The position numbers were made by a program, and so were the translations under genes. Below the pieces are notes generated by a model. The model did not search any database and had not been told where the DNA came from. It worked only from the letters and a program-made list of their open reading frames with translations. This document shows positions 1 to 64,000 of a stretch of 64,000 nucleotides of DNA, one piece after another; within the stretch, counting starts at the first letter, position 1, and each line of letters opens with the position of its first letter. This DNA is from Nostoc sp. DedSLP01 (GTDB taxonomy: Bacteria; Cyanobacteriota; Cyanobacteriia; Cyanobacteriales; Nostocaceae): positions 64,001-128,000 of the forward strand of contig JAVRCJ020000012.1 of the NCBI GenBank assembly GCA_034530875.2. Reading direction: 5' to 3'.

Positions 1-2
1 TG

Positions 3-1010
3 TTGACAATTCATCAAAAACTTCCTTTTTTGGGATTAGCAGTAGTGGCTTTGTTACAGCTACATCTCAATAGCCAAACAACATTAGAGTTGACATTTGG
101 CCTACTCATTTGGCAAGGTCTAGGCGGCGGATTTAGCGCCACTGCTTGGCAAAGTATGGTTGCTAAAATTGTTCCCTCCACAAGGCTTGGCATTTTTTAC
201 GGTGCCATAGCAGCATCCTCTAATCTGATGAGTATTTTTGGTGCTGTGATTGCTGGTTTACTGCTTAAGGAAATCGCCCAACCATTTAACTTTGCTGTGT
301 GTTTTTTGTGTGCCAGTTTTGCAATGGCTTTATCTTGGTTTTTTATGTCTAGAACGCGGGAACCAGCAAACAACCTATCACCTGTCATCGAATCTAGAAG
401 TGAGTTTTGGCACAATCTGAGTTTAATTCTCCGACGGGATAAAAATTTCCGTAGTTTTGTGAATGCGCGTATGTTCTCACAGTTAGCAATGATGCCGCTT
501 CCGTTCTATACACTCTATGCAGTACATCAATATGGGATGGGAGAAGCAGCTGTTGGATTAATTACTAGTTTATTGATGATGACGCAAACTATTGCTGGAT
601 TAGTTTTAGGTTGGTTAGGCGATCGCATTGGTTACAAGTCCATCTTGGAAATTGGTTGTCTAGTCTCTGCGTTTAGTTCGTTACTAGCTTGTGTAGCACC
701 AGATGCGTCCTGGTTTTACTTAGTGTTTATCGGAGCAGGGATAGGTACGATCGCTATGCAAAATATTGCTTCTGTAATGACTTTAGAGTTTGGGAACCAG
801 CGCCAAAAACCGGCCTATATCGGTCTTGGTAATACTCTGGTTGCTCCTGCCACTATCGTTACTTCCCTACTAGGTGGCTGGATGGTGGAGAATTTTGACT
901 ATAAAACTACCTTCTTGGTAGCAGCGATGGGTGGATTAATTACAGCACTGGTTTTGTATGTAGGAGTACGCGAACCACGCTATCTAGACCAGAATTTTAG
1001 CAATGATTAA
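3..1010 (+). CDS. MFS transporter (5' end outside window)
   Basis: Many hydrophobic helices; MFS motif-A-like GWLGDRIGYK; ORF open to the window edge. Confidence 0.85.
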   Translation: MTIHQKLPFLGLAVVALLQLHLNSQTTLELTFGLLIWQGLGGGFSATAWQSMVAKIVPSTRLGIFYGAIAASSNLMSIFGAVIAGLLLKEIAQPFNFAVCFLCASFAMALSWFFMSRTREPANNLSPVIESRSEFWHNLSLILRRDKNFRSFVNARMFSQLAMMPLPFYTLYAVHQYGMGEAAVGLITSLLMMTQTIAGLVLGWLGDRIGYKSILEIGCLVSAFSSLLACVAPDASWFYLVFIGAGIGTIAMQNIASVMTLEFGNQRQKPAYIGLGNTLVAPATIVTSLLGGWMVENFDYKTTFLVAAMGGLITALVLYVGVREPRYLDQNFSND

Positions 1011-1239
1011 GTTAATGTCTAGCTTGAGCGATATTGATTGGTAATGCTAGTGCGATCGCACTATCCTTCAGACAGGGCGTAGGGTGTTGGGAAAAACTTG
1101 TATATTCTGAGTGGTTATAAAAGTTAATTAATGTTAGTAAAATCAAGCTTTGACAAAAAAGACTATTATTTACTTAATTAACGTTTAATATCACCCAAAA
1201 AAACCTATTTCATCCCTACACCCTATACCCTACACATTT

Positions 1240-3375
1240 TTAATATAAAAGTGTCGCCTTATCCAATTGATTTGAGAGTAAGTATGGTAATTCAATAATG
1301 ACTTCTGTTTGCTTTTTTAATTGAGAAACAACTTTAATATTTCCTTGATGCTTTTGGATAATTTGATAGCAATCAGTTAAACCTAAACCTATACCTTGCC
1401 CCACAGATTTAGTAGTAAAAAATGGGTCAAAAATTTTCGATATATTTTGGCTATCTATACCTATACCATTATCAATAATTTTGATAGTAACGCTATTTTG
1501 ATTATTTTGAGTTTGAATAGTAATTTTTTTGTCAAACTGTTCTCGATGCAATTCCAGAGCATCGATCGCATTTATCAAAACTTGCATAAAAACTTGATTT
1601 ATTTGTCGAGAATAACACTCAATTAAAGGTAAATCTTCATACTGTTTAATTATTTTGATAACTGGAAAATCATCGTGAGGGTTGAGGCGATGCTGTAGTA
1701 GCAATAAAGCACTATCAATTCCTTGATGGATGTTAACTTTTTTAATTTCAGCTTCATCATGGCGAGAAAAATTTCTCAATGATAAAATAATATTTTGAAT
1801 TCGATTAGCACCTTTATCCATAGAAGCTATAATTTGCGGTAAATCTTTGATTAAGTAATCGAGTTCAATTTGTTCTGCATAACTTTGAATCTCAGGGTTA
1901 GAACAGCATTCCTGATAGCGATAAATGAGATTAAATAAATCTTGAGTATAATTATTAACGTGGGCAAGATTAGCGTAAATAAAATTAATTGGATTATTAA
2001 TTTCGTGAGCGATACCAGCAACTATATTACCTAATGCTGACATTTTTTCTGTTTGAATTAACTGCGATTCAGCCATTTTTAAATTATGTAGTGCTGTATG
2101 CAATTGTTCAGTTTTAATCTCTAGCTCCTGATTTTTTTCTAAAAGCTCTATTGTCCTCTTTTGCACTCGTTCTTCTAATGTTTGACGAGCTAGTTCTAAT
2201 TCTTGAGTGCGTTCTGCAACCCTGTACTCTAGGTTATTAATTAAGGTCGTCAGAGAGCTAGCCATTTCTTGATAAGCATTAGCTAACTGCCCAATTTCAC
2301 CACCATTTTTAATATTAGGAATTGGATTACTTAAATCACCTGCTGCTAAAGTTTTACTACGGTCTGCAAGTTGAATAATTGGTTTACTAATTTGTCGAGC
2401 AAGGAAATGAGCAATTAACACTGACAAGAGGACTGCTAAACTTAACCCAAGCCAAATTAAACGGCTCATAGTTAGCTTGGCCTCTTGAAAGTATTTGGCG
2501 ATAATTTGAATTTTGACAATAGCTATAGGCCGATCGCCAGAATATATAGGGGCATAAATTGTATGCAATCCTGTCTCTGGCTGAATACGATAGAATGAGC
2601 GTCTTTGAAAAATTTTTGGTAAAATTTTAGAAGCAAAATAAGATTTTTCCCAAGTATCAGGTTTGAAATCAGAACTACTAGAGACAGAAAAGTTACCATT
2701 TAAAGAAATTATTTTTAGTTTAGTTGTTGGTTGCGAATAATTTAAAAATTGTCGCAACCATAGTTTATCCAGTAACTGTCCTGTAATTAAAGTTCCGGAT
2801 GGATTTCCAGTTCCATCAGTTCGGTAAATTGGTGAGCTTACCAACAATAATAGTCCTTGCGCTCCTGTATCAATTAACTCCTGAGATAACTTATTATTCT
2901 GATTAAAATATTTAATTTTTGCTTGTACTGCTGGAAGACTTAATAGTTGACTTCCAGATTCACTAATAATTTTTCCATCTGGAGACTTAATTACTCTAAC
3001 TATATCGATATCAGTACTGAATAAAAGTTGTTGAGAAACTTCTTTTTCGATCCATATCCGATTCTGATTTTGAACTGCATTGTACAGATCTGTCCAGTTA
3101 GCATAACCAGAAATTAAATTTTGTAGCCCTTTTTCTGTAGCAGATTTGTAACCACCAAAAGCTAGAACTTGGTCGTCAAGTCGATTTTTTTCCAATTTAA
3201 TTAGTGGCTTCTCTACTAATTGCCAAACGACACTGCATAAAACGAAAACTGGTACTAACGATGCTCCAAATGTAAAAACTAAAATTTTTGTTTGAAGTTT
3301 TTGCAAAAATTTTAGTTTTTTAAGGTTTATCATCCAGAACTGCCTTTGACTAATTATCTTGGATTTTGAACGCAT
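1240..3375 (-). CDS. Membrane sensor histidine kinase (CHASE4-like, HAMP, HisKA, HATPase)
   Basis: Two TM segments; WTDLYNAV; HAMP GEIGQLANAYQEM; H-box AHEINNP; DNGIG, DPFFTTK and GIGLGL boxes. Confidence 0.9.
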   Translation of the reverse strand: MRSKSKIISQRQFWMINLKKLKFLQKLQTKILVFTFGASLVPVFVLCSVVWQLVEKPLIKLEKNRLDDQVLAFGGYKSATEKGLQNLISGYANWTDLYNAVQNQNRIWIEKEVSQQLLFSTDIDIVRVIKSPDGKIISESGSQLLSLPAVQAKIKYFNQNNKLSQELIDTGAQGLLLLVSSPIYRTDGTGNPSGTLITGQLLDKLWLRQFLNYSQPTTKLKIISLNGNFSVSSSSDFKPDTWEKSYFASKILPKIFQRRSFYRIQPETGLHTIYAPIYSGDRPIAIVKIQIIAKYFQEAKLTMSRLIWLGLSLAVLLSVLIAHFLARQISKPIIQLADRSKTLAAGDLSNPIPNIKNGGEIGQLANAYQEMASSLTTLINNLEYRVAERTQELELARQTLEERVQKRTIELLEKNQELEIKTEQLHTALHNLKMAESQLIQTEKMSALGNIVAGIAHEINNPINFIYANLAHVNNYTQDLFNLIYRYQECCSNPEIQSYAEQIELDYLIKDLPQIIASMDKGANRIQNIILSLRNFSRHDEAEIKKVNIHQGIDSALLLLQHRLNPHDDFPVIKIIKQYEDLPLIECYSRQINQVFMQVLINAIDALELHREQFDKKITIQTQNNQNSVTIKIIDNGIGIDSQNISKIFDPFFTTKSVGQGIGLGLTDCYQIIQKHQGNIKVVSQLKKQTEVIIELPYLLSNQLDKATLLY

Positions 3376-3535
3376 TTAATTTCGGCAACACAGATGCCAC
3401 CTTAACTAACTTTTACTACCAACCAAGTGGATTAGTAGCATTCATCGCTTCGGCTTTGCGAGCAATTCGTAATCTCAACTCCCTGCTGAGTCGAAGTGTT
3501 AATCTATAATTCCCAAAATCTGCTTGCTTATAAAG

Positions 3536-3612
3536 CAATACCCTTGGGTTAAAAAACTTCCTGGGTGCAACGCAACAGAGGGAAGAAAAATAGGCTTATC
3601 TGAACTGTATTA
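3536..3612. mobile_element. MITE, CAATAC...GTATT-ended family, 77 bp
   Basis: Ends caatacccttgggttaa / ttatctgaactgtatta; flanks gcttataaag / gcttataaac (9 of 10 match). Confidence 0.7.
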
Positions 3613-3787
3613 GCTTATAAACTTTAGTCCCCAGTTGCATGATTAGCGACTGAAGACATGAATTGTCGCGCTATGGGGAAATGTTGTAGACGTGGAGATC
3701 GGGAGTTGGAGCGATCGCCTCGCACCGAAGTATCATTTTTAGCTCTACTTGCCATCTATATCAATCTTAAGATAAAGCCCTATAAGG

Positions 3788-3885
3788 TAATACCGTTGAG
3801 TTAAGCTTTTTTCTCTCCCCTGCCTCCTCTGCCTCCTCTGCCCCCCTGCCTGCCCGAACAAATAAATTCCTTAACCCAAGCGTTG
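3788..3885. mobile_element. MITE, same family, 98 bp, with CCTCTGCCT-type internal repeats
   Basis: Ends taataccgttgagttaag / cttaacccaagcgttg; perfect 10-bp flanking duplication ccctataagg; similar copy at about 39950-40040. Confidence 0.8.
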
Positions 3886-4271
3886 CCCTATAAGGGTGTA
3901 GCCGAAAAACTTATTAAAATCTCAATCTCAGCACTTGTGTCTATTTATTTAAGCTAAAAGCAAAGTGTTTTGGGGCGAAAAGCCCGAACATTTGAATTTA
4001 ATTGATTAAGTCATCAATCTTTAGATAGAAATATTTTTAAATTTATTTTTTTAATAAAACTTCAATGTTTTATTAAATGTTCGTTATCGATGATAGGCAG
4101 GAGTTAGATGAATTTTAGATTAATTTTTATATTTTTTCTTGAGTGAAATTAAATTATTTTGATTTCAAAGATTACTAATAATACTTCTAAAGAAGAATAG
4201 TCTTATTTTTGATGCTTGAGTATAAATAATAATGTTGCCTATTTTCCATATTAAATTTTCAATTTACTCAA

Positions 4272-6377
4272 ATGCTGAGTCTGCTCTTAATCGATGATAA
4301 CGAACAAGATAGAGCTTTAGTCATCCGCAAACTGAAGTCAGAATTTTCTGAAATTCAAATTGAACAGGTTGCAACAGCAAAACAATTTCAGCAAGCAATA
4401 GAAGCAGGTAACTTTGAGTTTGTCATCACTGACTATAGTCTACGTTGGAGTGATGGATTGACTATCTTACATGAAATTAAATCTCGCTACCCCAATTGTC
4501 CAGTCATTATGTTTACTGGTAGCGGCTCTCAAGAGATTGCTGTCGAAGCGATGAAAGCGGGGCTAGATGACTATATTATCAAATCAATAAAACATTATGT
4601 CCGTCTGCCAGTAGCTATTCGTTCAATTTTGCAAAGATTAGAGCAAAAGCAAGCAGCTGAAAACACTCTTGCCGAACAAGCTCAATTGTTAGACCTGGTG
4701 GATGAAGCTATTTTTGTCCGTAATGCCAGCAATGCAATTACATATTGGAATCGTAGTGCCGAACAACTGTACGGTTGGACAAGTAAAGAAGCACTAGGAA
4801 AGATGCCTCATGTTTTATTACAAACAGAATTTCCATCAACGTGTCCTAATATCGATAAAATCTTGTGCGAGCAAAATAATTGGTCAGGCGAACTGACACA
4901 AACGCAACGAGATGGAACCCAAATTATTGTTGAAAGCCGTCAGGTTTTAATGCGAGATCCACAAGGTTGGCCAAAAGGAGTTTTGGAAGTCAATCGTAAT
5001 ATTACCCAACGCAAACAAGCTGAAAAACAATTATTCCAAAGTGCGTTTTACGATGCACTTACAGGTTTAGCAAACCGAGCCTTATTTATGGAGCGTTTAA
5101 AACATGCGCTCCTACAAACCAAACGGCAGGAAAATTATTTGTTTGCAGTGCTGTTTTTAGATCTAGATCGGTTTAAAGCGATCAATGATAGTCTGGGACA
5201 CATCAAAGGCGATCGATTTTTGATTGTAACTGCAAACAGACTATCGAAATGTATCCGGTCAACAGATACAGCAGCACGGCTGGGTGGAGATGAATTTACA
5301 ATCTTGGTGGATGGAATTCAAGATGTGTCAGACGCCATTAAAGTAGCAGGACGGATTCAAGAGGAACTGGCATTACCTTTCAATTTGGACTCTCAAGAAG
5401 TTTTCACAACGGCAAGTATTGGTATTGCTTTAAGTTCGACAGTAAACTACGAGCAACCAGAAGAAATACTCAGAGATGCTGACACAGCCATGTACAAAGC
5501 CAAGGCATTGGGTAAGGCACGCTTTGAATTATTCAACTCTGATATGTATGCTTCAGCTCTGGCAAGATTGCAGTTAGAAAGGGATATGCGTCGAGCAATT
5601 GAACGCAATGAGTTTGTAGTTTATTACCAACCAATTGTTTCCCTCAATACTGGTTGTATTTTGGGTTTTGAGGCACTGCTGCGCTGGCAGCATCCAGAAC
5701 GTGGTTTGCTCAATCCTACTGATTTTATTACCTTAGCTGAAGAAACTGGACTAATTATCCAAATTGGTTACTGGGTACTGTATCAAGCGTGTTGCCAAAT
5801 GCAACATTGGCGAGATAAGTATTGTATTACTTCCCTAGAAAAAATTAGCGTTAATCTTTCTATTAAACAATTTTCCCAGCCAGATTTAATTGACCGTATT
5901 TCTCAAATATTGGCTGCAACTGGTCTTGATGCTAAGAGTTTAATACTAGAGATTACTGAAAGCGCAATTGTCAAAAATTCTCAGGCAATAGCCACACTTT
6001 CCCAATTTCGAGATTTAGGAATTGAATTCTCAATTGATGACTTTGGTATCGGCTATTTTTCTTTAGAACATCTTTATACACTTCCAATTAGTATATTAAA
6101 AATTGACCGTTATTTTATTAATGCGATCGCTCGAGATAAAAGGAGTTTAGAAATTGTTGAAATTATCATTTCTTTGGCACATAAGCTAGGTGTAAGTGTG
6201 ACTGTTGAAGGAGTAGAAACACAAGAACAATTAGGAGTTATCAAAAATTTGAATTGTGAGTATGCCCAAGGCTATTTTTTCTCAGAACCATTGGATAATT
6301 TAGCTGCAATAGAATTAATTAATCTTCAAAAAAATCATTTTTTAGCGTCCCAGTATAGTTATACTATTTCTCCATGA
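4272..6377 (+). CDS. REC-PAS-GGDEF-EAL diguanylate cyclase/phosphodiesterase
   Basis: N-terminal receiver; PAS YWNRSAEQLYGW; RLGGDEF; EALLRW, DDFG, KIDR, EGVE, QGY. Confidence 0.95.
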   Translation: MLSLLLIDDNEQDRALVIRKLKSEFSEIQIEQVATAKQFQQAIEAGNFEFVITDYSLRWSDGLTILHEIKSRYPNCPVIMFTGSGSQEIAVEAMKAGLDDYIIKSIKHYVRLPVAIRSILQRLEQKQAAENTLAEQAQLLDLVDEAIFVRNASNAITYWNRSAEQLYGWTSKEALGKMPHVLLQTEFPSTCPNIDKILCEQNNWSGELTQTQRDGTQIIVESRQVLMRDPQGWPKGVLEVNRNITQRKQAEKQLFQSAFYDALTGLANRALFMERLKHALLQTKRQENYLFAVLFLDLDRFKAINDSLGHIKGDRFLIVTANRLSKCIRSTDTAARLGGDEFTILVDGIQDVSDAIKVAGRIQEELALPFNLDSQEVFTTASIGIALSSTVNYEQPEEILRDADTAMYKAKALGKARFELFNSDMYASALARLQLERDMRRAIERNEFVVYYQPIVSLNTGCILGFEALLRWQHPERGLLNPTDFITLAEETGLIIQIGYWVLYQACCQMQHWRDKYCITSLEKISVNLSIKQFSQPDLIDRISQILAATGLDAKSLILEITESAIVKNSQAIATLSQFRDLGIEFSIDDFGIGYFSLEHLYTLPISILKIDRYFINAIARDKRSLEIVEIIISLAHKLGVSVTVEGVETQEQLGVIKNLNCEYAQGYFFSEPLDNLAAIELINLQKNHFLASQYSYTISP

Positions 6378-6403
6378 AGTAAATCTTAATTAAGTTGCTT
6401 TAA

Positions 6404-6677
6404 GTCAACTTAACGCAAAAGGGGCGGTTAGAAACCGCACGCCAGTTGCTACCCTGCGGGAACGCTTTCAGCGAACAAGTCGGCAGAGCCGACGACAGTC
6501 GCCTCAAGTCGGGAAACCCGCCCACGGCGCTGTCTCCCCAACGCACTGGCTCGTCTACACAAACTATCACCCACCTGCGTGGGTTTCAAAACCTTAATTT
6601 TCCCTTAGTCCGCGTGGTGCGCCAAGCCGCAGGGTAGGGTAGCAAGTGGCGCGCGAATTCTATTCGCTTAAGTTGAC
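6404..6677. repeat. Composite GC-rich dispersed repeat/MITE with nested palindromic units
   Basis: Terminal inverted repeat gtcaacttaa / ttaagttgac around several GC-rich hairpin-like units in AT-rich context. Confidence 0.6.
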
Positions 6678-6996
6678 ACCAATGCACAGCTGTAAAGCCC
6701 CTACGAATCGGCGTATTTTACCGAATTGAGAACCGCTATATTTTAAGCTTGCCAGGCCAGTACGGCATCAATTAACGATTAGGTACATTAGGCTATGTTG
6801 TAAAAGGTGTCTGTACGCTTTCGCACGTTAAACAATTTGAATTATTCTAAATAGATTTTTATTATTTAAATCTTTAAAATTCCAATAAATATTTAGATGA
6901 AAAATAATCTTTCTCAGTAATTTCCACATTGTTAAGAAACGTTAAACGTTTTACCTTTTCAAAAGGAAACAAAACGTCAAAGTTTATTTTGTAATT

Positions 6997-7087
6997 TATA
7001 GCAGGAGGCAGGAGGCAGGAGGGAAAGTCTTACTATTCCCAGCATTCAAGCTTTGAAAATGTCCTAACATATCTGGCTACAGCTATA
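6997..7087. repeat. Short TA-ended repeat element with GGCAGGA heptamers
   Basis: tatagc...gctata ends; gcaggaggcaggaggcagga. Confidence 0.5.
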
Positions 7088-7139
7088 TTGTTAATTTTTT
7101 TGTTTCTGCAATCTAATATAGTAAATTATCTGAAACTAT

Positions 7140-7526
7140 ATGCGAACTGCTTTAATAATTAGTAGCGACTTAAATAATGTAGAAAAATTAAGCCATTACT
7201 TGGAGGAAAATGGTTATCTCGCCAGCCATTTTTTTAACGATGATACAATACAAGAAATAATAAATTTATCAAAACCTAATTTGATTTTTATAGATATAAT
7301 TTTACAAAAAAGAAGTGGTTTTGAGGTCTGTCGTAAATTAAAAAGCAATCCTAAGGCCAGAAAAATACCAGTTGTAATTATTTCATCGGGAGATAATAAT
7401 ATTGGGCAGACATGGGGGACAATGTTAGAGGCTGAAGCTTATTTACTTAAGCCAATAGATAAAGAGCAGGTAGCAGCAGTATTACAACAATTAACGCTTA
7501 AAAAAGTTGAAACATCAGCTAACTAG
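7140..7526 (+). CDS. Single-domain CheY/PilH-like response regulator, degenerate acidic pocket
   Basis: FIDIILQKRSGFEVCRKLK, AEAYLLKP; N-terminal acidic pair replaced (ISSD). Confidence 0.8.
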   Translation: MRTALIISSDLNNVEKLSHYLEENGYLASHFFNDDTIQEIINLSKPNLIFIDIILQKRSGFEVCRKLKSNPKARKIPVVIISSGDNNIGQTWGTMLEAEAYLLKPIDKEQVAAVLQQLTLKKVETSAN

Positions 7527-7974
7527 GTTCCAATCGAGGGGGACGGTTAAACATCACCCAAAATAAACCAAGGGAGCGCGCCATTTCTAATAAGGTGTTT
7601 GTGTCGGGTGGTTTGACTAAATAAGAGTTGGCTCCTAAAGAATAAGCGCGATCGATATCAATTTGTTGCTCAGATGATGTCAATACTACTACTGGCAGAT
7701 GTTTGATGTTTGACTCATTTCTGAGCCAAGTTAAAACCTCGAAGCCAGAATAGCGTGGCAGTTTGAGGTCGAGCAGTATGAGAATCGGAATCGGATAGCG
7801 ATCGCGGTCTTGATAAATGCTTTGTCCGCTAAGATAGTGAATCGCTTGTTCGCCATCGCTAACTACTTCTAAAGCGCTGGTTGCATTTGCTTTTTGAAAG
7901 GCTCTTTGAATTCTAAACACATCAGCGCGTTCGTCTTCTACCAGCAAAATGGTCGCATTGTAATAACTGTTCAT
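7519..7974 (-). CDS. Rcp1-like single-domain response regulator
   Basis: LLVED, LILLDLKLP, VVVLTSS, GANSYLVKP; overlaps the upstream kinase stop (ATGA). Confidence 0.9.
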   Translation of the reverse strand: MNSYYNATILLVEDERADVFRIQRAFQKANATSALEVVSDGEQAIHYLSGQSIYQDRDRYPIPILILLDLKLPRYSGFEVLTWLRNESNIKHLPVVVLTSSEQQIDIDRAYSLGANSYLVKPPDTNTLLEMARSLGLFWVMFNRPPRLEPS

Positions 7975-10900
7975 TCGATCCCCTGCAATTCAATCCAAAA
8001 TCGACTTCCCTGACCAGAAGCAGACTCTACGCCTGCTTGTCCTCCCAGACGTTCTGCTCCTTTACGCACAATTGCCAATCCAATTCCCGTACCCGGGTAA
8101 GCCTCAATGCCGTGCAGACGCTCAAAAACGCCAAATATCTGCTGTTGATGGGCTACTTGAATACCAATACCATTGTCTTCTACCCACAAACGCACCCAAT
8201 TTTCGTGGGTTTGAAACCAAATTTTTATCTGTGGTTGAATGCCTGGGGCGACAAACTTCATAGCATTTGACAATAAATTGACAACCATTTGTACCAGAAC
8301 CGAACGCTGTCCCAAGACTACGGGTAAATCTGTTGCAACGGTGATTTCCGCTTGGGAATCCCGTATGTCTGCTTCTAGTTGGGCTTGCGCTTCTGTCAAA
8401 ATCTGAGTTAAGCGCACGGGGGTTAGCCGAATCTGCTCGCGGCTGAGGCGGCTATATGCCAGCAGATCGCTAATTAGTTCGTTCATGCGCTCGATGCCTT
8501 GAACGATGTAATCAATGTACTCTTGAGCAGTTTCATCGAGGCGTTCGCCATAATCGTCAACCAAAGCTTCAGCAAAGCCTTGAATTCCTCGCAACGGTGC
8601 CCGCAAATCGTGAGCTACAGTGTAGGAAAAAGCTTCTAAATCTTTGTTGGCTTCCCGAAGTTGGGCAGTGCGTTCTTCAACTCGTTGTTCCAGGGTGGTG
8701 TTTAGTTGCAAAAGCTCGGCTTCTGCTGTTTTGCGGTTAGTGATGTCGGAACGCACAGCGATGTACTGATAGGGTTTACCTGTGGCATCTAGAAATGGCA
8801 CGATTGTGGTGGCAACCCAATAAAATGTACCATCCTTGGCGCGATTTTTAATTTCTCCTTGCCATACTTCTCCGTTGCTAATGGTTTTCCATAACTGCCG
8901 GAAAAATTCTTTGGGGTGGTAGCCGGAGTTAATAATCCGATGGTTTTGCCCAATTAATTCTTCTTTGGAGTACTGGGAAAGCTCGCAGAATTTATCGTTG
9001 ACATAAGTAATAGTTCCTTGGGTATCGGTAATGGCAACAATCGAGGAGCGATCGAGGGCAAACTTAAAGTCTGCCAGGTCTTTCAATGAGTTCTGTAATG
9101 CCATTTCTGAGCGTTTGCGCTCGGTAATATCCAAAAACACGCCAATGCTGCCTCTGGTTTGTCTGCGTTCGTCAAACAAAGGGGCAGCGTACTCTAAGAG
9201 TGTGAGTGTTGTGCCATCATTCCAAACCACATCGATTTCAAAATCTCGAACTTCAATTCCTTGTGCGGCTGCAAGTTGCAAAGGCAAATCTTCGGGAGCA
9301 AGTTGGCGATGATTTTGATAAATTTGAAAGTTTGTTGGGCGATCGCCTTCTGGAGCGCTTAAAGAAGCATTGGCATTTGGCGAAATAGCTAACATTTGAG
9401 CAAAGGCTGAGTTAACCCGAATCTTTTCACATTGCGGATCTTCAGCAATGCCAATACCAATGGGAATAACTTCTAATAGTGTTTGAGATTCTGCCAACTG
9501 CCTTTCGAGTTCTTGGTTTAAGTTCAAAATTTCTTGCTCGGCTTGTTTGCGATCGCTAATATCAACTAAGTTGACAATTCGGTAAGGTAAATTAGGCTCA
9601 TCGTCAACCATTGTAATATCCAGCAAGACTGGAAAGACGCTTCCATCTTTACGAATGTGAAATGACTCAAGCGTTAGATGTTCCACCTGATTGAGTTGTT
9701 GGATAAACTCCATTGTCTGTGTATGAATTTCTGGTGGAAATAAATCGAGGATCTGAGTGCCTGTCAGTTCTTCTACTGAGTAACCGTGTATCCGGGCAAA
9801 GGCAGGATTCACCCTCTCTAATACTGCTCCCCGGCTAATCGCTAACCCATGTTGGGCAAATTGAAAAATGTCTTTGTACTTCTGTAAATCAGCTTCGGCT
9901 TGTTTGCGCTCGGTGATATCTCGATTCACTTCTAAAAAACCACAGGGATTGCCTTGCTCGTCTCGGATTAGCACCTGACGGCTGTCAACAATAATTTGTT
10001 GACCATGTTTGCAGGTGTGGGTTAATTCTCCTTGCCACCGTTCCTGTTCTAAGAGTATCCGGTCAAGATTGCTGGCTAACTCTGGGGGTTGGGTTTGGAG
10101 GAATGTGTGGGTGATATGTCCCATCGCTTCTGGGGGCGTCCAGCCATATTTAGCTTCTGCGCCCCGGTTCCAATAGGTAATTGCACCTCGTTCGTCTCGG
10201 ACAAAGATGGCCTCGCTAGTCAATTCCAGCAAATCAGCTTGTCGCTGTACAAGTTTCGTTTGTTTTGCTAGCTCGTCTTCGGCTTGCTTGGGAACTGTAA
10301 CATCTCGCGCCACGGCATATATTAAGTCGTTCTCAGAAACTGCAACCGATTTCCAAGATAACCACTTGTATGACCCATCTTTGCAGCGATAGCGATTTTC
10401 AAAAATTGCTGAGGCATTATTATCCGCCGCATAACGTTCGACCTCTTGGCGAGTTCTTTCTAAATCTTCAGGATGCACGAAGCTGTAAAAGGGTTGGGCT
10501 AAAATTTCTGCCTGAGTGTAGCCGAGAACTTTTTCCCAAGCAGGGTTGACTTGTTTGAAATAACCATCGATGCCAGCGACGCACATCATATCCAGAGAAA
10601 GCACAAAGAAGCGATCGCGTTCTTCTTGAGCAACTTTGCTGTCTGTGATGTCAAACAGAATGCCGCGACAACAAACCGCTTCTCCAACTTCGTTGTAAAA
10701 GAAACGCCCAATGGATTTGAGCCATCTTAATTGGTCGTTGTTAGGGTCGATAATGCGATATTCAAAACTCAAAATTTGGCGATCGCGTTTGGCTCGTTCT
10801 TCGATTTGCCTGACTTGCTCTAAATCCTCTGGATAAATTCGGTTACGCCACATCTTGATGGTTGCTTCCCCGCTAGAAACTAGGTCATACCCCATCAAGT

Positions 10901-11960
10901 TGAAATGTTGGGCTGACCACATCCCTTTTCCGGTTTGCAAATCCATATCCCAAGTTGCCATACCCGCCCCTTCAATGGCTAAGTTTAAACGTTCGTTGGC
11001 AGCTTGCAACTCTGCTGTTCGCTCTTGAATTCGGGCTTCTAACTCTTGATTGGCTTGAGATAATGCCCTCGCCGCTGTCTGTTTTTGCAAATCAAGGCGA
11101 TGTAGCTGTTGCCCATTCCAGATGACGAGTCCTGCAAAAGTGATGATATCCAATATGACTAAGATAGAAGTCCCAAAGGCTGATTCAAACAGTCCAATCC
11201 GCGCTGTAGCAATTCGCAACCACCCCAGAATCGACGGAATAGCGATCGCTGCCGGTAGCAGCCGACGGGTAGTGATTCCACCTGCGCTATTTGCGGCGAT
11301 AATCCTCATCAACCCCTGGTCTGGATTAGCCAGCAAAATCCCAATGGCTAGGACGACAAAACAGACTGCCGAATGCACGGCCATCTGGGTGTAGGGGTGA
11401 AAAGCAATTATCGGTTGAACCTGATAAAGATAAGCAACAATGACTTGAAGGGCGATTAAGCTTGTGAGGATGGCTAATGTTTCCACCCAACGAGTTGGCT
11501 TTGAACTTGGCGATGGTCTTGCACTCAGCCATAAAGCACTGCCAACAAAAGTAAAACAGATGGCTGCTAGGGGTGACATTCGCCCTGGCGTTAACGTACC
11601 GACAGCTTGGGTATCATCAACAAAAAGTAATTCGTCAATGCCCAAATTCCATCCAAATAGGTATTCACTAAGGGTAGCTAAAGCGATCGCTACCACACCA
11701 AAGCTACAAATTTGACCAATCCAGCGTTTCTTAGAGGATTGAGGCTCGGCAAGGGCAAATAAAGAAGTTCCCGCCAGAACAAAGCCTAATGCAGTGTTTG
11801 GCTTCATCGTCACTAAATTTGGCAGCACGCTCTTGAGAACGCTGATATCTAGAATCCAGCCAATCAGAACAAGGCAGCCAACACTAGCAACAAACGCTGC
11901 TGCTACTTTAGCCATCCTTGTTACCGAGGACAGTGACCATAGCTGAGATTGATAATTCAC
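7971..11960 (-). CDS. Multi-PAS membrane histidine kinase (Cph1-type transmitter)
   Basis: About 8 N-terminal TM helices, about 6 PAS/PAC units, H-box AHDLRAPLR, FERLH, GTGIGL. Confidence 0.92.
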   Translation of the reverse strand: MNYQSQLWSLSSVTRMAKVAAAFVASVGCLVLIGWILDISVLKSVLPNLVTMKPNTALGFVLAGTSLFALAEPQSSKKRWIGQICSFGVVAIALATLSEYLFGWNLGIDELLFVDDTQAVGTLTPGRMSPLAAICFTFVGSALWLSARPSPSSKPTRWVETLAILTSLIALQVIVAYLYQVQPIIAFHPYTQMAVHSAVCFVVLAIGILLANPDQGLMRIIAANSAGGITTRRLLPAAIAIPSILGWLRIATARIGLFESAFGTSILVILDIITFAGLVIWNGQQLHRLDLQKQTAARALSQANQELEARIQERTAELQAANERLNLAIEGAGMATWDMDLQTGKGMWSAQHFNLMGYDLVSSGEATIKMWRNRIYPEDLEQVRQIEERAKRDRQILSFEYRIIDPNNDQLRWLKSIGRFFYNEVGEAVCCRGILFDITDSKVAQEERDRFFVLSLDMMCVAGIDGYFKQVNPAWEKVLGYTQAEILAQPFYSFVHPEDLERTRQEVERYAADNNASAIFENRYRCKDGSYKWLSWKSVAVSENDLIYAVARDVTVPKQAEDELAKQTKLVQRQADLLELTSEAIFVRDERGAITYWNRGAEAKYGWTPPEAMGHITHTFLQTQPPELASNLDRILLEQERWQGELTHTCKHGQQIIVDSRQVLIRDEQGNPCGFLEVNRDITERKQAEADLQKYKDIFQFAQHGLAISRGAVLERVNPAFARIHGYSVEELTGTQILDLFPPEIHTQTMEFIQQLNQVEHLTLESFHIRKDGSVFPVLLDITMVDDEPNLPYRIVNLVDISDRKQAEQEILNLNQELERQLAESQTLLEVIPIGIGIAEDPQCEKIRVNSAFAQMLAISPNANASLSAPEGDRPTNFQIYQNHRQLAPEDLPLQLAAAQGIEVRDFEIDVVWNDGTTLTLLEYAAPLFDERRQTRGSIGVFLDITERKRSEMALQNSLKDLADFKFALDRSSIVAITDTQGTITYVNDKFCELSQYSKEELIGQNHRIINSGYHPKEFFRQLWKTISNGEVWQGEIKNRAKDGTFYWVATTIVPFLDATGKPYQYIAVRSDITNRKTAEAELLQLNTTLEQRVEERTAQLREANKDLEAFSYTVAHDLRAPLRGIQGFAEALVDDYGERLDETAQEYIDYIVQGIERMNELISDLLAYSRLSREQIRLTPVRLTQILTEAQAQLEADIRDSQAEITVATDLPVVLGQRSVLVQMVVNLLSNAMKFVAPGIQPQIKIWFQTHENWVRLWVEDNGIGIQVAHQQQIFGVFERLHGIEAYPGTGIGLAIVRKGAERLGGQAGVESASGQGSRFWIELQGIE

Positions 11961-12480
11961 GGCGGCCTTTTAACCTTTGTAAAACTTTATTTTGTAGGGT
12001 TGAATTAGCAGCATTCAGTTAATTAAACTTTTAGAGTACTTGTCTAAAGATGCATAGAGCTTAAGTTTCTTATTAACAGGTGATTTTTCAAAACCTTTAG
12101 CTATTGAAATCATGTCAGATTTCAAACAACAGTATTTTAACTTTAATTTAGTCTGTATTAACTCGTATAAATATACTGTAATACACTGAGAGAACATCCG
12201 CGAGAAATTTTAGAAACAGCGATCGCTACAATTGCTATTGCTTAGTTTTTCCGGTTTTATTTCTAATTCTACTTTCTCTTAAGTAATACAAGAACAACGA
12301 AAGATTTTAGTTATCTTTGGAAATTGACTTTCCAAAATTGGCAAACTATTTTCCTAAGTTAACGATGTGCGACTAATCAAATTTAGCTATTGTAAAACCG
12401 TGCAGTCAAAGCGAACACCTAAAACGCCAGCACTGCACGGACTCAACTTATCTCCACTAACTAAAAAAGGAGAAAAACTT

Positions 12481-12867
12481 ATGTCGAATATTGACAATCT
12501 CACTTTTACGTCTGACTATTCAGCTTTTGGTGACCAACAATTCTTCACCGAATTAACTCTCGAAGAAGGAGCCGTAATCGAAGGTGGCCTCCTGTTTAAT
12601 CTCGGAAATAAATCGGGTATTGGGGTCAACTATAATATTAACGGCATCAAGGGCTTTTTGAATCCGGATGAGGAAAAGACATATTCCTTCTTCTTCAGAC
12701 CAACTGTTAAGTTCGACTCAAAGATTGGTGCTGGCTTTGTTTTAAGGACAGTCAGACTATCTCCAGGTAACAATAATTTCGATCGCATCGGCAGTACTTT
12801 AATCTTAGGTACTGGTGATGATAATAATCCTACACCTAACATAGTACCGAATTCTGCTCAAGTTTGA
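12481..12867 (+). CDS. Small protein with double-glycine-type leader (secreted or bacteriocin-like precursor)
   Basis: AGGAG SD before ATG at 12481; leader ends FTELTLEEGAVIEGG. Confidence 0.7.
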   Translation: MSNIDNLTFTSDYSAFGDQQFFTELTLEEGAVIEGGLLFNLGNKSGIGVNYNINGIKGFLNPDEEKTYSFFFRPTVKFDSKIGAGFVLRTVRLSPGNNNFDRIGSTLILGTGDDNNPTPNIVPNSAQV

Positions 12868-13046
12868 CGGAAGAATAGACTTTTAACCTTCTTTTTTGCG
12901 ACTGAAATTATGACCGCAAGCGTAGACGCTGCATCGGCTTGTCCCAGACATCGCTCTATTCGTCTATCCAGAGTAGAAGCTCAAGGTCATTTGTGTGATT
13001 GGTTTTAAATATTAACCAGTGCTACAAAACATCGCTTGCGCGACCA

Positions 13047-13092
13047 TTCGCGAAAAAAGCCCACCAGTATATCTGCGGGCTTTTTTTGCGAA
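13047..13092. terminator. Probable bidirectional intrinsic terminator
   Basis: ttcgcgaaaaaagccc ... gggctttttttgcgaa hairpin between convergent genes. Confidence 0.7.
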
Positions 13093-13145
13093 CGCAATAG
13101 CTTGGTCTTTTTTCGAGGTAATGAGATATTTCTCAACTCACAAAC

Positions 13146-13544
13146 TTAGTAAGACGTGTATCGAGCAAATGATGTAAGTTGCGACTCAACACCACTGAGA
13201 TAGGCTGAATTATTCAAAGCTTCAGGTGATACTTTGTTAGCCTTGATAGCAGCTTTAACTACATCTAAGGTGGATAGATTTCCTGTTTGGTATTGAGTTA
13301 TCAAAGCACTTCCACTGGGAATACCTTGGTCTTCCAAACCACCTTGATAAGCCAGAAACGCAGCATTAAAAGGTTTGAGATAACTAGTTTTCGTCAAATG
13401 GTTTGGTAAATTTTTGGAATTGATAGCTGTATTGATTGGTTGATTGTTGTCGTTATTCGTTGCTGTTTGAGCGCCAGCTATTCCATGTATGAAAGCAATA
13501 GAAGCTACAATAAATGCAGAATTGATGAGAGTAACGAGTTTCAT
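13146..13544 (-). CDS. Hypothetical secreted protein
   Basis: Signal-peptide-like MKLVTLINSAF...IAGAQ; start placed at ATG 13544 rather than the upstream TTG. Confidence 0.7.
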   Translation of the reverse strand: MKLVTLINSAFIVASIAFIHGIAGAQTATNNDNNQPINTAINSKNLPNHLTKTSYLKPFNAAFLAYQGGLEDQGIPSGSALITQYQTGNLSTLDVVKAAIKANKVSPEALNNSAYLSGVESQLTSFARYTSY

Positions 13545-13812
13545 AGATTTTCCCAAGCAAGAATAAAATTTATTTAGCCTTCTTTAGTAATAGGATCTTC
13601 TATTTTCTCTGTCTCAACCTCATGCTATTAGCTCACCATAACGGGTGATTTCGGCCTCATCCATTCGGATGAGTTAACTTGCTTCACACTATAATGAATT
13701 CTCACAAATACTTACAATACTCTACAAATCATTCTTGAGAGTGAAAGCTGAATAGTTCTAACTATGCTATGAACCTAAAAGCAGTTAACAAGGTATTGCA
13801 AGGTTTAGGCTT

Positions 13813-14937
13813 ATGATATTCATGCCTCATAATTTATTACTTGTATGGCTGGTTCAACTGCTTTCTGTTGGGGTACTTGGCGGGGGAATTTACATTCTCT
13901 ATGAATGGTACGAAGGAGAACTTGTAGGAAAATCTTACTTGGTGGCTGGACTAGTAATGGTTCTGTGGTCTTTTGGCGGTCGTTTTATTAGTTTGCCACT
14001 GCTGCGCCGTCCTGGAGATGAGGAACCCAAGTTTATGCGCAGCAAAACCGTGCAGCGTTTGCCACGACCGGATGGAAGCGTGTTGCAAGTAGAGTTTTTT
14101 GGCCCTGAGGACGGTCAACCGATTATTTTGTCGCACGGTTGGGGGCCGAACAGTACTATATGGTATTATGCCAAGCGACAATTAAGCGATCGCTTCCGCA
14201 TAATTGTTTGGGATCTACCAGGACTAGGAAAATCCTCGAAACCGAAAAACAACGACCATTCTATAGAAAAATATGCCCGTGATTTGGAAGCTGTAATTGC
14301 TATAGCAGGGGATAAACCTGCGATCTTGGTAGGACACAGCATGGGTGGAATGATTAATCTGACATTCTGTCGCTTGTTTCCAGAACAATTAGGGAGTCGG
14401 GTGGCTGGCTTAATTCTTGTAGACACTACTTATACAAATCCGGTAAAAACTTGTATATTTAGCGGTCTAGTACGTAAATTGCAAAAACCCCTACTCGAAC
14501 CGATTTTGTACCTGACTATCGTGCTGTGGCCGATTTTTTGGTTGATGACTTGGCTTTCATATTTAAATGGTTCGCTGTACATCACCGTCGAACTCTCTGG
14601 ATTTACGGGTAAAGAAACACGCGGTCAACTAAGTTTTGCAGGTTTATTATCAGCATTGGGTTCGCCTGGGGTTCTGGCTCGTGGGACGCTGGGAATGTTC
14701 AAATTTGATGAAACACAGACGCTGGCAAGCATTAACGTACCTGTGTTGGTTATTTGTGGTGCTTCAGATATAGCGACTAAACCTGTGGCAAGCGATCGCA
14801 TGAAAGCAGAATTGCCTTATTCTCAAAGAGTCACCATCAAACCAGGCGGACACATGGCATTGATGGAACAAAACCAACAGTTTGCCACAGCTGTAAGTGC
14901 GTTTTGTGCTGGCTACTCGTCAATAATGTTGAGTTAA
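13813..14937 (+). CDS. Membrane-anchored alpha/beta hydrolase
   Basis: Two N-terminal TM helices; SHGWG, WDLPGLGKS, nucleophile GHSMGG, GGH. Confidence 0.88.
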   Translation: MIFMPHNLLLVWLVQLLSVGVLGGGIYILYEWYEGELVGKSYLVAGLVMVLWSFGGRFISLPLLRRPGDEEPKFMRSKTVQRLPRPDGSVLQVEFFGPEDGQPIILSHGWGPNSTIWYYAKRQLSDRFRIIVWDLPGLGKSSKPKNNDHSIEKYARDLEAVIAIAGDKPAILVGHSMGGMINLTFCRLFPEQLGSRVAGLILVDTTYTNPVKTCIFSGLVRKLQKPLLEPILYLTIVLWPIFWLMTWLSYLNGSLYITVELSGFTGKETRGQLSFAGLLSALGSPGVLARGTLGMFKFDETQTLASINVPVLVICGASDIATKPVASDRMKAELPYSQRVTIKPGGHMALMEQNQQFATAVSAFCAGYSSIMLS

Positions 14938-14975
14938 GAGAATTACCGTTGCTCAATTACGGTATGAATCTAGAT

Positions 14976-15002
14976 GTAGAGACGTTGCATTGCAACGTCT
15001 CT
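14976..15002. repeat. REP-like palindrome
   Basis: gtagagacgttgcattgcaacgtctct; second copy at 52646-52676. Confidence 0.75.
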
Positions 15003-15243
15003 GAAATCATGTGTTTATTTAAACTTCTTGCAGAAGTAGGGAAAAGGGAAAAGGTTTGGTATTTTCCTTTCCCCCTTTCCCTTTTCCCACAAGAGTGCAA
15101 AAAACACTTTTGTACTCTTACTCCATGAGTTGCACTCACAAGGAACAATCAAAATTTATTTTCCCTATTCCCTAATCCCCATTCCCTACTCCCTATTTTC
15201 AAGGCAGGTCTAGTTAACGGGTGTCTTGTTTTTAGCCAACAAT

Positions 15244-16854
15244 TCATGAGGCAGCGCGTTGCGTGGGTTCCTCCCGTTGTAGCGACTGCCGTTTCACCGC
15301 CAAGGAAAGCGGCTGTGGCGGGAGCATTCTTGTTGTTTTTAGTAACCTTTCCTTAACTCCAAAGTAGAGGTCGCTCAATTCTTCTATAGAAACATCGGTG
15401 TAGGATTGTGGACTCAGGAAGAACGGATGGATAGGAAGAAGTTCAGTGCGAGGGCGAGTGTCTGGTGAAGACAGAATCTCCTTGAGCAAACTCAGGTAGT
15501 TTTCAGCAGTAGATTCCCAAGTGTAGTTTTTCAGTACCCTTTGCTGACCAGCCTGGGCAAAATACTCCCACTCGTCAGGATTACATAACAATCGCTCCAA
15601 GCCCCGTGCAATATCAGCCGGATCTTCTGGGTCAACAAGTACGCCATATTCTTTATTTCCCTGCCGGAAGCTCTCGCTAGGGCCGCCGTTTTTGGTTGCT
15701 ACCACCGGCAAACCTGCGACTGCTGCTTCTAAGGGAGCCAGCCCAAAGGGTTCGTAAAGTGCCGTCAGTGCGAACACCGAGCGCCGTTTAACCATAAACC
15801 GATATGCTGCGCCCAATGACTGTTGAGATTGATCTGACAAGCCAAATGCAGAGATTTTTCCCCACAAGTTGTTTTCTTTGACGACTTCCCGAATCGGAGC
15901 TAATACTTCTTCAGTGATGCTGTCGCTAGCCTCTTGGCGCAAAGGATCGTCTAGTCCCCCTGTGAGTAACACTAAGTTCGCTCTCTCCTGGAGTGTTGGA
16001 CTCATAGCGAAGGCTCGCACCAACCCTAATATATTTTTTTTCGGTTCTAATCGACTGGATGCTAAGATGGCGGGCAAATCTCGACGCGATTCAGCAATAT
16101 CTCGTGCTAGTCGTTCCTGAACGAACTCTTGGGTGGCCTCTTCGTTTTCAGAACGCACATTTGCACCGAAAATCGAGAAATCTGCTCCCGGCGGAATCAC
16201 CACAAAGCGGTTGTCATCGTATACATCCACTCCACCGTTATATACTCGATGAGAATACTGTTCAAAGCGTTCCTGCCGCGTACTGGTGATATTCATAGCA
16301 GAGCGATTCATACTCAAGCGTTCCGCTAAGATGCGATATTTGAAGTGGAATTGCTCGTCTATTTCTGGAATGTTCTCCCGCGTGACCTCCAGTTTGTCCA
16401 TCTTTTGAGCGCCAAGAGAATGAGCTGTGAAGGTAAAAGGTATGCCTGTCTGTTGCTCGATTAAAACAGCGCACAGTCCTCCATCACCGTAGTGGGCAGT
16501 CATCGTATCGGGCAAGTCACCCTCTTGTCGATAAAATTTTAGGATGTTGGGTACCCAATCATTAATCAGATGAGGCCACAACAATTCTTTTGGCAAAAAT
16601 TCTTTTGGCCCGGCTGGTAAGCGGATAATGCGGACGTTATCGACCCCTGGATAAGTTTCAATTACCTGGGCAAACTCTGGCCACTCTGGGTCAATGATTT
16701 GACGGGTGAGAATATCAACTTTGTGTCCTTTTTCAGCTAAGGCTATGGCAACTTGCTTAACATAGATTAGCTGACCCCCAAAATCTGGGTGTTTTGTTAT
16801 ATGACTATTGCTTGAATCAAAATTGCCTTGAGGGTTGAGAAATCCAATGTGCAT
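15244..16854 (-). CDS. Sucrose-phosphate synthase-like GT4 glycosyltransferase (no phosphatase domain)
   Basis: FLNPQGNFD...HPDFGGQLIYV, HYGDG, TAHSLG, SRLEPKKN, YEPFGLAPLEA. Confidence 0.8.
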   Translation of the reverse strand: MHIGFLNPQGNFDSSNSHITKHPDFGGQLIYVKQVAIALAEKGHKVDILTRQIIDPEWPEFAQVIETYPGVDNVRIIRLPAGPKEFLPKELLWPHLINDWVPNILKFYRQEGDLPDTMTAHYGDGGLCAVLIEQQTGIPFTFTAHSLGAQKMDKLEVTRENIPEIDEQFHFKYRILAERLSMNRSAMNITSTRQERFEQYSHRVYNGGVDVYDDNRFVVIPPGADFSIFGANVRSENEEATQEFVQERLARDIAESRRDLPAILASSRLEPKKNILGLVRAFAMSPTLQERANLVLLTGGLDDPLRQEASDSITEEVLAPIREVVKENNLWGKISAFGLSDQSQQSLGAAYRFMVKRRSVFALTALYEPFGLAPLEAAVAGLPVVATKNGGPSESFRQGNKEYGVLVDPEDPADIARGLERLLCNPDEWEYFAQAGQQRVLKNYTWESTAENYLSLLKEILSSPDTRPRTELLPIHPFFLSPQSYTDVSIEELSDLYFGVKERLLKTTRMLPPQPLSLAVKRQSLQREEPTQRAAS

Positions 16855-17029
16855 AGCCCACTTCCTTATAGAGGGTGATTTCCACTAGAAATTGTTGCCT
16901 AAAACCGCAGCAGAAGACCTTAGCGAGCTTATTAAAAACTCCCAAGACTAAAAAGACAAGCACTGAGGTTGTAAATAAATCCCATCAAAAAGCGAGCTAA
17001 AGGGCTTCTATATGCTTCCCCTTAACTTT

Positions 17030-17173
17030 TGACTTTTCACCGGACTCGAAAACCTCTTTCCTAACCTCTCTCTTCTAAAGAAGAGAAGCTTTGAATTCTC
17101 TCCCTTCTCAGCTAGAGAAGGGGGCTGGGGGGGTTAGGTTTGGCGTTAGCTTTTCCACATAAGGTGAAAAATC
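17030..17173. repeat. MITE-like element with internal hairpins
   Basis: Inverted ends tgacttttcacc / ggtgaaaaatca. Confidence 0.55.
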
Positions 17174-17532
17174 AATTAAGCTTTAACCCAGCCAATTCTC
17201 TTATTTTCCTGATATTTAATTTAATCATTCTTGCCACTGATGCACATGTACCGGACGATATAAACCGCGTAGCAATCCCGAACTTAGGAGTTTCTCAAAG
17301 TTCTATTTCTTTTCGCCTAGTTCTCGTAGCTTCAGTTTTATCGACACCTTTTTCTATCCAAAATCTTATTGCAATATATTTTTTAGGTTGTTTAACAGTT
17401 AGGGCGATGTAGTAATAAGAAGAAAATATTGTATTTTCTGTAGCCCATAAACTCTTGGGTTAAGATTTGCTGCACTTGTATCTCGCATTCTTGGCTCTCC
17501 AAATTCCGGTAGGTATACTATACCAAGAGGTA

Positions 17533-17648
17533 TATAGGAATCCGGTTTGATTACTGAAATTATTTGTGTAGGTAGGGAGTAGGGAGTGGGAAAGAAGCCT
17601 TGTTTGGGTGTACTGATTTTTTTCACCAAATCAAATATGATTCCTATA
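17533..17648 (+). mobile_element. TA-ended MITE family with STRR core, copy 1 of 4
   Basis: Inverted ends tataggaatc / gattcctata; homologous to 39145-39275, 54074-54205 and 58739-58869. Confidence 0.8.
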
Positions 17649-17833
17649 GTTGCAGAATTAGGTTGCAAAAGGCAGCGTCTAGTAGAGTGTAGTTTTGATA
17701 TACTAAGTACTGAATCATCAAAATTATTCAATTAGTAAATGTTCAAATAAAACTAGCTTTATTGTACGCAAAGTTAATCTAAAAATCAGAATTGATATTG
17801 AGTAAAAAACTTTATATTGCCTGAAATGACAAC

Positions 17834-19834
17834 ATGTTAAACATTGCTGAAACTCTATTTAGACGCAAAATTATCAGAACTATTGGCTTACCAATTTTAT
17901 TATTGTTGTCATTGTCAGGAATTTCAATTTGGCAAATCTATCGCCTGCTTTCGGTGATGAGTTGGGTAGAGCATACCGACCAAGTGATTGCTCAAGCTTA
18001 TTTGACTCAAAAATTATTACTAGATTTGGAAACTGGAGTCCGTGGTTATCAACTTACAGGAAATTGGGAATTTCTTCAGCCTTATCGACAATCTAGCTCT
18101 CAAATTAATACTGCTTTTGATAAACTAGCCAATTTAGTTGTAGATAATCCTATACAAACTCAACGTTTAAAGGTAATTCGATTCCACGAGACAAATTGGA
18201 ATAATTTAATTTCCCAAGCCCTCGCCCGTAAAGAACGTGGGGAAGTAGAACCCATCGGAGGGTTTAAAATTCGCAAACGCATTATGGACGAAATGCGAAC
18301 CGAAATTGCTAAATTGATCGATACTGAAGAGCAACTACGCACTCAGCGTACTCAAGCAGTGCAAGCAACAACAATGCAAGTTATTGCCATCAGTATCATT
18401 TTAGCAATAGTATTTGGTATTTTTTTAGCTTACTTTATTAGCCGACAAGTTTTTCAAGTATCTCAAACTTATCAAAGTGCATTGATAACCGCACAACAGG
18501 AAGCAGAAAATGCCCAACAGCAAGCACAACAGGCTCAACGTGCTGCTCAACGACTTGCTGCTTTGCATAATATCGATCGCGCAATTTTAAGAAGTGAATC
18601 CATTGAATCTCTTATTAGTAATGCTCTAACTGAAATGCGTCAAATTTTACCTTACCAGCAAGCATTTGTAGCTGTGTTTGATTTTGAAACATCAACCAGC
18701 AAAATTATCGCTGGTAGCATTAATAACGGAGAATTACAACCGCCGATTGGCACTCAAATGTCATTCACTGAGTTTGCGACTAACACAACTGAGTTAGAAA
18801 ACATTCGTTATACACCCGATCTGGCAATAGCACAATCTTATCCGCCGATTCTGGCACAACTGCATTCTCAAGGAATGCGCTGTAGTCTTGCTATCCCTAT
18901 GTTTGCCGAAGAAACGCTATTTGGAGAACTTAACTTATCTACAACTGTTGCTGATGCTTTTAATCAGGAAGCCCACAATATTGCTTTTGAAGTTACGGCT
19001 CAGTTAGCGATCGCTATTCAACAATCTCTGCTACGCGAACAACTCCAAAGTTACGCCAATGAATTAGAAGAGCGTGTTGTCGAACGCACTGCACAACTGC
19101 AAGAAACAAACCAAGAGTTAGAAGCTTTTACTTATACTATATCGCACGATTTACGCGCACCATTACGTACTATGCAAGGCTTTGCTCAAGCATTAGAAGA
19201 AGACTACACAGACAAATTCGACTCAGTTGGGCAACAATACATTCAATTTATTACAGAGGGTGCAATCCAAATGGACACCCTCATTGCCGATCTTTTGGCA
19301 TACAGTCGTCTCAGTCGCGCCCAAATTCAAATGCAAAAAGTTGATTTAACTAGTGTTGTTGAAGAAGCTTTAAAACAACTAACTGCGCAACTACAGGAAC
19401 AGCAAGCTCAAGTCACAGTCAAAAAACCTTTACCCTTGGTAATGGCTCACCGTCCTACTCTCGTCCAGGTACTAATCAATTTACTCAACAATGCAATTAA
19501 ATTTGTGCGGTCTGGAATACAGCCAAAAATCCAAATCTATGCCCAGGAGCACCAGAATTCGATACAATTATCGATCGTAGACAACGGCATCGGCATTGCG
19601 CCACAACATCAAGAGCGCATATTTCGTGTCTTTGAACGACTGCATGGCGTTGAAATCTATCCAGGTACTGGTATTGGTTTAGCCATCGTCCGCAAAGGAC
19701 TAGAACGAATGAACGGTCGAGCCGGAGTAGAATCGCAACTAGGTGCTGGTAGTCGCTTTTGGATTGCTTTGCCAAAAGCCGTTCTTCATAGTAACGATAG
19801 TGATGACGCAAGTACTCCGGATTTTGATAATTGA
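17834..19834 (+). CDS. CHASE3-GAF histidine kinase
   Basis: WVEHT...DLETGVRGYQLTG (CHASE3), GAF, SHDLRAPLR, FERLH, GTGIGL. Confidence 0.92.
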   Translation: MLNIAETLFRRKIIRTIGLPILLLLSLSGISIWQIYRLLSVMSWVEHTDQVIAQAYLTQKLLLDLETGVRGYQLTGNWEFLQPYRQSSSQINTAFDKLANLVVDNPIQTQRLKVIRFHETNWNNLISQALARKERGEVEPIGGFKIRKRIMDEMRTEIAKLIDTEEQLRTQRTQAVQATTMQVIAISIILAIVFGIFLAYFISRQVFQVSQTYQSALITAQQEAENAQQQAQQAQRAAQRLAALHNIDRAILRSESIESLISNALTEMRQILPYQQAFVAVFDFETSTSKIIAGSINNGELQPPIGTQMSFTEFATNTTELENIRYTPDLAIAQSYPPILAQLHSQGMRCSLAIPMFAEETLFGELNLSTTVADAFNQEAHNIAFEVTAQLAIAIQQSLLREQLQSYANELEERVVERTAQLQETNQELEAFTYTISHDLRAPLRTMQGFAQALEEDYTDKFDSVGQQYIQFITEGAIQMDTLIADLLAYSRLSRAQIQMQKVDLTSVVEEALKQLTAQLQEQQAQVTVKKPLPLVMAHRPTLVQVLINLLNNAIKFVRSGIQPKIQIYAQEHQNSIQLSIVDNGIGIAPQHQERIFRVFERLHGVEIYPGTGIGLAIVRKGLERMNGRAGVESQLGAGSRFWIALPKAVLHSNDSDDASTPDFDN

Positions 19835-21344
19835 TGATAACCCAGGCGATCGCGCTTTAGTTATCCGAGAACTAAGGCGAGAATTTCCGCAACTTCAAGC
19901 TCAAGAAATTCGCGAAGCTGCTAGCTTTGCTAGAGCAGTAGTAGCAGATGAATTCGATTTAGTTATTACCGATTATCAACTTGGCTGGAGTACTGGACTA
20001 GAAGTTTTACATACCATTAAGCAGCAGTATCCCAACTGTCCAGTGATTATGTTCACTAACACGGGTAGCGAAGAAATTGCTGTAGAGGCAATGAAATCTG
20101 GGTTAGATGATTATGTCCTTAAATTACCCAACCGCTACATTCGCGTAGCCACTGCTGTGCGATTTGCACTAGAACGAAGACAAATCAAACAACGAGCTAC
20201 CTTACTCGAAATTCGTCTCCAAGGATTACTTAATCAATTAAAATTAGGTATATTTCGTACTTATCCAAATGGCAATTTTATTGAGTCTAACCCAGCATTT
20301 CTAGAATTATTGGGACTTGATTCATTATCACAAGCTTCAACAACAAATCTATTAAATATCCCTGCATACTACTCAAGACTCCAACAACTGCCGCCACCCC
20401 AACACCAAGAAGAAGAGATTCAATTACAACGAGCAGATGGAAGGCTCATTTGGCTAGAATTAAGCATCGCTCTCAATACAGTTGAGGAACAACAAGTACT
20501 AGATGGCTTAATAGAAGATATTACGTTACGCAAACAGGCTGAAATTGAAGTTCAGCAACTCAATCTCACTTTAGAAGAGCGAGTCACGGAGCGTACTGCT
20601 GAATTAGAAATAGCAAATCGAGATTTAGCACAAACAAATCAGCTTTTAGCGATGGCTAATCAAGATTTAGAAGCATTTACTTATTCAATTTCCCACGATT
20701 TGCGAGAACCACTACGAGCTATTCAAGGATTTGGTTCCATCCTCCTAGAGAACCAAAATACTCAATCCGATTTACAGAACCAACAAAATTATTTGCAACG
20801 CATTATTGCAAGCGCACAGCAAGCAGACAGGCTTGTTCAAGATTTATTGGAATACAGTCACCTCAGCCGTACTGAAGTACCATTACGAGCTATTAACTTA
20901 TCTTTATTGATGAGACAAATACTCAAACAGCTAGAACTAGAATTAACACAGCGACAGGCAAGAGTGCAAATTGAAGAACCTTTAGCTGAAGTGATGGGAA
21001 ATCCTACAATTTTAATTCAAGTAATTAGCAATTTGTTAACAAATGCGATTAAATTTGTTGCTCAAGGAGTCCAACCTGAGTTACGAATATGGACACAGAA
21101 GCATAATAAATTCATTCGCTTATGGGTACAAGACAACGGCATTGGTATAGAGGAAAGATATCAAAAACGCATTTTCAATGTTTTTGAGCGTCTACACAGC
21201 TATGAAACTTATCCTGGCAGCGGTATTGGCTTAGCAATTGTCCGCAAAGGAGTCGAACGTATGGGTGGGGAGGTTGGTGTAGAATCGCAACTTGGGCAGG
21301 GAAGCCGATTTTGGATAGATTTACCTGTAGTTAATGATTTGTAA
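19803..21344 (+). CDS. REC-PAS histidine kinase
   Basis: Probable start MTQVLRILIIDD at 19803; SHDLREPLR; GSGIGL. Confidence 0.9.
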   Translation: MTQVLRILIIDDNPGDRALVIRELRREFPQLQAQEIREAASFARAVVADEFDLVITDYQLGWSTGLEVLHTIKQQYPNCPVIMFTNTGSEEIAVEAMKSGLDDYVLKLPNRYIRVATAVRFALERRQIKQRATLLEIRLQGLLNQLKLGIFRTYPNGNFIESNPAFLELLGLDSLSQASTTNLLNIPAYYSRLQQLPPPQHQEEEIQLQRADGRLIWLELSIALNTVEEQQVLDGLIEDITLRKQAEIEVQQLNLTLEERVTERTAELEIANRDLAQTNQLLAMANQDLEAFTYSISHDLREPLRAIQGFGSILLENQNTQSDLQNQQNYLQRIIASAQQADRLVQDLLEYSHLSRTEVPLRAINLSLLMRQILKQLELELTQRQARVQIEEPLAEVMGNPTILIQVISNLLTNAIKFVAQGVQPELRIWTQKHNKFIRLWVQDNGIGIEERYQKRIFNVFERLHSYETYPGSGIGLAIVRKGVERMGGEVGVESQLGQGSRFWIDLPVVNDL

Positions 21345-21473
21345 GCAATAAAGCTTTAAAATTACTGTTTTTCGTTTTGCCTTTCCCGTTTACAGCAATT
21401 TCCAGGTAAATAGACCACGTTGTAGGAGAGCACAGCTGTACTGCCTACCGAAAATTGTGGTTCAAAGGTTTCA

Positions 21474-21587
21474 CAATACTTGTCGGTTAAGGGGAAAAGG
21501 GGGAAAGAAAAAACCTTTAACCTTTACCCTTTAACCTTTTCCCTAAACCCAATGCCGAGTTAAAAATGCAAAACCCGAGCAGTATTA
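21474..21587. mobile_element. MITE, CAATAC family, 114 bp
   Basis: Ends caatacttgtcggttaa / aacccgagcagtatta; perfect 10-bp duplication aaaggtttca (21464-21473, 21588-21597). Confidence 0.8.
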
Positions 21588-21628
21588 AAAGGTTTCAAGC
21601 TTTAGTGCGTAAGTTCTGTAAAGATTTG

Positions 21629-21679
21629 ATGACTAAATAGCTAGAGACTATTGTGCTTGTAGAGGATAATCACAAAGAT
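21629..21679 (+). pseudogene. Degenerate duplicate of the first 17 codons of the downstream response regulator
   Basis: MTK*LETIVLVEDNHKD versus MSKEQDTILLVEDNHKD 77 bp downstream. Confidence 0.8.
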
Positions 21680-21705
21680 ATGTTTGCGGCAAAAACAAAA
21701 ATTTT

Positions 21706-22149
21706 ATGAGTAAAGAGCAAGATACTATTTTGCTTGTAGAAGATAATCACAAAGATGTCCTTCTAATGCAACGAGCGCTGCGCAAGGCTAACATTTTAAA
21801 CCCACTTCAGGTTGTAAATGATGGCGATACTGCGGTGTTGTATCTGTCTGGAGAGGAACAATATAGCGATCGCACACGTTATCCTTTGCCTGTACTCATC
21901 CTACTAGATCTGAAACTACCCCGCAAATCTGGAATTGAGGTTTTGATGTGGTTACGCCAGCAACCAAAACTCAAGCGCTTACCAGTCGTAGTTCTTACCT
22001 CATCTAAGGAAGATACAGATATTAATGATGTCTACGACATAGGTGTAAACGCTTACATAGTTAAGCCAGTTATTTTTAACGATTTAGTAGAAATTGTTAT
22101 TACCCTGAATCTCCACTGGATTATTTTTAACGAAAAACCACAAATTTAA
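21706..22149 (+). CDS. Rcp1-like single-domain response regulator
   Basis: LLVED, LILLDLKLP, VVVLTSS, GVNAYIVKP; paralogous to 7519-7974. Confidence 0.9.
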   Translation: MSKEQDTILLVEDNHKDVLLMQRALRKANILNPLQVVNDGDTAVLYLSGEEQYSDRTRYPLPVLILLDLKLPRKSGIEVLMWLRQQPKLKRLPVVVLTSSKEDTDINDVYDIGVNAYIVKPVIFNDLVEIVITLNLHWIIFNEKPQI

Positions 22150-22197
22150 ACTGTTTGAAGATTTTTGAGTTTGAGAATTTGAACTAAAGCATTGAAG

Positions 22198-22503
22198 AAG
22201 AATTCAGAATTCAGGAGTCAGGAGTCATATCAAGTTCGCTTAATTACTTATAAATCCTGAAACACCCCACCCGCCTTACGGCACCCTGCCCTTAGCAAGG
22301 GGAGGGTTGGGGAGGGGTAACGCGAGGACTGCAATCATAACTAATCATCCGAACATGATATCAGAACAAGAAAGCCGGGGATTCAGACCTGCGACAGATT
22401 GTTTTGCACCAAATCTATAATTGGGTGGGGGTCTTAAACCCAGTTATTCAGACGCTTGCGGACTCCAATTCATACTGAATTCTGACAACTGACTCCTGAA
22501 TTC
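22198..22503. mobile_element. GAATTCAGGAGTCA-ended repeat element with a second MITE nested at 22228-22360
   Basis: Outer part matches the reverse complement of 29617-29777; insert has ends tatcaagttcg / cgaacatgata. Confidence 0.75.
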
Positions 22504-23939
22504 TATCTTGATGATTTTGTATGTTGTTGAAAATAAGCTTGATAGAGTTGGCAACGCGGTACAATACGTTCGCCTTCAAACTTAATCAGTCCTAAACTTT
22601 CAAGCTGAGATACTGCAACAGGATCTAAAACAATATTTTCCTTATTTATCGCAATATCAGCATAAGCCCTAGCTAAATTCGGTTTTTTTTGTAGTTTTAT
22701 CCAGTGCTTCCATAAATGATCGCGATAAATTCCACCATTAGCAATTGCTTCTTTTATCAAGTCTTGGAGATTGATGGTTTCGCAGCAAATATGATACAGC
22801 GCAATCCGAATTAAAGCTGGATGGCCTCCCACAAGCGACATCAACGCGGCAGATTCTTTACCAGTACTCCAGTCTAATCCATGCCGCCTAGCCAATTCTT
22901 CTACCTGTTCTTGGGTAAATTCTGGCAACCGAACGGGTAAACCAATATTAAAAGGCGAACGATTGATGTCGAATGTTATGTAATTTTCAGTTGAGTAAAC
23001 CATTACTAATCGCAGCTTTTGCCAATTTTGATTTTGTCGTGCTTCCTCACACCAAGAACGCAATAAACCTAAAAAATCCTCAGCAATGTCAGGATATTCA
23101 AAAAAGCGATCTACTTCATTCAACACAATCACCACTGGAGTTTGACTGTGTTTGAGCAGATACTTTTGAAAGTAAAAACTGCAATTCAACTTAGAATCTA
23201 TTTGTTTATCCCATTGTCGATTGAGATTGGGAGCAAGACCTAATTGAGTTGCTACTTGCCAACAGAGAAAATACAAAAGTTCGTTTAAGTTAGCCAGACA
23301 ATTTTGTTCTATTTGATAGCAATTAATAGTTACTGTTTGGTAATTTTGTTGCTGTGCATAGGCTAGCATTCTTAATACTAGAGAACTCTTACCCATCTGT
23401 CTGGGTGATTGAATCTGAATCGCGCAGCCATTTTGAGTTATTTCATGATAAACAACTTTTTCCAGAGGTGGACGTTCGATATAAAGAGGAGAACCCAAAC
23501 TCACAGGGCCGTCTGGATATGAATCACAACATTTAACCTTGCAGGGCTGTTTCTTTGCTACATAACTTTTGGCTATTGAAGATAACGGAGATTTAGATTT
23601 TTGCTTATCTTCTAAAGTTTGCAGCCAGTTTTCTCTAGTTCGATCTTCATTTACTTCACTAGCAATGGTGTAATCTCCTGTAGATAATTCCAAACCAAAA
23701 GTGTTAAAGCATAGTCTCAGCGTTCGTTGATCTACAGTTGCATTCAAAGACCATAACCTACTCAAGGTTTTCGCAGATATATCCATACGGCTGCTTAATT
23801 CTTCCAAGGTAAAACGATTACCGTTGTTTTGAGTTATCTCTAGTATTTGAATTGCAGACTTTAAGCGTATTAGTCCAGCAGAGGTCAATAAAACTCCTCG
23901 TTTGCGTCTGCTTCTAAACTGTTCCATTTCACTAACCAT
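22503..23939 (-). CDS. HTH-like plus AAA_35-type ATPase protein (putative regulator)
   Basis: RRKRGVLLT...FTLEELSSRMDISAKTLSRL; YIERPP; Walker A SPRQMGKSS; SPFNIG. Confidence 0.8.
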   Translation of the reverse strand: MVSEMEQFRSRRKRGVLLTSAGLIRLKSAIQILEITQNNGNRFTLEELSSRMDISAKTLSRLWSLNATVDQRTLRLCFNTFGLELSTGDYTIASEVNEDRTRENWLQTLEDKQKSKSPLSSIAKSYVAKKQPCKVKCCDSYPDGPVSLGSPLYIERPPLEKVVYHEITQNGCAIQIQSPRQMGKSSLVLRMLAYAQQQNYQTVTINCYQIEQNCLANLNELLYFLCWQVATQLGLAPNLNRQWDKQIDSKLNCSFYFQKYLLKHSQTPVVIVLNEVDRFFEYPDIAEDFLGLLRSWCEEARQNQNWQKLRLVMVYSTENYITFDINRSPFNIGLPVRLPEFTQEQVEELARRHGLDWSTGKESAALMSLVGGHPALIRIALYHICCETINLQDLIKEAIANGGIYRDHLWKHWIKLQKKPNLARAYADIAINKENIVLDPVAVSQLESLGLIKFEGERIVPRCQLYQAYFQQHTKSSR

Positions 23940-24487
23940 AGAATTTGCCCCAAATACAATTCTGTCTTTTTATCTCTAGAGTTATCCGCAAGCAGCCAAT
24001 TTTGGATTTATCGCTTTATTTCTTACGTCTTTTCATCGCTATTAAAATTAATGATTATTAACTCTGAAAATTCGATTTGATAAAATTTAAATTGTCTCAA
24101 TTTAACTGAAGCAAAGTTATTCATAATATGAAATACAAAATCGATTTTTTATGAAAAAAATAAAAAAATAATCTTTCTCAATATATAAATATCTACGGAG
24201 AAATATCTTTGTTTGCGTTTGATAGCAATCAAAGTAAGTATATTAATGAAATTTTATTAAGAGAATTAGTAATACTAATTCTCTATCAAGCTAGGCACAG
24301 TGAAAAAATTCTCTTTCCCAGCTTGTGTAGTAAACATATCAAGGAAAAATAAGAAACTTATAGGGATGCCAAAATTTGTTTTCAATCGGCTCTTACTTAA
24401 TCGTATTCACAGTTAAACCATAGTTGAGGGCATCAACTCAGTGGAAAACACAAACAATAATAGGCTTTCAATAGTGCTGGCTATTGC

Positions 24488-24904
24488 CTATTGCCTGTTC
24501 GCTGTTATAAATTGCTCTTCAGTCGGCAAACTCCATCCAAGAATACAAGCGATCGCTGAATGCAAGGTCACTGGATTAAAAGGCTTGGCAATTGCTTTCA
24601 CCACCCCAAGCTGCTGAAGTTTTTGTGACGTAAACCAACTCGCTTTCACACTCAACAAGATGACTGGGATAGCTTTGGTTAAAGGATTTTCTTGCAATCT
24701 ATGCAGAAATGTGGTAGAGTCCATACCTGGCATTAAAACATCAAGCAAAATAGCATCAGGAGGTTCTATGGCTAGCTGTTTTAGTCCAGCTTGAGCCGAG
24801 GGAACCGCCACAACTCTCCATCCGGCTAAATCGCTTAAACACGCTTGCACAAGTTCTCGAATAGTCGGTTCGTCATCAATTAGCAATATTGTTTTGACTG
24901 TCAT
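24488..24904 (-). CDS. Single-domain response regulator
   Basis: ILLIDDE, DAILLDVLMP, IAKPF; paralogous to 41701-42081. Confidence 0.88.
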   Translation of the reverse strand: MTVKTILLIDDEPTIRELVQACLSDLAGWRVVAVPSAQAGLKQLAIEPPDAILLDVLMPGMDSTTFLHRLQENPLTKAIPVILLSVKASWFTSQKLQQLGVVKAIAKPFNPVTLHSAIACILGWSLPTEEQFITANRQ

Positions 24905-25134
24905 AATTAAAACGAGTTTTCCAAAAGGGAACGGGGAACAGGGAACATTGGGAATACAACTTGATTCTCAAAAAAACTAGCGGTTTTACAAGAGAATTTC
25001 CACTTTGTTCTGTGCTGTAAATTCAGCTTAGATCGAGAAAATAAGAAACTTATAGGGTGTTTGAGAGGCTATTCTCAAGGCAAAACTTGCTACAGACCGT
25101 GCCAAACCTGGGTCGCAACAGCAAATGGTTAAGG

Positions 25135-25190
25135 CTACGATGTACACACAAGTCGAATTTCTCTTGAAAAAACTTGTGTGTATCCCGTAG
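25135..25190. mobile_element. 56-bp minimal derivative of the IS at 47887-49373
   Basis: ctacgatgtacacacaagtc ... acttgtgtgtatcccgtag, near-identical to the IS termini. Confidence 0.8.
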
Positions 25191-25248
25191 CCCTGCCTAC
25201 ACAGCAATGGAATTATTAAGCCTATCAAGCGATCGCGAACTAAAAAAT

Positions 25249-26109
25249 CTAACCAAGGGTCATCAAAAATTTGCGGACAGATTGCTCAAACTCAGTAGGA
25301 GTTTCAAGGTGAGGAGAATGTCCTGCATTAAATGTTTCAACTTGAGCATTTGGAAATTTGTTAATTGCAGGTAAGCACCGCCGGAGTTGAACAAAGGGAT
25401 CGCGTAATGCCCAAGTAAAAAGTACGGGACACGAAATACTCGAAATCAGTTCTCTCAGGTCTGAGGTTGGTTCGGCAAAACTTTGCCATGCCTGAACTAA
25501 ATAAGGTGCCATTTCCCAAGAAGATGCTAATATTTTCTTTCTTTGACTGCGAGCAGCTTGCTTGGGAAGTATCACTCGATAAAAATCAGCAATAGCTTTA
25601 GGATACCACCAAGCTTTTGCCATTCCTCCTGAAAAAATTCGTACCATTAATTTGATAAATACTTGTGCCGAACTATCCATTGGATCGAGTCCACCAGGAT
25701 TTGCTAAAATTAGACCCAGCACGCGTTCCGGGTGGATATAAGCATATTTGATTGCCGTAGCTCCACCAATAGAATTTCCAATAATAACTACTTTATCTAA
25801 CCTCAATTTATCTAGGAATAGTGCCAGTAATTCAGAATATCTACTTGCACTAACAGGTTGCATATCATTGTCTGAATTCCCATGACCCGGAAAATCAATA
25901 GCAATAACTCGGTATTGGTTGCAAAGGTTTTCTCTTAAATACAAATAGTCACTTGCTCCATGTCCAATTGCATGAAGGCAAATGATAGGTAAGCCGATAC
26001 CATCATCATTATAAGCTAGATTTATTCCGTCTACTTCAAGCGTTTTCCACGGTTCAGTTGCCCCTAATGCTGCCCTTAGTCGAGTGTTATTTCCCATTGG
26101 CTTATACAA
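25249..26109 (-). CDS. Alpha/beta hydrolase, last gene of the biosynthetic cluster
   Basis: CLHAIGHG, DFPGHGNS, nucleophile GNSIGG, AGHSPHLE. Confidence 0.88.
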   Translation of the reverse strand: MYKPMGNNTRLRAALGATEPWKTLEVDGINLAYNDDGIGLPIICLHAIGHGASDYLYLRENLCNQYRVIAIDFPGHGNSDNDMQPVSASRYSELLALFLDKLRLDKVVIIGNSIGGATAIKYAYIHPERVLGLILANPGGLDPMDSSAQVFIKLMVRIFSGGMAKAWWYPKAIADFYRVILPKQAARSQRKKILASSWEMAPYLVQAWQSFAEPTSDLRELISSISCPVLFTWALRDPFVQLRRCLPAINKFPNAQVETFNAGHSPHLETPTEFEQSVRKFLMTLG

Positions 26110-26121
26110 ATTATTTTAGTA

Positions 26122-27312
26122 CTAGAAAATATCAGCAGGATCGGCTTCTTGTAACTTTTGTACTGCGAAGGCTCCGGCGATAAAGCACATTAAAATTGTC
26201 AGACACAAGACGAATACAGCACGAACAAATTCCATTTCTGTTGGCAGCCGGACAATGCGAACAACTAAATCATACAATAATACAGAAAAAGCAAATCCTG
26301 GAATATAACCTAAAACTGATAAAAATAATGATTCTTGAAAAACTACTTTTAAAAGATATTTATGACTATAACCAATAGCTTTCAGAGTTGCATACTCAGC
26401 TAAATGGTCGGAGACTTCACTATAGAGAACTTGATAGACAATAACTGAACCCACAATGAATCCCATTACTGTCCCTATAGTGAATATAGAACCAATGGGT
26501 GAACCTTGTCGCCAGTAATCTTTTTCCCGAGTCATATAACTCTCAAGGGTGAGTATTTTTACACCATTGGGAAGCTTAGCTGTTAAATTTTTAAGTACTT
26601 TTTGAATATTAGCATTAGGCTTGAGTTTAACTAAACCTACGCTCACCTTTTCCAAGGGTCTTTGAAGTAAACGTGAAAAATTCAAATCGCTAGTTATTAA
26701 AATTCCATCAGCAGAAAAAATCGAACCTCCTAAGCTGAATAAACCGCCAATTTTGATTTTGCGATCGTTTACTTCAGTTGCGATATTTTTTCCTTGTTTA
26801 AATTCGGTAGCAATGGGGCCAAAAACAGGCTTAGATAATCGGTCAAAAAGAACTACATCATCATATTTAAGTTTATTTAGATTCTGATTAACTTCAGGCA
26901 AATTAAAACATGGTTTTTCCGGATTACAGCCAAAAATTAATATTTGACGATTGCGCGGCTCTACAGGATTTTTCCAGTGGCCAAAACCCACATATAGAGG
27001 ATATGCTGTTTCTATACCATCAACCTCTAAACTTTTAGTTAAGTAACGCTTGGTAAAAGTCCGATACAATCCTACATCATATAAATTTTCAGCTCTGGGG
27101 TCGATCAAAATCAAGTCTGCACGCATATTCTGGTGTATATCTACAGCAGTTTTATATAAAGCGCCTTGGAAACCTAATTGCATAAACATTAAAAGGGTAG
27201 CAAAAGCAATTCCAGCCAAAGCTACTATAAACCGAGCCTTATTATGCGTTAATTGTAACCAGGATACGGGTACTTTTTGCATAATGAATTTGTATTTACC
27301 CATGAGAGCCAA
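26122..27312 (-). CDS. devC: DevC-family ABC exporter permease
   Basis: AGIAFATLLMFMQLGFQGALY, YQVLYSEVSDHLAEYATLKAIGY, terminal ADPADIF. Confidence 0.9.
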   Translation of the reverse strand: MALMGKYKFIMQKVPVSWLQLTHNKARFIVALAGIAFATLLMFMQLGFQGALYKTAVDIHQNMRADLILIDPRAENLYDVGLYRTFTKRYLTKSLEVDGIETAYPLYVGFGHWKNPVEPRNRQILIFGCNPEKPCFNLPEVNQNLNKLKYDDVVLFDRLSKPVFGPIATEFKQGKNIATEVNDRKIKIGGLFSLGGSIFSADGILITSDLNFSRLLQRPLEKVSVGLVKLKPNANIQKVLKNLTAKLPNGVKILTLESYMTREKDYWRQGSPIGSIFTIGTVMGFIVGSVIVYQVLYSEVSDHLAEYATLKAIGYSHKYLLKVVFQESLFLSVLGYIPGFAFSVLLYDLVVRIVRLPTEMEFVRAVFVLCLTILMCFIAGAFAVQKLQEADPADIF

Positions 27313-27388
27313 ATTTCATGTATTAACGACTTTGACGCTTGAAAAATTTTGATTCTTCCAATTAAGCTAGAAGAAATTTACGAAGAAA

Positions 27389-28618
27389 TTAAATATGAAT
27401 TGCTACATTCACTTTCAAGTTGGTTAAGCTTCTTACTTGTTGGCTACTCGCGGAGTCCAGCCTGATTTTGACTTCTACTACTCTAGCGTCTACAGCCACC
27501 ACTGGATCGTCGTTCAAAACATCTTTTTTACCAATTTGCCAACCAATTTGGTCTACATGACCTTGTAGTTTGTTGGTAAAAGTTTCACTAGTAATTACAG
27601 CTTTTTGACCGTTATTTATCTTAGTAATATCACTTTCATAAACTTCTGCGACTACATACATCTGGTCTGTTTGACCGATATCGGCAATTCCTTGGGTATC
27701 AATATTTTCTCCAGCGTGAGTATAGATTTTTAAAATTCGCCCAGCTATTGGCGATCGCACATAAGCTAGCTTGAGGTCGGCTTGAGCTTGTTTTACAGAG
27801 GCGATCGCACTTTCTAAGTCTGCTTGAGCCTCGTTGATATTTACCGGACGAATTTCAGCAATACGATTTAAAGTTGCTCTTGCTTCATTAATCTGTTCTT
27901 GGAGAGTTTTGACAGTACCATTAAAAGTAGCTTGTGCCTCATTTATCTGCTCTTGAATAGTTTCCATTGTCAAACGTTTACTATCTAAAAGCGAAATGGC
28001 GATCGCACCATCTTTATAGAGCTTCTCATAACGCGAATACTCTATTTGAGCGTTACTTAATTGAGTTGAAAGTTTAGCAATATTTGCTTTTTGAGCAATG
28101 CTTTCCTCGCTTAACTGTGCCTTTAATCGAGCAATCACCGCTTGTTGAGCAGATATTTCTCCTACTTGAGCGCCAGCTTTAACTTTGTCAAGACGCGCTT
28201 GAGCAACTTTGACTTGTGTTTGAGCCTTTTCTAAAGCAGCTTGACGAGTATCAAGGATATCCAGAATTGCAACTACCTGTCCGGGCCGAACTTGCTCTCC
28301 TTCCTTAACAAGTAGCTTCGCAATTCGCTTTTGCGTCTCTAGCATGGTTGGTGAAGACAGCTTAATAACTTCTCCTAGCGGTTCTAAGCGTCCATCCGCA
28401 GCAACAATATTGTCAGTAGAATTACCTCCTGGAGTGGCGGCGATGTCTGCATTATTCTGCTGAATAGCATGAGAACGAAAATACACAATAGCGTACACAG
28501 AAGCTCCACCAAAAGCTAAAGCTGTCACAATTGCCAAAATAATGACTCTCCAACTTTGGAGACCTGCATTCTTTAAAAACTGCTGATTGGTATTAGACGC
28601 TGGATAATCTTCTTGCAT
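27389..28618 (-). CDS. devB: DevB/HlyD-family membrane fusion protein
   Basis: GRLEPLGEVIKLS, LLVKEGEQV, coiled coil, VVAEVYESDI, DARVVEVKIRL. Confidence 0.9.
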   Translation of the reverse strand: MQEDYPASNTNQQFLKNAGLQSWRVIILAIVTALAFGGASVYAIVYFRSHAIQQNNADIAATPGGNSTDNIVAADGRLEPLGEVIKLSSPTMLETQKRIAKLLVKEGEQVRPGQVVAILDILDTRQAALEKAQTQVKVAQARLDKVKAGAQVGEISAQQAVIARLKAQLSEESIAQKANIAKLSTQLSNAQIEYSRYEKLYKDGAIAISLLDSKRLTMETIQEQINEAQATFNGTVKTLQEQINEARATLNRIAEIRPVNINEAQADLESAIASVKQAQADLKLAYVRSPIAGRILKIYTHAGENIDTQGIADIGQTDQMYVVAEVYESDITKINNGQKAVITSETFTNKLQGHVDQIGWQIGKKDVLNDDPVVAVDARVVEVKIRLDSASSQQVRSLTNLKVNVAIHI

Positions 28619-28625
28619 AAAAAGT

Positions 28626-28859
28626 TTAATTTTTAACGCGATTTACAAATAACTGAGTCAAGTCTCCTACAGTTTTAATATCTTGCAAATCTTCTTGTAA
28701 AAAACATACACGATACTCTTCTTGCAGTTCAATAATCATTTCAATTAAAACGAAAGATTCAGCAATAACATCGGTTAGTAAAGCTTCATCTTGCAGTTTA
28801 GAAATGGGTATTTTAGTAAAATCGGATATTTTTTCTTTTACAGTACTTTGAACTAACAT
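28626..28859 (-). CDS. Acyl carrier protein with atypical AESF motif
   Basis: 77 aa, acidic; IAESFVLIEMIIELQEEY...DIKTVGDL; AGGAG SD. Confidence 0.8.
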   Translation of the reverse strand: MLVQSTVKEKISDFTKIPISKLQDEALLTDVIAESFVLIEMIIELQEEYRVCFLQEDLQDIKTVGDLTQLFVNRVKN

Positions 28860-29012
28860 AGTATTTTCTCCTTCGTCATTTTTTGTTACTGTACTTCTAC
28901 ACCAAAAACAAGCAAATATTTTTAATAAAGCATAGAATTAATGGTTCCTTTGAATCCCCCACTAATTAATTCTGACTTCTGAATTCTGAATTCTGAGTTC
29001 TTCTTCAATGAT

Positions 29013-29573
29013 TTATCTTTTGATTAGATATTTGACTCTTTCCTCATGTTCGTTCATAGTTTGACGATAAACTTCTCGATCCGACTCTCCAAAACGTTTG
29101 AGAGTTGCTTGAATGTAATCTCTACCATAATCAGATTCCATATCCTTAAGAGCTTTTCCAACCCAAGTAGTATGCCACTTTTCATCTTTCATGATTTTCT
29201 CAAGAGTCTCTTTCACTTCTGGCTGAAGATTGAGAATCTGACTGTGAAGAGCATATTGCGTAATAACCCGTTTTTCAAAGACTTGAGTGATTGCTAGAAC
29301 CTCCATCAAATTCACAGGCATACCAGCTGCTGCTATATATTGATCTTGATAAGCATCAGTAAGTTTGAGCGCTTGAGCACCTAATTTTTCAATACATGCT
29401 GTCCAGTACCAAGCATGAAGACTTTCATCAGAAAAATGATTAGTCATATCACGCTGGATAGGGCCTGGTTTCATTGATTTGGCCAATCTGCCGAAAAAAA
29501 GTGCCCCACTGATTTCAGAAGTACGATAAAAGCTTAGAAGCCACAATTCATTTTCACTAAGTTTCTCAGACAT
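29013..29573 (-). CDS. Ferritin-like diiron protein
   Basis: Paired carboxylate/His motifs: SEISG...DESLH...FEKRV...DEKWH. Confidence 0.8.
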   Translation of the reverse strand: MSEKLSENELWLLSFYRTSEISGALFFGRLAKSMKPGPIQRDMTNHFSDESLHAWYWTACIEKLGAQALKLTDAYQDQYIAAAGMPVNLMEVLAITQVFEKRVITQYALHSQILNLQPEVKETLEKIMKDEKWHTTWVGKALKDMESDYGRDYIQATLKRFGESDREVYRQTMNEHEERVKYLIKR

Positions 29574-29616
29574 GAGAATACTCCTAACTTTTGGGTTAAT
29601 TCAATTTATCAAGATA

Positions 29617-29777
29617 GAATTCAGGAGTCAGGAGTCAGAATTCAGTATGAATTAGAGTCCGACTGGCGTCTGAATAATTGGGTTTAAGACCCAACAAAAT
29701 CGTAGATTTGGTAGTCTTGAATTAGTCGCGGTTCAGAATCACTAACTGATTGATTCTGACTCCTGAATTCTGAATTA
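29617..29777. mobile_element. GAATTCAGGAGTCA-ended repeat element inside the cluster
   Basis: gaattcaggagtcag ... ctgactcctgaattc; homologous to 22198-22503. Confidence 0.75.
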
Positions 29778-29795
29778 TTTTTCAATAAAAACACT

Positions 29796-30890
29796 TTATA
29801 CTTGTTTAGCCCATTTTTGTTTCAAAAGGTATTGGCAAGTATTTTCAATTAAAGTTTGGGGATTTTCAGCTTGATAGTTATCAAAAGCTGAAACTAGTTT
29901 TTGATTATTGATTTCTTTGTCAATGAACAGTTGCTTAGAAAAAGGAGATACACTAGAAACTGCTTCATTAACAATATTTCCGCCAAAGCCTTTTACAGCA
30001 TCTACAAGAAAATTAAAAGATTCTGGATCGGCATAAAGTGGCTTCAGAACTCGCCGCACTTTAAATTCTGGCGTTTGAGTAAAAGTTGTAAATGCAATAT
30101 CTATGATATCGCCCAAGCATGGTGATTCTGCTTTTGTATGGGCAATATGATAAATTTCTTGATTGCAAGAGCGACTCATCAACTTGAAAATTGCATCAGT
30201 GACAAAATCTCCTGTGACGAAATATAGTGGCGTTTCTGGTTTACCTGGAATTAAAGAAAGCAGACCATAATAAAGTAGCTTTAATGTATTATGGAAAGCA
30301 TTTTGTTGAGTCACATATCCTTGTATGTTATCCGCAATGACTGTTGCTACTCGAAATATGCTCCAAGGAAGATGAGAAAATTGGTTAATTAGTAAATTTT
30401 CAGATTCCCATTTTGACCACTCATAATAATTGGCAAAGCCATCTCGGTCGTCTAATGCAATTTCTGCAATTAAACCTGATTTTATCCCAGATGCATAAAC
30501 CGTACTTAATAAGCCAAATCCTTCTAAAGAGTGGCAGGTATTAGCAAAATTGAGCAGCTTTTCTGTTCCCTCAATATTAACTTGCCGAGCAGTTTCTCGG
30601 TCGACATTAAAGCGAGTTACTGAGGCAGAATGAACGATTAGTTTAATTTCTCCTGGGTCAATTAAATTAAATGGTTGTGCTTGTCTTAAATCACCCCAGG
30701 AATAGCTAACGCGTTCAGAGTAATTGTCTAGATAAAGATTGAGTTTTTCTACCTTGTTTTGAAACTCATGTTCGTCATTTGCCCTTACCCAAAGTAGTAT
30801 AGGTTCCTGTGTTACTTGCAAATATTTTCTGGCTATGCGAGAACCAATATAGCCATCGCCACCTGTAATTAAAATTTGTTTTTTAGACAT
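29796..30890 (-). CDS. Extended SDR, thioester reductase / fatty acyl reductase-like
   Basis: ILITGGDGYIG, GDL, VHSAS, NIEGT, catalytic YEWSK. Confidence 0.82.
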   Translation of the reverse strand: MSKKQILITGGDGYIGSRIARKYLQVTQEPILLWVRANDEHEFQNKVEKLNLYLDNYSERVSYSWGDLRQAQPFNLIDPGEIKLIVHSASVTRFNVDRETARQVNIEGTEKLLNFANTCHSLEGFGLLSTVYASGIKSGLIAEIALDDRDGFANYYEWSKWESENLLINQFSHLPWSIFRVATVIADNIQGYVTQQNAFHNTLKLLYYGLLSLIPGKPETPLYFVTGDFVTDAIFKLMSRSCNQEIYHIAHTKAESPCLGDIIDIAFTTFTQTPEFKVRRVLKPLYADPESFNFLVDAVKGFGGNIVNEAVSSVSPFSKQLFIDKEINNQKLVSAFDNYQAENPQTLIENTCQYLLKQKWAKQV

Positions 30891-31773
30891 TTGCTACCTT
30901 CTCTAACTGTAAATGCGGCCAATTAGTTTCATCAGTTCCAAATTGTGTTAAAAAAGCAAATATCCATCGTTCGATTCCGAAGGCTACACAGCCAGAGAAA
31001 GCATCTTGACCGTCTCGCTGAATTTGAAATGTTTCTCCAAAATAATTTCGATGGAAATTGACTGAGCCAATAGCCAGACTATTTTGAAATACCATTTCTG
31101 TTTTTACTGGTGCTAGCTTTTGCGCTAAATATTTAGGATTTTGCAAAGGATTAAAAAATGGATCTGTTGCTTCATCCCAGTCAATTGGCAGGTTAATTGT
31201 AGTAAATAAATGTTCTAATTTTTGTCGATAGTTATCCAAAAATACTTTCACTTCATCTGCTGTGCCAATACATACAATTTCTCGCATAGAAAAATTCCAT
31301 TGGCGTTCGAGGGGTCGATAATATGACTCTCGTCGAAAACAATTTCCTCTAGTTGTCAAGTACTTTGGTCTATTGAGATTCTGTCCTTGAAATTGAATGT
31401 AAAAGTGATAGCAGGCTGCTGGTGTGAGAACATCCCGAATTGGCCCTGGTGCTGTCAATTGGACTTCTCCGGCTGCTGAAATAGGTTGTCCCTCAGCAAA
31501 AGTCTTTAAATTCTTTTCCTCTGGATTTAGGAAAACTGGAAATGTGACTAAATGAGGAAAAGAACGAAAATATTCTAGGCGTTCTAGTTCGCGTGCAGAA
31601 ATAAAAGTTGGAAACAGATGTTCTTGAGCAGTACATTCTCTAGCCAAGCTGATAAAAAACTGGTCGAGTTTGTGATAAAGCTTGAGCAAATTACCGCTAA
31701 ATGCTGATTGACCATTGGGAAACCAACGATAATCTGCTAGGTTTTCAAAGTTAATTTTAGTGTTATTTTCCAT
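30883..31773 (-). CDS. Amino acid:[carrier protein] ligase (class II SerRS catalytic-core homolog)
   Basis: YFRSFPH, TPAACYHFY, motif 2 CFRRE...RQWNFSMRE, motif 3 SGCVAFGIERW; no tRNA-binding domain. Confidence 0.85.
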   Translation of the reverse strand: MENNTKINFENLADYRWFPNGQSAFSGNLLKLYHKLDQFFISLARECTAQEHLFPTFISARELERLEYFRSFPHLVTFPVFLNPEEKNLKTFAEGQPISAAGEVQLTAPGPIRDVLTPAACYHFYIQFQGQNLNRPKYLTTRGNCFRRESYYRPLERQWNFSMREIVCIGTADEVKVFLDNYRQKLEHLFTTINLPIDWDEATDPFFNPLQNPKYLAQKLAPVKTEMVFQNSLAIGSVNFHRNYFGETFQIQRDGQDAFSGCVAFGIERWIFAFLTQFGTDETNWPHLQLEKVANV

Positions 31774-32026
31774 TGGTTACCTCTTGAAAAAAATTGTGGT
31801 GTATGGCGTTAATATCTCGAAAAACCTTGTGTTTGATATTAGAGAAGTTAATGGGGCGATCGCTTAATTGTTCGATAAACAAAAGTAGTTCCATTACTTG
31901 CAGTGAAGAAATAATTCTACGTTCAATAATGGGTGTATCATCCTTGAGTTCATCGCTTTGAATCTTGCCATTTGTATTCACTATCCATTCATGCAATGCC
32001 TGTTTAATTTCTAATTCAGTTTTCAT
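31763..32026 (-). CDS. Carrier protein, probable partner of the ligase
   Basis: 87 aa from ATG 32026 (ATGA overlap); DDTPIIERRIISSLQVMELLLFIE. Confidence 0.8.
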   Translation of the reverse strand: MKTELEIKQALHEWIVNTNGKIQSDELKDDTPIIERRIISSLQVMELLLFIEQLSDRPINFSNIKHKVFRDINAIHHNFFQEVTNGK

Positions 32027-32883
32027 AACGCAGGTTCCTCTTCTAAAATGCCAGCATCTACAAAAAACCGAATACATTTAGCTGAGATTTCTTGTCGATG
32101 TTTTTGGCATTGAGGATGTGAAAAAGCCTTTTCTCTGACTTCATAAGGTTTTTCTAGACCAGCATCTTTATACACATCTGGGTTATAATATTCTGCCCAA
32201 GTTCCCACAAAATAATTTTGTAAATATTTGCGGATATTTTGCAGAGTTTCTGCTGACCATGAGGTGGAATAGCGGTCAAAAAGTTCTTTGACGATTTGAC
32301 GACCAAATATCAGATGACGTACTTCTTCTTGATGATGAAAAAGATTGATTTGGCGTGCAAGAGGAACTAGACTTTCATCTTGTGACATCCTCCAGTTATA
32401 CACATCCACGATTTCTTCAAAAATTACAACTTTAGTGAAAAATAGAAAGTCTTCTTCACCGACTTCATATTCTCGTGGAAATGCAATCTTTTTATTTCGA
32501 TATATCTTTCCAGCATATTTCTTGCAGAAACCGCCAAAATGTAGCATGTGCTTGTTCTCTTCATCTAAAAAATGATGCAGATAAGCAGAATATGAGCTTT
32601 TATCTGGTTCGTATAGCCGTTGGGACAGCCCTGATATCAGTGCCTTTTCACCATGAATATTGAGGCTGAAAAAATTGACTGCTTCGTAAAAACTAAGCCT
32701 TTTCTGCTCAATCTCCGTCAAATTTTCATAGAATTCAGTGCCGTAAAGTGAGATTAATTGCGGACTCGTAAACCATTGTTCTAAGTCGAGAACTTCCGGC
32801 CACTCCAAATATACGTAAGGATTGATATATTTTTTTCTGGAAGCATCACAAAGTTTTTCAACTACATTAGTTAATCTGTCCAT
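32023..32883 (-). CDS. AurF/CmlI-like diiron oxygenase
   Basis: HGE...DEENKH...FEE...HHQEEVRH ligand pattern. Confidence 0.82.
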   Translation of the reverse strand: MDRLTNVVEKLCDASRKKYINPYVYLEWPEVLDLEQWFTSPQLISLYGTEFYENLTEIEQKRLSFYEAVNFFSLNIHGEKALISGLSQRLYEPDKSSYSAYLHHFLDEENKHMLHFGGFCKKYAGKIYRNKKIAFPREYEVGEEDFLFFTKVVIFEEIVDVYNWRMSQDESLVPLARQINLFHHQEEVRHLIFGRQIVKELFDRYSTSWSAETLQNIRKYLQNYFVGTWAEYYNPDVYKDAGLEKPYEVREKAFSHPQCQKHRQEISAKCIRFFVDAGILEEEPAL

Positions 32884-32886
32884 TGT

Positions 32887-33837
32887 TTAAATTTTCTCCA
32901 AAATTACAGATTGCCAGTTCAAGCCATAACCTGCCATAACCAACATGATGCGATCGCCTGATTTAATTTTTCCTGAGTTCATTAACCATGTAAGATTAAT
33001 AATGTTATCGCCACTAATTACATGACCCGCTTCTGGTAGTGATTGAAAGTAAACTCGCTCTGGATCGAACTTGAGAATACGAGACAATATCTGCCAAGCA
33101 TTAATGTGAGTATTTTGACTAACAATCCAATCTATTTGTCCTATCTCCAGATTAGTTTTTCTCAATATTTCTTGAATGAGCCGATAGGTATAACTAAAAT
33201 AACTTCCTACTGTTTCATCATCTGAGGCCAGATACATTGCTCCGTTGGTAATTGCATGGTTAGCAATTAATCGAAAACCTGCTGGCTCATGAGAAACTAT
33301 ACAAGCAGCTGCTCCATCAGAAATAAGATTATATGCTTGTTCGTATAAAGCTTCTTGGGGAAATCTATCTGATGTTACACATAAAACGCGCTTCACATCT
33401 GGTTCGCATAACAAAAGCATTTTAGCTAAATGCAAAGAACCTAACATTCCCGTACAAGCCTGCTGATTTAATCCAATCACAGTTGCTCTTTCTATCCCGA
33501 AATCGCTCTGCAAATGACTTGCTGGGAAATCCATTAAATACTTAACATCTCTAGTTTCTTGAAACTTTTCATAGTAACCGATATTCCCATTCATCGGAAT
33601 ACAAGTAGAATAAACAATTGCTCCAATATCACCTAAATCATCTTGAATTTTCTCAATTGCCAACTTTGCTAAATCGTAAGCATTAGTCTTTGACGAACAA
33701 ACATAATGTTTGCGAAATCCAGCTTCTTGTAAAACCGAAGTAGTTGAAAGTGTTCTTCCCTGGGCTACTGCTTCCTCTACAGTATATGTTTCATCACCTA
33801 AAACATAAGAAAAATTATTGACAAATACTTCATTCAT
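32887..33837 (-). CDS. FabH/KAS III-like condensing enzyme with non-canonical active site
   Basis: QQACTG Cys, SDGAAA, SQNTH in place of PHQAN, GHVISGD in place of GNTS, AGYGLNW. Confidence 0.85.
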   Translation of the reverse strand: MNEVFVNNFSYVLGDETYTVEEAVAQGRTLSTTSVLQEAGFRKHYVCSSKTNAYDLAKLAIEKIQDDLGDIGAIVYSTCIPMNGNIGYYEKFQETRDVKYLMDFPASHLQSDFGIERATVIGLNQQACTGMLGSLHLAKMLLLCEPDVKRVLCVTSDRFPQEALYEQAYNLISDGAAACIVSHEPAGFRLIANHAITNGAMYLASDDETVGSYFSYTYRLIQEILRKTNLEIGQIDWIVSQNTHINAWQILSRILKFDPERVYFQSLPEAGHVISGDNIINLTWLMNSGKIKSGDRIMLVMAGYGLNWQSVILEKI

Positions 33838-33839
33838 AG

Positions 33840-34412
33840 TTATTTAGTTTCCAATTTCGGAAAAAATCTACCTGTATGTTTGATATAAGCTTTATACTCG
33901 GCTCCAAATTCAGATGCTGACAAGCGTTTTTCTTCTCTAGCCGCAGTTATATTTAACGCTACTAATCCATAAATCAAGGTGAATATTGTTCCTGGATGGG
34001 GATATAAAATAAATCCTCCCAAAAGACTTAAGAGAAAAGATGTATAAAAGGGATGGCGGATTTTGCCATAAGCGCCATAAGTCACAATGTGTTTTGGCCG
34101 ATCGTTATTTTGATGCCACAAGGAAAGGGGAATTCGATGGGTACCAAGAGTAAAGAAAATTAAAGAAATAGAAGCAACGCTAAATGGCACAGATAACAAA
34201 TCATTGTGAAAATTCCATAACTGCCCGTACTTTAAGAGTGGCGTTACCAATTTGAAATAGGAATTTAAAAGCAACAATGGGCACAGAAGGAAAGGAGCAG
34301 CTGTACTCCACCACTTAAGATTTTTGCGGCCATCTTGTCTAAAGAATACATAAGGTAGGCTGCCAATCACTAGGAAATCGATCGCATAGAGCAGTAAAAC
34401 AGATTCATTCAT
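33840..34412 (-). CDS. Isoprenylcysteine carboxyl methyltransferase (ICMT/PEMT)-family membrane methyltransferase
   Basis: GAYGKIRHPFY, REEKRL, FGAEYKAY...RFFP; several TM helices. Confidence 0.85.
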   Translation of the reverse strand: MNESVLLLYAIDFLVIGSLPYVFFRQDGRKNLKWWSTAAPFLLCPLLLLNSYFKLVTPLLKYGQLWNFHNDLLSVPFSVASISLIFFTLGTHRIPLSLWHQNNDRPKHIVTYGAYGKIRHPFYTSFLLSLLGGFILYPHPGTIFTLIYGLVALNITAAREEKRLSASEFGAEYKAYIKHTGRFFPKLETK

Positions 34413-34416
34413 TTTT

Positions 34417-36105
34417 TTACTCCAAAGTATTTATCCATTCAAGAACTAGTGGACGCTTGATTTTACGAGTGGAGGTTTTTGGTAAAGCTTCTAAGTGCAT
34501 GAATATGCGTGATGGTCGTTTATAAGACGCTAGATTTGTAGCTAAGTTGGCAATCTCTCGTTCAATTTCTCTTAATAAAGCTTCGGGTTTTGTTTGTAGT
34601 TCTTGTTTGATGAAGTCAGAGGGAACAACTACAGCGCAAACTTCTTCGGTATCTTTCTTGATTCCATATTTCGCTAGTCTGCCTAGTACACAAATTTCTT
34701 GAATTGCAGGACTCTTAGACAAAATAGCTTCTACTTCTTCAGGATTAACTTTTTTACTACCTCCTAAAACAATCAGATTTTTAATCCGTCCTGTAATGTG
34801 GAGAAATCCATCAGCATCAATAACCCCCAAATCGCCTGTATGAAACCATCCATCCCGATCTAAAACTTGCCTGGTTAACTCTTCACTTTTGTAATACCCT
34901 TTCATCACATGAGGGCCGCGAGTCAAAACTTCACCTTGAGTTTGTTCTGGTTCTGGGGAATCAATTTTGATTTCTACACCAGGCAGAGGTTTACCAACAG
35001 AGCCAATACGATTGGCTTTTGGACTGTTAACGCAGATTACTGGCCCAGTCTCTGTTAGTCCGTAACCTTGAATGATTGGTAACCCAATTTGCTCAAAAAA
35101 GCCGGCCACATCCATATCAAGAGCAGCGCCGCCTGAGATAAAAAGGCGGAATTTACCACCAAATTTCTGATGTATTGGGAAGAAAATTATTCGTCGAGCC
35201 GTTTGCCAAGGTAACTTCTTAGCCAAGGTCATAGCACCTTGAAACCATAAGCGTTTTAGTGGCGTACCACGAACGACTTCTTTTTGAATACTGTTGTAGA
35301 GGGTTTTAAAAAATAATGGTACTCCCAGGATTGCTGTAATCTGACGCTCCTGCATCATCTGTAAAATGTCCTGTGGATAGAGGCTTTGAGCATAACAAAC
35401 TGTGCCTCCTGCATAAAGCACACTGAGCAAACCTCCACTCAACTCCAGAAGATGGTTGAGCGGCAAAATCGATAGAAAAGAGTCATTAGGCCCGATTCCT
35501 ACAAGCTTTCCGAGTGTTTCAGCCTCAAAAATCAAATTTCTAAATGCGATCGCCACACCCTTTGGTTTACCCGTGGTTCCAGAGGTGTAAATGATACTAG
35601 CTACTTCATCCAACTGGCGTTCTTGGAATTGCAGAATGTCTTGAGATTGTATTGATTCAGATGGTAAATCAATCGCTACTTTTTCTAATGTCAATACTTG
35701 TGCAATAGAAACAACACTACTTTTTAATTTGTCAGCAATATTTTGATGAGACAAAGATGTTAAGAGTATTTGAGGAACACAATCACTAAGTATTGAGTTC
35801 AGTTCAGTTTCACTTAACTTGATATCTAAAGGAACTACAATCGCACCTGCCAAAAATCCGGCAAATAATCCAATACTCCATTCGGGTCGAGATTCTGAGA
35901 GAATAGCGATGCGATCGCCAGGCTGGATACCAGACTCAATCAGATAATTAGCCAGATTACAGGCTCTTTGTCCAAGTTCTGCATAGCTCAAATTCTGCCA
36001 ATTGTCGCCGTTTTTTATACAAAGAGCTGTTTTCGATCCAAACTGCTCTAATTTACTTTTCAACAAGCTTAAAACACTATTTGTAATAGGATAATCATCT
36101 TTCAT
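34417..36105 (-). CDS. Long-chain acyl-CoA/acyl-ACP synthetase (AMP-binding)
   Basis: YTSGTTGKPKG, QGYGLTET, GWFHTGDLG, GRIKNLI, PKTSTRK. Confidence 0.9.
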   Translation of the reverse strand: MKDDYPITNSVLSLLKSKLEQFGSKTALCIKNGDNWQNLSYAELGQRACNLANYLIESGIQPGDRIAILSESRPEWSIGLFAGFLAGAIVVPLDIKLSETELNSILSDCVPQILLTSLSHQNIADKLKSSVVSIAQVLTLEKVAIDLPSESIQSQDILQFQERQLDEVASIIYTSGTTGKPKGVAIAFRNLIFEAETLGKLVGIGPNDSFLSILPLNHLLELSGGLLSVLYAGGTVCYAQSLYPQDILQMMQERQITAILGVPLFFKTLYNSIQKEVVRGTPLKRLWFQGAMTLAKKLPWQTARRIIFFPIHQKFGGKFRLFISGGAALDMDVAGFFEQIGLPIIQGYGLTETGPVICVNSPKANRIGSVGKPLPGVEIKIDSPEPEQTQGEVLTRGPHVMKGYYKSEELTRQVLDRDGWFHTGDLGVIDADGFLHITGRIKNLIVLGGSKKVNPEEVEAILSKSPAIQEICVLGRLAKYGIKKDTEEVCAVVVPSDFIKQELQTKPEALLREIEREIANLATNLASYKRPSRIFMHLEALPKTSTRKIKRPLVLEWINTLE

Positions 36106-36135
36106 ATCCAGTACTTTTTCGATAGTTGTGATTAA

Positions 36136-37932
36136 TTAAGCAACTTCAGAAGCTTCAATTTCGGATTTGTCTGAACTAATTTGGTTCAGATTATAAATCC
36201 ACTTACCAACAACATTTAGGTTATCTGCAAGAAACTGCGATCGACAGATATGGCGTTGTAATTTACCACTAGAAGTCTTGAGAATACTCCCCATTTTCAC
36301 CAAAACTACAGCATATATCTGCAAACCATGCTCTTTTGCAACTGATTGACGAATAGCCGCAACCATCCGATCGAGATTCACATCCCGATAATGACGCTCA
36401 ATCTCCTGAACAACTACCAACTGCTCAAGGCCATTTACTGCAATGGTAAAAGCTACACCACAGCCCAAGCGCAGTTTAGGATTAGTCTTTTGCACCGTCA
36501 GTTCTATATCGTGAGGATAATAACTACAGCCATCTAAGACAATCAAATCTTGCAAGTATCCGATGACAAACAATTCACCATTACTAAAAAATCCCAAATC
36601 ACCGGTACGGAAAAAAGGCTCTGACGCTGCACTAGCATTGGTATCTGCTAAGTAAGCTTGGAAAGCACTCTTTGTTTGTTCTGGCTGGTTCCAATAACCT
36701 TGGGTAATATTAGACCCAGATAACCAAATCTCCCCTACTTGTTCGGGTAGACATGGGACTAACTTATTGGGATCGACAATTAATATTTTTTGGTCAGATA
36801 CTGTTTGTCCGCAACTGACGAATTTTTTCGTGTTTCGATCCTCTAGCGCTGTTGGCACTATCTGATTATGCTTGAGCGCTTCTTTTTGAAAAGACTGAAT
36901 CACAGGGGAAGTGGTTTTCGCTCCTCCGGAAACGAATAAAGTTGCTTCACCCAAACCATAACAAGGATAAAAAGCCTCTCTTTGGAAGCCACAGGGTTCA
37001 AAAGCTTCTGCAAATTGGTCTAATGTCTCAGCACGAATAGGCTCTGAGCCAATAAAAGCCAGATCCCAACTACTCAGGTCTAGGAGTTTCTTTTGTTCGG
37101 AACTGATACTGCGAACGCATAAATCATAACCAAAATTAGGCCCTCCGCTAGTATTAACTTTGTAACGAGAAATTGCCTCTAACCATTGAAATGGCTGCTG
37201 TACAAATGTCATTGGTGACATAAGTATGCAGGGAATACCTACATACAGAGGCTGTAATATATTTCCGATCAGACCCATATCATGGTAGGGAGGCAACCAG
37301 CCTGCAACAATAGACTGTTGTGTATGCTGGAAAGCTTCTTGAATCATGCTTTCGTTGTAGAGTATGTTCCCATGACTCACCATTATTCCTTTTGGTGTGG
37401 CTGTAGATCCTGATGTGTATTGCAGAAATGCCAACGTATCGCTGTTGATTATTGGTTCTTCCCAGTCTAAAACCTCATCATTGTTCGGGTTATCGGTTAT
37501 TAGCCAATGCAATGAAGCCAACTCCGGAGTTGCGGAAAATTGCTCTTTTAAGCTAGTCAATACAGATGTGGTAGTTAGTGCTACTGTAGCTTGAGCATCT
37601 TTGATAATTGCCATCAATCTGGAGACTTTTTGCCGACTGGGTGGATAAGCTGGAACTGCAACTACCTTGGCATACAAACATCCAAAGAAGGCAGCAATGT
37701 AGTCTAATCCTGGTGGATAGAGGAGTAGTGCGCGTTCGCCAGTAGCTTTCATCGATTGTAATTGTACTGCGATCGCTCTGGCCTGTGATTCTAACTCTCG
37801 ATAACTTAGACGAGCTAATTCTATGCCGTTGTTTTGCAGAAAAATATAAGCAATTTGGTCTGCTTGTTCTTGAGATCTGTAAGATAGAAGATCGGTTAAA
37901 GTAGAAAATTTATACATAACTGTTACCAACAA
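36136..37932 (-). CDS. Fatty acyl-AMP ligase (FAAL)
   Basis: LLLYPPGLDYIAAFFGCLYA, FLQYTSGST, WLPPYHDMGLIG, PCYGLGEATL, FRTGDLG, KTSSGK; start may be ATG 37917. Confidence 0.9.
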   Translation of the reverse strand: MLVTVMYKFSTLTDLLSYRSQEQADQIAYIFLQNNGIELARLSYRELESQARAIAVQLQSMKATGERALLLYPPGLDYIAAFFGCLYAKVVAVPAYPPSRQKVSRLMAIIKDAQATVALTTTSVLTSLKEQFSATPELASLHWLITDNPNNDEVLDWEEPIINSDTLAFLQYTSGSTATPKGIMVSHGNILYNESMIQEAFQHTQQSIVAGWLPPYHDMGLIGNILQPLYVGIPCILMSPMTFVQQPFQWLEAISRYKVNTSGGPNFGYDLCVRSISSEQKKLLDLSSWDLAFIGSEPIRAETLDQFAEAFEPCGFQREAFYPCYGLGEATLFVSGGAKTTSPVIQSFQKEALKHNQIVPTALEDRNTKKFVSCGQTVSDQKILIVDPNKLVPCLPEQVGEIWLSGSNITQGYWNQPEQTKSAFQAYLADTNASAASEPFFRTGDLGFFSNGELFVIGYLQDLIVLDGCSYYPHDIELTVQKTNPKLRLGCGVAFTIAVNGLEQLVVVQEIERHYRDVNLDRMVAAIRQSVAKEHGLQIYAVVLVKMGSILKTSSGKLQRHICRSQFLADNLNVVGKWIYNLNQISSDKSEIEASEVA

Positions 37933-38160
37933 AGAATTGGCGTAAAACTTTTTAGTCTGATGATGTCGATCGACTTTGATTAGTTTGATGGTTTATACCA
38001 TTTCACTTGAAAAATAATAATTTAAATTGCTTTTAATACCTTCTAGACACTACTAGTTGTACTTTTTTATAAAAATATCGGTTGATTTGCTAACAAGTAA
38101 GTCCTTGTATCGCTTATTATTCTGTTTATTAATTATAATTTATAGGTTTTACATACTAAC

Positions 38161-38655
38161 CTAAACTCTTTGGTTAATATAATTAATAATTTGCTGCACA
38201 GTTGTAAGGGTTTGAGCAGTTTGAGCAGAAATTTCAATGTCAAAAGCTTCTTCTATAGCAACCATTAGTTCTAGCATATCTAAAGAATCTATCCTGAAAT
38301 CTGCTGTTAAATTTGCAATAGGAACAATTTTGTCTGGTTCAATTCCTAATTTATCTGTAATGATACTGGATATTTTTTGAAAAACCCCTAGTTTCTTTAG
38401 CTGGTTGTTATGAAACACAGTTTTAATTTCTTCTGATAGGATTACCACCTCTTTTAAAATTAGAATTATACGTAGGTAACGTTGAATGTTTTCATTATCT
38501 AAAGGATAATTATGATATTTCAACCAATTTCTGCAAATTTGATATGTATTACCGTATAAGTTAAAAGCATCTAAGGTTAAGCCCTCAGAGGATGAATCTT
38601 GAATATTCTTATTAATAAGAGGAATAGTATTTTTTTGGGGTGATTCATTTTGCAT
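38161..38655 (-). CDS. Acyl carrier protein with about 90-aa N-terminal extension
   Basis: C-terminal IDSLDMLELMVAIEEAFDIEI...LTTVQQIINYI. Confidence 0.82.
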   Translation of the reverse strand: MQNESPQKNTIPLINKNIQDSSSEGLTLDAFNLYGNTYQICRNWLKYHNYPLDNENIQRYLRIILILKEVVILSEEIKTVFHNNQLKKLGVFQKISSIITDKLGIEPDKIVPIANLTADFRIDSLDMLELMVAIEEAFDIEISAQTAQTLTTVQQIINYINQRV

Positions 38656-39144
38656 ATAATTATTGAAAAATAGGATTGAACCCTGAAGAGCCGTTGATTT
38701 TAGTTAGGAATAGAATTTGCCACCATTCTATTAGACTCTGCGTTTCAAGTCAGGGGCGTTGTTGGTGGGTAAAGAGTCCAGCGCAAGCGTAGGTGCAGTT
38801 CATCGCAGACATCGCGATCGCCAGTCCCATAACTTCAGTTAAAATCTTTATTATTTCCTCAACTTCGATGACGATTAGCTGACAAGTTGATTTTTAAAGG
38901 TATGCAGCTCCTTTTTAGGACATAATATTAACATCTCTCTAAACAGCTAATATAATGTTGATATTTATCTATGGGTAGTACCCATAAGGGTAATATTTTA
39001 GGCTTTGGAGAAAAATAAGTTTTCGCGTATTGTATGACTCTGTTGGCGAATTCAAAAAGCTCCTGCAAGGTTACTTTTCATAAAATAACCGAGTAAACTA
39101 TATAAGTTTACTGCTGGGAAAACTCAATAACTTTTATTAAGTAG

Positions 39145-39275
39145 ATAAAACTCACATTTGATTGCGTGAAAAAAACAGTACATCCAGACAAGGCTTTTGT
39201 CCTACTCCCTACTCCCCATTCCCTACTCCCTGTCTAGACAAATAAATTCTCCAAATCAAACCGGACTCCCATATA
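39145..39275 (-). mobile_element. TA-ended MITE family with STRR core, copy 2
   Basis: Near-identical to 58739-58869; reverse complement of 17533 and 54074 copies. Confidence 0.8.
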
Positions 39276-39744
39276 CATTATTTCTCTTATGTTTGAACTC
39301 AAGGTAGTTAAGTAGAAGGCAGGAGGCAGTTATTGCTGGAGGCAGAAGGTAAAACCCTCAATAGTAAAAGGTTTCGCTCCTTTAGATTTTACATTTAATT
39401 ATGTCCGCCTACTTAGACATGAATGTAGATTTTTAATTTGTACTTATTAGTTATTGTCAAGCTTTTATCTAGCCTTTATGCCGCATGTCAGTTTTTGTAA
39501 CAGTTTTTAATAACACCTCATCGATCGCAGTCGCTTTAACACACATGCAACAGAAGTTTGACCAGCGGTCGAAGCGATCGCGAGTTTGTTACGCTTACCG
39601 CCGATTGAATTAGGGTGCAAGATTTTGGCAAAGCACTGTCAGAAATCCTTAGCAGCGCAAAGTTGCCCAAAAGAGCTTATGAGTTTTTGCTAACCCAAAA
39701 GTGGATTTTTCAAGCACGATCGAGCCGCGTTGTAATTCTACACT

Positions 39745-39880
39745 CAATACGGTTCGGTTAACGTGTTTATTCCTCGAAGATCTCCCCAACCCCTCGATAA
39801 ATTCGGTGGCTCACAACCCTTTTTTACCCTCTTTTTAATGGGGTCGCCGTAGGCGGGGGGGTCTTAACGGAACCGTATTG
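39745..39880 (+). mobile_element. MITE, CAATAC family, 136 bp
   Basis: 17-bp inverted ends caatacggttcggttaa / ttaacggaaccgtattg (1 mismatch); perfect duplication attctacact (39735-39744, 39881-39890). Confidence 0.88.
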
Positions 39881-39949
39881 ATTCTACACTGGTATACGTA
39901 TCGTTGCTGTCTAGAACAATACCATAAAATTTTCAAGTCTGGGTGTCAT

Positions 39950-40040
39950 CAATACCCTTCAGTTAAGCTTTTTTCTCCCCCCCTGCTTCCTCTGCCTCCT
40001 CTGCTTCCCTTAACAGATAAATTCCTTAACCTAAGTATAT
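39950..40040. mobile_element. Degenerate MITE similar to 3788-3885
   Basis: caatacccttcagttaagc...cctctgcctcctctgc...ataaattccttaacc. Confidence 0.7.
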
Positions 40041-40136
40041 CGAGGTAGAATTAAGAGGTTTTTGTCTTCTTTGTCAAGGAGAATCTAAAAATGTTTCAAA
40101 TCGCAACAAAACATTTTTCAAACATTCTCTAAAGGT

Positions 40137-40203
40137 TTTACTATTTTTCTTTTTATAAAAAAAATTGAGAGGTTAAGACTTTACTATTTTTCTTTTTATA
40201 AAA
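40137..40203. repeat. 24-bp perfect direct repeat at 43-bp spacing
   Basis: tttactatttttctttttataaaa at 40137-40160 and 40180-40203. Confidence 0.8.
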
Positions 40204-40523
40204 GAAATTAATTGGTTTTTTTTTGATTGTTTCAATTTAGTTACTTTAAAATAATTTTAAATTTCAAGTGGCAATTTTAGTCGCTTCATTATATAGATTT
40301 AAAATAGGTATTGTATATATATAAATGACTCCTATTTGATTTTTGCAAAGCTAGGTGGACTTTTTTTCGCTGTTAAGAGTTCCCTATTTCCTGTCTCTAC
40401 TAGCGTTCTGGAGAATTTACTTGCTTAAGTAGGGAGGAGAAAATAGGGAAAATATAATGCAGAAGAAATACTTACTAAGTCTGATTCAAAAATTAAATTA
40501 CGAGTTTGATAAAAGTCAACTTA

Positions 40524-40613
40524 CTAGTACAGCACGGCCCAAAGAAACAGACGATTCAAAATGGGGCAAAAATTGAAAATATAATTCCTTTGACTTTTGT
40601 GCAACTGTACTAG
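40524..40613. repeat. CTAG-ended MITE-like element
   Basis: Inverted ends ctagtacag / ctgtactag. Confidence 0.5.
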
Positions 40614-40654
40614 CTCGATGTTGTCTAAAAAACAGTTAATCAGGAGAAATTCTC

Positions 40655-41305
40655 ATGGCGATCGCACTTGACAATATTAGTTCTGGCTTGAAGATCGATA
40701 TTGGCGGTATCAAAATTGGCGATATTAGTTCTAATTCCAGAAATGGTAGTGGTGGTAATGACATTATCTTCGGTCTCAATAGCAAGGACAATATCGATGG
40801 CAAACAGGGGAATGACATTCTCTACGGCAAGGATGGGAATGACACTCTCTTAGGCGGTAGTGGGAATGACATTCTCTTAGGCGGTGACGGAAATGATAAG
40901 CTCGTGGGGGGTACCGGAGCAGATAAGCTGACAGGCGGCAAGGGCAAGGACAGTTTCGGATATACAGAACTGACTGACTCTTTGTGGAATAATTACGATC
41001 GCATAACCGATTTCAGCATTGGCACCGACTCAATTGATGGCCCATATAGTGTCAATGCAGCAGGTGTCTTTGAGAAAGGCGGAGTCTTAACAGGAGCTTG
41101 GAATCCTGGAAAAATCAATGGTTGGATTGGTGCCGTACTGGCTCCGAAGAAGGCAGTGACTTTTCAGTATAAAGCTAATGGTTCTGCTCCCCTACAGACT
41201 TTCGTCGCTCTCAATGACAATATTGCAGGGTTCCAGTCTGGTCAAGATGCCATTATCGAAATCACTGGTTATAGCGGAAACTTGACCAATCTCACGATTG
41301 TCTAG
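40655..41305 (+). CDS. RTX Ca2+-binding protein with bluetail-like C-terminal domain
   Basis: About 8 GGxGxD-type nonapeptides, DRITDF, TFVALNDNIAGFQSGQDAIIEITG; AGGAG SD. Confidence 0.85.
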   Translation: MAIALDNISSGLKIDIGGIKIGDISSNSRNGSGGNDIIFGLNSKDNIDGKQGNDILYGKDGNDTLLGGSGNDILLGGDGNDKLVGGTGADKLTGGKGKDSFGYTELTDSLWNNYDRITDFSIGTDSIDGPYSVNAAGVFEKGGVLTGAWNPGKINGWIGAVLAPKKAVTFQYKANGSAPLQTFVALNDNIAGFQSGQDAIIEITGYSGNLTNLTIV

Positions 41306-41367
41306 GTATTCCAAAGGTAAAACTACTGCAATATCAGTGTTAGCTAGAAACTAATTACCTCATCAAT

Positions 41368-41503
41368 CAATAGGGGTCGGTTAACGTGTTTATTCCTCGA
41401 AGATCCCCCCAACCCCCCGATAAATTGGGGGGCTTACAACCCTGTTTTACCCCCTTAAAAAGGGGGTCGCCGTAGGCGGGGAGATCTTAACCGATCCGTA
41501 TTA
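41368..41503 (+). mobile_element. MITE, second copy of 39745-39880
   Basis: ggttaacgtgtttattcctcgaagatc...gggtcgccgtaggcgggg...cttaaccgatccgtatt. Confidence 0.85.
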
Positions 41504-41700
41504 CCTGAGAAATTACAATTTGCGATCGCATGATATGCAAATAGAGCATTAATGCGATCGCAAAACTTTGCCCGTACAGTTTCACATTAGACTCTTACAG
41601 AAGTCGGGAAAAGGGCAAAGGGAAAAGGTTTTTTATCCCTTACCCTTTTTCCTTTAACCTTTACCCAACTTCCATCTAACATTTTTGGGTTGGCAGACTA

Positions 41701-42081
41701 CTAGTAATTATTCCAACCGAGCATTTGGGCTATTTCCTCACAAATGAGTGTTGGTTTGAAAGGTTTTGTAATGATGCCGGCGATATCCATTTGAGTAAAG
41801 CGGCTGCGATCTTGTGGTAATACTTTGGCCGTTAGCAAAATTACTGGAATGGTTTTAGTTGTAGGGTTGGCTTTAAGTTCTTCGTAAAACTGGAAGCCAT
41901 CCATCTCTGGCATAGATACATCAAGGAGAATTGCATCAAACGCCTTTTCTTGGACTTTCAAGAGTCCTTCATCACCAGACTCAGCCGCGATCGCCTCCCA
42001 TCCTCCTAAATCCTCCAAACAGATGCAGGCAAGTTCTCGCAGCGATTCTTCATCATCAATCACAAGGATACATTTACTCAT
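41701..42081 (-). CDS. Single-domain response regulator
   Basis: ILVIDDE, DAILLDVSMPEMDG, LLTAK, ITKPF; ATGA overlap with the kinase. Confidence 0.92.
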   Translation of the reverse strand: MSKCILVIDDEESLRELACICLEDLGGWEAIAAESGDEGLLKVQEKAFDAILLDVSMPEMDGFQFYEELKANPTTKTIPVILLTAKVLPQDRSRFTQMDIAGIITKPFKPTLICEEIAQMLGWNNY

Positions 42082-45000
42082 GATTCTTTTGGCGGCATTG
42101 GCAAGGTGAAATAAAATGTGCTCCCTTCACCGAGGGTACTCTCTGCCCAAATATTACCATCGTGCTGGAGAATTATACTTTGACAAATCGCTAAACCAAG
42201 ACCAGTTCCTCCCTTGGCACGAGCATCAGAAACATCAACTTGTTGGAAGCGTTCAAAGATAGTTTCTAGTTTTTCGGCGGGAATGCCTCTGCCTTGGTCT
42301 TTGACTTGAAACAGAACACAGTCAGCTTGAGGTTGAGCAGACAAAGTAATAACTGAGTCGGGGGGAGAAAATTTGATGGCGTTGCTCAATAAATTTGTCA
42401 AAGTTTGGATAATCGAGTCTGGAGAAGCCCAGACGCGAGCAGTGGTAGAAATAATCGATAAAGTGACGCTGGCTGCCAGGGCAATTGATTGTACCTCTTC
42501 CACGGCTCTTTGCATTAAATCTTCTGCTTCACAGGCTTCCATAACAAGCTGCACCTGTCCCGCAGACAAACGTTCCAAGTCAAGGATGTCATTAACTAAA
42601 CGCACCAAGCGATCGCTATTGGTCAAAGCTTGCTGGAGCATCCTTTTGGCTTTTTCTGGTTTGTTGTCGTAAATACCAGTGTTGAGCAGCCCTAAAAATC
42701 CTTGAATGGCAGTTAATGGGGTGCGAAGTTCGTGGCTGACGATGGAAATGAATTCATTTTTCATCCGGTCAATAGCGTGCTGATCCGTGATGTCTTGGAT
42801 CTGAGCGACATAATATAATGGTTGGTTTTGACAATCTCGTACTAATGACAACCTCGTTAGTCCCCAAGCGATGCGTCCTCCATTACACAAATAGCGTAAC
42901 TCTACTTGAGCATTACGATTTTCATTGTTGAGAACTTGCTCGATGCAATGCTTGAGCTTAGTAACATCTTCTAAGTGAATTAACTCAAATACGCTCGTGT
43001 TTAGAGTCTCTAATTCCGAGTGACCAAGCATTTCAGCGAACATCGGATTGATTTGCAGCCAGCGCTCGTCCAATCCCAGCAGTGCCATGCCAATGGGAGC
43101 ATCATGAAAGGCATGGCGAAACCGGTCTTCACTCTCGCGCAGAGCTGACTCGGCTTGTTTGAGATTAGTAATATCTAGCAATACCCCATACCAAGCAATT
43201 TCGCCATTGCTGCGGCGTTCCGGGCGGGAGGTGGCACGTACCCACTTAATCTTCCCAGAAGGAGTGACAATTCGCCATTCGTGGGCAAAGGGTTGCAGGG
43301 TTCTAAGACTGCGAGTAGTTAGGCGATTGTAGAGAGGGCGGTCATCAGGATGCACTTGGTTATAAGTAAGTAAGGCATTCTTTAAGACTTGTTCTGGTGT
43401 CAATTCTTGAATTTCTCGGACTCCTGGACTGATATATTCATAGGCCATCTCATGTTTATCTGGGTAATAGGCAAGGATGTAAATTTGTGCTGGTGAAGCG
43501 GCGGCAATTTTTTGGAACCTAGCTTCGCTTTGCCGCAGAGCTTCTTCAATGCGTTTGCGCTCGGTAATATCGGTTACTCGCACTAAATGAATGACGCGAT
43601 CGGCAATGGAAACGCGCTTTGCAGCCAGGTTGCCCCAGAAAAGATTTCCTTTGCGGGTCACGTATTCAATTTCCTGACTCCAGACACCTTTTAGCTTTAT
43701 TTGGGCAGTGATTTCGGCCAGTTCCTCTAAGGTAAACTGATGGCGCTGAAGCGTATGACCTGTAATACCAATGAGTTCGGCTTTGCTGCTGGCTTCAAAC
43801 AATTCTACAGCTCGATAATTACAGTCAGCGATTAACAGAGTTTCGGAATCGACAATGAATAGAGCATCGGCAGATTCATTATAAATGCTCTCACGCAGGT
43901 CTTTTTGCTGCCGCAGTTCCAATTCTGCTGTTTTGCGTAAGCGAAGCTCGTCGTAGACATCGCTAATATCTTGAGTAACGACAATGATATGAGGCTGTCC
44001 CTGAAGCTCGATGGTATCGGCTGAAAACAGGACTGTGAGAATCCTGCCTGTTTTGTGACGAACGGCAAATTCCCTGTTACGAACTGGTTTACCTGCTTGC
44101 AAATCCTCCAAGTAGCGTTTTTGGTCTTCCAAATTCACCCAATATTTAATGTTTGCGATCGTGTGCCCAACAACTTCTTCCCTGGTATAACCATATAAAC
44201 TTGTAAAGGCATCATTCACGTCTACACATTTTCCATCTTGGCTAACGATCCTAATAGCATCAGGACAGGTACGAAATACTTTGGTGAAGCGTTCTTCCGA
44301 TTCTTGTAGAGCAATTTTAACGCGCTCAAATGAGTGTCTCAGTTGCTCGGCCATGCGATTAAAAGAGTAACTGAGGACTTGCAATTCTACAATTGGGCTA
44401 TCTTGTGCTATTGGCTGATTCCATTCTCCATCTGCCAAGGTCAAGCTGGCTTGACCCAATTGCTCTATGGGGCGGACAATGAATTGAGTCAGTAACAATC
44501 CTAAAGCGATCGCTGCACCCAAGGCAGTAATAATAAAAAGTATGGTGGCGCGTGTATTGGCAGCAATTTCTGCCATAAAGTCCGATTCTGGCACCACCGT
44601 CACAATCAACCATTGAAGACCCAATTTATCGCTGTAAGGGGTAACGAGTAAAAATTGTTTTTTACCTTCTATCTCAAAATTAAATTGCTGTGCGCTATTA
44701 ATCTTAGCCAAGTCACCAAAGCGAGAAACTAGATGCTGGCCTGCCAAACGCATCAGGGGGTGGTTGCTTTGTGTGACCTTCAGGCGTTTATTTTCTATCC
44801 AATTGCTACCTGTAACAAAGGGTTGTTCCGCGGTTGAAGAAGCAACCATCAATCCCGAATGCTCGATGATAAATACTTGTCCGTGAGTACCGACTCGCAA
44901 TTTTTTGAGAAACTCAGCAATGGTAACAAGTCTGAGATCGCTACTGAAAACTCCTTGGAGTTGTTTTTTTTGGTTATAAAGCGGGTAACTGGCTGCTATT

Positions 45001-45623
45001 CCCAGACCTCTGGAAGACGGTACGTATAAATAAATTGGCGTCCAAGTTGGTTTGCCTGCTGAGAATGCCTTTTGATAGAAGGGTCTTTGAGTGGCATCAT
45101 AGTTTTGCTGATTAACTAATAATTTTTGGCGCTGACCTTGACTATCGACGCTATATACATAAAGCGTCCCTTTGGTAAAATTCTTGGTGAAGGAAACGCT
45201 AAGACCCCGTTCATCGTTTCCGGCTCCCACGAGTCCGCCTTGGGGATTAACAAAATGAATTCTCGCAGAACTAAATTCTTGAATTTGAGCTAAAAAATAG
45301 CGTTCTAAACTTTTAGGATTGCTGATATCTACTTGTCCTAGCTTGCTGGCTCTAACATTAAGGCGATCTATCCAGTTTGGAGTCTGCAAGTAATTAGTAA
45401 GATACAGATGAATGCGATCGCTCACCTCGGTCATTAGCTGATATGCCAAGTTATTTACTGAATGCTGATAATTCCGCAAAGATATATAACTTGCTAATGC
45501 TGTGGTTCCAGCCGTCAGCAGTACAAAGGTAACGGTAAGAATGAGGCGTAGGGGAATTTTCAGCTTTTGTTTGTTGGCTTGTCTTTTCCCAAAAAGCTTA
45601 GATGTCACGTTGCTGCGCTCCAA
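42078..45623 (-). CDS. dCache-HAMP-multi-PAS histidine kinase
   Basis: YDATQRPFY Cache motif, HAMP, 4 PAS, SHELRTPL, DQGRG, GGTGLGL. Confidence 0.92.
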   Translation of the reverse strand: MERSNVTSKLFGKRQANKQKLKIPLRLILTVTFVLLTAGTTALASYISLRNYQHSVNNLAYQLMTEVSDRIHLYLTNYLQTPNWIDRLNVRASKLGQVDISNPKSLERYFLAQIQEFSSARIHFVNPQGGLVGAGNDERGLSVSFTKNFTKGTLYVYSVDSQGQRQKLLVNQQNYDATQRPFYQKAFSAGKPTWTPIYLYVPSSRGLGIAASYPLYNQKKQLQGVFSSDLRLVTIAEFLKKLRVGTHGQVFIIEHSGLMVASSTAEQPFVTGSNWIENKRLKVTQSNHPLMRLAGQHLVSRFGDLAKINSAQQFNFEIEGKKQFLLVTPYSDKLGLQWLIVTVVPESDFMAEIAANTRATILFIITALGAAIALGLLLTQFIVRPIEQLGQASLTLADGEWNQPIAQDSPIVELQVLSYSFNRMAEQLRHSFERVKIALQESEERFTKVFRTCPDAIRIVSQDGKCVDVNDAFTSLYGYTREEVVGHTIANIKYWVNLEDQKRYLEDLQAGKPVRNREFAVRHKTGRILTVLFSADTIELQGQPHIIVVTQDISDVYDELRLRKTAELELRQQKDLRESIYNESADALFIVDSETLLIADCNYRAVELFEASSKAELIGITGHTLQRHQFTLEELAEITAQIKLKGVWSQEIEYVTRKGNLFWGNLAAKRVSIADRVIHLVRVTDITERKRIEEALRQSEARFQKIAAASPAQIYILAYYPDKHEMAYEYISPGVREIQELTPEQVLKNALLTYNQVHPDDRPLYNRLTTRSLRTLQPFAHEWRIVTPSGKIKWVRATSRPERRSNGEIAWYGVLLDITNLKQAESALRESEDRFRHAFHDAPIGMALLGLDERWLQINPMFAEMLGHSELETLNTSVFELIHLEDVTKLKHCIEQVLNNENRNAQVELRYLCNGGRIAWGLTRLSLVRDCQNQPLYYVAQIQDITDQHAIDRMKNEFISIVSHELRTPLTAIQGFLGLLNTGIYDNKPEKAKRMLQQALTNSDRLVRLVNDILDLERLSAGQVQLVMEACEAEDLMQRAVEEVQSIALAASVTLSIISTTARVWASPDSIIQTLTNLLSNAIKFSPPDSVITLSAQPQADCVLFQVKDQGRGIPAEKLETIFERFQQVDVSDARAKGGTGLGLAICQSIILQHDGNIWAESTLGEGSTFYFTLPMPPKES

Positions 45624-45702
45624 TTCGCAATTTTCACCCCATAAATTAATTTATACGAATTACGTTAGCGCAGCGGGGCGAAGCCCATTATGAATTATTC
45701 AA

Positions 45703-47673
45703 TTACGTTCCCATCCTTTGTTTGAGCGTTTTAAGTTCTTGCTGTAAACGGGAGCGATCGATGCGACTCAGCGCACGAGTTACTAACTCCGGCCCCACTA
45801 TGGGTTTGCCAATAAAATCATCTGCTCCCGCTGCAAACACCCGCTGAATCGATTCTGTATCTGTATGAGCAGTAACAACTAAAATCGGTAAATTGCCCCA
45901 AGTTGCATCTTGTCGTACTACCCGACACAAGTCAATGCCGCTGTATCTCGGCATTGTCACATCTATAATCAACATATCTGGTTTTGTAGTAGTTAATACA
46001 TCCCAAAATCGTTTCGGGTCTTGCAAGGTCTTCACCCTCAGCCCCCAAGGTTGCAGTAGATTTCTTAATAACTCCAGCGCCATTGGATCGTCGTCTAAAA
46101 TCATTACCTTGGCTTGCGCGGTTTGGGATTGGGGGAGAACTTGGGCGATCGCCTCAAATACCTCGGCAGTAGCGATGTTTTGATGCAAATATCGTTTTAC
46201 TCCCAAACGAGAAACAGCAACTCGTTGTGCGAGATCGTCTTGTTCGGCCATCACCAAAATTGGCGTGGTTGGCAGCTGTTGTTTGAGTTTTTGCAGGCAG
46301 GTTAAACACCTTTGGGTTGAGTCTTGTCCGTTGAGATTGAGTAAAATAGCCTGGGGGGATTGACAAATTTTATCTTGAGCGATCGCTAAGTTGGCAGCAA
46401 CCTCAATCCGCACTCCCCAAGTTGTAGCTTCGGCTTTTAAGCGATCGCTAAAAGGTCGATCGTCGATAACCAGCACCAAGGGAGTCTGCGTTGCTTCCAG
46501 TTGTTCGATAGTTAATAGCTGGGGAGGTTTATTCAATGTTGCTTTGAGTTCCCTCAGCAGTTTTGACAGATGAGAGGCTTGTTTTGCTCCTAAAGATTCG
46601 TCCCCAAGCAAAAGATGTTCGATCCCCCGCGCTAGCTTCGATCCCATCTCATAGCCAAAGGAGCCTAACGTCCCTGCCAGCTTGTGTGCTTCGTTACCCG
46701 CACGAGATTGAAGTTCGGGGTGCAATTTTCCTGTCAACAAGCATTGTTCTGCTTGCTCTAGTAAAATCAATCGTTGGGCAAAGGTCTTTTGATAACGTTC
46801 TATTACTTTGTTGACTGAAGCAAGTGTTTGAGCTTTTGTTTTTCCTGTACCTTGAAGTTTCTGTGTTTCCTGGGGTTGCTGAATCGAGGTATCATCGAAA
46901 CTTGATAAAATTTTTACCCCTGCCTCCTTGAATCGAGCAACACCTTTATTCTTGCTCTGTTCCCCAGACAAAATATCTTTTATTTCCTCAGTCTGAGGTG
47001 GAGCCTTGAGACGATAACCCAAACCGTAGACGGTTTCTAGCAGTTCGGCAGACATCCCCGCCGCTTTGAGCTTTTGCCGCAAGTCTTTAATGAGATTGGT
47101 GACAGTTGCTTCGGTGGGCGTGGCATCAATTGACCAGAGGCGATCGATAATATCGCTGCGGCTAAAAACACGCTGCGGATTACGTAGGAACAACCCCAAC
47201 AAGCTATATTCTTTGGGGGTTAGAGATAGATTTTGCTGTTTGTAAGTTACCTCTGCGGATACGGGATTCACGCAAAGATTTCCCCAAGTAAGTAGCGTCG
47301 GTGCTAGCTCGGTCTGCCCTCGACGCAGCAATGCCCGTATCCGTGCCAACAATTCTGAAATATCGTAGGGTTTGGTGACATAATCATCTGCACCTGCATC
47401 CAATCCCTTCACGACATCGGCACTGCAATCTTTGGAAGTGAGCAAGAGAATCGGTTTTTGTACTCCCAAAGCCCGGAGTTGGCGGCAAAGACTATTTCCA
47501 TCTAGTTTGGGAATCAACAAATCCAACAAAATTAAGTCAAAGTTAGATGATGTTGCTAATTCCAACCCTATTTGACCATCTGTTGCTAGCTCAACCATAT
47601 AGTACTGAGACGTCAGGATCTCATAGAGTAATGCTGCCGTTGGGCGATCGTCCTCTACCAGCAGAATTTTCAC
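45703..47673 (-). CDS. RcaC-like multidomain response regulator (REC-wHTH-Hpt-REC-REC)
   Basis: Probable GTG start at 47673 (VKILLVEDD); ETVYGLGYRL; Hpt AHKLAGTLGSFG; two more receivers. Confidence 0.9.
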   Translation of the reverse strand: MKILLVEDDRPTAALLYEILTSQYYMVELATDGQIGLELATSSNFDLILLDLLIPKLDGNSLCRQLRALGVQKPILLLTSKDCSADVVKGLDAGADDYVTKPYDISELLARIRALLRRGQTELAPTLLTWGNLCVNPVSAEVTYKQQNLSLTPKEYSLLGLFLRNPQRVFSRSDIIDRLWSIDATPTEATVTNLIKDLRQKLKAAGMSAELLETVYGLGYRLKAPPQTEEIKDILSGEQSKNKGVARFKEAGVKILSSFDDTSIQQPQETQKLQGTGKTKAQTLASVNKVIERYQKTFAQRLILLEQAEQCLLTGKLHPELQSRAGNEAHKLAGTLGSFGYEMGSKLARGIEHLLLGDESLGAKQASHLSKLLRELKATLNKPPQLLTIEQLEATQTPLVLVIDDRPFSDRLKAEATTWGVRIEVAANLAIAQDKICQSPQAILLNLNGQDSTQRCLTCLQKLKQQLPTTPILVMAEQDDLAQRVAVSRLGVKRYLHQNIATAEVFEAIAQVLPQSQTAQAKVMILDDDPMALELLRNLLQPWGLRVKTLQDPKRFWDVLTTTKPDMLIIDVTMPRYSGIDLCRVVRQDATWGNLPILVVTAHTDTESIQRVFAAGADDFIGKPIVGPELVTRALSRIDRSRLQQELKTLKQRMGT

Positions 47674-47886
47674 AACATTTATAAATTTAAATCTCAAGTT
47701 TCTAGATTGATATTACCAGTTTTAGTCAAAAAGGCTTAACCCAAGCGTATTACCCTACACCTTTTTTCAACTTAGGAGGCACAGACCTTAGACTGTGATA
47801 CCGTTTCACTTTAAGATTGACGTGAATTCGACCAACCTCTCCCTGTCTTGAACTAGTGTTCAAGTCTGTCCCTCTCCGATTCGGAG

Positions 47887-49313
47887 CTACGGTGTACACA
47901 CAAGTAGACCCAGAGCGAGTTTCCAGCCAAAAAAGGTAGACTCAAATTGCTCAAGACCGCGAACCAAAGTAGTAATACCGGGAGGTTTTTGAGACTTGTA
48001 GCCAGACCAACCGCCAAGTCGAGCAATAATCCAAGTAGCCCAAGCCAGAGAAAAAGGAGGATAGGGATTTTGTTGCAGTCGAGTTTTGCCTTCCAAAATA
48101 GGAGCAAGAATAGATAAGCATTGCTGTTGCTCATGGGAAAAAGCAATATTTGCAGGTAAATCAGGGTTATCCCGTCCTTGAATCAGTTGTAAAATTCGCA
48201 CGGCGACGGACAAAGCTAATACAGTCAGTCGTTGAATAGCAGCAATCGATTCGAGCTGAGTGGCTTCGAGATTTAAACCAGCAGTTTTGAGGGTGGCGAA
48301 AATTTGTTCAATTCGCCATCGCCATGTGTACCATCGAATCACCTGTAGTGCTTGTTCTAAACAAACAACTTGGTGGGTGGTGAGCAATCGCCAATGAATC
48401 GGTGCTTGACCTGGTGGAGGGTTGACTTCCACGGCTTCCACGGCATAAAGTGTCACACTAGCCGGATAATCTTGTCCATTCAATTTATCCGGACGTTGAA
48501 TTTTCACCATTGCACGACGAACAATTAATAATGCCTCTCTTGCGGTTCTACTAATGCGTGCATCTGCTGGGACATCTACTGTGTAAGTCCCCTCGCTCGG
48601 CTGTTGATTTAAGTATGTATAAAGTGATGAAGTCTTTCCCACTAAGCGACGGTCAATGCGCGCTCTAACCAATACATGATTGTCTTGATTTGCGACTGTC
48701 ACAAATTCCTCATACATATCGCTTTCTCGGTCGCCGATATGGGTAATCATTTTGGCTTCACCAACACTGATGCACCGTTGAGTTTCATCAGCCGAACGCA
48801 GCCATTTGTATGATTCTTTCTCCTCTATTGGCAATTGGCTATAGTTTCGTTCATGCTTATCTTGATGGTTGATATCTCTAGTCCACTGTTGTACTGTACT
48901 TATCCCCAAGGGAAATCCATTTGCTGCATCTAATACTAGTGTCGGATGAATATAAAATCCTATATCTGTGTTGTTTCCTACTACACCTAGACCTGTGGCT
49001 TTCAATCTTCCTACATGAGGCTGCAAGTTAATTTCGCTGGTATCACTGATGGCTAATATATGCTTTCCTTCTACCTGTAATACACACTGGTCTGATAGGC
49101 TTCGCACTAATTCCCCTACTGTCACATTCTTATTCTCCAAAAACCGATAGTATCCTACTTGTTCGGCTCTATTTTTACTTATTTGTCGAATGCTGACTGA
49201 TTGATGTTTTCCCATTGCTTCGTACAATGCTGCCCCCTTTTTATCAGTCTTGGGTCTCCAAATGCTTTTCCCTTAACTGCTTGCGCGTGTATTCTGATTG
49301 GATTTTTCACCAC
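47887..49313 (-). CDS. tnp: IS4-family transposase, N-terminus in a different frame (-1 shift near 49232-49242)
   Basis: ISDTSEI, IGDRESD, YTWRWRIEQIFATLK (YREK), IARLGGW; upstream frame gives GTG...FGDPRLIKRG. Confidence 0.85.
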
Positions 49314-49373
49314 CTTTTACTCCCCACAACTCTTGCTCTTATTACTTTACTTGGACTTGTGTGTACACCGTAG
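47887..49373 (-). mobile_element. IS4-family (Tn5/IS50-like) insertion sequence, 1487 bp
   Basis: Perfect 19-bp inverted ends ctacggtgtacacacaagt; contains the transposase; no flanking duplication. Confidence 0.92.
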
Positions 49374-49417
49374 CCTTGGCAAGGGGAGGGTTAGGGTGGG
49401 GTAAACAAATATTTGAT

Positions 49418-50095
49418 TTAGATAATTGAATTGCTAAAAAATGCGATCGCCATCGCAAACAAACAAAAGCCAGCAACACTAATTTTCCATGTTGAAACTC
49501 GGTTAATTTCCGCCATACCCATCGCCGCACCAATTTCTCTGACACTCAGAGTAACTGCAAGCTGAGTTAAAGCCATACCTAGTATATACGTAAATAAAGG
49601 TATTATTTGCGACTGAATAATAGATTGGCTAACAGCGTAACCCTGAAATAAACCAACACTAGCACCCATCAGAGCAAGTATCACAAAGTTTGCTTGAGTT
49701 GGCACTATCAACATTATGCTTAAGACGATAGTAGAAATCGCCAACGCTATTTCTGTGCCTGGAAAATTTACCTGGAATAAATGAATTACAATACCCAAAA
49801 CTGCTGCTAAGGCAAAAGATGCGATTACCAAAGCGCCACGAACAAATATAGCTGACAGTAAGCCAATCGCAACAATACCAACTAAACAATCTAAGCGAAT
49901 CACTGGATCTGCTACTCCCCAGAGAAAGCCTTCCCAAGAGTTAGAGATGGCGTGAATCGCTGGCGTTCCACTCAACGAACTTAGCAAGCTAATTAATATG
50001 AGAACTGCGATCGCTCCAATATGGCGATCGGCTAACTTCGAGGTATAAAATTCCTTTGAAGCACCCAATTCTGATAATTTAGTTTTGAACATCAC
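49418..50095 (-). CDS. HupE/UreJ-family membrane protein
   Basis: HA...GFLWGVADPVIRLDCL...GTEIALAIS...GLFQGYA; several TM helices. Confidence 0.75.
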   Translation of the reverse strand: MMFKTKLSELGASKEFYTSKLADRHIGAIAVLILISLLSSLSGTPAIHAISNSWEGFLWGVADPVIRLDCLVGIVAIGLLSAIFVRGALVIASFALAAVLGIVIHLFQVNFPGTEIALAISTIVLSIMLIVPTQANFVILALMGASVGLFQGYAVSQSIIQSQIIPLFTYILGMALTQLAVTLSVREIGAAMGMAEINRVSTWKISVAGFCLFAMAIAFFSNSII

Positions 50096-50326
50096 TAATA
50101 TGCCAAATTAGTTTTTTCGGTAATTTATACTACCCACCTCTCCTGAAAAACTAACGTGGTAATAACGATAAATCATCTTAACTTTATAAAGTTATGTAAA
50201 GTCTCAGTAGTGATGACAGTATGCTGTAACTGAGTGTATAGATAATTACTATAATTTGGGATTGAAGGGCGATCGCTAATTAATAACCGTTACAACGACT
50301 ACTGACAATACAACTCAACAATAAAA

Positions 50327-51100
50327 ATGAATCTAAAGTACCGTCAATTCCATATATTGGAGCGAGAACTAGAAGCTCTTCCACCGATGCATCGAGTGGC
50401 ATTTGCAGCAGGTTGTTGCGAGAGATTATATCCGAACTATGGCATTTTCTTGCGAGAAATAAAAGAACAAGGTTGGAATGAAAAAGATCCTATAAGAGAA
50501 GCACTTGACGAAATCTGGGAATTTTTGGCAGGTAAAAAAATCGATGCGGCTAGATTTCGTGAGTTATTGTCTAATTGTGAAGAATATCCCTACGAATATG
50601 AAAATGAAGAAACTCCTGAAGGACAGAGAGGCGCGTGGATTGTCTGTGAGACTATAGAACTTTGTCTCGAACAAATTCCGCAAGAAATTATTTTAGTAGC
50701 AAAAGAAATAGACGAAACTCTTTTTATGTATATAGATTATTTAAAATGCGAACCTGAAGACCAAAACTCGCAAGACATTCCACACGAACAACTATTACAA
50801 TTAGAATTTTGTTTAGATCCAAGCGTACAACAGACTATTTCAGTAGCAAAAGAAATACACGAAACTCTTTTCGAGTATATAGATTATTTATGCCAGTGTG
50901 AAGACGAATACTCAGAAGACATGTCCCACGAAGAACTAGTAGAAATAGTTTCCAACCATCCGTTTACAGTAAGAGAAATGGCAAAACAAAGCGAAGATTT
51001 GCAGCGCTTGCGAGAAACTCCCACCTTAACTGCTGAGTTTTTACAATGGCTGCGTACTTCTTCTGAAAATGGTGGTAAAAGTCTGCTAGATTTAAGTTGA
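50327..51100 (+). CDS. DUF416/YjaG-like protein with internal duplication
   Basis: HRVAFAAGCCERLYPNY, EALDEIW, EMAKQSEDLQRL. Confidence 0.7.
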   Translation: MNLKYRQFHILERELEALPPMHRVAFAAGCCERLYPNYGIFLREIKEQGWNEKDPIREALDEIWEFLAGKKIDAARFRELLSNCEEYPYEYENEETPEGQRGAWIVCETIELCLEQIPQEIILVAKEIDETLFMYIDYLKCEPEDQNSQDIPHEQLLQLEFCLDPSVQQTISVAKEIHETLFEYIDYLCQCEDEYSEDMSHEELVEIVSNHPFTVREMAKQSEDLQRLRETPTLTAEFLQWLRTSSENGGKSLLDLS

Positions 51101-51187
51101 AAAAACTCGTTCCAAGGGCTGCTGACCTTTGACTTCTGCTGTAGGATTGAACTGTGAGATTTTAATACTTGAAGAGAGACCGCGCCG

Positions 51188-51460
51188 ATGTCCTATCCTA
51201 CTCTCGACGACGAAGAAATTGCTCGACGTGGCAAAGAGGTTTACGAGACCCAAATCCGCGCCCAAGTGGAAACAGCAGAAAACATTGGAAAAATCATTTC
51301 AATTGATATTGAATCAGGTGATTACGAGATTAATGACGATCTGCTTACAACCTGTCGTCGTTTGCAGATGCGGCACAATAATCCAATTCTGTGGACAGAA
51401 AGGATTGGATTTAACGCGGTTTATGCAGTCGGGGGAACGTTGACAAGGACTGCATCGTGA
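51188..51460 (+). CDS. Small hypothetical protein coupled to the aspartic protease gene
   Basis: EEIARRGKEVYE...IISIDIESGDYEI; GTGA overlap with the next gene. Confidence 0.75.
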   Translation: MSYPTLDDEEIARRGKEVYETQIRAQVETAENIGKIISIDIESGDYEINDDLLTTCRRLQMRHNNPILWTERIGFNAVYAVGGTLTRTAS

Positions 51461-51825
51461 TAAATGGGTATGTCGTTGGGCTTCAAGCTAGAGTTAATAT
51501 TATTCTCCGCCTTCCGGGGCGACCGGATGTAGAAATAGAGTGTGTCGTCGATACAGGGTTTGAAGGGACTTTAACCTTGCCCCTTGATATTGTTGATGCT
51601 CTCGATTTACCGTATATCACTCGCATCAGAGCTAATCTCGCTGATGACTCCAATGTAATGACGCGAATTCATCTTGCAACAATAATTTGGCATGGAATCG
51701 AGCGTGAGGTTGTGGTGCTGGCGATGGGTCGTCGTCCACTACTTGGAACTGCACTAATCGAAGATTATCACCTCAGTGTAGATTTCTATGAAGGTGGTTC
51801 AGTTGCGATCGATGAGATTTTGTAA
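51457..51825 (+). CDS. Clan AA (retropepsin-like) aspartic protease
   Basis: VVDTGFEG, LADD, PLLGTAL. Confidence 0.85.
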   Translation: MINGYVVGLQARVNIILRLPGRPDVEIECVVDTGFEGTLTLPLDIVDALDLPYITRIRANLADDSNVMTRIHLATIIWHGIEREVVVLAMGRRPLLGTALIEDYHLSVDFYEGGSVAIDEIL

Positions 51826-51890
51826 ATTCAAGTACATCGATGGCGGCGTGGCATAACAACCTGGTTTACTAGATTTAATTTGAGAAAACA

Positions 51891-52604
51891 ATGGTGAAGG
51901 GTGCGGCTAAAGAACCTCAAGAAAACGCAGTATCAAATTTGGATGCTGTAAAAATTAAATGGTTTCGCCACCATCTCTCTATATGGGGAACGCAAAACTT
52001 ACGCGATTTTCCTTGGCGGCAGACTTGCGATTTTTACGCAATTCTTGTAGCAGAATATCTGCTGCAAAAAACAGATGCAGTTACGGTTGTTCCTATCTAT
52101 AATATATTTCTCTTGAAATATCCAACGCTTGAGCAACTAGTAAAAGCAAGCATTAATGAATTGAGCGAATTGCTTGAGCCTTTGGGTCTTTTCTTCCGCG
52201 CTGAAAGATTACAAAAGTCTGCTGGTATCATCTTAGAGCAGTATGGCGGAAAAATCCCCGATTCAGAAAAGCAGTTGCTTGAATTACCTGGAATTGGTAA
52301 ATATACAGCTCGTGCTATCTGTTCTCAAGCCTTCAATCAACCGCTAGCCGTACTCGATACTAATGTCGCTCGTATTCTCGAACGCTTCTTTGGCTTGCAA
52401 GGAGAAAGAGTGAAATCGCGCTGTAAAATTCTTTGGGGTGCGGCAGAAATAATTGCTCCCGATGAGGAAGTTGGTAGATGGAATCTAACGTTGCTAGACT
52501 TTGGAGCGATGGTTTGTAAGGCACAAAATCCTCTTTGTAATCATTGCCCTCTTTTAGAGAAGTGCCATTATGCCCAGACAAAAGCAAACGAAAATTACAA
52601 TTAA
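51891..52604 (+). CDS. HhH-GPD DNA glycosylase (short MutY/Mig-like) with 4Fe-4S cluster
   Basis: RDFPWR, EYLLQKT, LPGIGKYTA, LDTNVAR, CKAQNPLCNHCPLLEKC; lacks the MutY C-terminal domain. Confidence 0.85.
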   Translation: MVKGAAKEPQENAVSNLDAVKIKWFRHHLSIWGTQNLRDFPWRQTCDFYAILVAEYLLQKTDAVTVVPIYNIFLLKYPTLEQLVKASINELSELLEPLGLFFRAERLQKSAGIILEQYGGKIPDSEKQLLELPGIGKYTARAICSQAFNQPLAVLDTNVARILERFFGLQGERVKSRCKILWGAAEIIAPDEEVGRWNLTLLDFGAMVCKAQNPLCNHCPLLEKCHYAQTKANENYN

Positions 52605-52645
52605 CACATTATGTGGATTAGACGCTAAAACCCTTGATTTATCGT

Positions 52646-52676
52646 TGTAGAGACGTTGCAGTGCAACGTCTCTACA
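52646..52676. repeat. REP-like palindrome
   Basis: tgtagagacgttgcagtgcaacgtctctaca. Confidence 0.75.
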
Positions 52677-52834
52677 GGGCGCACTTGGGCAGGGAACAGC
52701 TTGTATGAAAAGTATTAAATTTTTGCTTACTAATTTTACACTAAAATAAGTTTTGTAAATTTTTAGATGATTTTGATTGTTTTCAAGTTGGCTCTGGGCA
52801 AATAACCATGTAAGCACATACATATTCAGGGAAT

Positions 52835-54073
52835 TTGCAGGCTGCAACCCAGAGTGAAATGAACAACAGAGCAAATCAAAGGCATGAAGAACATAATGCA
52901 ATAGAATATCTCTATACAAGATTCAATCAACTGTTGATTGCCCTTGCAGAGATGTTTCGATCGCACAGGTTTGATATTCGAGAGAAAATCTTGCGATTTT
53001 TGCAAACCCTTCAGCTGAACAGAGTTTTTTGCCTGACGTTCAAGCGCTCATCTGTGAAAACACAACCTGCTCCTCTACCTGAGAATGAAGCAGAAAGGCT
53101 CAAAGCATTGGCGGATTACAATATTCTGGACACCCTACCAGAACAAGGATTTGATGACCTGACTGCTCTAGCTGCCTACATTTGTAGGACTCCCATTGCT
53201 GCAATTAGTTTAATCGATCGCGATCGCCAATGGTTTAAATCCAAGGTGGGAGTAAAAGCTAGGGAGATACCTAGAGATTGGTCTATTTGCTCTCATACTA
53301 TTTTGCAACCACAGAAAATATTGGTAGTTAATAACGCCATTAAAGACGAGCGTTTTGCTAACAATCCCTTAGTTAAAAATAATCCTAAAATTCGTTTTTA
53401 TGCTGGTGCGTCGTTAGTTACGCCCGATGGTTTCGCCATAGGAACGTTGTGTGTAATTGATATTATTCCTCGTCATCTGAGTTACCAACAGTTAGATGCA
53501 CTGCACCGCCTCAGCCGTCAGGCTATTGCCCAAATAGAACTCATCCAGCAAATTCGCAACCGCAAACAAGCAGAATTTGAAGGAAGGCAATTATCACTAA
53601 TAGATGAATTAACAGGTTTGCATAATCGGCGTGGTTTTTTCTTACTGGCCGAACAACAATTGAGAATTGCTCGGCGGATGAAACTGTTGTGCTGGGTAGT
53701 GTTTATTGATTTAGACGGATTAAAACAAATTAATGACACTCTCGGTCACGATACGGGAGATGCCTTAATTATTGATGCTGGTCAATTGCTCAAACAAAGT
53801 TTTCGTAAATCAGATATTATTGCTCGTTTGGGCGGAGATGAATTCATTGTTTTCATCACTAGCTACTTCAAAAATGCAGATGCGATACAAGCACATTTGC
53901 AAGCAAATATTGCCAACTTCAATCAACAACAAAACCGTAGCTATCAACTTTCTATGAGTATAGGAATAGAGTGTTACTTGCCAGGAAGCAATATGTCGTT
54001 AGAGGAATTAGTTACCAGGTCTGACGAGTTGATGTACGCTCAAAAACGCCTCAAAAGGCAATCTATTCTGTGA
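52835..54073 (+). CDS. GAF-GGDEF diguanylate cyclase (start uncertain, may lie further downstream)
   Basis: [11 protein letters not shown]...RQWFKS...IRFYAG GAF; RKSD I-site then RLGGDEF. Confidence 0.9.
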
Positions 54074-54205
54074 TATGGGAATCGGGTTTGATTTGGAGAA
54101 TTTATTTGTGTAGGTAGGGAGTAGGGAATGGGGAGTAGGGAGTGGTAAAGAAGCCTTGTTTGGGTATACTGATGTTTTTTCACCAAATCAAATATCAGTC
54201 CCATA
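54074..54205 (+). mobile_element. TA-ended MITE family with STRR core, copy 3
   Basis: tatgggaatcgggtttgatttggagaa...caaatcaaatatcagtcccata. Confidence 0.8.
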
Positions 54206-54245
54206 TCATATCCGGCTAATTACTTGTGATTAAAATCTCTTTGCG

Positions 54246-55736
54246 TCACCGCGTCTCACCCTCCCCGCGTCTTCCCATCCCTCCCGCCATCAATAAACCA
54301 ATCTCCTCCACCGTTGCGGTTTGTGCATCTAAAACAGCGACAAACTCACCTCTGTAGATTACGGCAATACGATCGCTCATTGCCATTACTTCTTCTAACT
54401 CAGTAGAAATATACAAAATTGCTGCGCCGCGATCGCACTCTTGTAATAATCGAGAATGTACTGCTTGTGTTGCTCCCACATCTAAGCCGCGTGTTGGTTG
54501 CATGGCGATAATTAAATCTGGTTTCTCGGCAAGTTCCCGCGCCAAAACTATTTTTTGTTGGTTTCCTCCGGAGAGGCGAGTTACTTCCACATCCTCAGTT
54601 ATGGCGCGAATATCAAATTCTTGTATGGTAGATTTGGCATAATTGGCGATCGCTTTTTTTTGCAATAAAAAATAACGGCAAAATGGCAGCTGGCGAAAGC
54701 TTTTCAAAATTAAATTTTCAGCAATACTAAATTGCAATACTAAGCCTGTTTTGTGCCTATCTTCTGGTATGTATGCAATCTTCGCTTGTCGTGGAAAAAA
54801 CTCTATTTTTCCGCGTTTTTTGCTGCGTAATAGAGCAATTGCATCTGCTAATTCGCGCTGTCCGTTTCCATCTACACCAGCAATTCCTAAAATTTCTCCT
54901 GCTCTGAGTTGAAATGATATATCGCGTACAGTATTTAAACCTCGTTCATCTACAACGTGTAAATTCTGTACCGACAATATTATTTTACCTGGTGAAACTG
55001 GAGATTTATTAAGTTGTAAAGTTACTTCGCGCCCTACCATTAATTCTGCTAACTCTTCAGGCGTTGCTGCTTGAGTTGTTGTAGTTGCTACTACTTTTCC
55101 TTGACGCAATACTGTTACTGTATCGCAGAGATTCATCACCTCTTCTAACTTATGGCTAATAAAAATAATTGTCTTACCAGCAGATGCAAGTTGACGCAAG
55201 ATATTCATTAATGAAGCAACTTCCGGCGGCGTTAAAACTGCTGTTGGTTCGTCGAGAATCAATAATTTTGCTTGCCGATAAAGCACTTTGAGAATTTCTA
55301 CGCGCTGTTGCACTCCTACTGATAAATTTTCCACCTTTGCAGCAGGGTCAATTGCTAATCCGTAAGCTTCAGATAAGGTAGCAATTTCTTGTTGTTTTTG
55401 AAGTAGATTTAAACGCCAGTTGTTATTTGTCCCTAAGATAATATTTTCTGTAACAGTCAACTGTGGTATCAACATAAAGTGTTGATAAATCATGCCAATG
55501 CCCAGTTTAATAGCTTCATTAGGTGAAGTAATTTTTACTGGTTGTCCGTTAAGATAAATTTCACCACTATCCGGTTGATAAAGACCACTAATAATATTCA
55601 TCAAAGTAGTCTTACCTGCTCCATTTTCGCCTAAAATTGCATGGATTGTCCCGGCTTCAATGCTCAGAGTAATGTTATCGTTAGCAATAAATGAACCAAA
55701 TGATTTAGAGATTGTTTCTAAGCGTAAATATGACAT
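54246..55736 (-). CDS. ABC transporter ATPase, two NBDs (nucleoside/sugar type)
   Basis: GENGAGKTT, LILDEPT, LSGGNQQK, QPTRGLD. Confidence 0.92.
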   Translation of the reverse strand: MSYLRLETISKSFGSFIANDNITLSIEAGTIHAILGENGAGKTTLMNIISGLYQPDSGEIYLNGQPVKITSPNEAIKLGIGMIYQHFMLIPQLTVTENIILGTNNNWRLNLLQKQQEIATLSEAYGLAIDPAAKVENLSVGVQQRVEILKVLYRQAKLLILDEPTAVLTPPEVASLMNILRQLASAGKTIIFISHKLEEVMNLCDTVTVLRQGKVVATTTTQAATPEELAELMVGREVTLQLNKSPVSPGKIILSVQNLHVVDERGLNTVRDISFQLRAGEILGIAGVDGNGQRELADAIALLRSKKRGKIEFFPRQAKIAYIPEDRHKTGLVLQFSIAENLILKSFRQLPFCRYFLLQKKAIANYAKSTIQEFDIRAITEDVEVTRLSGGNQQKIVLARELAEKPDLIIAMQPTRGLDVGATQAVHSRLLQECDRGAAILYISTELEEVMAMSDRIAVIYRGEFVAVLDAQTATVEEIGLLMAGGMGRRGEGETR

Positions 55737-55748
55737 GTAATTAGATAT

Positions 55749-56459
55749 TTAACGTAGCATTGCAACCATTTGCGATCGTGCAGAAACATTAAGCTTTAGG
55801 AACATCCGTTTTAGAGCTTGCTTGACACCGTTATTACTGATACCAAGTTTCAAAGCAATTTCGTTATTATTTAATCCTCTAGCAACTAAATCTGCAATTT
55901 GTAATTCACGTTTTGTTAGGCAAGTACGAACAGAAGCGCTAGTTTGAGAAGATTGCGATCGCAATGTTGCCAAACATACACAAAGGTGAGTATTTAAAGC
56001 AGTAATACTCCTTAAATCTTCTTCTGCAAAACCTGGCATTCCTTTTGTTCGTAAAAAGTGAATTTTGCCAATAATTTCACCTTGACCGAGCAAGGGAGCA
56101 ATCATACCATGCTCGAAATCATAGCGCGACCACAAATGTTGATAAACTTTGGTTTGCTTCCAACTAGCAACAGAATTAACTAATAGATTGTGTACGGGAA
56201 TATGCTGCTCAACCATACAAGACATCATGGGGTCAGCTTGCCAACCAATTTCGCTATATTGGTCGATGAATCGTTCTGGTAATCCTTTGAGATCCAGTGC
56301 AGTCAGTTGATGATTGTTATCGAAAAAAGCAATACCCCAAGAGTTTGCATGAAATAATCTGCCAGCTTCTTCCATGAAATGCGATCGCAACTCTGACTCG
56401 TTCTTCGCAAGTGACAGCAAATGAAAAAAGTTTGCAAAGGCTTGATGCTTGAGATTCAT
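55749..56459 (-). CDS. LuxR-family regulator with N-terminal GAF-like domain
   Basis: LTKRELQIADLVARGLNNNEIA...VKQALKRMFLKLNVSAR. Confidence 0.88.
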   Translation of the reverse strand: MNLKHQAFANFFHLLSLAKNESELRSHFMEEAGRLFHANSWGIAFFDNNHQLTALDLKGLPERFIDQYSEIGWQADPMMSCMVEQHIPVHNLLVNSVASWKQTKVYQHLWSRYDFEHGMIAPLLGQGEIIGKIHFLRTKGMPGFAEEDLRSITALNTHLCVCLATLRSQSSQTSASVRTCLTKRELQIADLVARGLNNNEIALKLGISNNGVKQALKRMFLKLNVSARSQMVAMLR

Positions 56460-56552
56460 AACCCTGTACTCAACTGGGTACTAGTCATTTTAAAGCATTA
56501 TCCATAACATACATCTGTATCAGTCCATTGTGCGGATTTTACAAATAGTTTA

Positions 56553-57026
56553 ATGGGAGCTATCGACATGACTACCAGCCAGACCATTGAGAAATTTATA
56601 GAATTGCTGTGGAATCAACGTCAGCTAAATTTAGCAGATGAGTTATTCTCAGATGATTTCATTGCTCGTCCATTTGCACACCAGCCGATTTGGAATGGTA
56701 CTGGCCCAGAAAGCATGAAGCATCATATCCAAGAATGGTTGGAAGGAGTACCAGATTTACACATGAAAGCACTAAATATTTTAGTGCAAGGAAATCAAAG
56801 CTTTGTCAGGTGGGAGATGACAGGCACTCATAAAGGTGTTCTCTACGGGATTCCGTCTACTGGCAAAACAATTAAAGCGTTAGGAATTACTTTTTTTGAG
56901 GTTAAGGATGGCAAAATTCGAGAACTACAAACCCTATTTGATGCCTTAGGTTTAATGCAACAATTGGATATCGTTCCAAATGTGGGAATATTAATCCAAA
57001 ATTATCTCAAGCAACTTGAATCTTAA
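56553..57026 (+). CDS. SnoaL-like ester cyclase (NTF2 fold)
   Basis: PDL, RWEMTGTHKG, GIPSTGK, DGKI, D..GLMQQL. Confidence 0.85.
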   Translation: MGAIDMTTSQTIEKFIELLWNQRQLNLADELFSDDFIARPFAHQPIWNGTGPESMKHHIQEWLEGVPDLHMKALNILVQGNQSFVRWEMTGTHKGVLYGIPSTGKTIKALGITFFEVKDGKIRELQTLFDALGLMQQLDIVPNVGILIQNYLKQLES

Positions 57027-58078
57027 GTATTTTCATTTTTCACACAACGCGTATCTTTACCACCCTCTTTGCAGTTTTCAAAGGTAATTTTTTTATCGAC
57101 AATTTGCTGTTTTGCATTCAAAGCCTTTTGTTTAACTGCTTCTGGAACTGCTGCTCCAAATTTTCCTAAATTTAATATATCTGGTCTTTCGAGACCAATT
57201 GTATATATTTGTCCTTTAATTTGTTTTTGTTTTGCCAATTCTGCTAGATACGCTATTGCTATATCTAGACGCTTGACGGCGCTAGTTAAAACTGCTTTTG
57301 GGGCAACATCTAACTGGTCTTTAGTATTACCAAAAGCATAGACTCCTTTATCGCTGGCAGTTTGTAATACTGCGGCTGAGGCGTTATCTAACCATTGATA
57401 GATGACATCTGCTCCGGTTGAAATTATAGCCAGGGTTGCTTCCTTTCCTTTAGCAACATCATTCCAGTCTCCCGTAAAAGTGGAAGAAATCTGAATATTT
57501 GGCTTGACAGATTTTGCTCCTAATTCAAATCCCCGTAATTCTTGTTGAGTGGCTTCAAATTCCTGTCCGGCAATATAAGCTAACTTGTTGGATTTAGTTA
57601 AAGAAGCGCCGATAATGCCACACAAATAACTACCTTGTAGGTGGTCTATTCGCAAAGCAGCAATGTTATTACCCTTGATAGAACCGTTAACAGCAACAAA
57701 GAATGTATTGGGAAACTGCGAAGCAACTTGTTCTACCGCTGCATCAAATTGTCCGCCGTGGGCAAATACTATACTGTAGCCTTTACGAGCAAAATCTGTT
57801 AGAGTTTCTGCCTGGTCTGCTTGTGCTACTTGTTCTGCATAAGCAACTTCTGCACCCAGCTTTTGTTTTGCCAAGTTTACACCTTCGTAACCAGATTGAT
57901 TCCAGGCTTTATCGGTGATGACTCCAGGCAGAGCGATCGCTATTTTAAATTTTTCTCCACCACCTGCATTACTTTGTGTAGTAGTTTGGTTATTGCTACT
58001 GCAAGCTTTTATCGTTAGGCTGCTAGCAAATATACCTGAAGCATAGATAAATTCACGCCGACCAAAGTTTACCGCCAT
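57023..58078 (-). CDS. BMP-family ABC substrate-binding lipoprotein
   Basis: RREF Tat-like signal and lipobox KAC; DKAWNQSGYEG; GDWND; GADVIY. Confidence 0.9.
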   Translation of the reverse strand: MAVNFGRREFIYASGIFASSLTIKACSSNNQTTTQSNAGGGEKFKIAIALPGVITDKAWNQSGYEGVNLAKQKLGAEVAYAEQVAQADQAETLTDFARKGYSIVFAHGGQFDAAVEQVASQFPNTFFVAVNGSIKGNNIAALRIDHLQGSYLCGIIGASLTKSNKLAYIAGQEFEATQQELRGFELGAKSVKPNIQISSTFTGDWNDVAKGKEATLAIISTGADVIYQWLDNASAAVLQTASDKGVYAFGNTKDQLDVAPKAVLTSAVKRLDIAIAYLAELAKQKQIKGQIYTIGLERPDILNLGKFGAAVPEAVKQKALNAKQQIVDKKITFENCKEGGKDTRCVKNENT

Positions 58079-58198
58079 AAACTATTCCTCAAGTTAATAC
58101 TTTTTTAGTAACAACATATATACATTAAAACTTGCAGAACATTTAGTATTCTAAAATGATGAATATCTTTTTTGAGAAAAGTTTTGAGGGAATGCTTT

Positions 58199-58405
58199 AT
58201 GACTATTTGGGTAAATGAGCAAATCGATCCATCTGGCATGATTCATGCTTGTATTGCTTGTTGTAACGAATCTCAAGCCAAAGATTGTCATCATTCATTT
58301 GACAATAATTTGACCCAGAGGCAAAAAGCCGATGGTTGGGTAGCGCGATTACGCACAGTCAATTCTTGGGATGAAGTTCCAGTCAATTCTTTAAAACTCA
58401 ATTAA
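58199..58405 (+). CDS. Small conserved cyanobacterial protein
   Basis: MTIWVNEQIDPSG...ACIACC...WDEVPVNSLKL; GAGG SD before ATG 58199. Confidence 0.7.
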   Translation: MTIWVNEQIDPSGMIHACIACCNESQAKDCHHSFDNNLTQRQKADGWVARLRTVNSWDEVPVNSLKLN

Positions 58406-58738
58406 GTAAGATTCACCAATTCAGGAGTCAGAATTCGTAAGTAAAACAGGCTTCATGTCTGGTTGACGAACCTAGCTTATCTACTTCACCCTTCTTGAAA
58501 GCTGCTGTAAGTAGCTGCCTTTAAAAGTAGCCAAACAGCTTAAGCATATCCTGGAAGGCTAGATTAATTTTATTTTTTCTGCCGACCTTTCGGCTCAACT
58601 TCAACGCGGTTTGCCTTACCAGATGCTTGTTGAAAAACTTCTAAATAAAAAACATCGAATCACTGCAAAACAAAGAGACAAGGAAGAATTTACTTCTTTG
58701 TCTCTTTTTAAAACTTACAGACTGAAGCCTGAAAGCTA

Positions 58739-58869
58739 TATAGGACTCACATTTGATTGCGTGAAAAAAAACAGTACATCCAGACAAGGCTGCTATCCTA
58801 CTCCCTACTCCCCATCCCCTACTCCCTGTCTACACAAATAAATTCTCCAAATTAAACCGGATTCCTATA
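58739..58869 (-). mobile_element. TA-ended MITE family with STRR core, copy 4
   Basis: tataggactc ... gattcctata. Confidence 0.8.
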
Positions 58870-59123
58870 TCCCCCTTAAAAAGGCTATGGTGTACGCACA
58901 TCTTTTAATGAATTGTCTGTGGCATTTTTAGAACAAAGGTAGCAAATCCTATTTAAAGAGGTTAATAAAGGATAAAAATCAGATTAAAATAATCAAATTA
59001 TTCACAACTACTGACAACAAAACTAATTTATTATAGAAATCTGATGATTTTTTGGCTCTATTAAGAGCTATCATCTATACCGTAGATTAAATTAAAAAAC
59101 TTGCTTTCAACCGAATCAGTTTA

Positions 59124-59681
59124 GTGAACTATCCCAGAGTTTACATTTCGGAGCAAGGCTATCCCATTAATTTAGTTGGCGAAACGGGACAAGCGGTTCA
59201 AATCTCAATTCATCCCCCCAGTCAATATATCTGTGCCAACTGCGAACGGATATTACCAGATTGGAAACGGCAGCCATTTTTACGAGTAGCAATCGTTTTA
59301 CAACAATCGCGTTATCAATTAGTGGAAAAGACTGCCCAAATAGAGGCAGAGAAAGAACGCTTGCGGGAAAAGTTTATGAGATTTGGCTTTGATTTGGCAT
59401 TTAATCTGCGCGATCGCGGCTATCTCACAGACTTAATCGATCCTCGCACAGGCTATCCTTTATTATCCCATCCCGGTGCAATTCCCCACGACGACACAGC
59501 AGTTGTTCAAGCTTTACTTAACTATCCAGTAATTAAAAATCAATGCCGCCTGTTAATCCATCCCCAATGGGGTGCAGCAGTTTATCCTGGCATTTTGATA
59601 TCAGAAGCTCCGCCAATTGTAATTGAATGCGTTATTAAAGCGATAGCTGTCATGCATGGTTGGAAGGAAGTTGATTATTAG
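59124..59681 (+). CDS. MMADHC/CblD-like protein
   Basis: EKERLREKF...GYLTDLIDPRTGYP...CRLLIHPQWG. Confidence 0.75.
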   Translation: MNYPRVYISEQGYPINLVGETGQAVQISIHPPSQYICANCERILPDWKRQPFLRVAIVLQQSRYQLVEKTAQIEAEKERLREKFMRFGFDLAFNLRDRGYLTDLIDPRTGYPLLSHPGAIPHDDTAVVQALLNYPVIKNQCRLLIHPQWGAAVYPGILISEAPPIVIECVIKAIAVMHGWKEVDY

Positions 59682-59732
59682 TCATTGGTCATTAGTCATT
59701 AGTCATTAGTCATTAGTTATTGGTCATTGGTC
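59679..59732. repeat. STRR-type heptamer tandem repeat (GTCATTR)
   Basis: tagtcattggtcattagtcattagtcattagtcattagttattggtcattggtc. Confidence 0.85.
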
Positions 59733-59798
59733 GGGCGATACTTCTTCATTCAGATATATTGGAAATGAGAAGAATAAAAAACAAGCATTATAGAATCT

Positions 59799-60821
59799 GT
59801 GTCTGTAGGCAACTTATTCCAAGAAGTTAGGACAGTAGAAGCTTCTCATAATGCGGCTTACTACTTTCCCGTGATGAGTGGACGCTATGAAGTGAAGCCA
59901 GGGATGATGCCTTTTGGCTGCTGTTTGGGTAACACTCAGGCTGATGGACAGGTATTTCAAATTGATGATAATTTTACCCACTACCGTCAAGCTAAAGTTT
60001 TAGCGCGTGGGGAAAGGTTGAGTAAGTACTACCAAACGTGCAATTATTCTCAGGCTGTGGCAAGTGCGATCGCTCGTTTAATAATTAATCGTCTCATTCA
60101 AGAACACCCAAATTATTTTGAGTGCGAAAAGTTAATAGATAACACCCTGAAATTTCATAGCCAACTTACTAAAGAAACACTCTATTTAGACGCACAGTTG
60201 CAGTTACAAAAAGTTGAGTGTAGTTCTGTTGTTCCTGCTTACGCCTCTACCCTTGATGCTTTAGCAGCGCAAGTACAAGAAGACCTGACAATTATTTGCC
60301 GTTGTGCTGATGGTAGGAATTGGTTGAGTGCAGTTCATCTTTGCTATCCCAACCACTGGTCTGCGGAAGAGAAAATTGGCAAAGACTTTGCGACGATACA
60401 CACGCCTGTAGCGGGTATGGAAAAAATAAATCGGCGTGCAGGTGCGATCGCTCATACAATGATTGCTCGCAAACCAATGGTACGCTTTGCTTGGGGTTTG
60501 AGTACCGATAGCCGCCTCAACCACCATCCCGAACCACCGCCTGGGGTGTCGCTTACCCAATGGCAAGGTAGAAACTTTGATTTACAAAATCCCAGGCTTT
60601 ATCTGCGAATTGAACGACAGGTAATTTGGGGAATACCAGAGTGTGAAGCCGCACTGTTTACTATTCGTACTTACTTTAGAGATTGTGCTGTAGTTAAAAA
60701 AGATTTAGCGTTAAATTCTAAACTTTATGCTGCAATTGAATCTATGTCGCCAGAAGCTCTAACATATAAGGGTTTAGTAGAAAGTAAAGCTACTATTTTA
60801 CAGTGGTTACGAGATATTTAA
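59799..60821 (+). CDS. DUF3445 / heme-dependent oxidative N-demethylase alpha-like protein
   Basis: VQEDL, LCYPNHW, KIGK, IHTPV, LRIERQ, LFTIRTY. Confidence 0.8.
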   Translation: MSVGNLFQEVRTVEASHNAAYYFPVMSGRYEVKPGMMPFGCCLGNTQADGQVFQIDDNFTHYRQAKVLARGERLSKYYQTCNYSQAVASAIARLIINRLIQEHPNYFECEKLIDNTLKFHSQLTKETLYLDAQLQLQKVECSSVVPAYASTLDALAAQVQEDLTIICRCADGRNWLSAVHLCYPNHWSAEEKIGKDFATIHTPVAGMEKINRRAGAIAHTMIARKPMVRFAWGLSTDSRLNHHPEPPPGVSLTQWQGRNFDLQNPRLYLRIERQVIWGIPECEAALFTIRTYFRDCAVVKKDLALNSKLYAAIESMSPEALTYKGLVESKATILQWLRDI

Positions 60822-60876
60822 CGTACAAAACATTAGGATAAAAAAGGCGATCGCCAATCTCAGCTTTACCGCAAAA

Positions 60877-60916
60877 TTTATACCAATATAAAAGTATTAT
60901 TTAAAATTGGTATAAA
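60877..60916. terminator. Possible hairpin between convergent genes
   Basis: tttataccaat ... attggtataaa. Confidence 0.45.
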
Positions 60917-60939
60917 AAAGCAAATAATTAAAACTCAAA

Positions 60940-61956
60940 TTAGCTTTTTTTCGGTCGCCGCATTTGCTTATAATTAATCGGCCCGAGAATTTGGTTAAGG
61001 TTACGCAACTGCTCGGCTGTACCCATCCCAATTAGCCTGTCTCCTGGCATTAAAATTGTATCGCCAGTGGGGCCGCCGATTAAAGTTCCATCAAGGCGGC
61101 GAATTGCCAGAACTAATGCCCCACTTTGCGATCGCAATCTCGCCTTTTGCAAACTCTGACCCACGAAAGGACAAGAAGCCGGGTCGAGTAAAAATTCTTC
61201 CATATACAACTGACGGTCTGCACCTGTCAAAATCCCGTCTACAAAGTCTAAAACTTGCGGCCTCAAAGCCGCAGCCGCCATCCGCTTGCCACCAGTAATA
61301 TACGGTGAAATCACTTCATCTGCGCCACCACGTTGTAATTTTTGTAAAGCTTCTTCTGTACTTGCGCGAGCGATCGCCCGAATTCCTGGATTAAGTGTTT
61401 TTGCTGATAAAACCGTATATAAATTTTCGGCATCAGATGGTAGTGCTGCAACTATACAAATCGCCCTTTCAATTCCCACCTTTAAAAGGGTATCATCTAG
61501 CGTTGCATCACCTTGGTATACTGTGTAACCCTCAGCTTGCGCTCTTTGCACGGATTCTAACTCAGAATCAATGACTACAAAAGATACGCCTTCTGCTCTA
61601 AATTCCTTAGCAATTTGACGACCAGTCCGACTAAAGCCACAGATAATGTAGTGTTCTGATAGAGATTCCATTAACCGCCTCTGCTGTTGTAGTCGAATTC
61701 CTTGTTGGAAGTAGCCTTGAACGATCGCTTCTGTAAATCTGTTGACAATGTAACCGATATTGACTACGCCTAACAAAATTAGAGCAATTGTAAATAACCG
61801 TCCTCGACTACCGAGTGGGTGTGTTTCTCCATAGCCTACGGTAGCTAAGGTAATAACTGTCATATAAGCAGCATCTTCCCATGACCAGCCCTCTATTATT
61901 CGATACCATAAAGTGCCAATGAAGAAAACACCGCCAAGAGCGATCGCCCCGGCCAT
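60940..61956 (-). CDS. Potassium channel with RCK (TrkA-N/TrkA-C) domains
   Basis: Selectivity filter TVGYGE; IICGFSRTG; GADEVISP. Confidence 0.92.
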   Translation of the reverse strand: MAGAIALGGVFFIGTLWYRIIEGWSWEDAAYMTVITLATVGYGETHPLGSRGRLFTIALILLGVVNIGYIVNRFTEAIVQGYFQQGIRLQQQRRLMESLSEHYIICGFSRTGRQIAKEFRAEGVSFVVIDSELESVQRAQAEGYTVYQGDATLDDTLLKVGIERAICIVAALPSDAENLYTVLSAKTLNPGIRAIARASTEEALQKLQRGGADEVISPYITGGKRMAAAALRPQVLDFVDGILTGADRQLYMEEFLLDPASCPFVGQSLQKARLRSQSGALVLAIRRLDGTLIGGPTGDTILMPGDRLIGMGTAEQLRNLNQILGPINYKQMRRPKKS

Positions 61957-62449
61957 TAACTCTTTTTGAATACGTTGATATTTTTGCTCAAGAGTTGAGA
62001 ATAAAGTAGAAATAGTACTTTTAGCCTATATTTTTGAGTTTTGTACTAACTTTATAGTATTTAGTCTGGTGAGCAAAGAGGACAAACAGACAAAGGGAAA
62101 ATCCTATAGATAAATCCAGGTTCAAGTACATCTTTTTTGTCTATAGTTTTTTCCAAACAGCAATATTGTAGCGATCGTATCTACTTTAGCGATCGTTGTA
62201 GGAAATCTTTAGCATTCTTGAGTTCGTTGATACTGCGGATATGTAGAAGTCTCAAATTATCTTCAACATTCTTTAGTCAACGACAGTAATTTTACTGAGG
62301 ATGGCTTGATAGTGTGATGTTAGATTTGCAGCGTATATCACTACTTCATCATTTACTTACAAATCATTTTTTATACTCAAATCCCTAGTAAATGAGTAAT
62401 TTAAGGCGTTAATTTTGCATTAACTGCGTACACTACCACATAGGAAGTT

Positions 62450-63421
62450 ATGTCAAATCATAAATCAGTGGTCGCATTAACTACATCTACCTTAAGAAAT
62501 ACCTCTGAAGATAGAGGGAAAAGGTTTTGGCAGCAATGGCAGCAATATCAAGACGCTCTTTATCGTTGTTGTCTCAAGTGGATGGGGGGAAACTCTACCG
62601 ATGCCGAAGATGCGCTGAGTCGGGCTATGTTCAAGGCTTGGGAGAAGATGCAAAAGTATGCAGAGGAAATTGTTAATTTTAAAGCATGGCTAACAAGACT
62701 AACTCATAATCTCTGCGTCGATATTCATCGAGAACGCGATCGCCATGCCAATAGAGTTGAGAATATAGAAGCGATTCCAGAGGAACAAGGTCTAGTTTCC
62801 TTTGATGATACGCCAGAAAGGGCAATGGAGACTGGCGAGAAAAGGATTGTGATTCGTCGTGCCATTGATAAGTTACCAACTAGGCTGCGCGAGACATTTA
62901 TCCTGCACTTTTATCAAGAACTCTCTTATCCAGAAATTGCCCAACAGCAAGAGATTTCCTACCAAAACGTCTGCAAGCGCATCTCCCAGGCACGGGCTAT
63001 TCTGCGAGAGGAGTTGAGAGGATATTTTATCGAAGAGGATGGGACTGATAGTAATTTAGCGGTTCCATCAGCTGCAATAGGCGAAATGTCTGAAGGGGAT
63101 GCGGGAATTGAAGTAATTGTGGGTGAGACGGTGACATTATCCGAAGAGGCAGAAGAAGTAAAGATTGTTGTGGGTGAGTCACCGCAGCAAGAAGCACTAT
63201 TGATACAGTACTCTGGGTTGTCACTTGGAAAGATTTTCACTTTGGCACAATTTGAGAAAGAAACTGTAAATTGTGGGAATTTCTGTTCAGCGTTGCAGAG
63301 GATGCAACAACAGCTAGAGGTTAGAAAAGGATGGAGAAAATCTCTGCTATTATCTCACCCTTCTCCTCATATCTCATTTTTGTTACATCAATCCTGCTCA
63401 ACTCTAACCAATGCTCCTTAG
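62450..63421 (+). CDS. ECF-type sigma-70 factor with acidic C-terminal extension
   Basis: DAEDALS, FKAWLTRLTHNLCVD (region 2), LPTRLRETF...LSYPEIA...RISQAR (region 4). Confidence 0.88.
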   Translation: MSNHKSVVALTTSTLRNTSEDRGKRFWQQWQQYQDALYRCCLKWMGGNSTDAEDALSRAMFKAWEKMQKYAEEIVNFKAWLTRLTHNLCVDIHRERDRHANRVENIEAIPEEQGLVSFDDTPERAMETGEKRIVIRRAIDKLPTRLRETFILHFYQELSYPEIAQQQEISYQNVCKRISQARAILREELRGYFIEEDGTDSNLAVPSAAIGEMSEGDAGIEVIVGETVTLSEEAEEVKIVVGESPQQEALLIQYSGLSLGKIFTLAQFEKETVNCGNFCSALQRMQQQLEVRKGWRKSLLLSHPSPHISFLLHQSCSTLTNAP

Positions 63422-64000
63422 AGGTAGCTATTCAGTTGGTGTCGAGTTTGGTTATAACTAGCAATACTTTCGACATTTTTTTGATGTTGGGCTTTCTGCG
63501 TGAGAAGCCAACGTATTAGTTGGGTTATCCTACGGGAAGCAAGCCTCAGCATGTTTACATATTTTAAATAAAAATTGTTATTATTCTGGCTCTTTACCCT
63601 TTTTTTGAGGTAGCAAAGCTGGGCGTAATACCATTTTCAAAAATCTTTCCAGCAGATAAATCAGCTGTAGGAGAATAAGTTGTATGCCCCTACCCATATA
63701 TCTGTATCAAGCAGTTCATGAAATGGTATAACATTTCGTAGAAAAGGAGCATGAGTTGGTAAAACCAACGCTAGTTGTTCGTAGGGAAAAAGCCCAAGAC
63801 CTTGCTGGCTCTCTAACACAAAACTACTCCAACTTACGAATCGAGGCATTTTTCGATTTAGCGAAGATATTGAACTAGAAAAATTAATTCATAAGTTGGT
63901 TACTCAAAACGTCTTAAGAATGTAAGGCTTACGCAAAAACCTTCCCAAACTTTTATTTGTTACGTTCGAGACGCTTCTCTAAAAGAGGCTTTCCTTTGGG

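Follow-up and report, generated by a model that had tools for sequence, protein, structure and literature searches.

The window analysed here is a stretch of 64,000 nucleotides of Nostoc sp. DedSLP01, in which positions 25249-38655 are filled by 14 open reading frames on the minus strand, in the gene order in which they were first described:

38161..38655, minus strand: ACPa, acyl carrier protein, accessory (PP-binding 93-160, DSL at 123)
36136..37932, minus strand: fatty acyl-AMP ligase (FAAL), the accessory second ligase here (NCBIfam FAAL models best)
34417..36105, minus strand: long-chain acyl-CoA/ACP ligase, core slot (AMP-binding)
33840..34412, minus strand: ICMT-family membrane methyltransferase, core (ICMT profile)
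32887..33837, minus strand: KAS-III-fold acyltransferase of the CerJ/ChlB3 type (Cys128-His272-Asp277)
32023..32883, minus strand: AurF-like ferritin-fold diiron N-oxygenase, predicted (Pfam AurF, 127 bits)
31763..32026, minus strand: aminoacyl carrier protein, 87 aa (Ser in ISSLQV)
30883..31773, minus strand: amino acid:carrier protein ligase with a glycine-type pocket (Bll0957 match)
29796..30890, minus strand: stand-alone thioester reductase (NAD_binding_4, Pfam 112 bits)
29013..29573, minus strand: small ferritin-like diiron protein, ADO-like fold (six ligands, fold match)
28626..28859, minus strand: ACPb, core acyl carrier (PP-binding; Ser35, AESF)
27389..28618, minus strand: DevB membrane-fusion protein, accessory exporter (TIGR02971, 371 bits, above cut-off)
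26122..27312, minus strand: DevC ABC permease, accessory exporter (TIGR01185, 461 bits, above cut-off)
25249..26109, minus strand: alpha/beta hydrolase, accessory (Abhydrolase_1, GNSIG at 111)

The gaps between neighbouring genes range from -11 to +30 bp at nine of the 13 junctions and measure 228, 222, 153 and 76 bp at the other four, which bears out the preliminary description of 14 co-oriented genes, several of them overlapping or a few base pairs apart. The family names given there are backed by Pfam and NCBIfam for 13 of the 14 genes; the aminoacyl carrier has no match in either collection and is identified by its position, its Ser motif and fusions of its homologues. Several family scores lie below the curated cut-offs, for example those of the aaRS-like ligase (141 vs. 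357 bits) and the ICMT-type enzyme (56 vs. 160 bits). There is no PPTase gene at the locus, and no Rfam family was found across positions 24000-41700. A search for RNA records matching positions 28600-36100 listed none. Promoter-like sites were not enriched over shuffled sequences (39 vs. 46.9), and terminator-like sites were about one standard deviation above them (14 vs. 10.6, SD 3.3). All 14 genes are real, but the conserved unit consists of only nine of them: the acyl ligase, the ICMT-like methyltransferase, the KAS-III-like enzyme, the AurF-like diiron enzyme, the carrier, the aaRS-like ligase, the reductase, the ferritin-like diiron protein and ACPb. The other five genes, for ACPa, FAAL as second ligase, DevB, DevC and the hydrolase, are additions to this unit.

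Gene occurrence was counted by tblastn in 80 genome loci anchored on the aaRS-like ligase. All nine core genes are present in 43 of these, under 11 phylum-level labels, and seven core genes share order and strand in 48 of the 80, which excludes a chance arrangement. When the ferritin-like gene was used as an independent anchor in metagenome loci of sufficient length, the reductase was found in 39 of 39, ACPb in 61 of 61 and the ligase, AurF and KAS genes in 21 of 21; the ACPb count covers the 61 loci in which 400 bp or more of sequence follow the ferritin-like gene, and ACPb lies downstream in all of them. The conservation of the set in other genomes supports the earlier proposal of an NRPS/PKS-independent pathway with two carriers. 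A dedicated PPTase gene was found in 38 of the 55 core loci. The near-fixed gene order recurs in Acidobacteriota, Nitrospirota, Bdellovibrionota, Myxococcota, Actinomycetota, Melainabacteria and others, mostly in uncultured organisms; as most loci are MAGs, taxon labels may be wrong. Clades in a FastTree tree (SH-like support only) are largely phylum-coherent, which suggests long residence of the cassette. The marker gene was absent from all 60 relatives and all 400 class genomes searched, and the KAS protein gave no plasmid match at E 1e-20. No insertion site could be delimited, as the flanking DNA, apart from one 135-bp piece, gave matches of only 66-73 % in 80 congeners.

The aaRS-like ligase (296 aa) represents a class II aaRS catalytic core without a tRNA-binding domain. 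Its best PDB match was Bll0957 (E 7e-33), to which it aligns over residues 40-287, while type-2 SerRS is matched in the C-terminal part only. Bll0957 of Bradyrhizobium (PDB 3MEY) is reportedly, from work by Mocibob in 2010, a Gly:carrier protein ligase. The two proteins have in common the class II core standing alone, the Zn triad, the CVAFG pocket and an adjoining carrier. Residues C121, E165 and C262, which we take to be the Zn triad, are invariant in 79 of 79 sequences and align with Cys, Glu and Cys of Bll0957. A264, also present in 79 of 79, corresponds to an Ala of Bll0957; type-2 SerRS has Gly at this position. Instead of that of SerRS, to which the enzyme had been likened at first, the pocket thus resembles that of the glycine enzyme. 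We infer from it that glycine is the probable substrate, an assignment that draws on one residue of the pocket and on a reported mutagenesis result. The score against the NCBIfam PRK07080 equivalog (141 bits) does not reach its cut-off of 357, which indicates the same kind of enzyme as Bll0957 in a different subfamily; unlike Bll0957, this subfamily sits within a fixed nine-gene pathway. There are 1447 proteins related to the ligase at E up to 1e-10. The carrier almost certainly starts at 32026, judging from the ATGA overlap with the AurF stop codon, giving 87 rather than 104 aa. Of 52 aligned rows, 93 % or more keep its Ser (ISSLQV). In 6 of 150 representatives, AurF relatives carry a homologous domain as a fusion, and three of these match PP-binding. 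In a first step, the ligase, whose family is clear, would load glycine, as its pocket suggests, onto this carrier.

In the AurF-like enzyme, E109, H112, E156, H183, E187 and H190 are present in 70 of 70 sequences and E79 in 63 of 70. The motif H183-x3-E187-x2-H190 aligns with H225/E229/H232 of Dob3, as given in passages of PMC12154687, which describe the seventh His ligand as the mark of ferritin-like diiron N-oxygenases. Profile similarity to the solved AurF and CmlI structures is weak (E 0.004-0.013). Single-sequence PDB searches with this protein and the ferritin-like one were uninformative, and Foldseek gave no match at E 0.001; Atlas matches were unnamed or generic clusters. Because of the N-oxygenase ligand set and the carrier fusions in relatives, N-oxidation of the amino acid probably takes place on the carrier and precedes joining. 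This would make the product an N–O compound, not the plain lipo-amino alcohol or aldehyde that was expected when joining was placed before oxidation in the preliminary description. AurF relatives that are 34-37 % identical occur in cassettes that pair AurF and ligase genes with one for a nitronate monooxygenase (L076-L081); these look like a denitrifying variant of glycine-nitronate chemistry. Since the AurF-ligase pair is found there without a KAS enzyme, AurF most likely acts on the free aminoacyl-carrier. In the second step, the enzyme would oxidise the carrier-bound amine to a hydroxylamine, oxime or nitronate. AurF-type enzymes usually oxidise beyond the hydroxylamine, which weakens the option of a hydroxamate product.

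On these grounds, the reading that we favour, and to which we give about an even chance, is that the cassette would direct the NRPS/PKS-free synthesis of a small glycine-derived lipid with an N–O group. An unlikely alternative is that the KAS enzyme amidates unoxidised glycyl-carrier, with the diiron enzymes acting on carbon (by desaturation or hydroxylation) or later, to give a methylated N-acyl-glycinal or N-acylethanolamine following a columbamide-like logic. In its favour, no nucleophile is simpler than a free amine, Cys-His-Asp acyltransferases have been linked to C–N bond formation, and the reductase and methyltransferase would fit. The invariant seventh His of an N-oxygenase and the AurF-carrier fusions argue against such a plain amide, as does the recurrence of the AurF-ligase pair without KAS beside nitronate monooxygenases.

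The KAS-III-fold enzyme carries H272 and D277 in 61 of 61 sequences and C128 in 58 of 61. These residues form a Cys-His-Asp triad (GHxxxxD), aligned to C113/H296/D301 of ChlB3, in which the positions of the FabH His and Asn are taken by Q241 and H272, respectively. The absence of the Cys-His-Asn triad led to rejection of FabH-type chain initiation, and the joining enzyme, formerly described as FabH-like, has the His-Asp pair of CerJ/ChlB3 instead. Its model (pLDDT 96) matched ChlB3 with a Z of 34.0 (rmsd 2.5, 294 residues aligned), FabHB with 33.9 and CerJ with 32.2, so that ChlB3 and FabH are tied. Identity to CerJ and ChlB3 is about 20-22 %. The triad and the thiolase fold are shared with these two enzymes; unlike them, with their polyketide/sugar context, the enzyme studied here adjoins an aminoacyl carrier. 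ChlB3 and CerJ form C-S and C-O bonds, and Cys-His-Asp acyltransferases have also been linked to C–N bonds; ChlB3 is a carrier-to-carrier transacylase, while DpsC, a member of their clade, forms C–C bonds (PMC9573744). In the favoured reading, the enzyme would, in the fourth step, acylate the oxidised glycyl unit at a heteroatom, to give presumably an N-acyl hydroxamate or an O-acyl oxime or nitronate.

The enzyme could also act on carbon, which we consider quite unlikely: AurF would make a nitroacetyl-carrier, whose nitronate form is a malonyl-like carbon nucleophile, and KAS would C-acylate it without decarboxylation. With as little likelihood, release by the reductase would yield a 2-nitro-3-oxo-alkanal or -alkanol with a sphingoid-like skeleton made without PLP, and C1 may be trimmed off by the ADO-like enzyme. 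The decarboxylating His/Asn pair, missing from the KAS enzyme, would not be required with a nitronate, and DpsC offers a precedent for C–C bonds in the same clade. There is precedent for the conversion of glycine to a nitronate and for nitronate O-methylation (PMC9967187, PMC12154687). The Glu base of non-decarboxylative Claisen enzymes, E100 in NocG, is, however, replaced by Met102, with an Asp one residue further, and the His-Asp pair points to heteroatom transfer. We know of no enzyme that C-acylates a nitronate.

In the third step of the favoured pathway, the AMP-ligase would put a fatty acid on ACPb, the Ser of which is invariant (48 of 48). The AMP-ligase slot of the 55 core loci is occupied by an ACL-type enzyme in 37 and a FAAL-type enzyme in 13, with none in the available DNA of five. 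FAAL is the sole AMP-ligase in some other loci; among the 80 loci, only L002 has both a FAAL and an acyl-CoA-type ligase. It is also the only one of the 80 with a homologue (35 %) of ACPa, which carries an N-terminal extension of about 88 aa. The reductase contains TGGDGYIG (TGxxGxxG) and Y156/K160 (YxxxK), the latter in 62 of 62 sequences, and scores below the cut-off of TIGR01746. As suggested by its family, it would release an aldehyde or alcohol in step five. The gene of the ferritin-like protein is the most conserved of the core (mean identity 62 %), and the ligands E20, E50, H53, E100, E131 and H134 (E, ExxH, E, ExxH) are present in 55 of 55 sequences. Ile occupies the position of the seventh ligand, which argues against an N-oxygenase. 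In fold comparisons with its model (pLDDT 90), 3ez0 leads (Z 18.2), proteins with ADO activity make up four of the top six rows (Z 16.1-17.8, rmsd 2.6-2.8, 173-183 aligned) and a PaaA/C-like protein ties with them (Z 16.4). The ADO family is absent from the Pfam matches of 54 members, and identity to the ADO-activity proteins is 12-14 %. This enzyme would either modify acyl-ACPb in step three or deformylate the released aldehyde later.

A reductase beside a six-ligand ferritin-like diiron protein with an ADO-type fold recalls the cyanobacterial AAR/ADO alkane pathway (PMC9743570), but here the reductase is of the NAD_binding_4 type, not AAR, and the ADO Pfam match is missing. The ADO-like fold beside the reductase would suit C-acylation of a nitronate. 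It would also suit a scheme that we regard as improbable, in which KAS only shifts acyl groups between carriers and the reductase converts acyl-ACPb into a fatty aldehyde; just as improbably, this would be deformylated by the ferritin-like enzyme or enter a nitroaldol or nitrone condensation with the N-oxidised glycyl unit. The transacylase ChlB3 is the top, though tied, structural match, and the reductase family includes fatty acyl reductases. Against this scheme, no other joining enzyme is conserved, and the KAS, AurF, carrier, ligase and reductase genes occur together in L057, L066 and L071, where the ferritin-like gene, ACPb and AMP-ligase were not found. Both KAS and the reductase are thereby linked with the aminoacyl arm.

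The ICMT-like protein is a membrane protein with at least two hydrophobic segments and gave a profile match to ICMT 4a2n (E 2e-15). H120, Y123, E160, E161 and R182, in the SAM-binding motifs RHPxY, EExxL and RFxP, are invariant in 48 of 48 sequences. In ICMT, an Arg four residues before EE binds the substrate carboxylate; its position is taken by Thr156 (48 of 48), or by Ala in an alternative register. Together with the score of 56 bits against a cut-off of 160, the missing Arg led to rejection of ICMT proper, a prenylcysteine carboxyl methyltransferase; it would also accord with C-acylation of a nitronate. Of 41 loci with flanks of at least 6 kb, 35 have the ICMT gene only, six have genes for DUF3419 and GNAT proteins only, and none has both or neither (Fisher p 2e-7, overstated as the loci are related). 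The swap occurred on at least three separate tree branches, and none of the 80 metagenome loci had it. The DUF3419 protein is BtaA-like, of the betaine-lipid synthase family. The exclusivity suggests that the two are alternative SAM-derived caps: in step six, the membrane methyltransferase would cap a free oxygen with a SAM methyl group and, in other lineages, DUF3419 plus GNAT would add an aminocarboxypropyl group. If carbon were acylated, it is again quite unlikely that the nitronate oxygen would receive the methyl (as an O-methyl nitronate) or aminocarboxypropyl cap.

The BtaA-like cap also bears on the view, to which we attach very little probability, that the cassette builds or decorates a phosphorus-free, betaine-lipid-like lipid of the membrane or envelope and releases no diffusible metabolite. 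The long residence suggested by phylum-coherent clades would fit, as would the Aas-like acyltransferase-ligase fusions, MMPL and FtsX/LolA-like genes that flank some loci; the very patchy occurrence (0/60 relatives, 0/400 class genomes) and the variable exporters, typical of specialised metabolism, speak against it. Such a membrane or envelope lipid is partly compatible with the N–O lipid explanation.

He and Ryan are said to have described, in 2021, glycine-derived nitronate cassettes (enteromycin carboxamide). Glycine-nitronate chemistry, which the L076-L081 cassettes match, is cited in PMC9967187. As far as these sources describe them, such cassettes, and also the akazaoxime/A-76356 and althiomycin oxime logic, resemble the pathway proposed for the core in using carrier-bound glycine, a ferritin-like diiron N-oxygenase and O-alkylation by SAM. 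Unlike them, the locus studied here has no NRPS, nitronate monooxygenase or soluble O-methyltransferase; compared with the same descriptions, its fatty-acyl arm is an extra, and so are the reductase, the enzyme of the CerJ/ChlB3 type, the second diiron protein and the ICMT-type methyltransferase of the membrane. Neither a nitronate monooxygenase nor a soluble O-methyltransferase is among the window's open reading frames, and among the loci the former was found only in L076-L081 and matches to the latter only in L009, L078 and L079. The ICMT-type enzyme may fill the role of the nitronate O-methyltransferase.

The ham and pvf systems resemble the proposed pathway in combining reductive release with fatty acylation; ham uses an A-T-R NRPS. 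The fragin/valdiazen ham cluster, in the passages of PMC11705231, likewise has a carrier-bound amino acid, an AurF-type N-oxygenase and a second diiron protein. That account differs in valine, a heme-oxygenase-like diiron enzyme, a cupin and a cyclase, and only the present locus has, by comparison, the aaRS-like ligase, a ferritin-fold second diiron protein, a methyltransferase and the transferase of the KAS type; it lacks a second N source. Ham/pvf was considered and rejected as the identity of the cassette. The nocuolin A cluster noc is, according to passages of PMC5333925 and PMC9486936, also cyanobacterial and encodes FAALs, ACPs, a stand-alone ketosynthase, a methyltransferase and diiron proteins distant from AurF. 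There it differs in PKS and NRPS genes, methionine-salvage genes and a Cys-His-Asn NocG with Glu100, and an aaRS-like ligase is not mentioned in the passages describing the cluster (the S1 tables lie outside their scope). The noc cluster was likewise rejected as the identity, and so were CylC halogenase clusters. An account of the nine-gene set was not found in the titles, abstract openings and passages searched (supplements lay outside this scope, and that of He & Ryan 2021 could list the cassette), which agrees with the earlier statement that no characterised pathway was recognised.

With this cassette, a large subfamily of aaRS-like carrier ligases gains a concrete pathway context that lends itself to testing. 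It joins a KAS-type transferase, an ADO-like diiron protein and an ICMT-type methyltransferase, with a natural swap of two SAM-derived caps, and its nine small stand-alone genes make in vitro rebuilding feasible. The wide, near-fixed conservation in mostly uncultured hosts makes it probable that the product, an N–O lipid or signal, is common and has so far been overlooked. C-acylation, if true, would mean a new way of making C–C bonds and a new class of lipids across about ten phyla.

The DevBCA exporter is incomplete locally since DevB and DevC score above their cut-offs and devA is missing from the locus; seven paralogue matches to this ATPase (59-71 %) lie elsewhere in the genome. Export in the cyanobacterium would thus use DevBC with a DevA encoded elsewhere. 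Unlike here, devA comes after the hydrolase gene in L002 and L040. The hydrolase gene follows devC in all three cyanobacterial copies (this locus, L002 and L040).

All 14 co-oriented genes of the preliminary description were recovered in their order as minus-strand open reading frames filling window positions 25249-38655. Pfam and NCBIfam supported 13 of the 14 gene names, while the carrier encoded between the AurF-like and ligase genes had no family match in either. This carrier likely starts at 32026, in an ATGA overlap with the AurF stop codon and behind a purine-rich ribosome site. The genes are spaced by -11 to +30 bp at nine of the 13 junctions; the remaining four have gaps of 228, 222, 153, and 76 bp, which could be transcript breaks. 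Each of the seven distinctive genes is single-copy in the source genome (E 1e-8). DevB/DevC, a GC content of 41 %, and the nearest neighbour in the tree described below (a Stigonema MAG) indicate a cyanobacterial host.

A total of 1447 proteins are related to the ligase at E up to 1e-10, and the top 120 share 59-92 % identity with it. Scanning GTDB genomes with a ligase alignment gave 458 relatives, of which the best 80 loci were kept (L-numbers below). The genes for KAS, AurF, carrier, ligase, reductase, ferritin-like protein, and ACPb lie in the same order on one strand in 48 of these best 80 loci, and in 43 of the 60 having enough flank; the ICMT-like and AMP-ligase genes are additionally present in 43 of the 80, and the mean identity of the core proteins to those of the window is 43-62 %. 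The ferritin-like gene was used as an independent anchor: among the best 80 of 510 metagenome matches, the reductase was found in 39/39 loci with at least 1.2 kb upstream, ACPb in 61/61 with at least 400 bp downstream, and ligase, AurF, and KAS together in 21/21 with at least 4.5 kb upstream. Conserved co-occurrence elsewhere, the absence of which the preliminary description had named as part of a refutation, is seen from both anchors, and the cassette is real and widespread. What was proposed as a 14-gene unit holds as a core of nine (the seven ordered genes plus those for the ICMT-like protein and AMP-ligase), but ACPa, the second ligase (FAAL), DevB, DevC, and the hydrolase are accessory.

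A FastTree phylogeny was built from five concatenated proteins of the 50 loci having all five near-complete; compositional bias was flagged, and taxon labels come mostly from MAGs. Its tips bear 11 phylum-level labels, and the clades mostly follow phylum boundaries. The window copy clusters with Stigonema- and Dolichospermum-labelled copies (SH-like branch support 100), the Stigonema MAG being its nearest neighbour; by path, this group is nearest to Myxococcota-, Nitrospirota-, and Acidobacteriota-labelled copies and stands apart from Melainabacteria. Few cyanobacteria carry the cassette: none of 60 related genomes, 36 of them congeners, yielded the ligase, and the KAS profile had no match in the 400 genomes of the class that were searched. 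In the Obscuribacterales copies L059-L063, a TPR gene is inserted at the ligase/reductase junction.

The first half of the cassette is like that of the glycine-nitronate and ham/pvf pathways. However, having no NRPS, nitronate monooxygenase, or soluble O-methyltransferase, it belongs to neither (for ham, available text of PMC11705231). Identity with the nocuolin cluster was rejected by comparison with the accessible part of PMC5333925, and none of the CylC clusters described in the available text of PMC8406957 is of its type. The preliminary description had not recognised a characterised pathway; no published description of the gene set was found in a literature search that was light on subscription journals and did not extend to supplements or MIBiG.

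Gene families, catalytic residues, fixed linkage, fusions, and an exchange of capping genes were observed directly. In the scheme to which we give an even chance, glycine would be loaded onto the carrier and N-oxidized there, an acyl group would be transferred to a heteroatom of the oxidized unit, and the product would be reductively released, capped from SAM, and exported.

The best solved relative of the ligase is Bll0957 (E 7e-33), with whose Cys/Glu/Cys residues C121, E165, and C262 align; these are invariant in 79/79 sequences. At position 264, all 79 have Ala, as does Bll0957, while two type-2 SerRS have Gly. Mocibob is said to have reported in 2010 that this Ala confines the ligase pocket to glycine. 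In the AurF-like protein, five canonical ligands and H183 are retained in 70/70 sequences and the first-helix E79 in 63/70. The seventh-ligand signature that the available part of PMC12154687 gives for N-oxygenases has the same H-x3-E-x2-H spacing as this protein, and the spacing recurs in 108 of 118 near-full-length representatives. C-terminal carrier-like domains are fused to AurF relatives in 6 of 150 representatives, which points to a carrier-bound substrate. Distant ligases (L076-L081) lie with a nitronate monooxygenase gene and an AurF 34-37 % identical to that of the window, a context that fits the glycine-to-oxime/nitronate chemistry on a carrier cited in the accessible text of PMC9967187.

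In L076, L077, L080, and L081 (the last being Streptomyces lavendulae NRRL B-2774), the AurF, ligase, nitronate monooxygenase, and carrier genes, around 9000-12100, adjoin an aminocyclitol-like set, annotated in L076 as class III aminotransferase, inositol monophosphatase, MOSC, phosphotransferase, ADH, and ROK. The AurF-ligase module is also inserted in other pathways, with O-methyltransferases and B12 radical SAM (L079), O-methyltransferase and PPTase (L078), heme-oxygenase-like/TauD/luciferase genes (L074), FAAL-NRPS and acylase (L058), or KAS-reductase-carrier and DUF3419 (L068). The protein P0141 is a 974-aa fusion of NAD_binding_4 reductase, alpha/beta hydrolase, and AurF-like domain, which are three separate genes in the window.

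The enzyme described as FabH-like does have a KAS-III fold, with Cys128, but Gln replaces the His of FabH and GHVISGD its Asn motif; all 61 sequences keep H272 and D277. ChlB3 and CerJ, which have a Cys-His-Asp triad, use S or O as acyl acceptors (available text of PMC9573744), and the window protein has the same triad. Its model (pLDDT 96) matches ChlB3 best, tied with FabH, so that the fold cannot decide between the two types. Beside the heteroatom acylation that we prefer, a plain amide route is judged unlikely. Non-decarboxylative Claisen enzymes use a Glu base, E100 in NocG (accessible part of PMC9486936); the residue aligned with it here is Met102, with Asp103 adjacent (53/61), and C-acylation of a nitronate appears somewhat more doubtful still. 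In three KAS sequences, Ser takes the place of the catalytic Cys. In the Actinocrinis loci L045, L048, and L051, the ligase lies with a divergent KAS gene (21-22 % identical), and no AurF was found in the DNA examined of L048 and L051.

The reductase carries R-domain motifs. In the ferritin-like protein, six ligands are invariant and Ile occupies the place of the seventh (55/55), so it is not an N-oxygenase. Its model matched 3ez0 (Z 18.2), four aldehyde-deformylating proteins in the top six (Z 16.1-17.8), and, tied among the matches, a PaaA/C-like protein. As a consequence of this resemblance, deformylation of the released aldehyde by this enzyme is plausible (for the ADO mechanism, see the available text of PMC9743570). 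Speaking against deformylation, both its gene and ACPb are absent from L057, L066, and L071, where the reductase is kept, and the two are relocated together in L026; this suggests that the enzyme acts on acyl-ACPb. In L021, ACPb has moved away from it. Compared with heteroatom acylation and reductive release, a shuttle/aldehyde route is improbable.

Capping genes replace one another. Of the 55 loci in which KAS, AurF, and reductase are present, 46 carry only the ICMT-like gene, seven only a DUF3419 and GNAT pair, none both, and two, which have short flanks, neither; for the 41 loci whose flanks both measure 6 kb or more, the numbers are 35, six, zero, and zero. L025 and L071 supplied the DUF3419 and GNAT queries and match by construction. 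The swap occurs on at least three branches with ICMT-bearing sisters (L016, L025, L028/L038), and also in L057, L066, and L071, which are outside the tree. Since no DUF3419 locus was found among the best 80 of 510 ferritin-like metagenome matches, the pattern comes from one data set of related genomes. DUF3419 is the annotation of a putative betaine lipid synthase (available text of PMC10685587), and BtaA transfers 3-amino-3-carboxypropyl from SAM (accessible parts of PMC10491745 and PMC11869996). The mutual replacement of two SAM-dependent alkylating systems implies a common nucleophile on a lipid product. A membrane-lipid role of the cassette is judged highly improbable.

A dedicated PPTase accompanies the core in 38 of the 55 loci; none is encoded at the window locus, and one match lies elsewhere in the source genome. 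Of the 80 loci, L002 alone shares ACPa and a second ligase with the window, and the DNA of L002 and the window is 88-91 % identical over 25211-37961. In all three cyanobacterial copies, DevB, DevC, and hydrolase genes come after the core, followed by devA in L002 and L040; devA is missing from the window locus, with paralogues elsewhere in the genome. ACPa (38161-38655) has an N-terminal extension of about 88 aa ahead of its ACP domain and is 35 % identical to its L002 homologue, the neighbouring genes being 84-96 % identical. PPTase is fused to the ferritin-like protein in the protein P0121 and to ACPb in L053, L055, and, judged by ORF length, similarly L049. Aas-like MFS-acyltransferase-ligase fusions occupy the AMP-ligase slot in L008 (3963-7370) and L009 (31-2871).

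The cluster flanks (17834-24904 and 40655-47697) encode two-component proteins, an AAA_35 protein, and a small RTX-repeat calcium-binding protein; for the flanks tested, 80 congeners have no close orthologues. Positions 38656-40654, 2 kb devoid of any ORF of at least 70 aa and of Rfam matches, hold a 43-nt tandem duplication (40132-40217) and an inverted pair (39739-39886). A 21-bp inverted repeat directly downstream of the hydrolase gene (25133-25192) sits where L002 homology stops and devA is absent. Short heptamer-type tandem repeats and an inverted pair (28935-29009 and 29605-29789) fill both gaps around the ferritin-like gene, and the gap between reductase and ferritin-like genes is the site of the PPTase gene in other loci.
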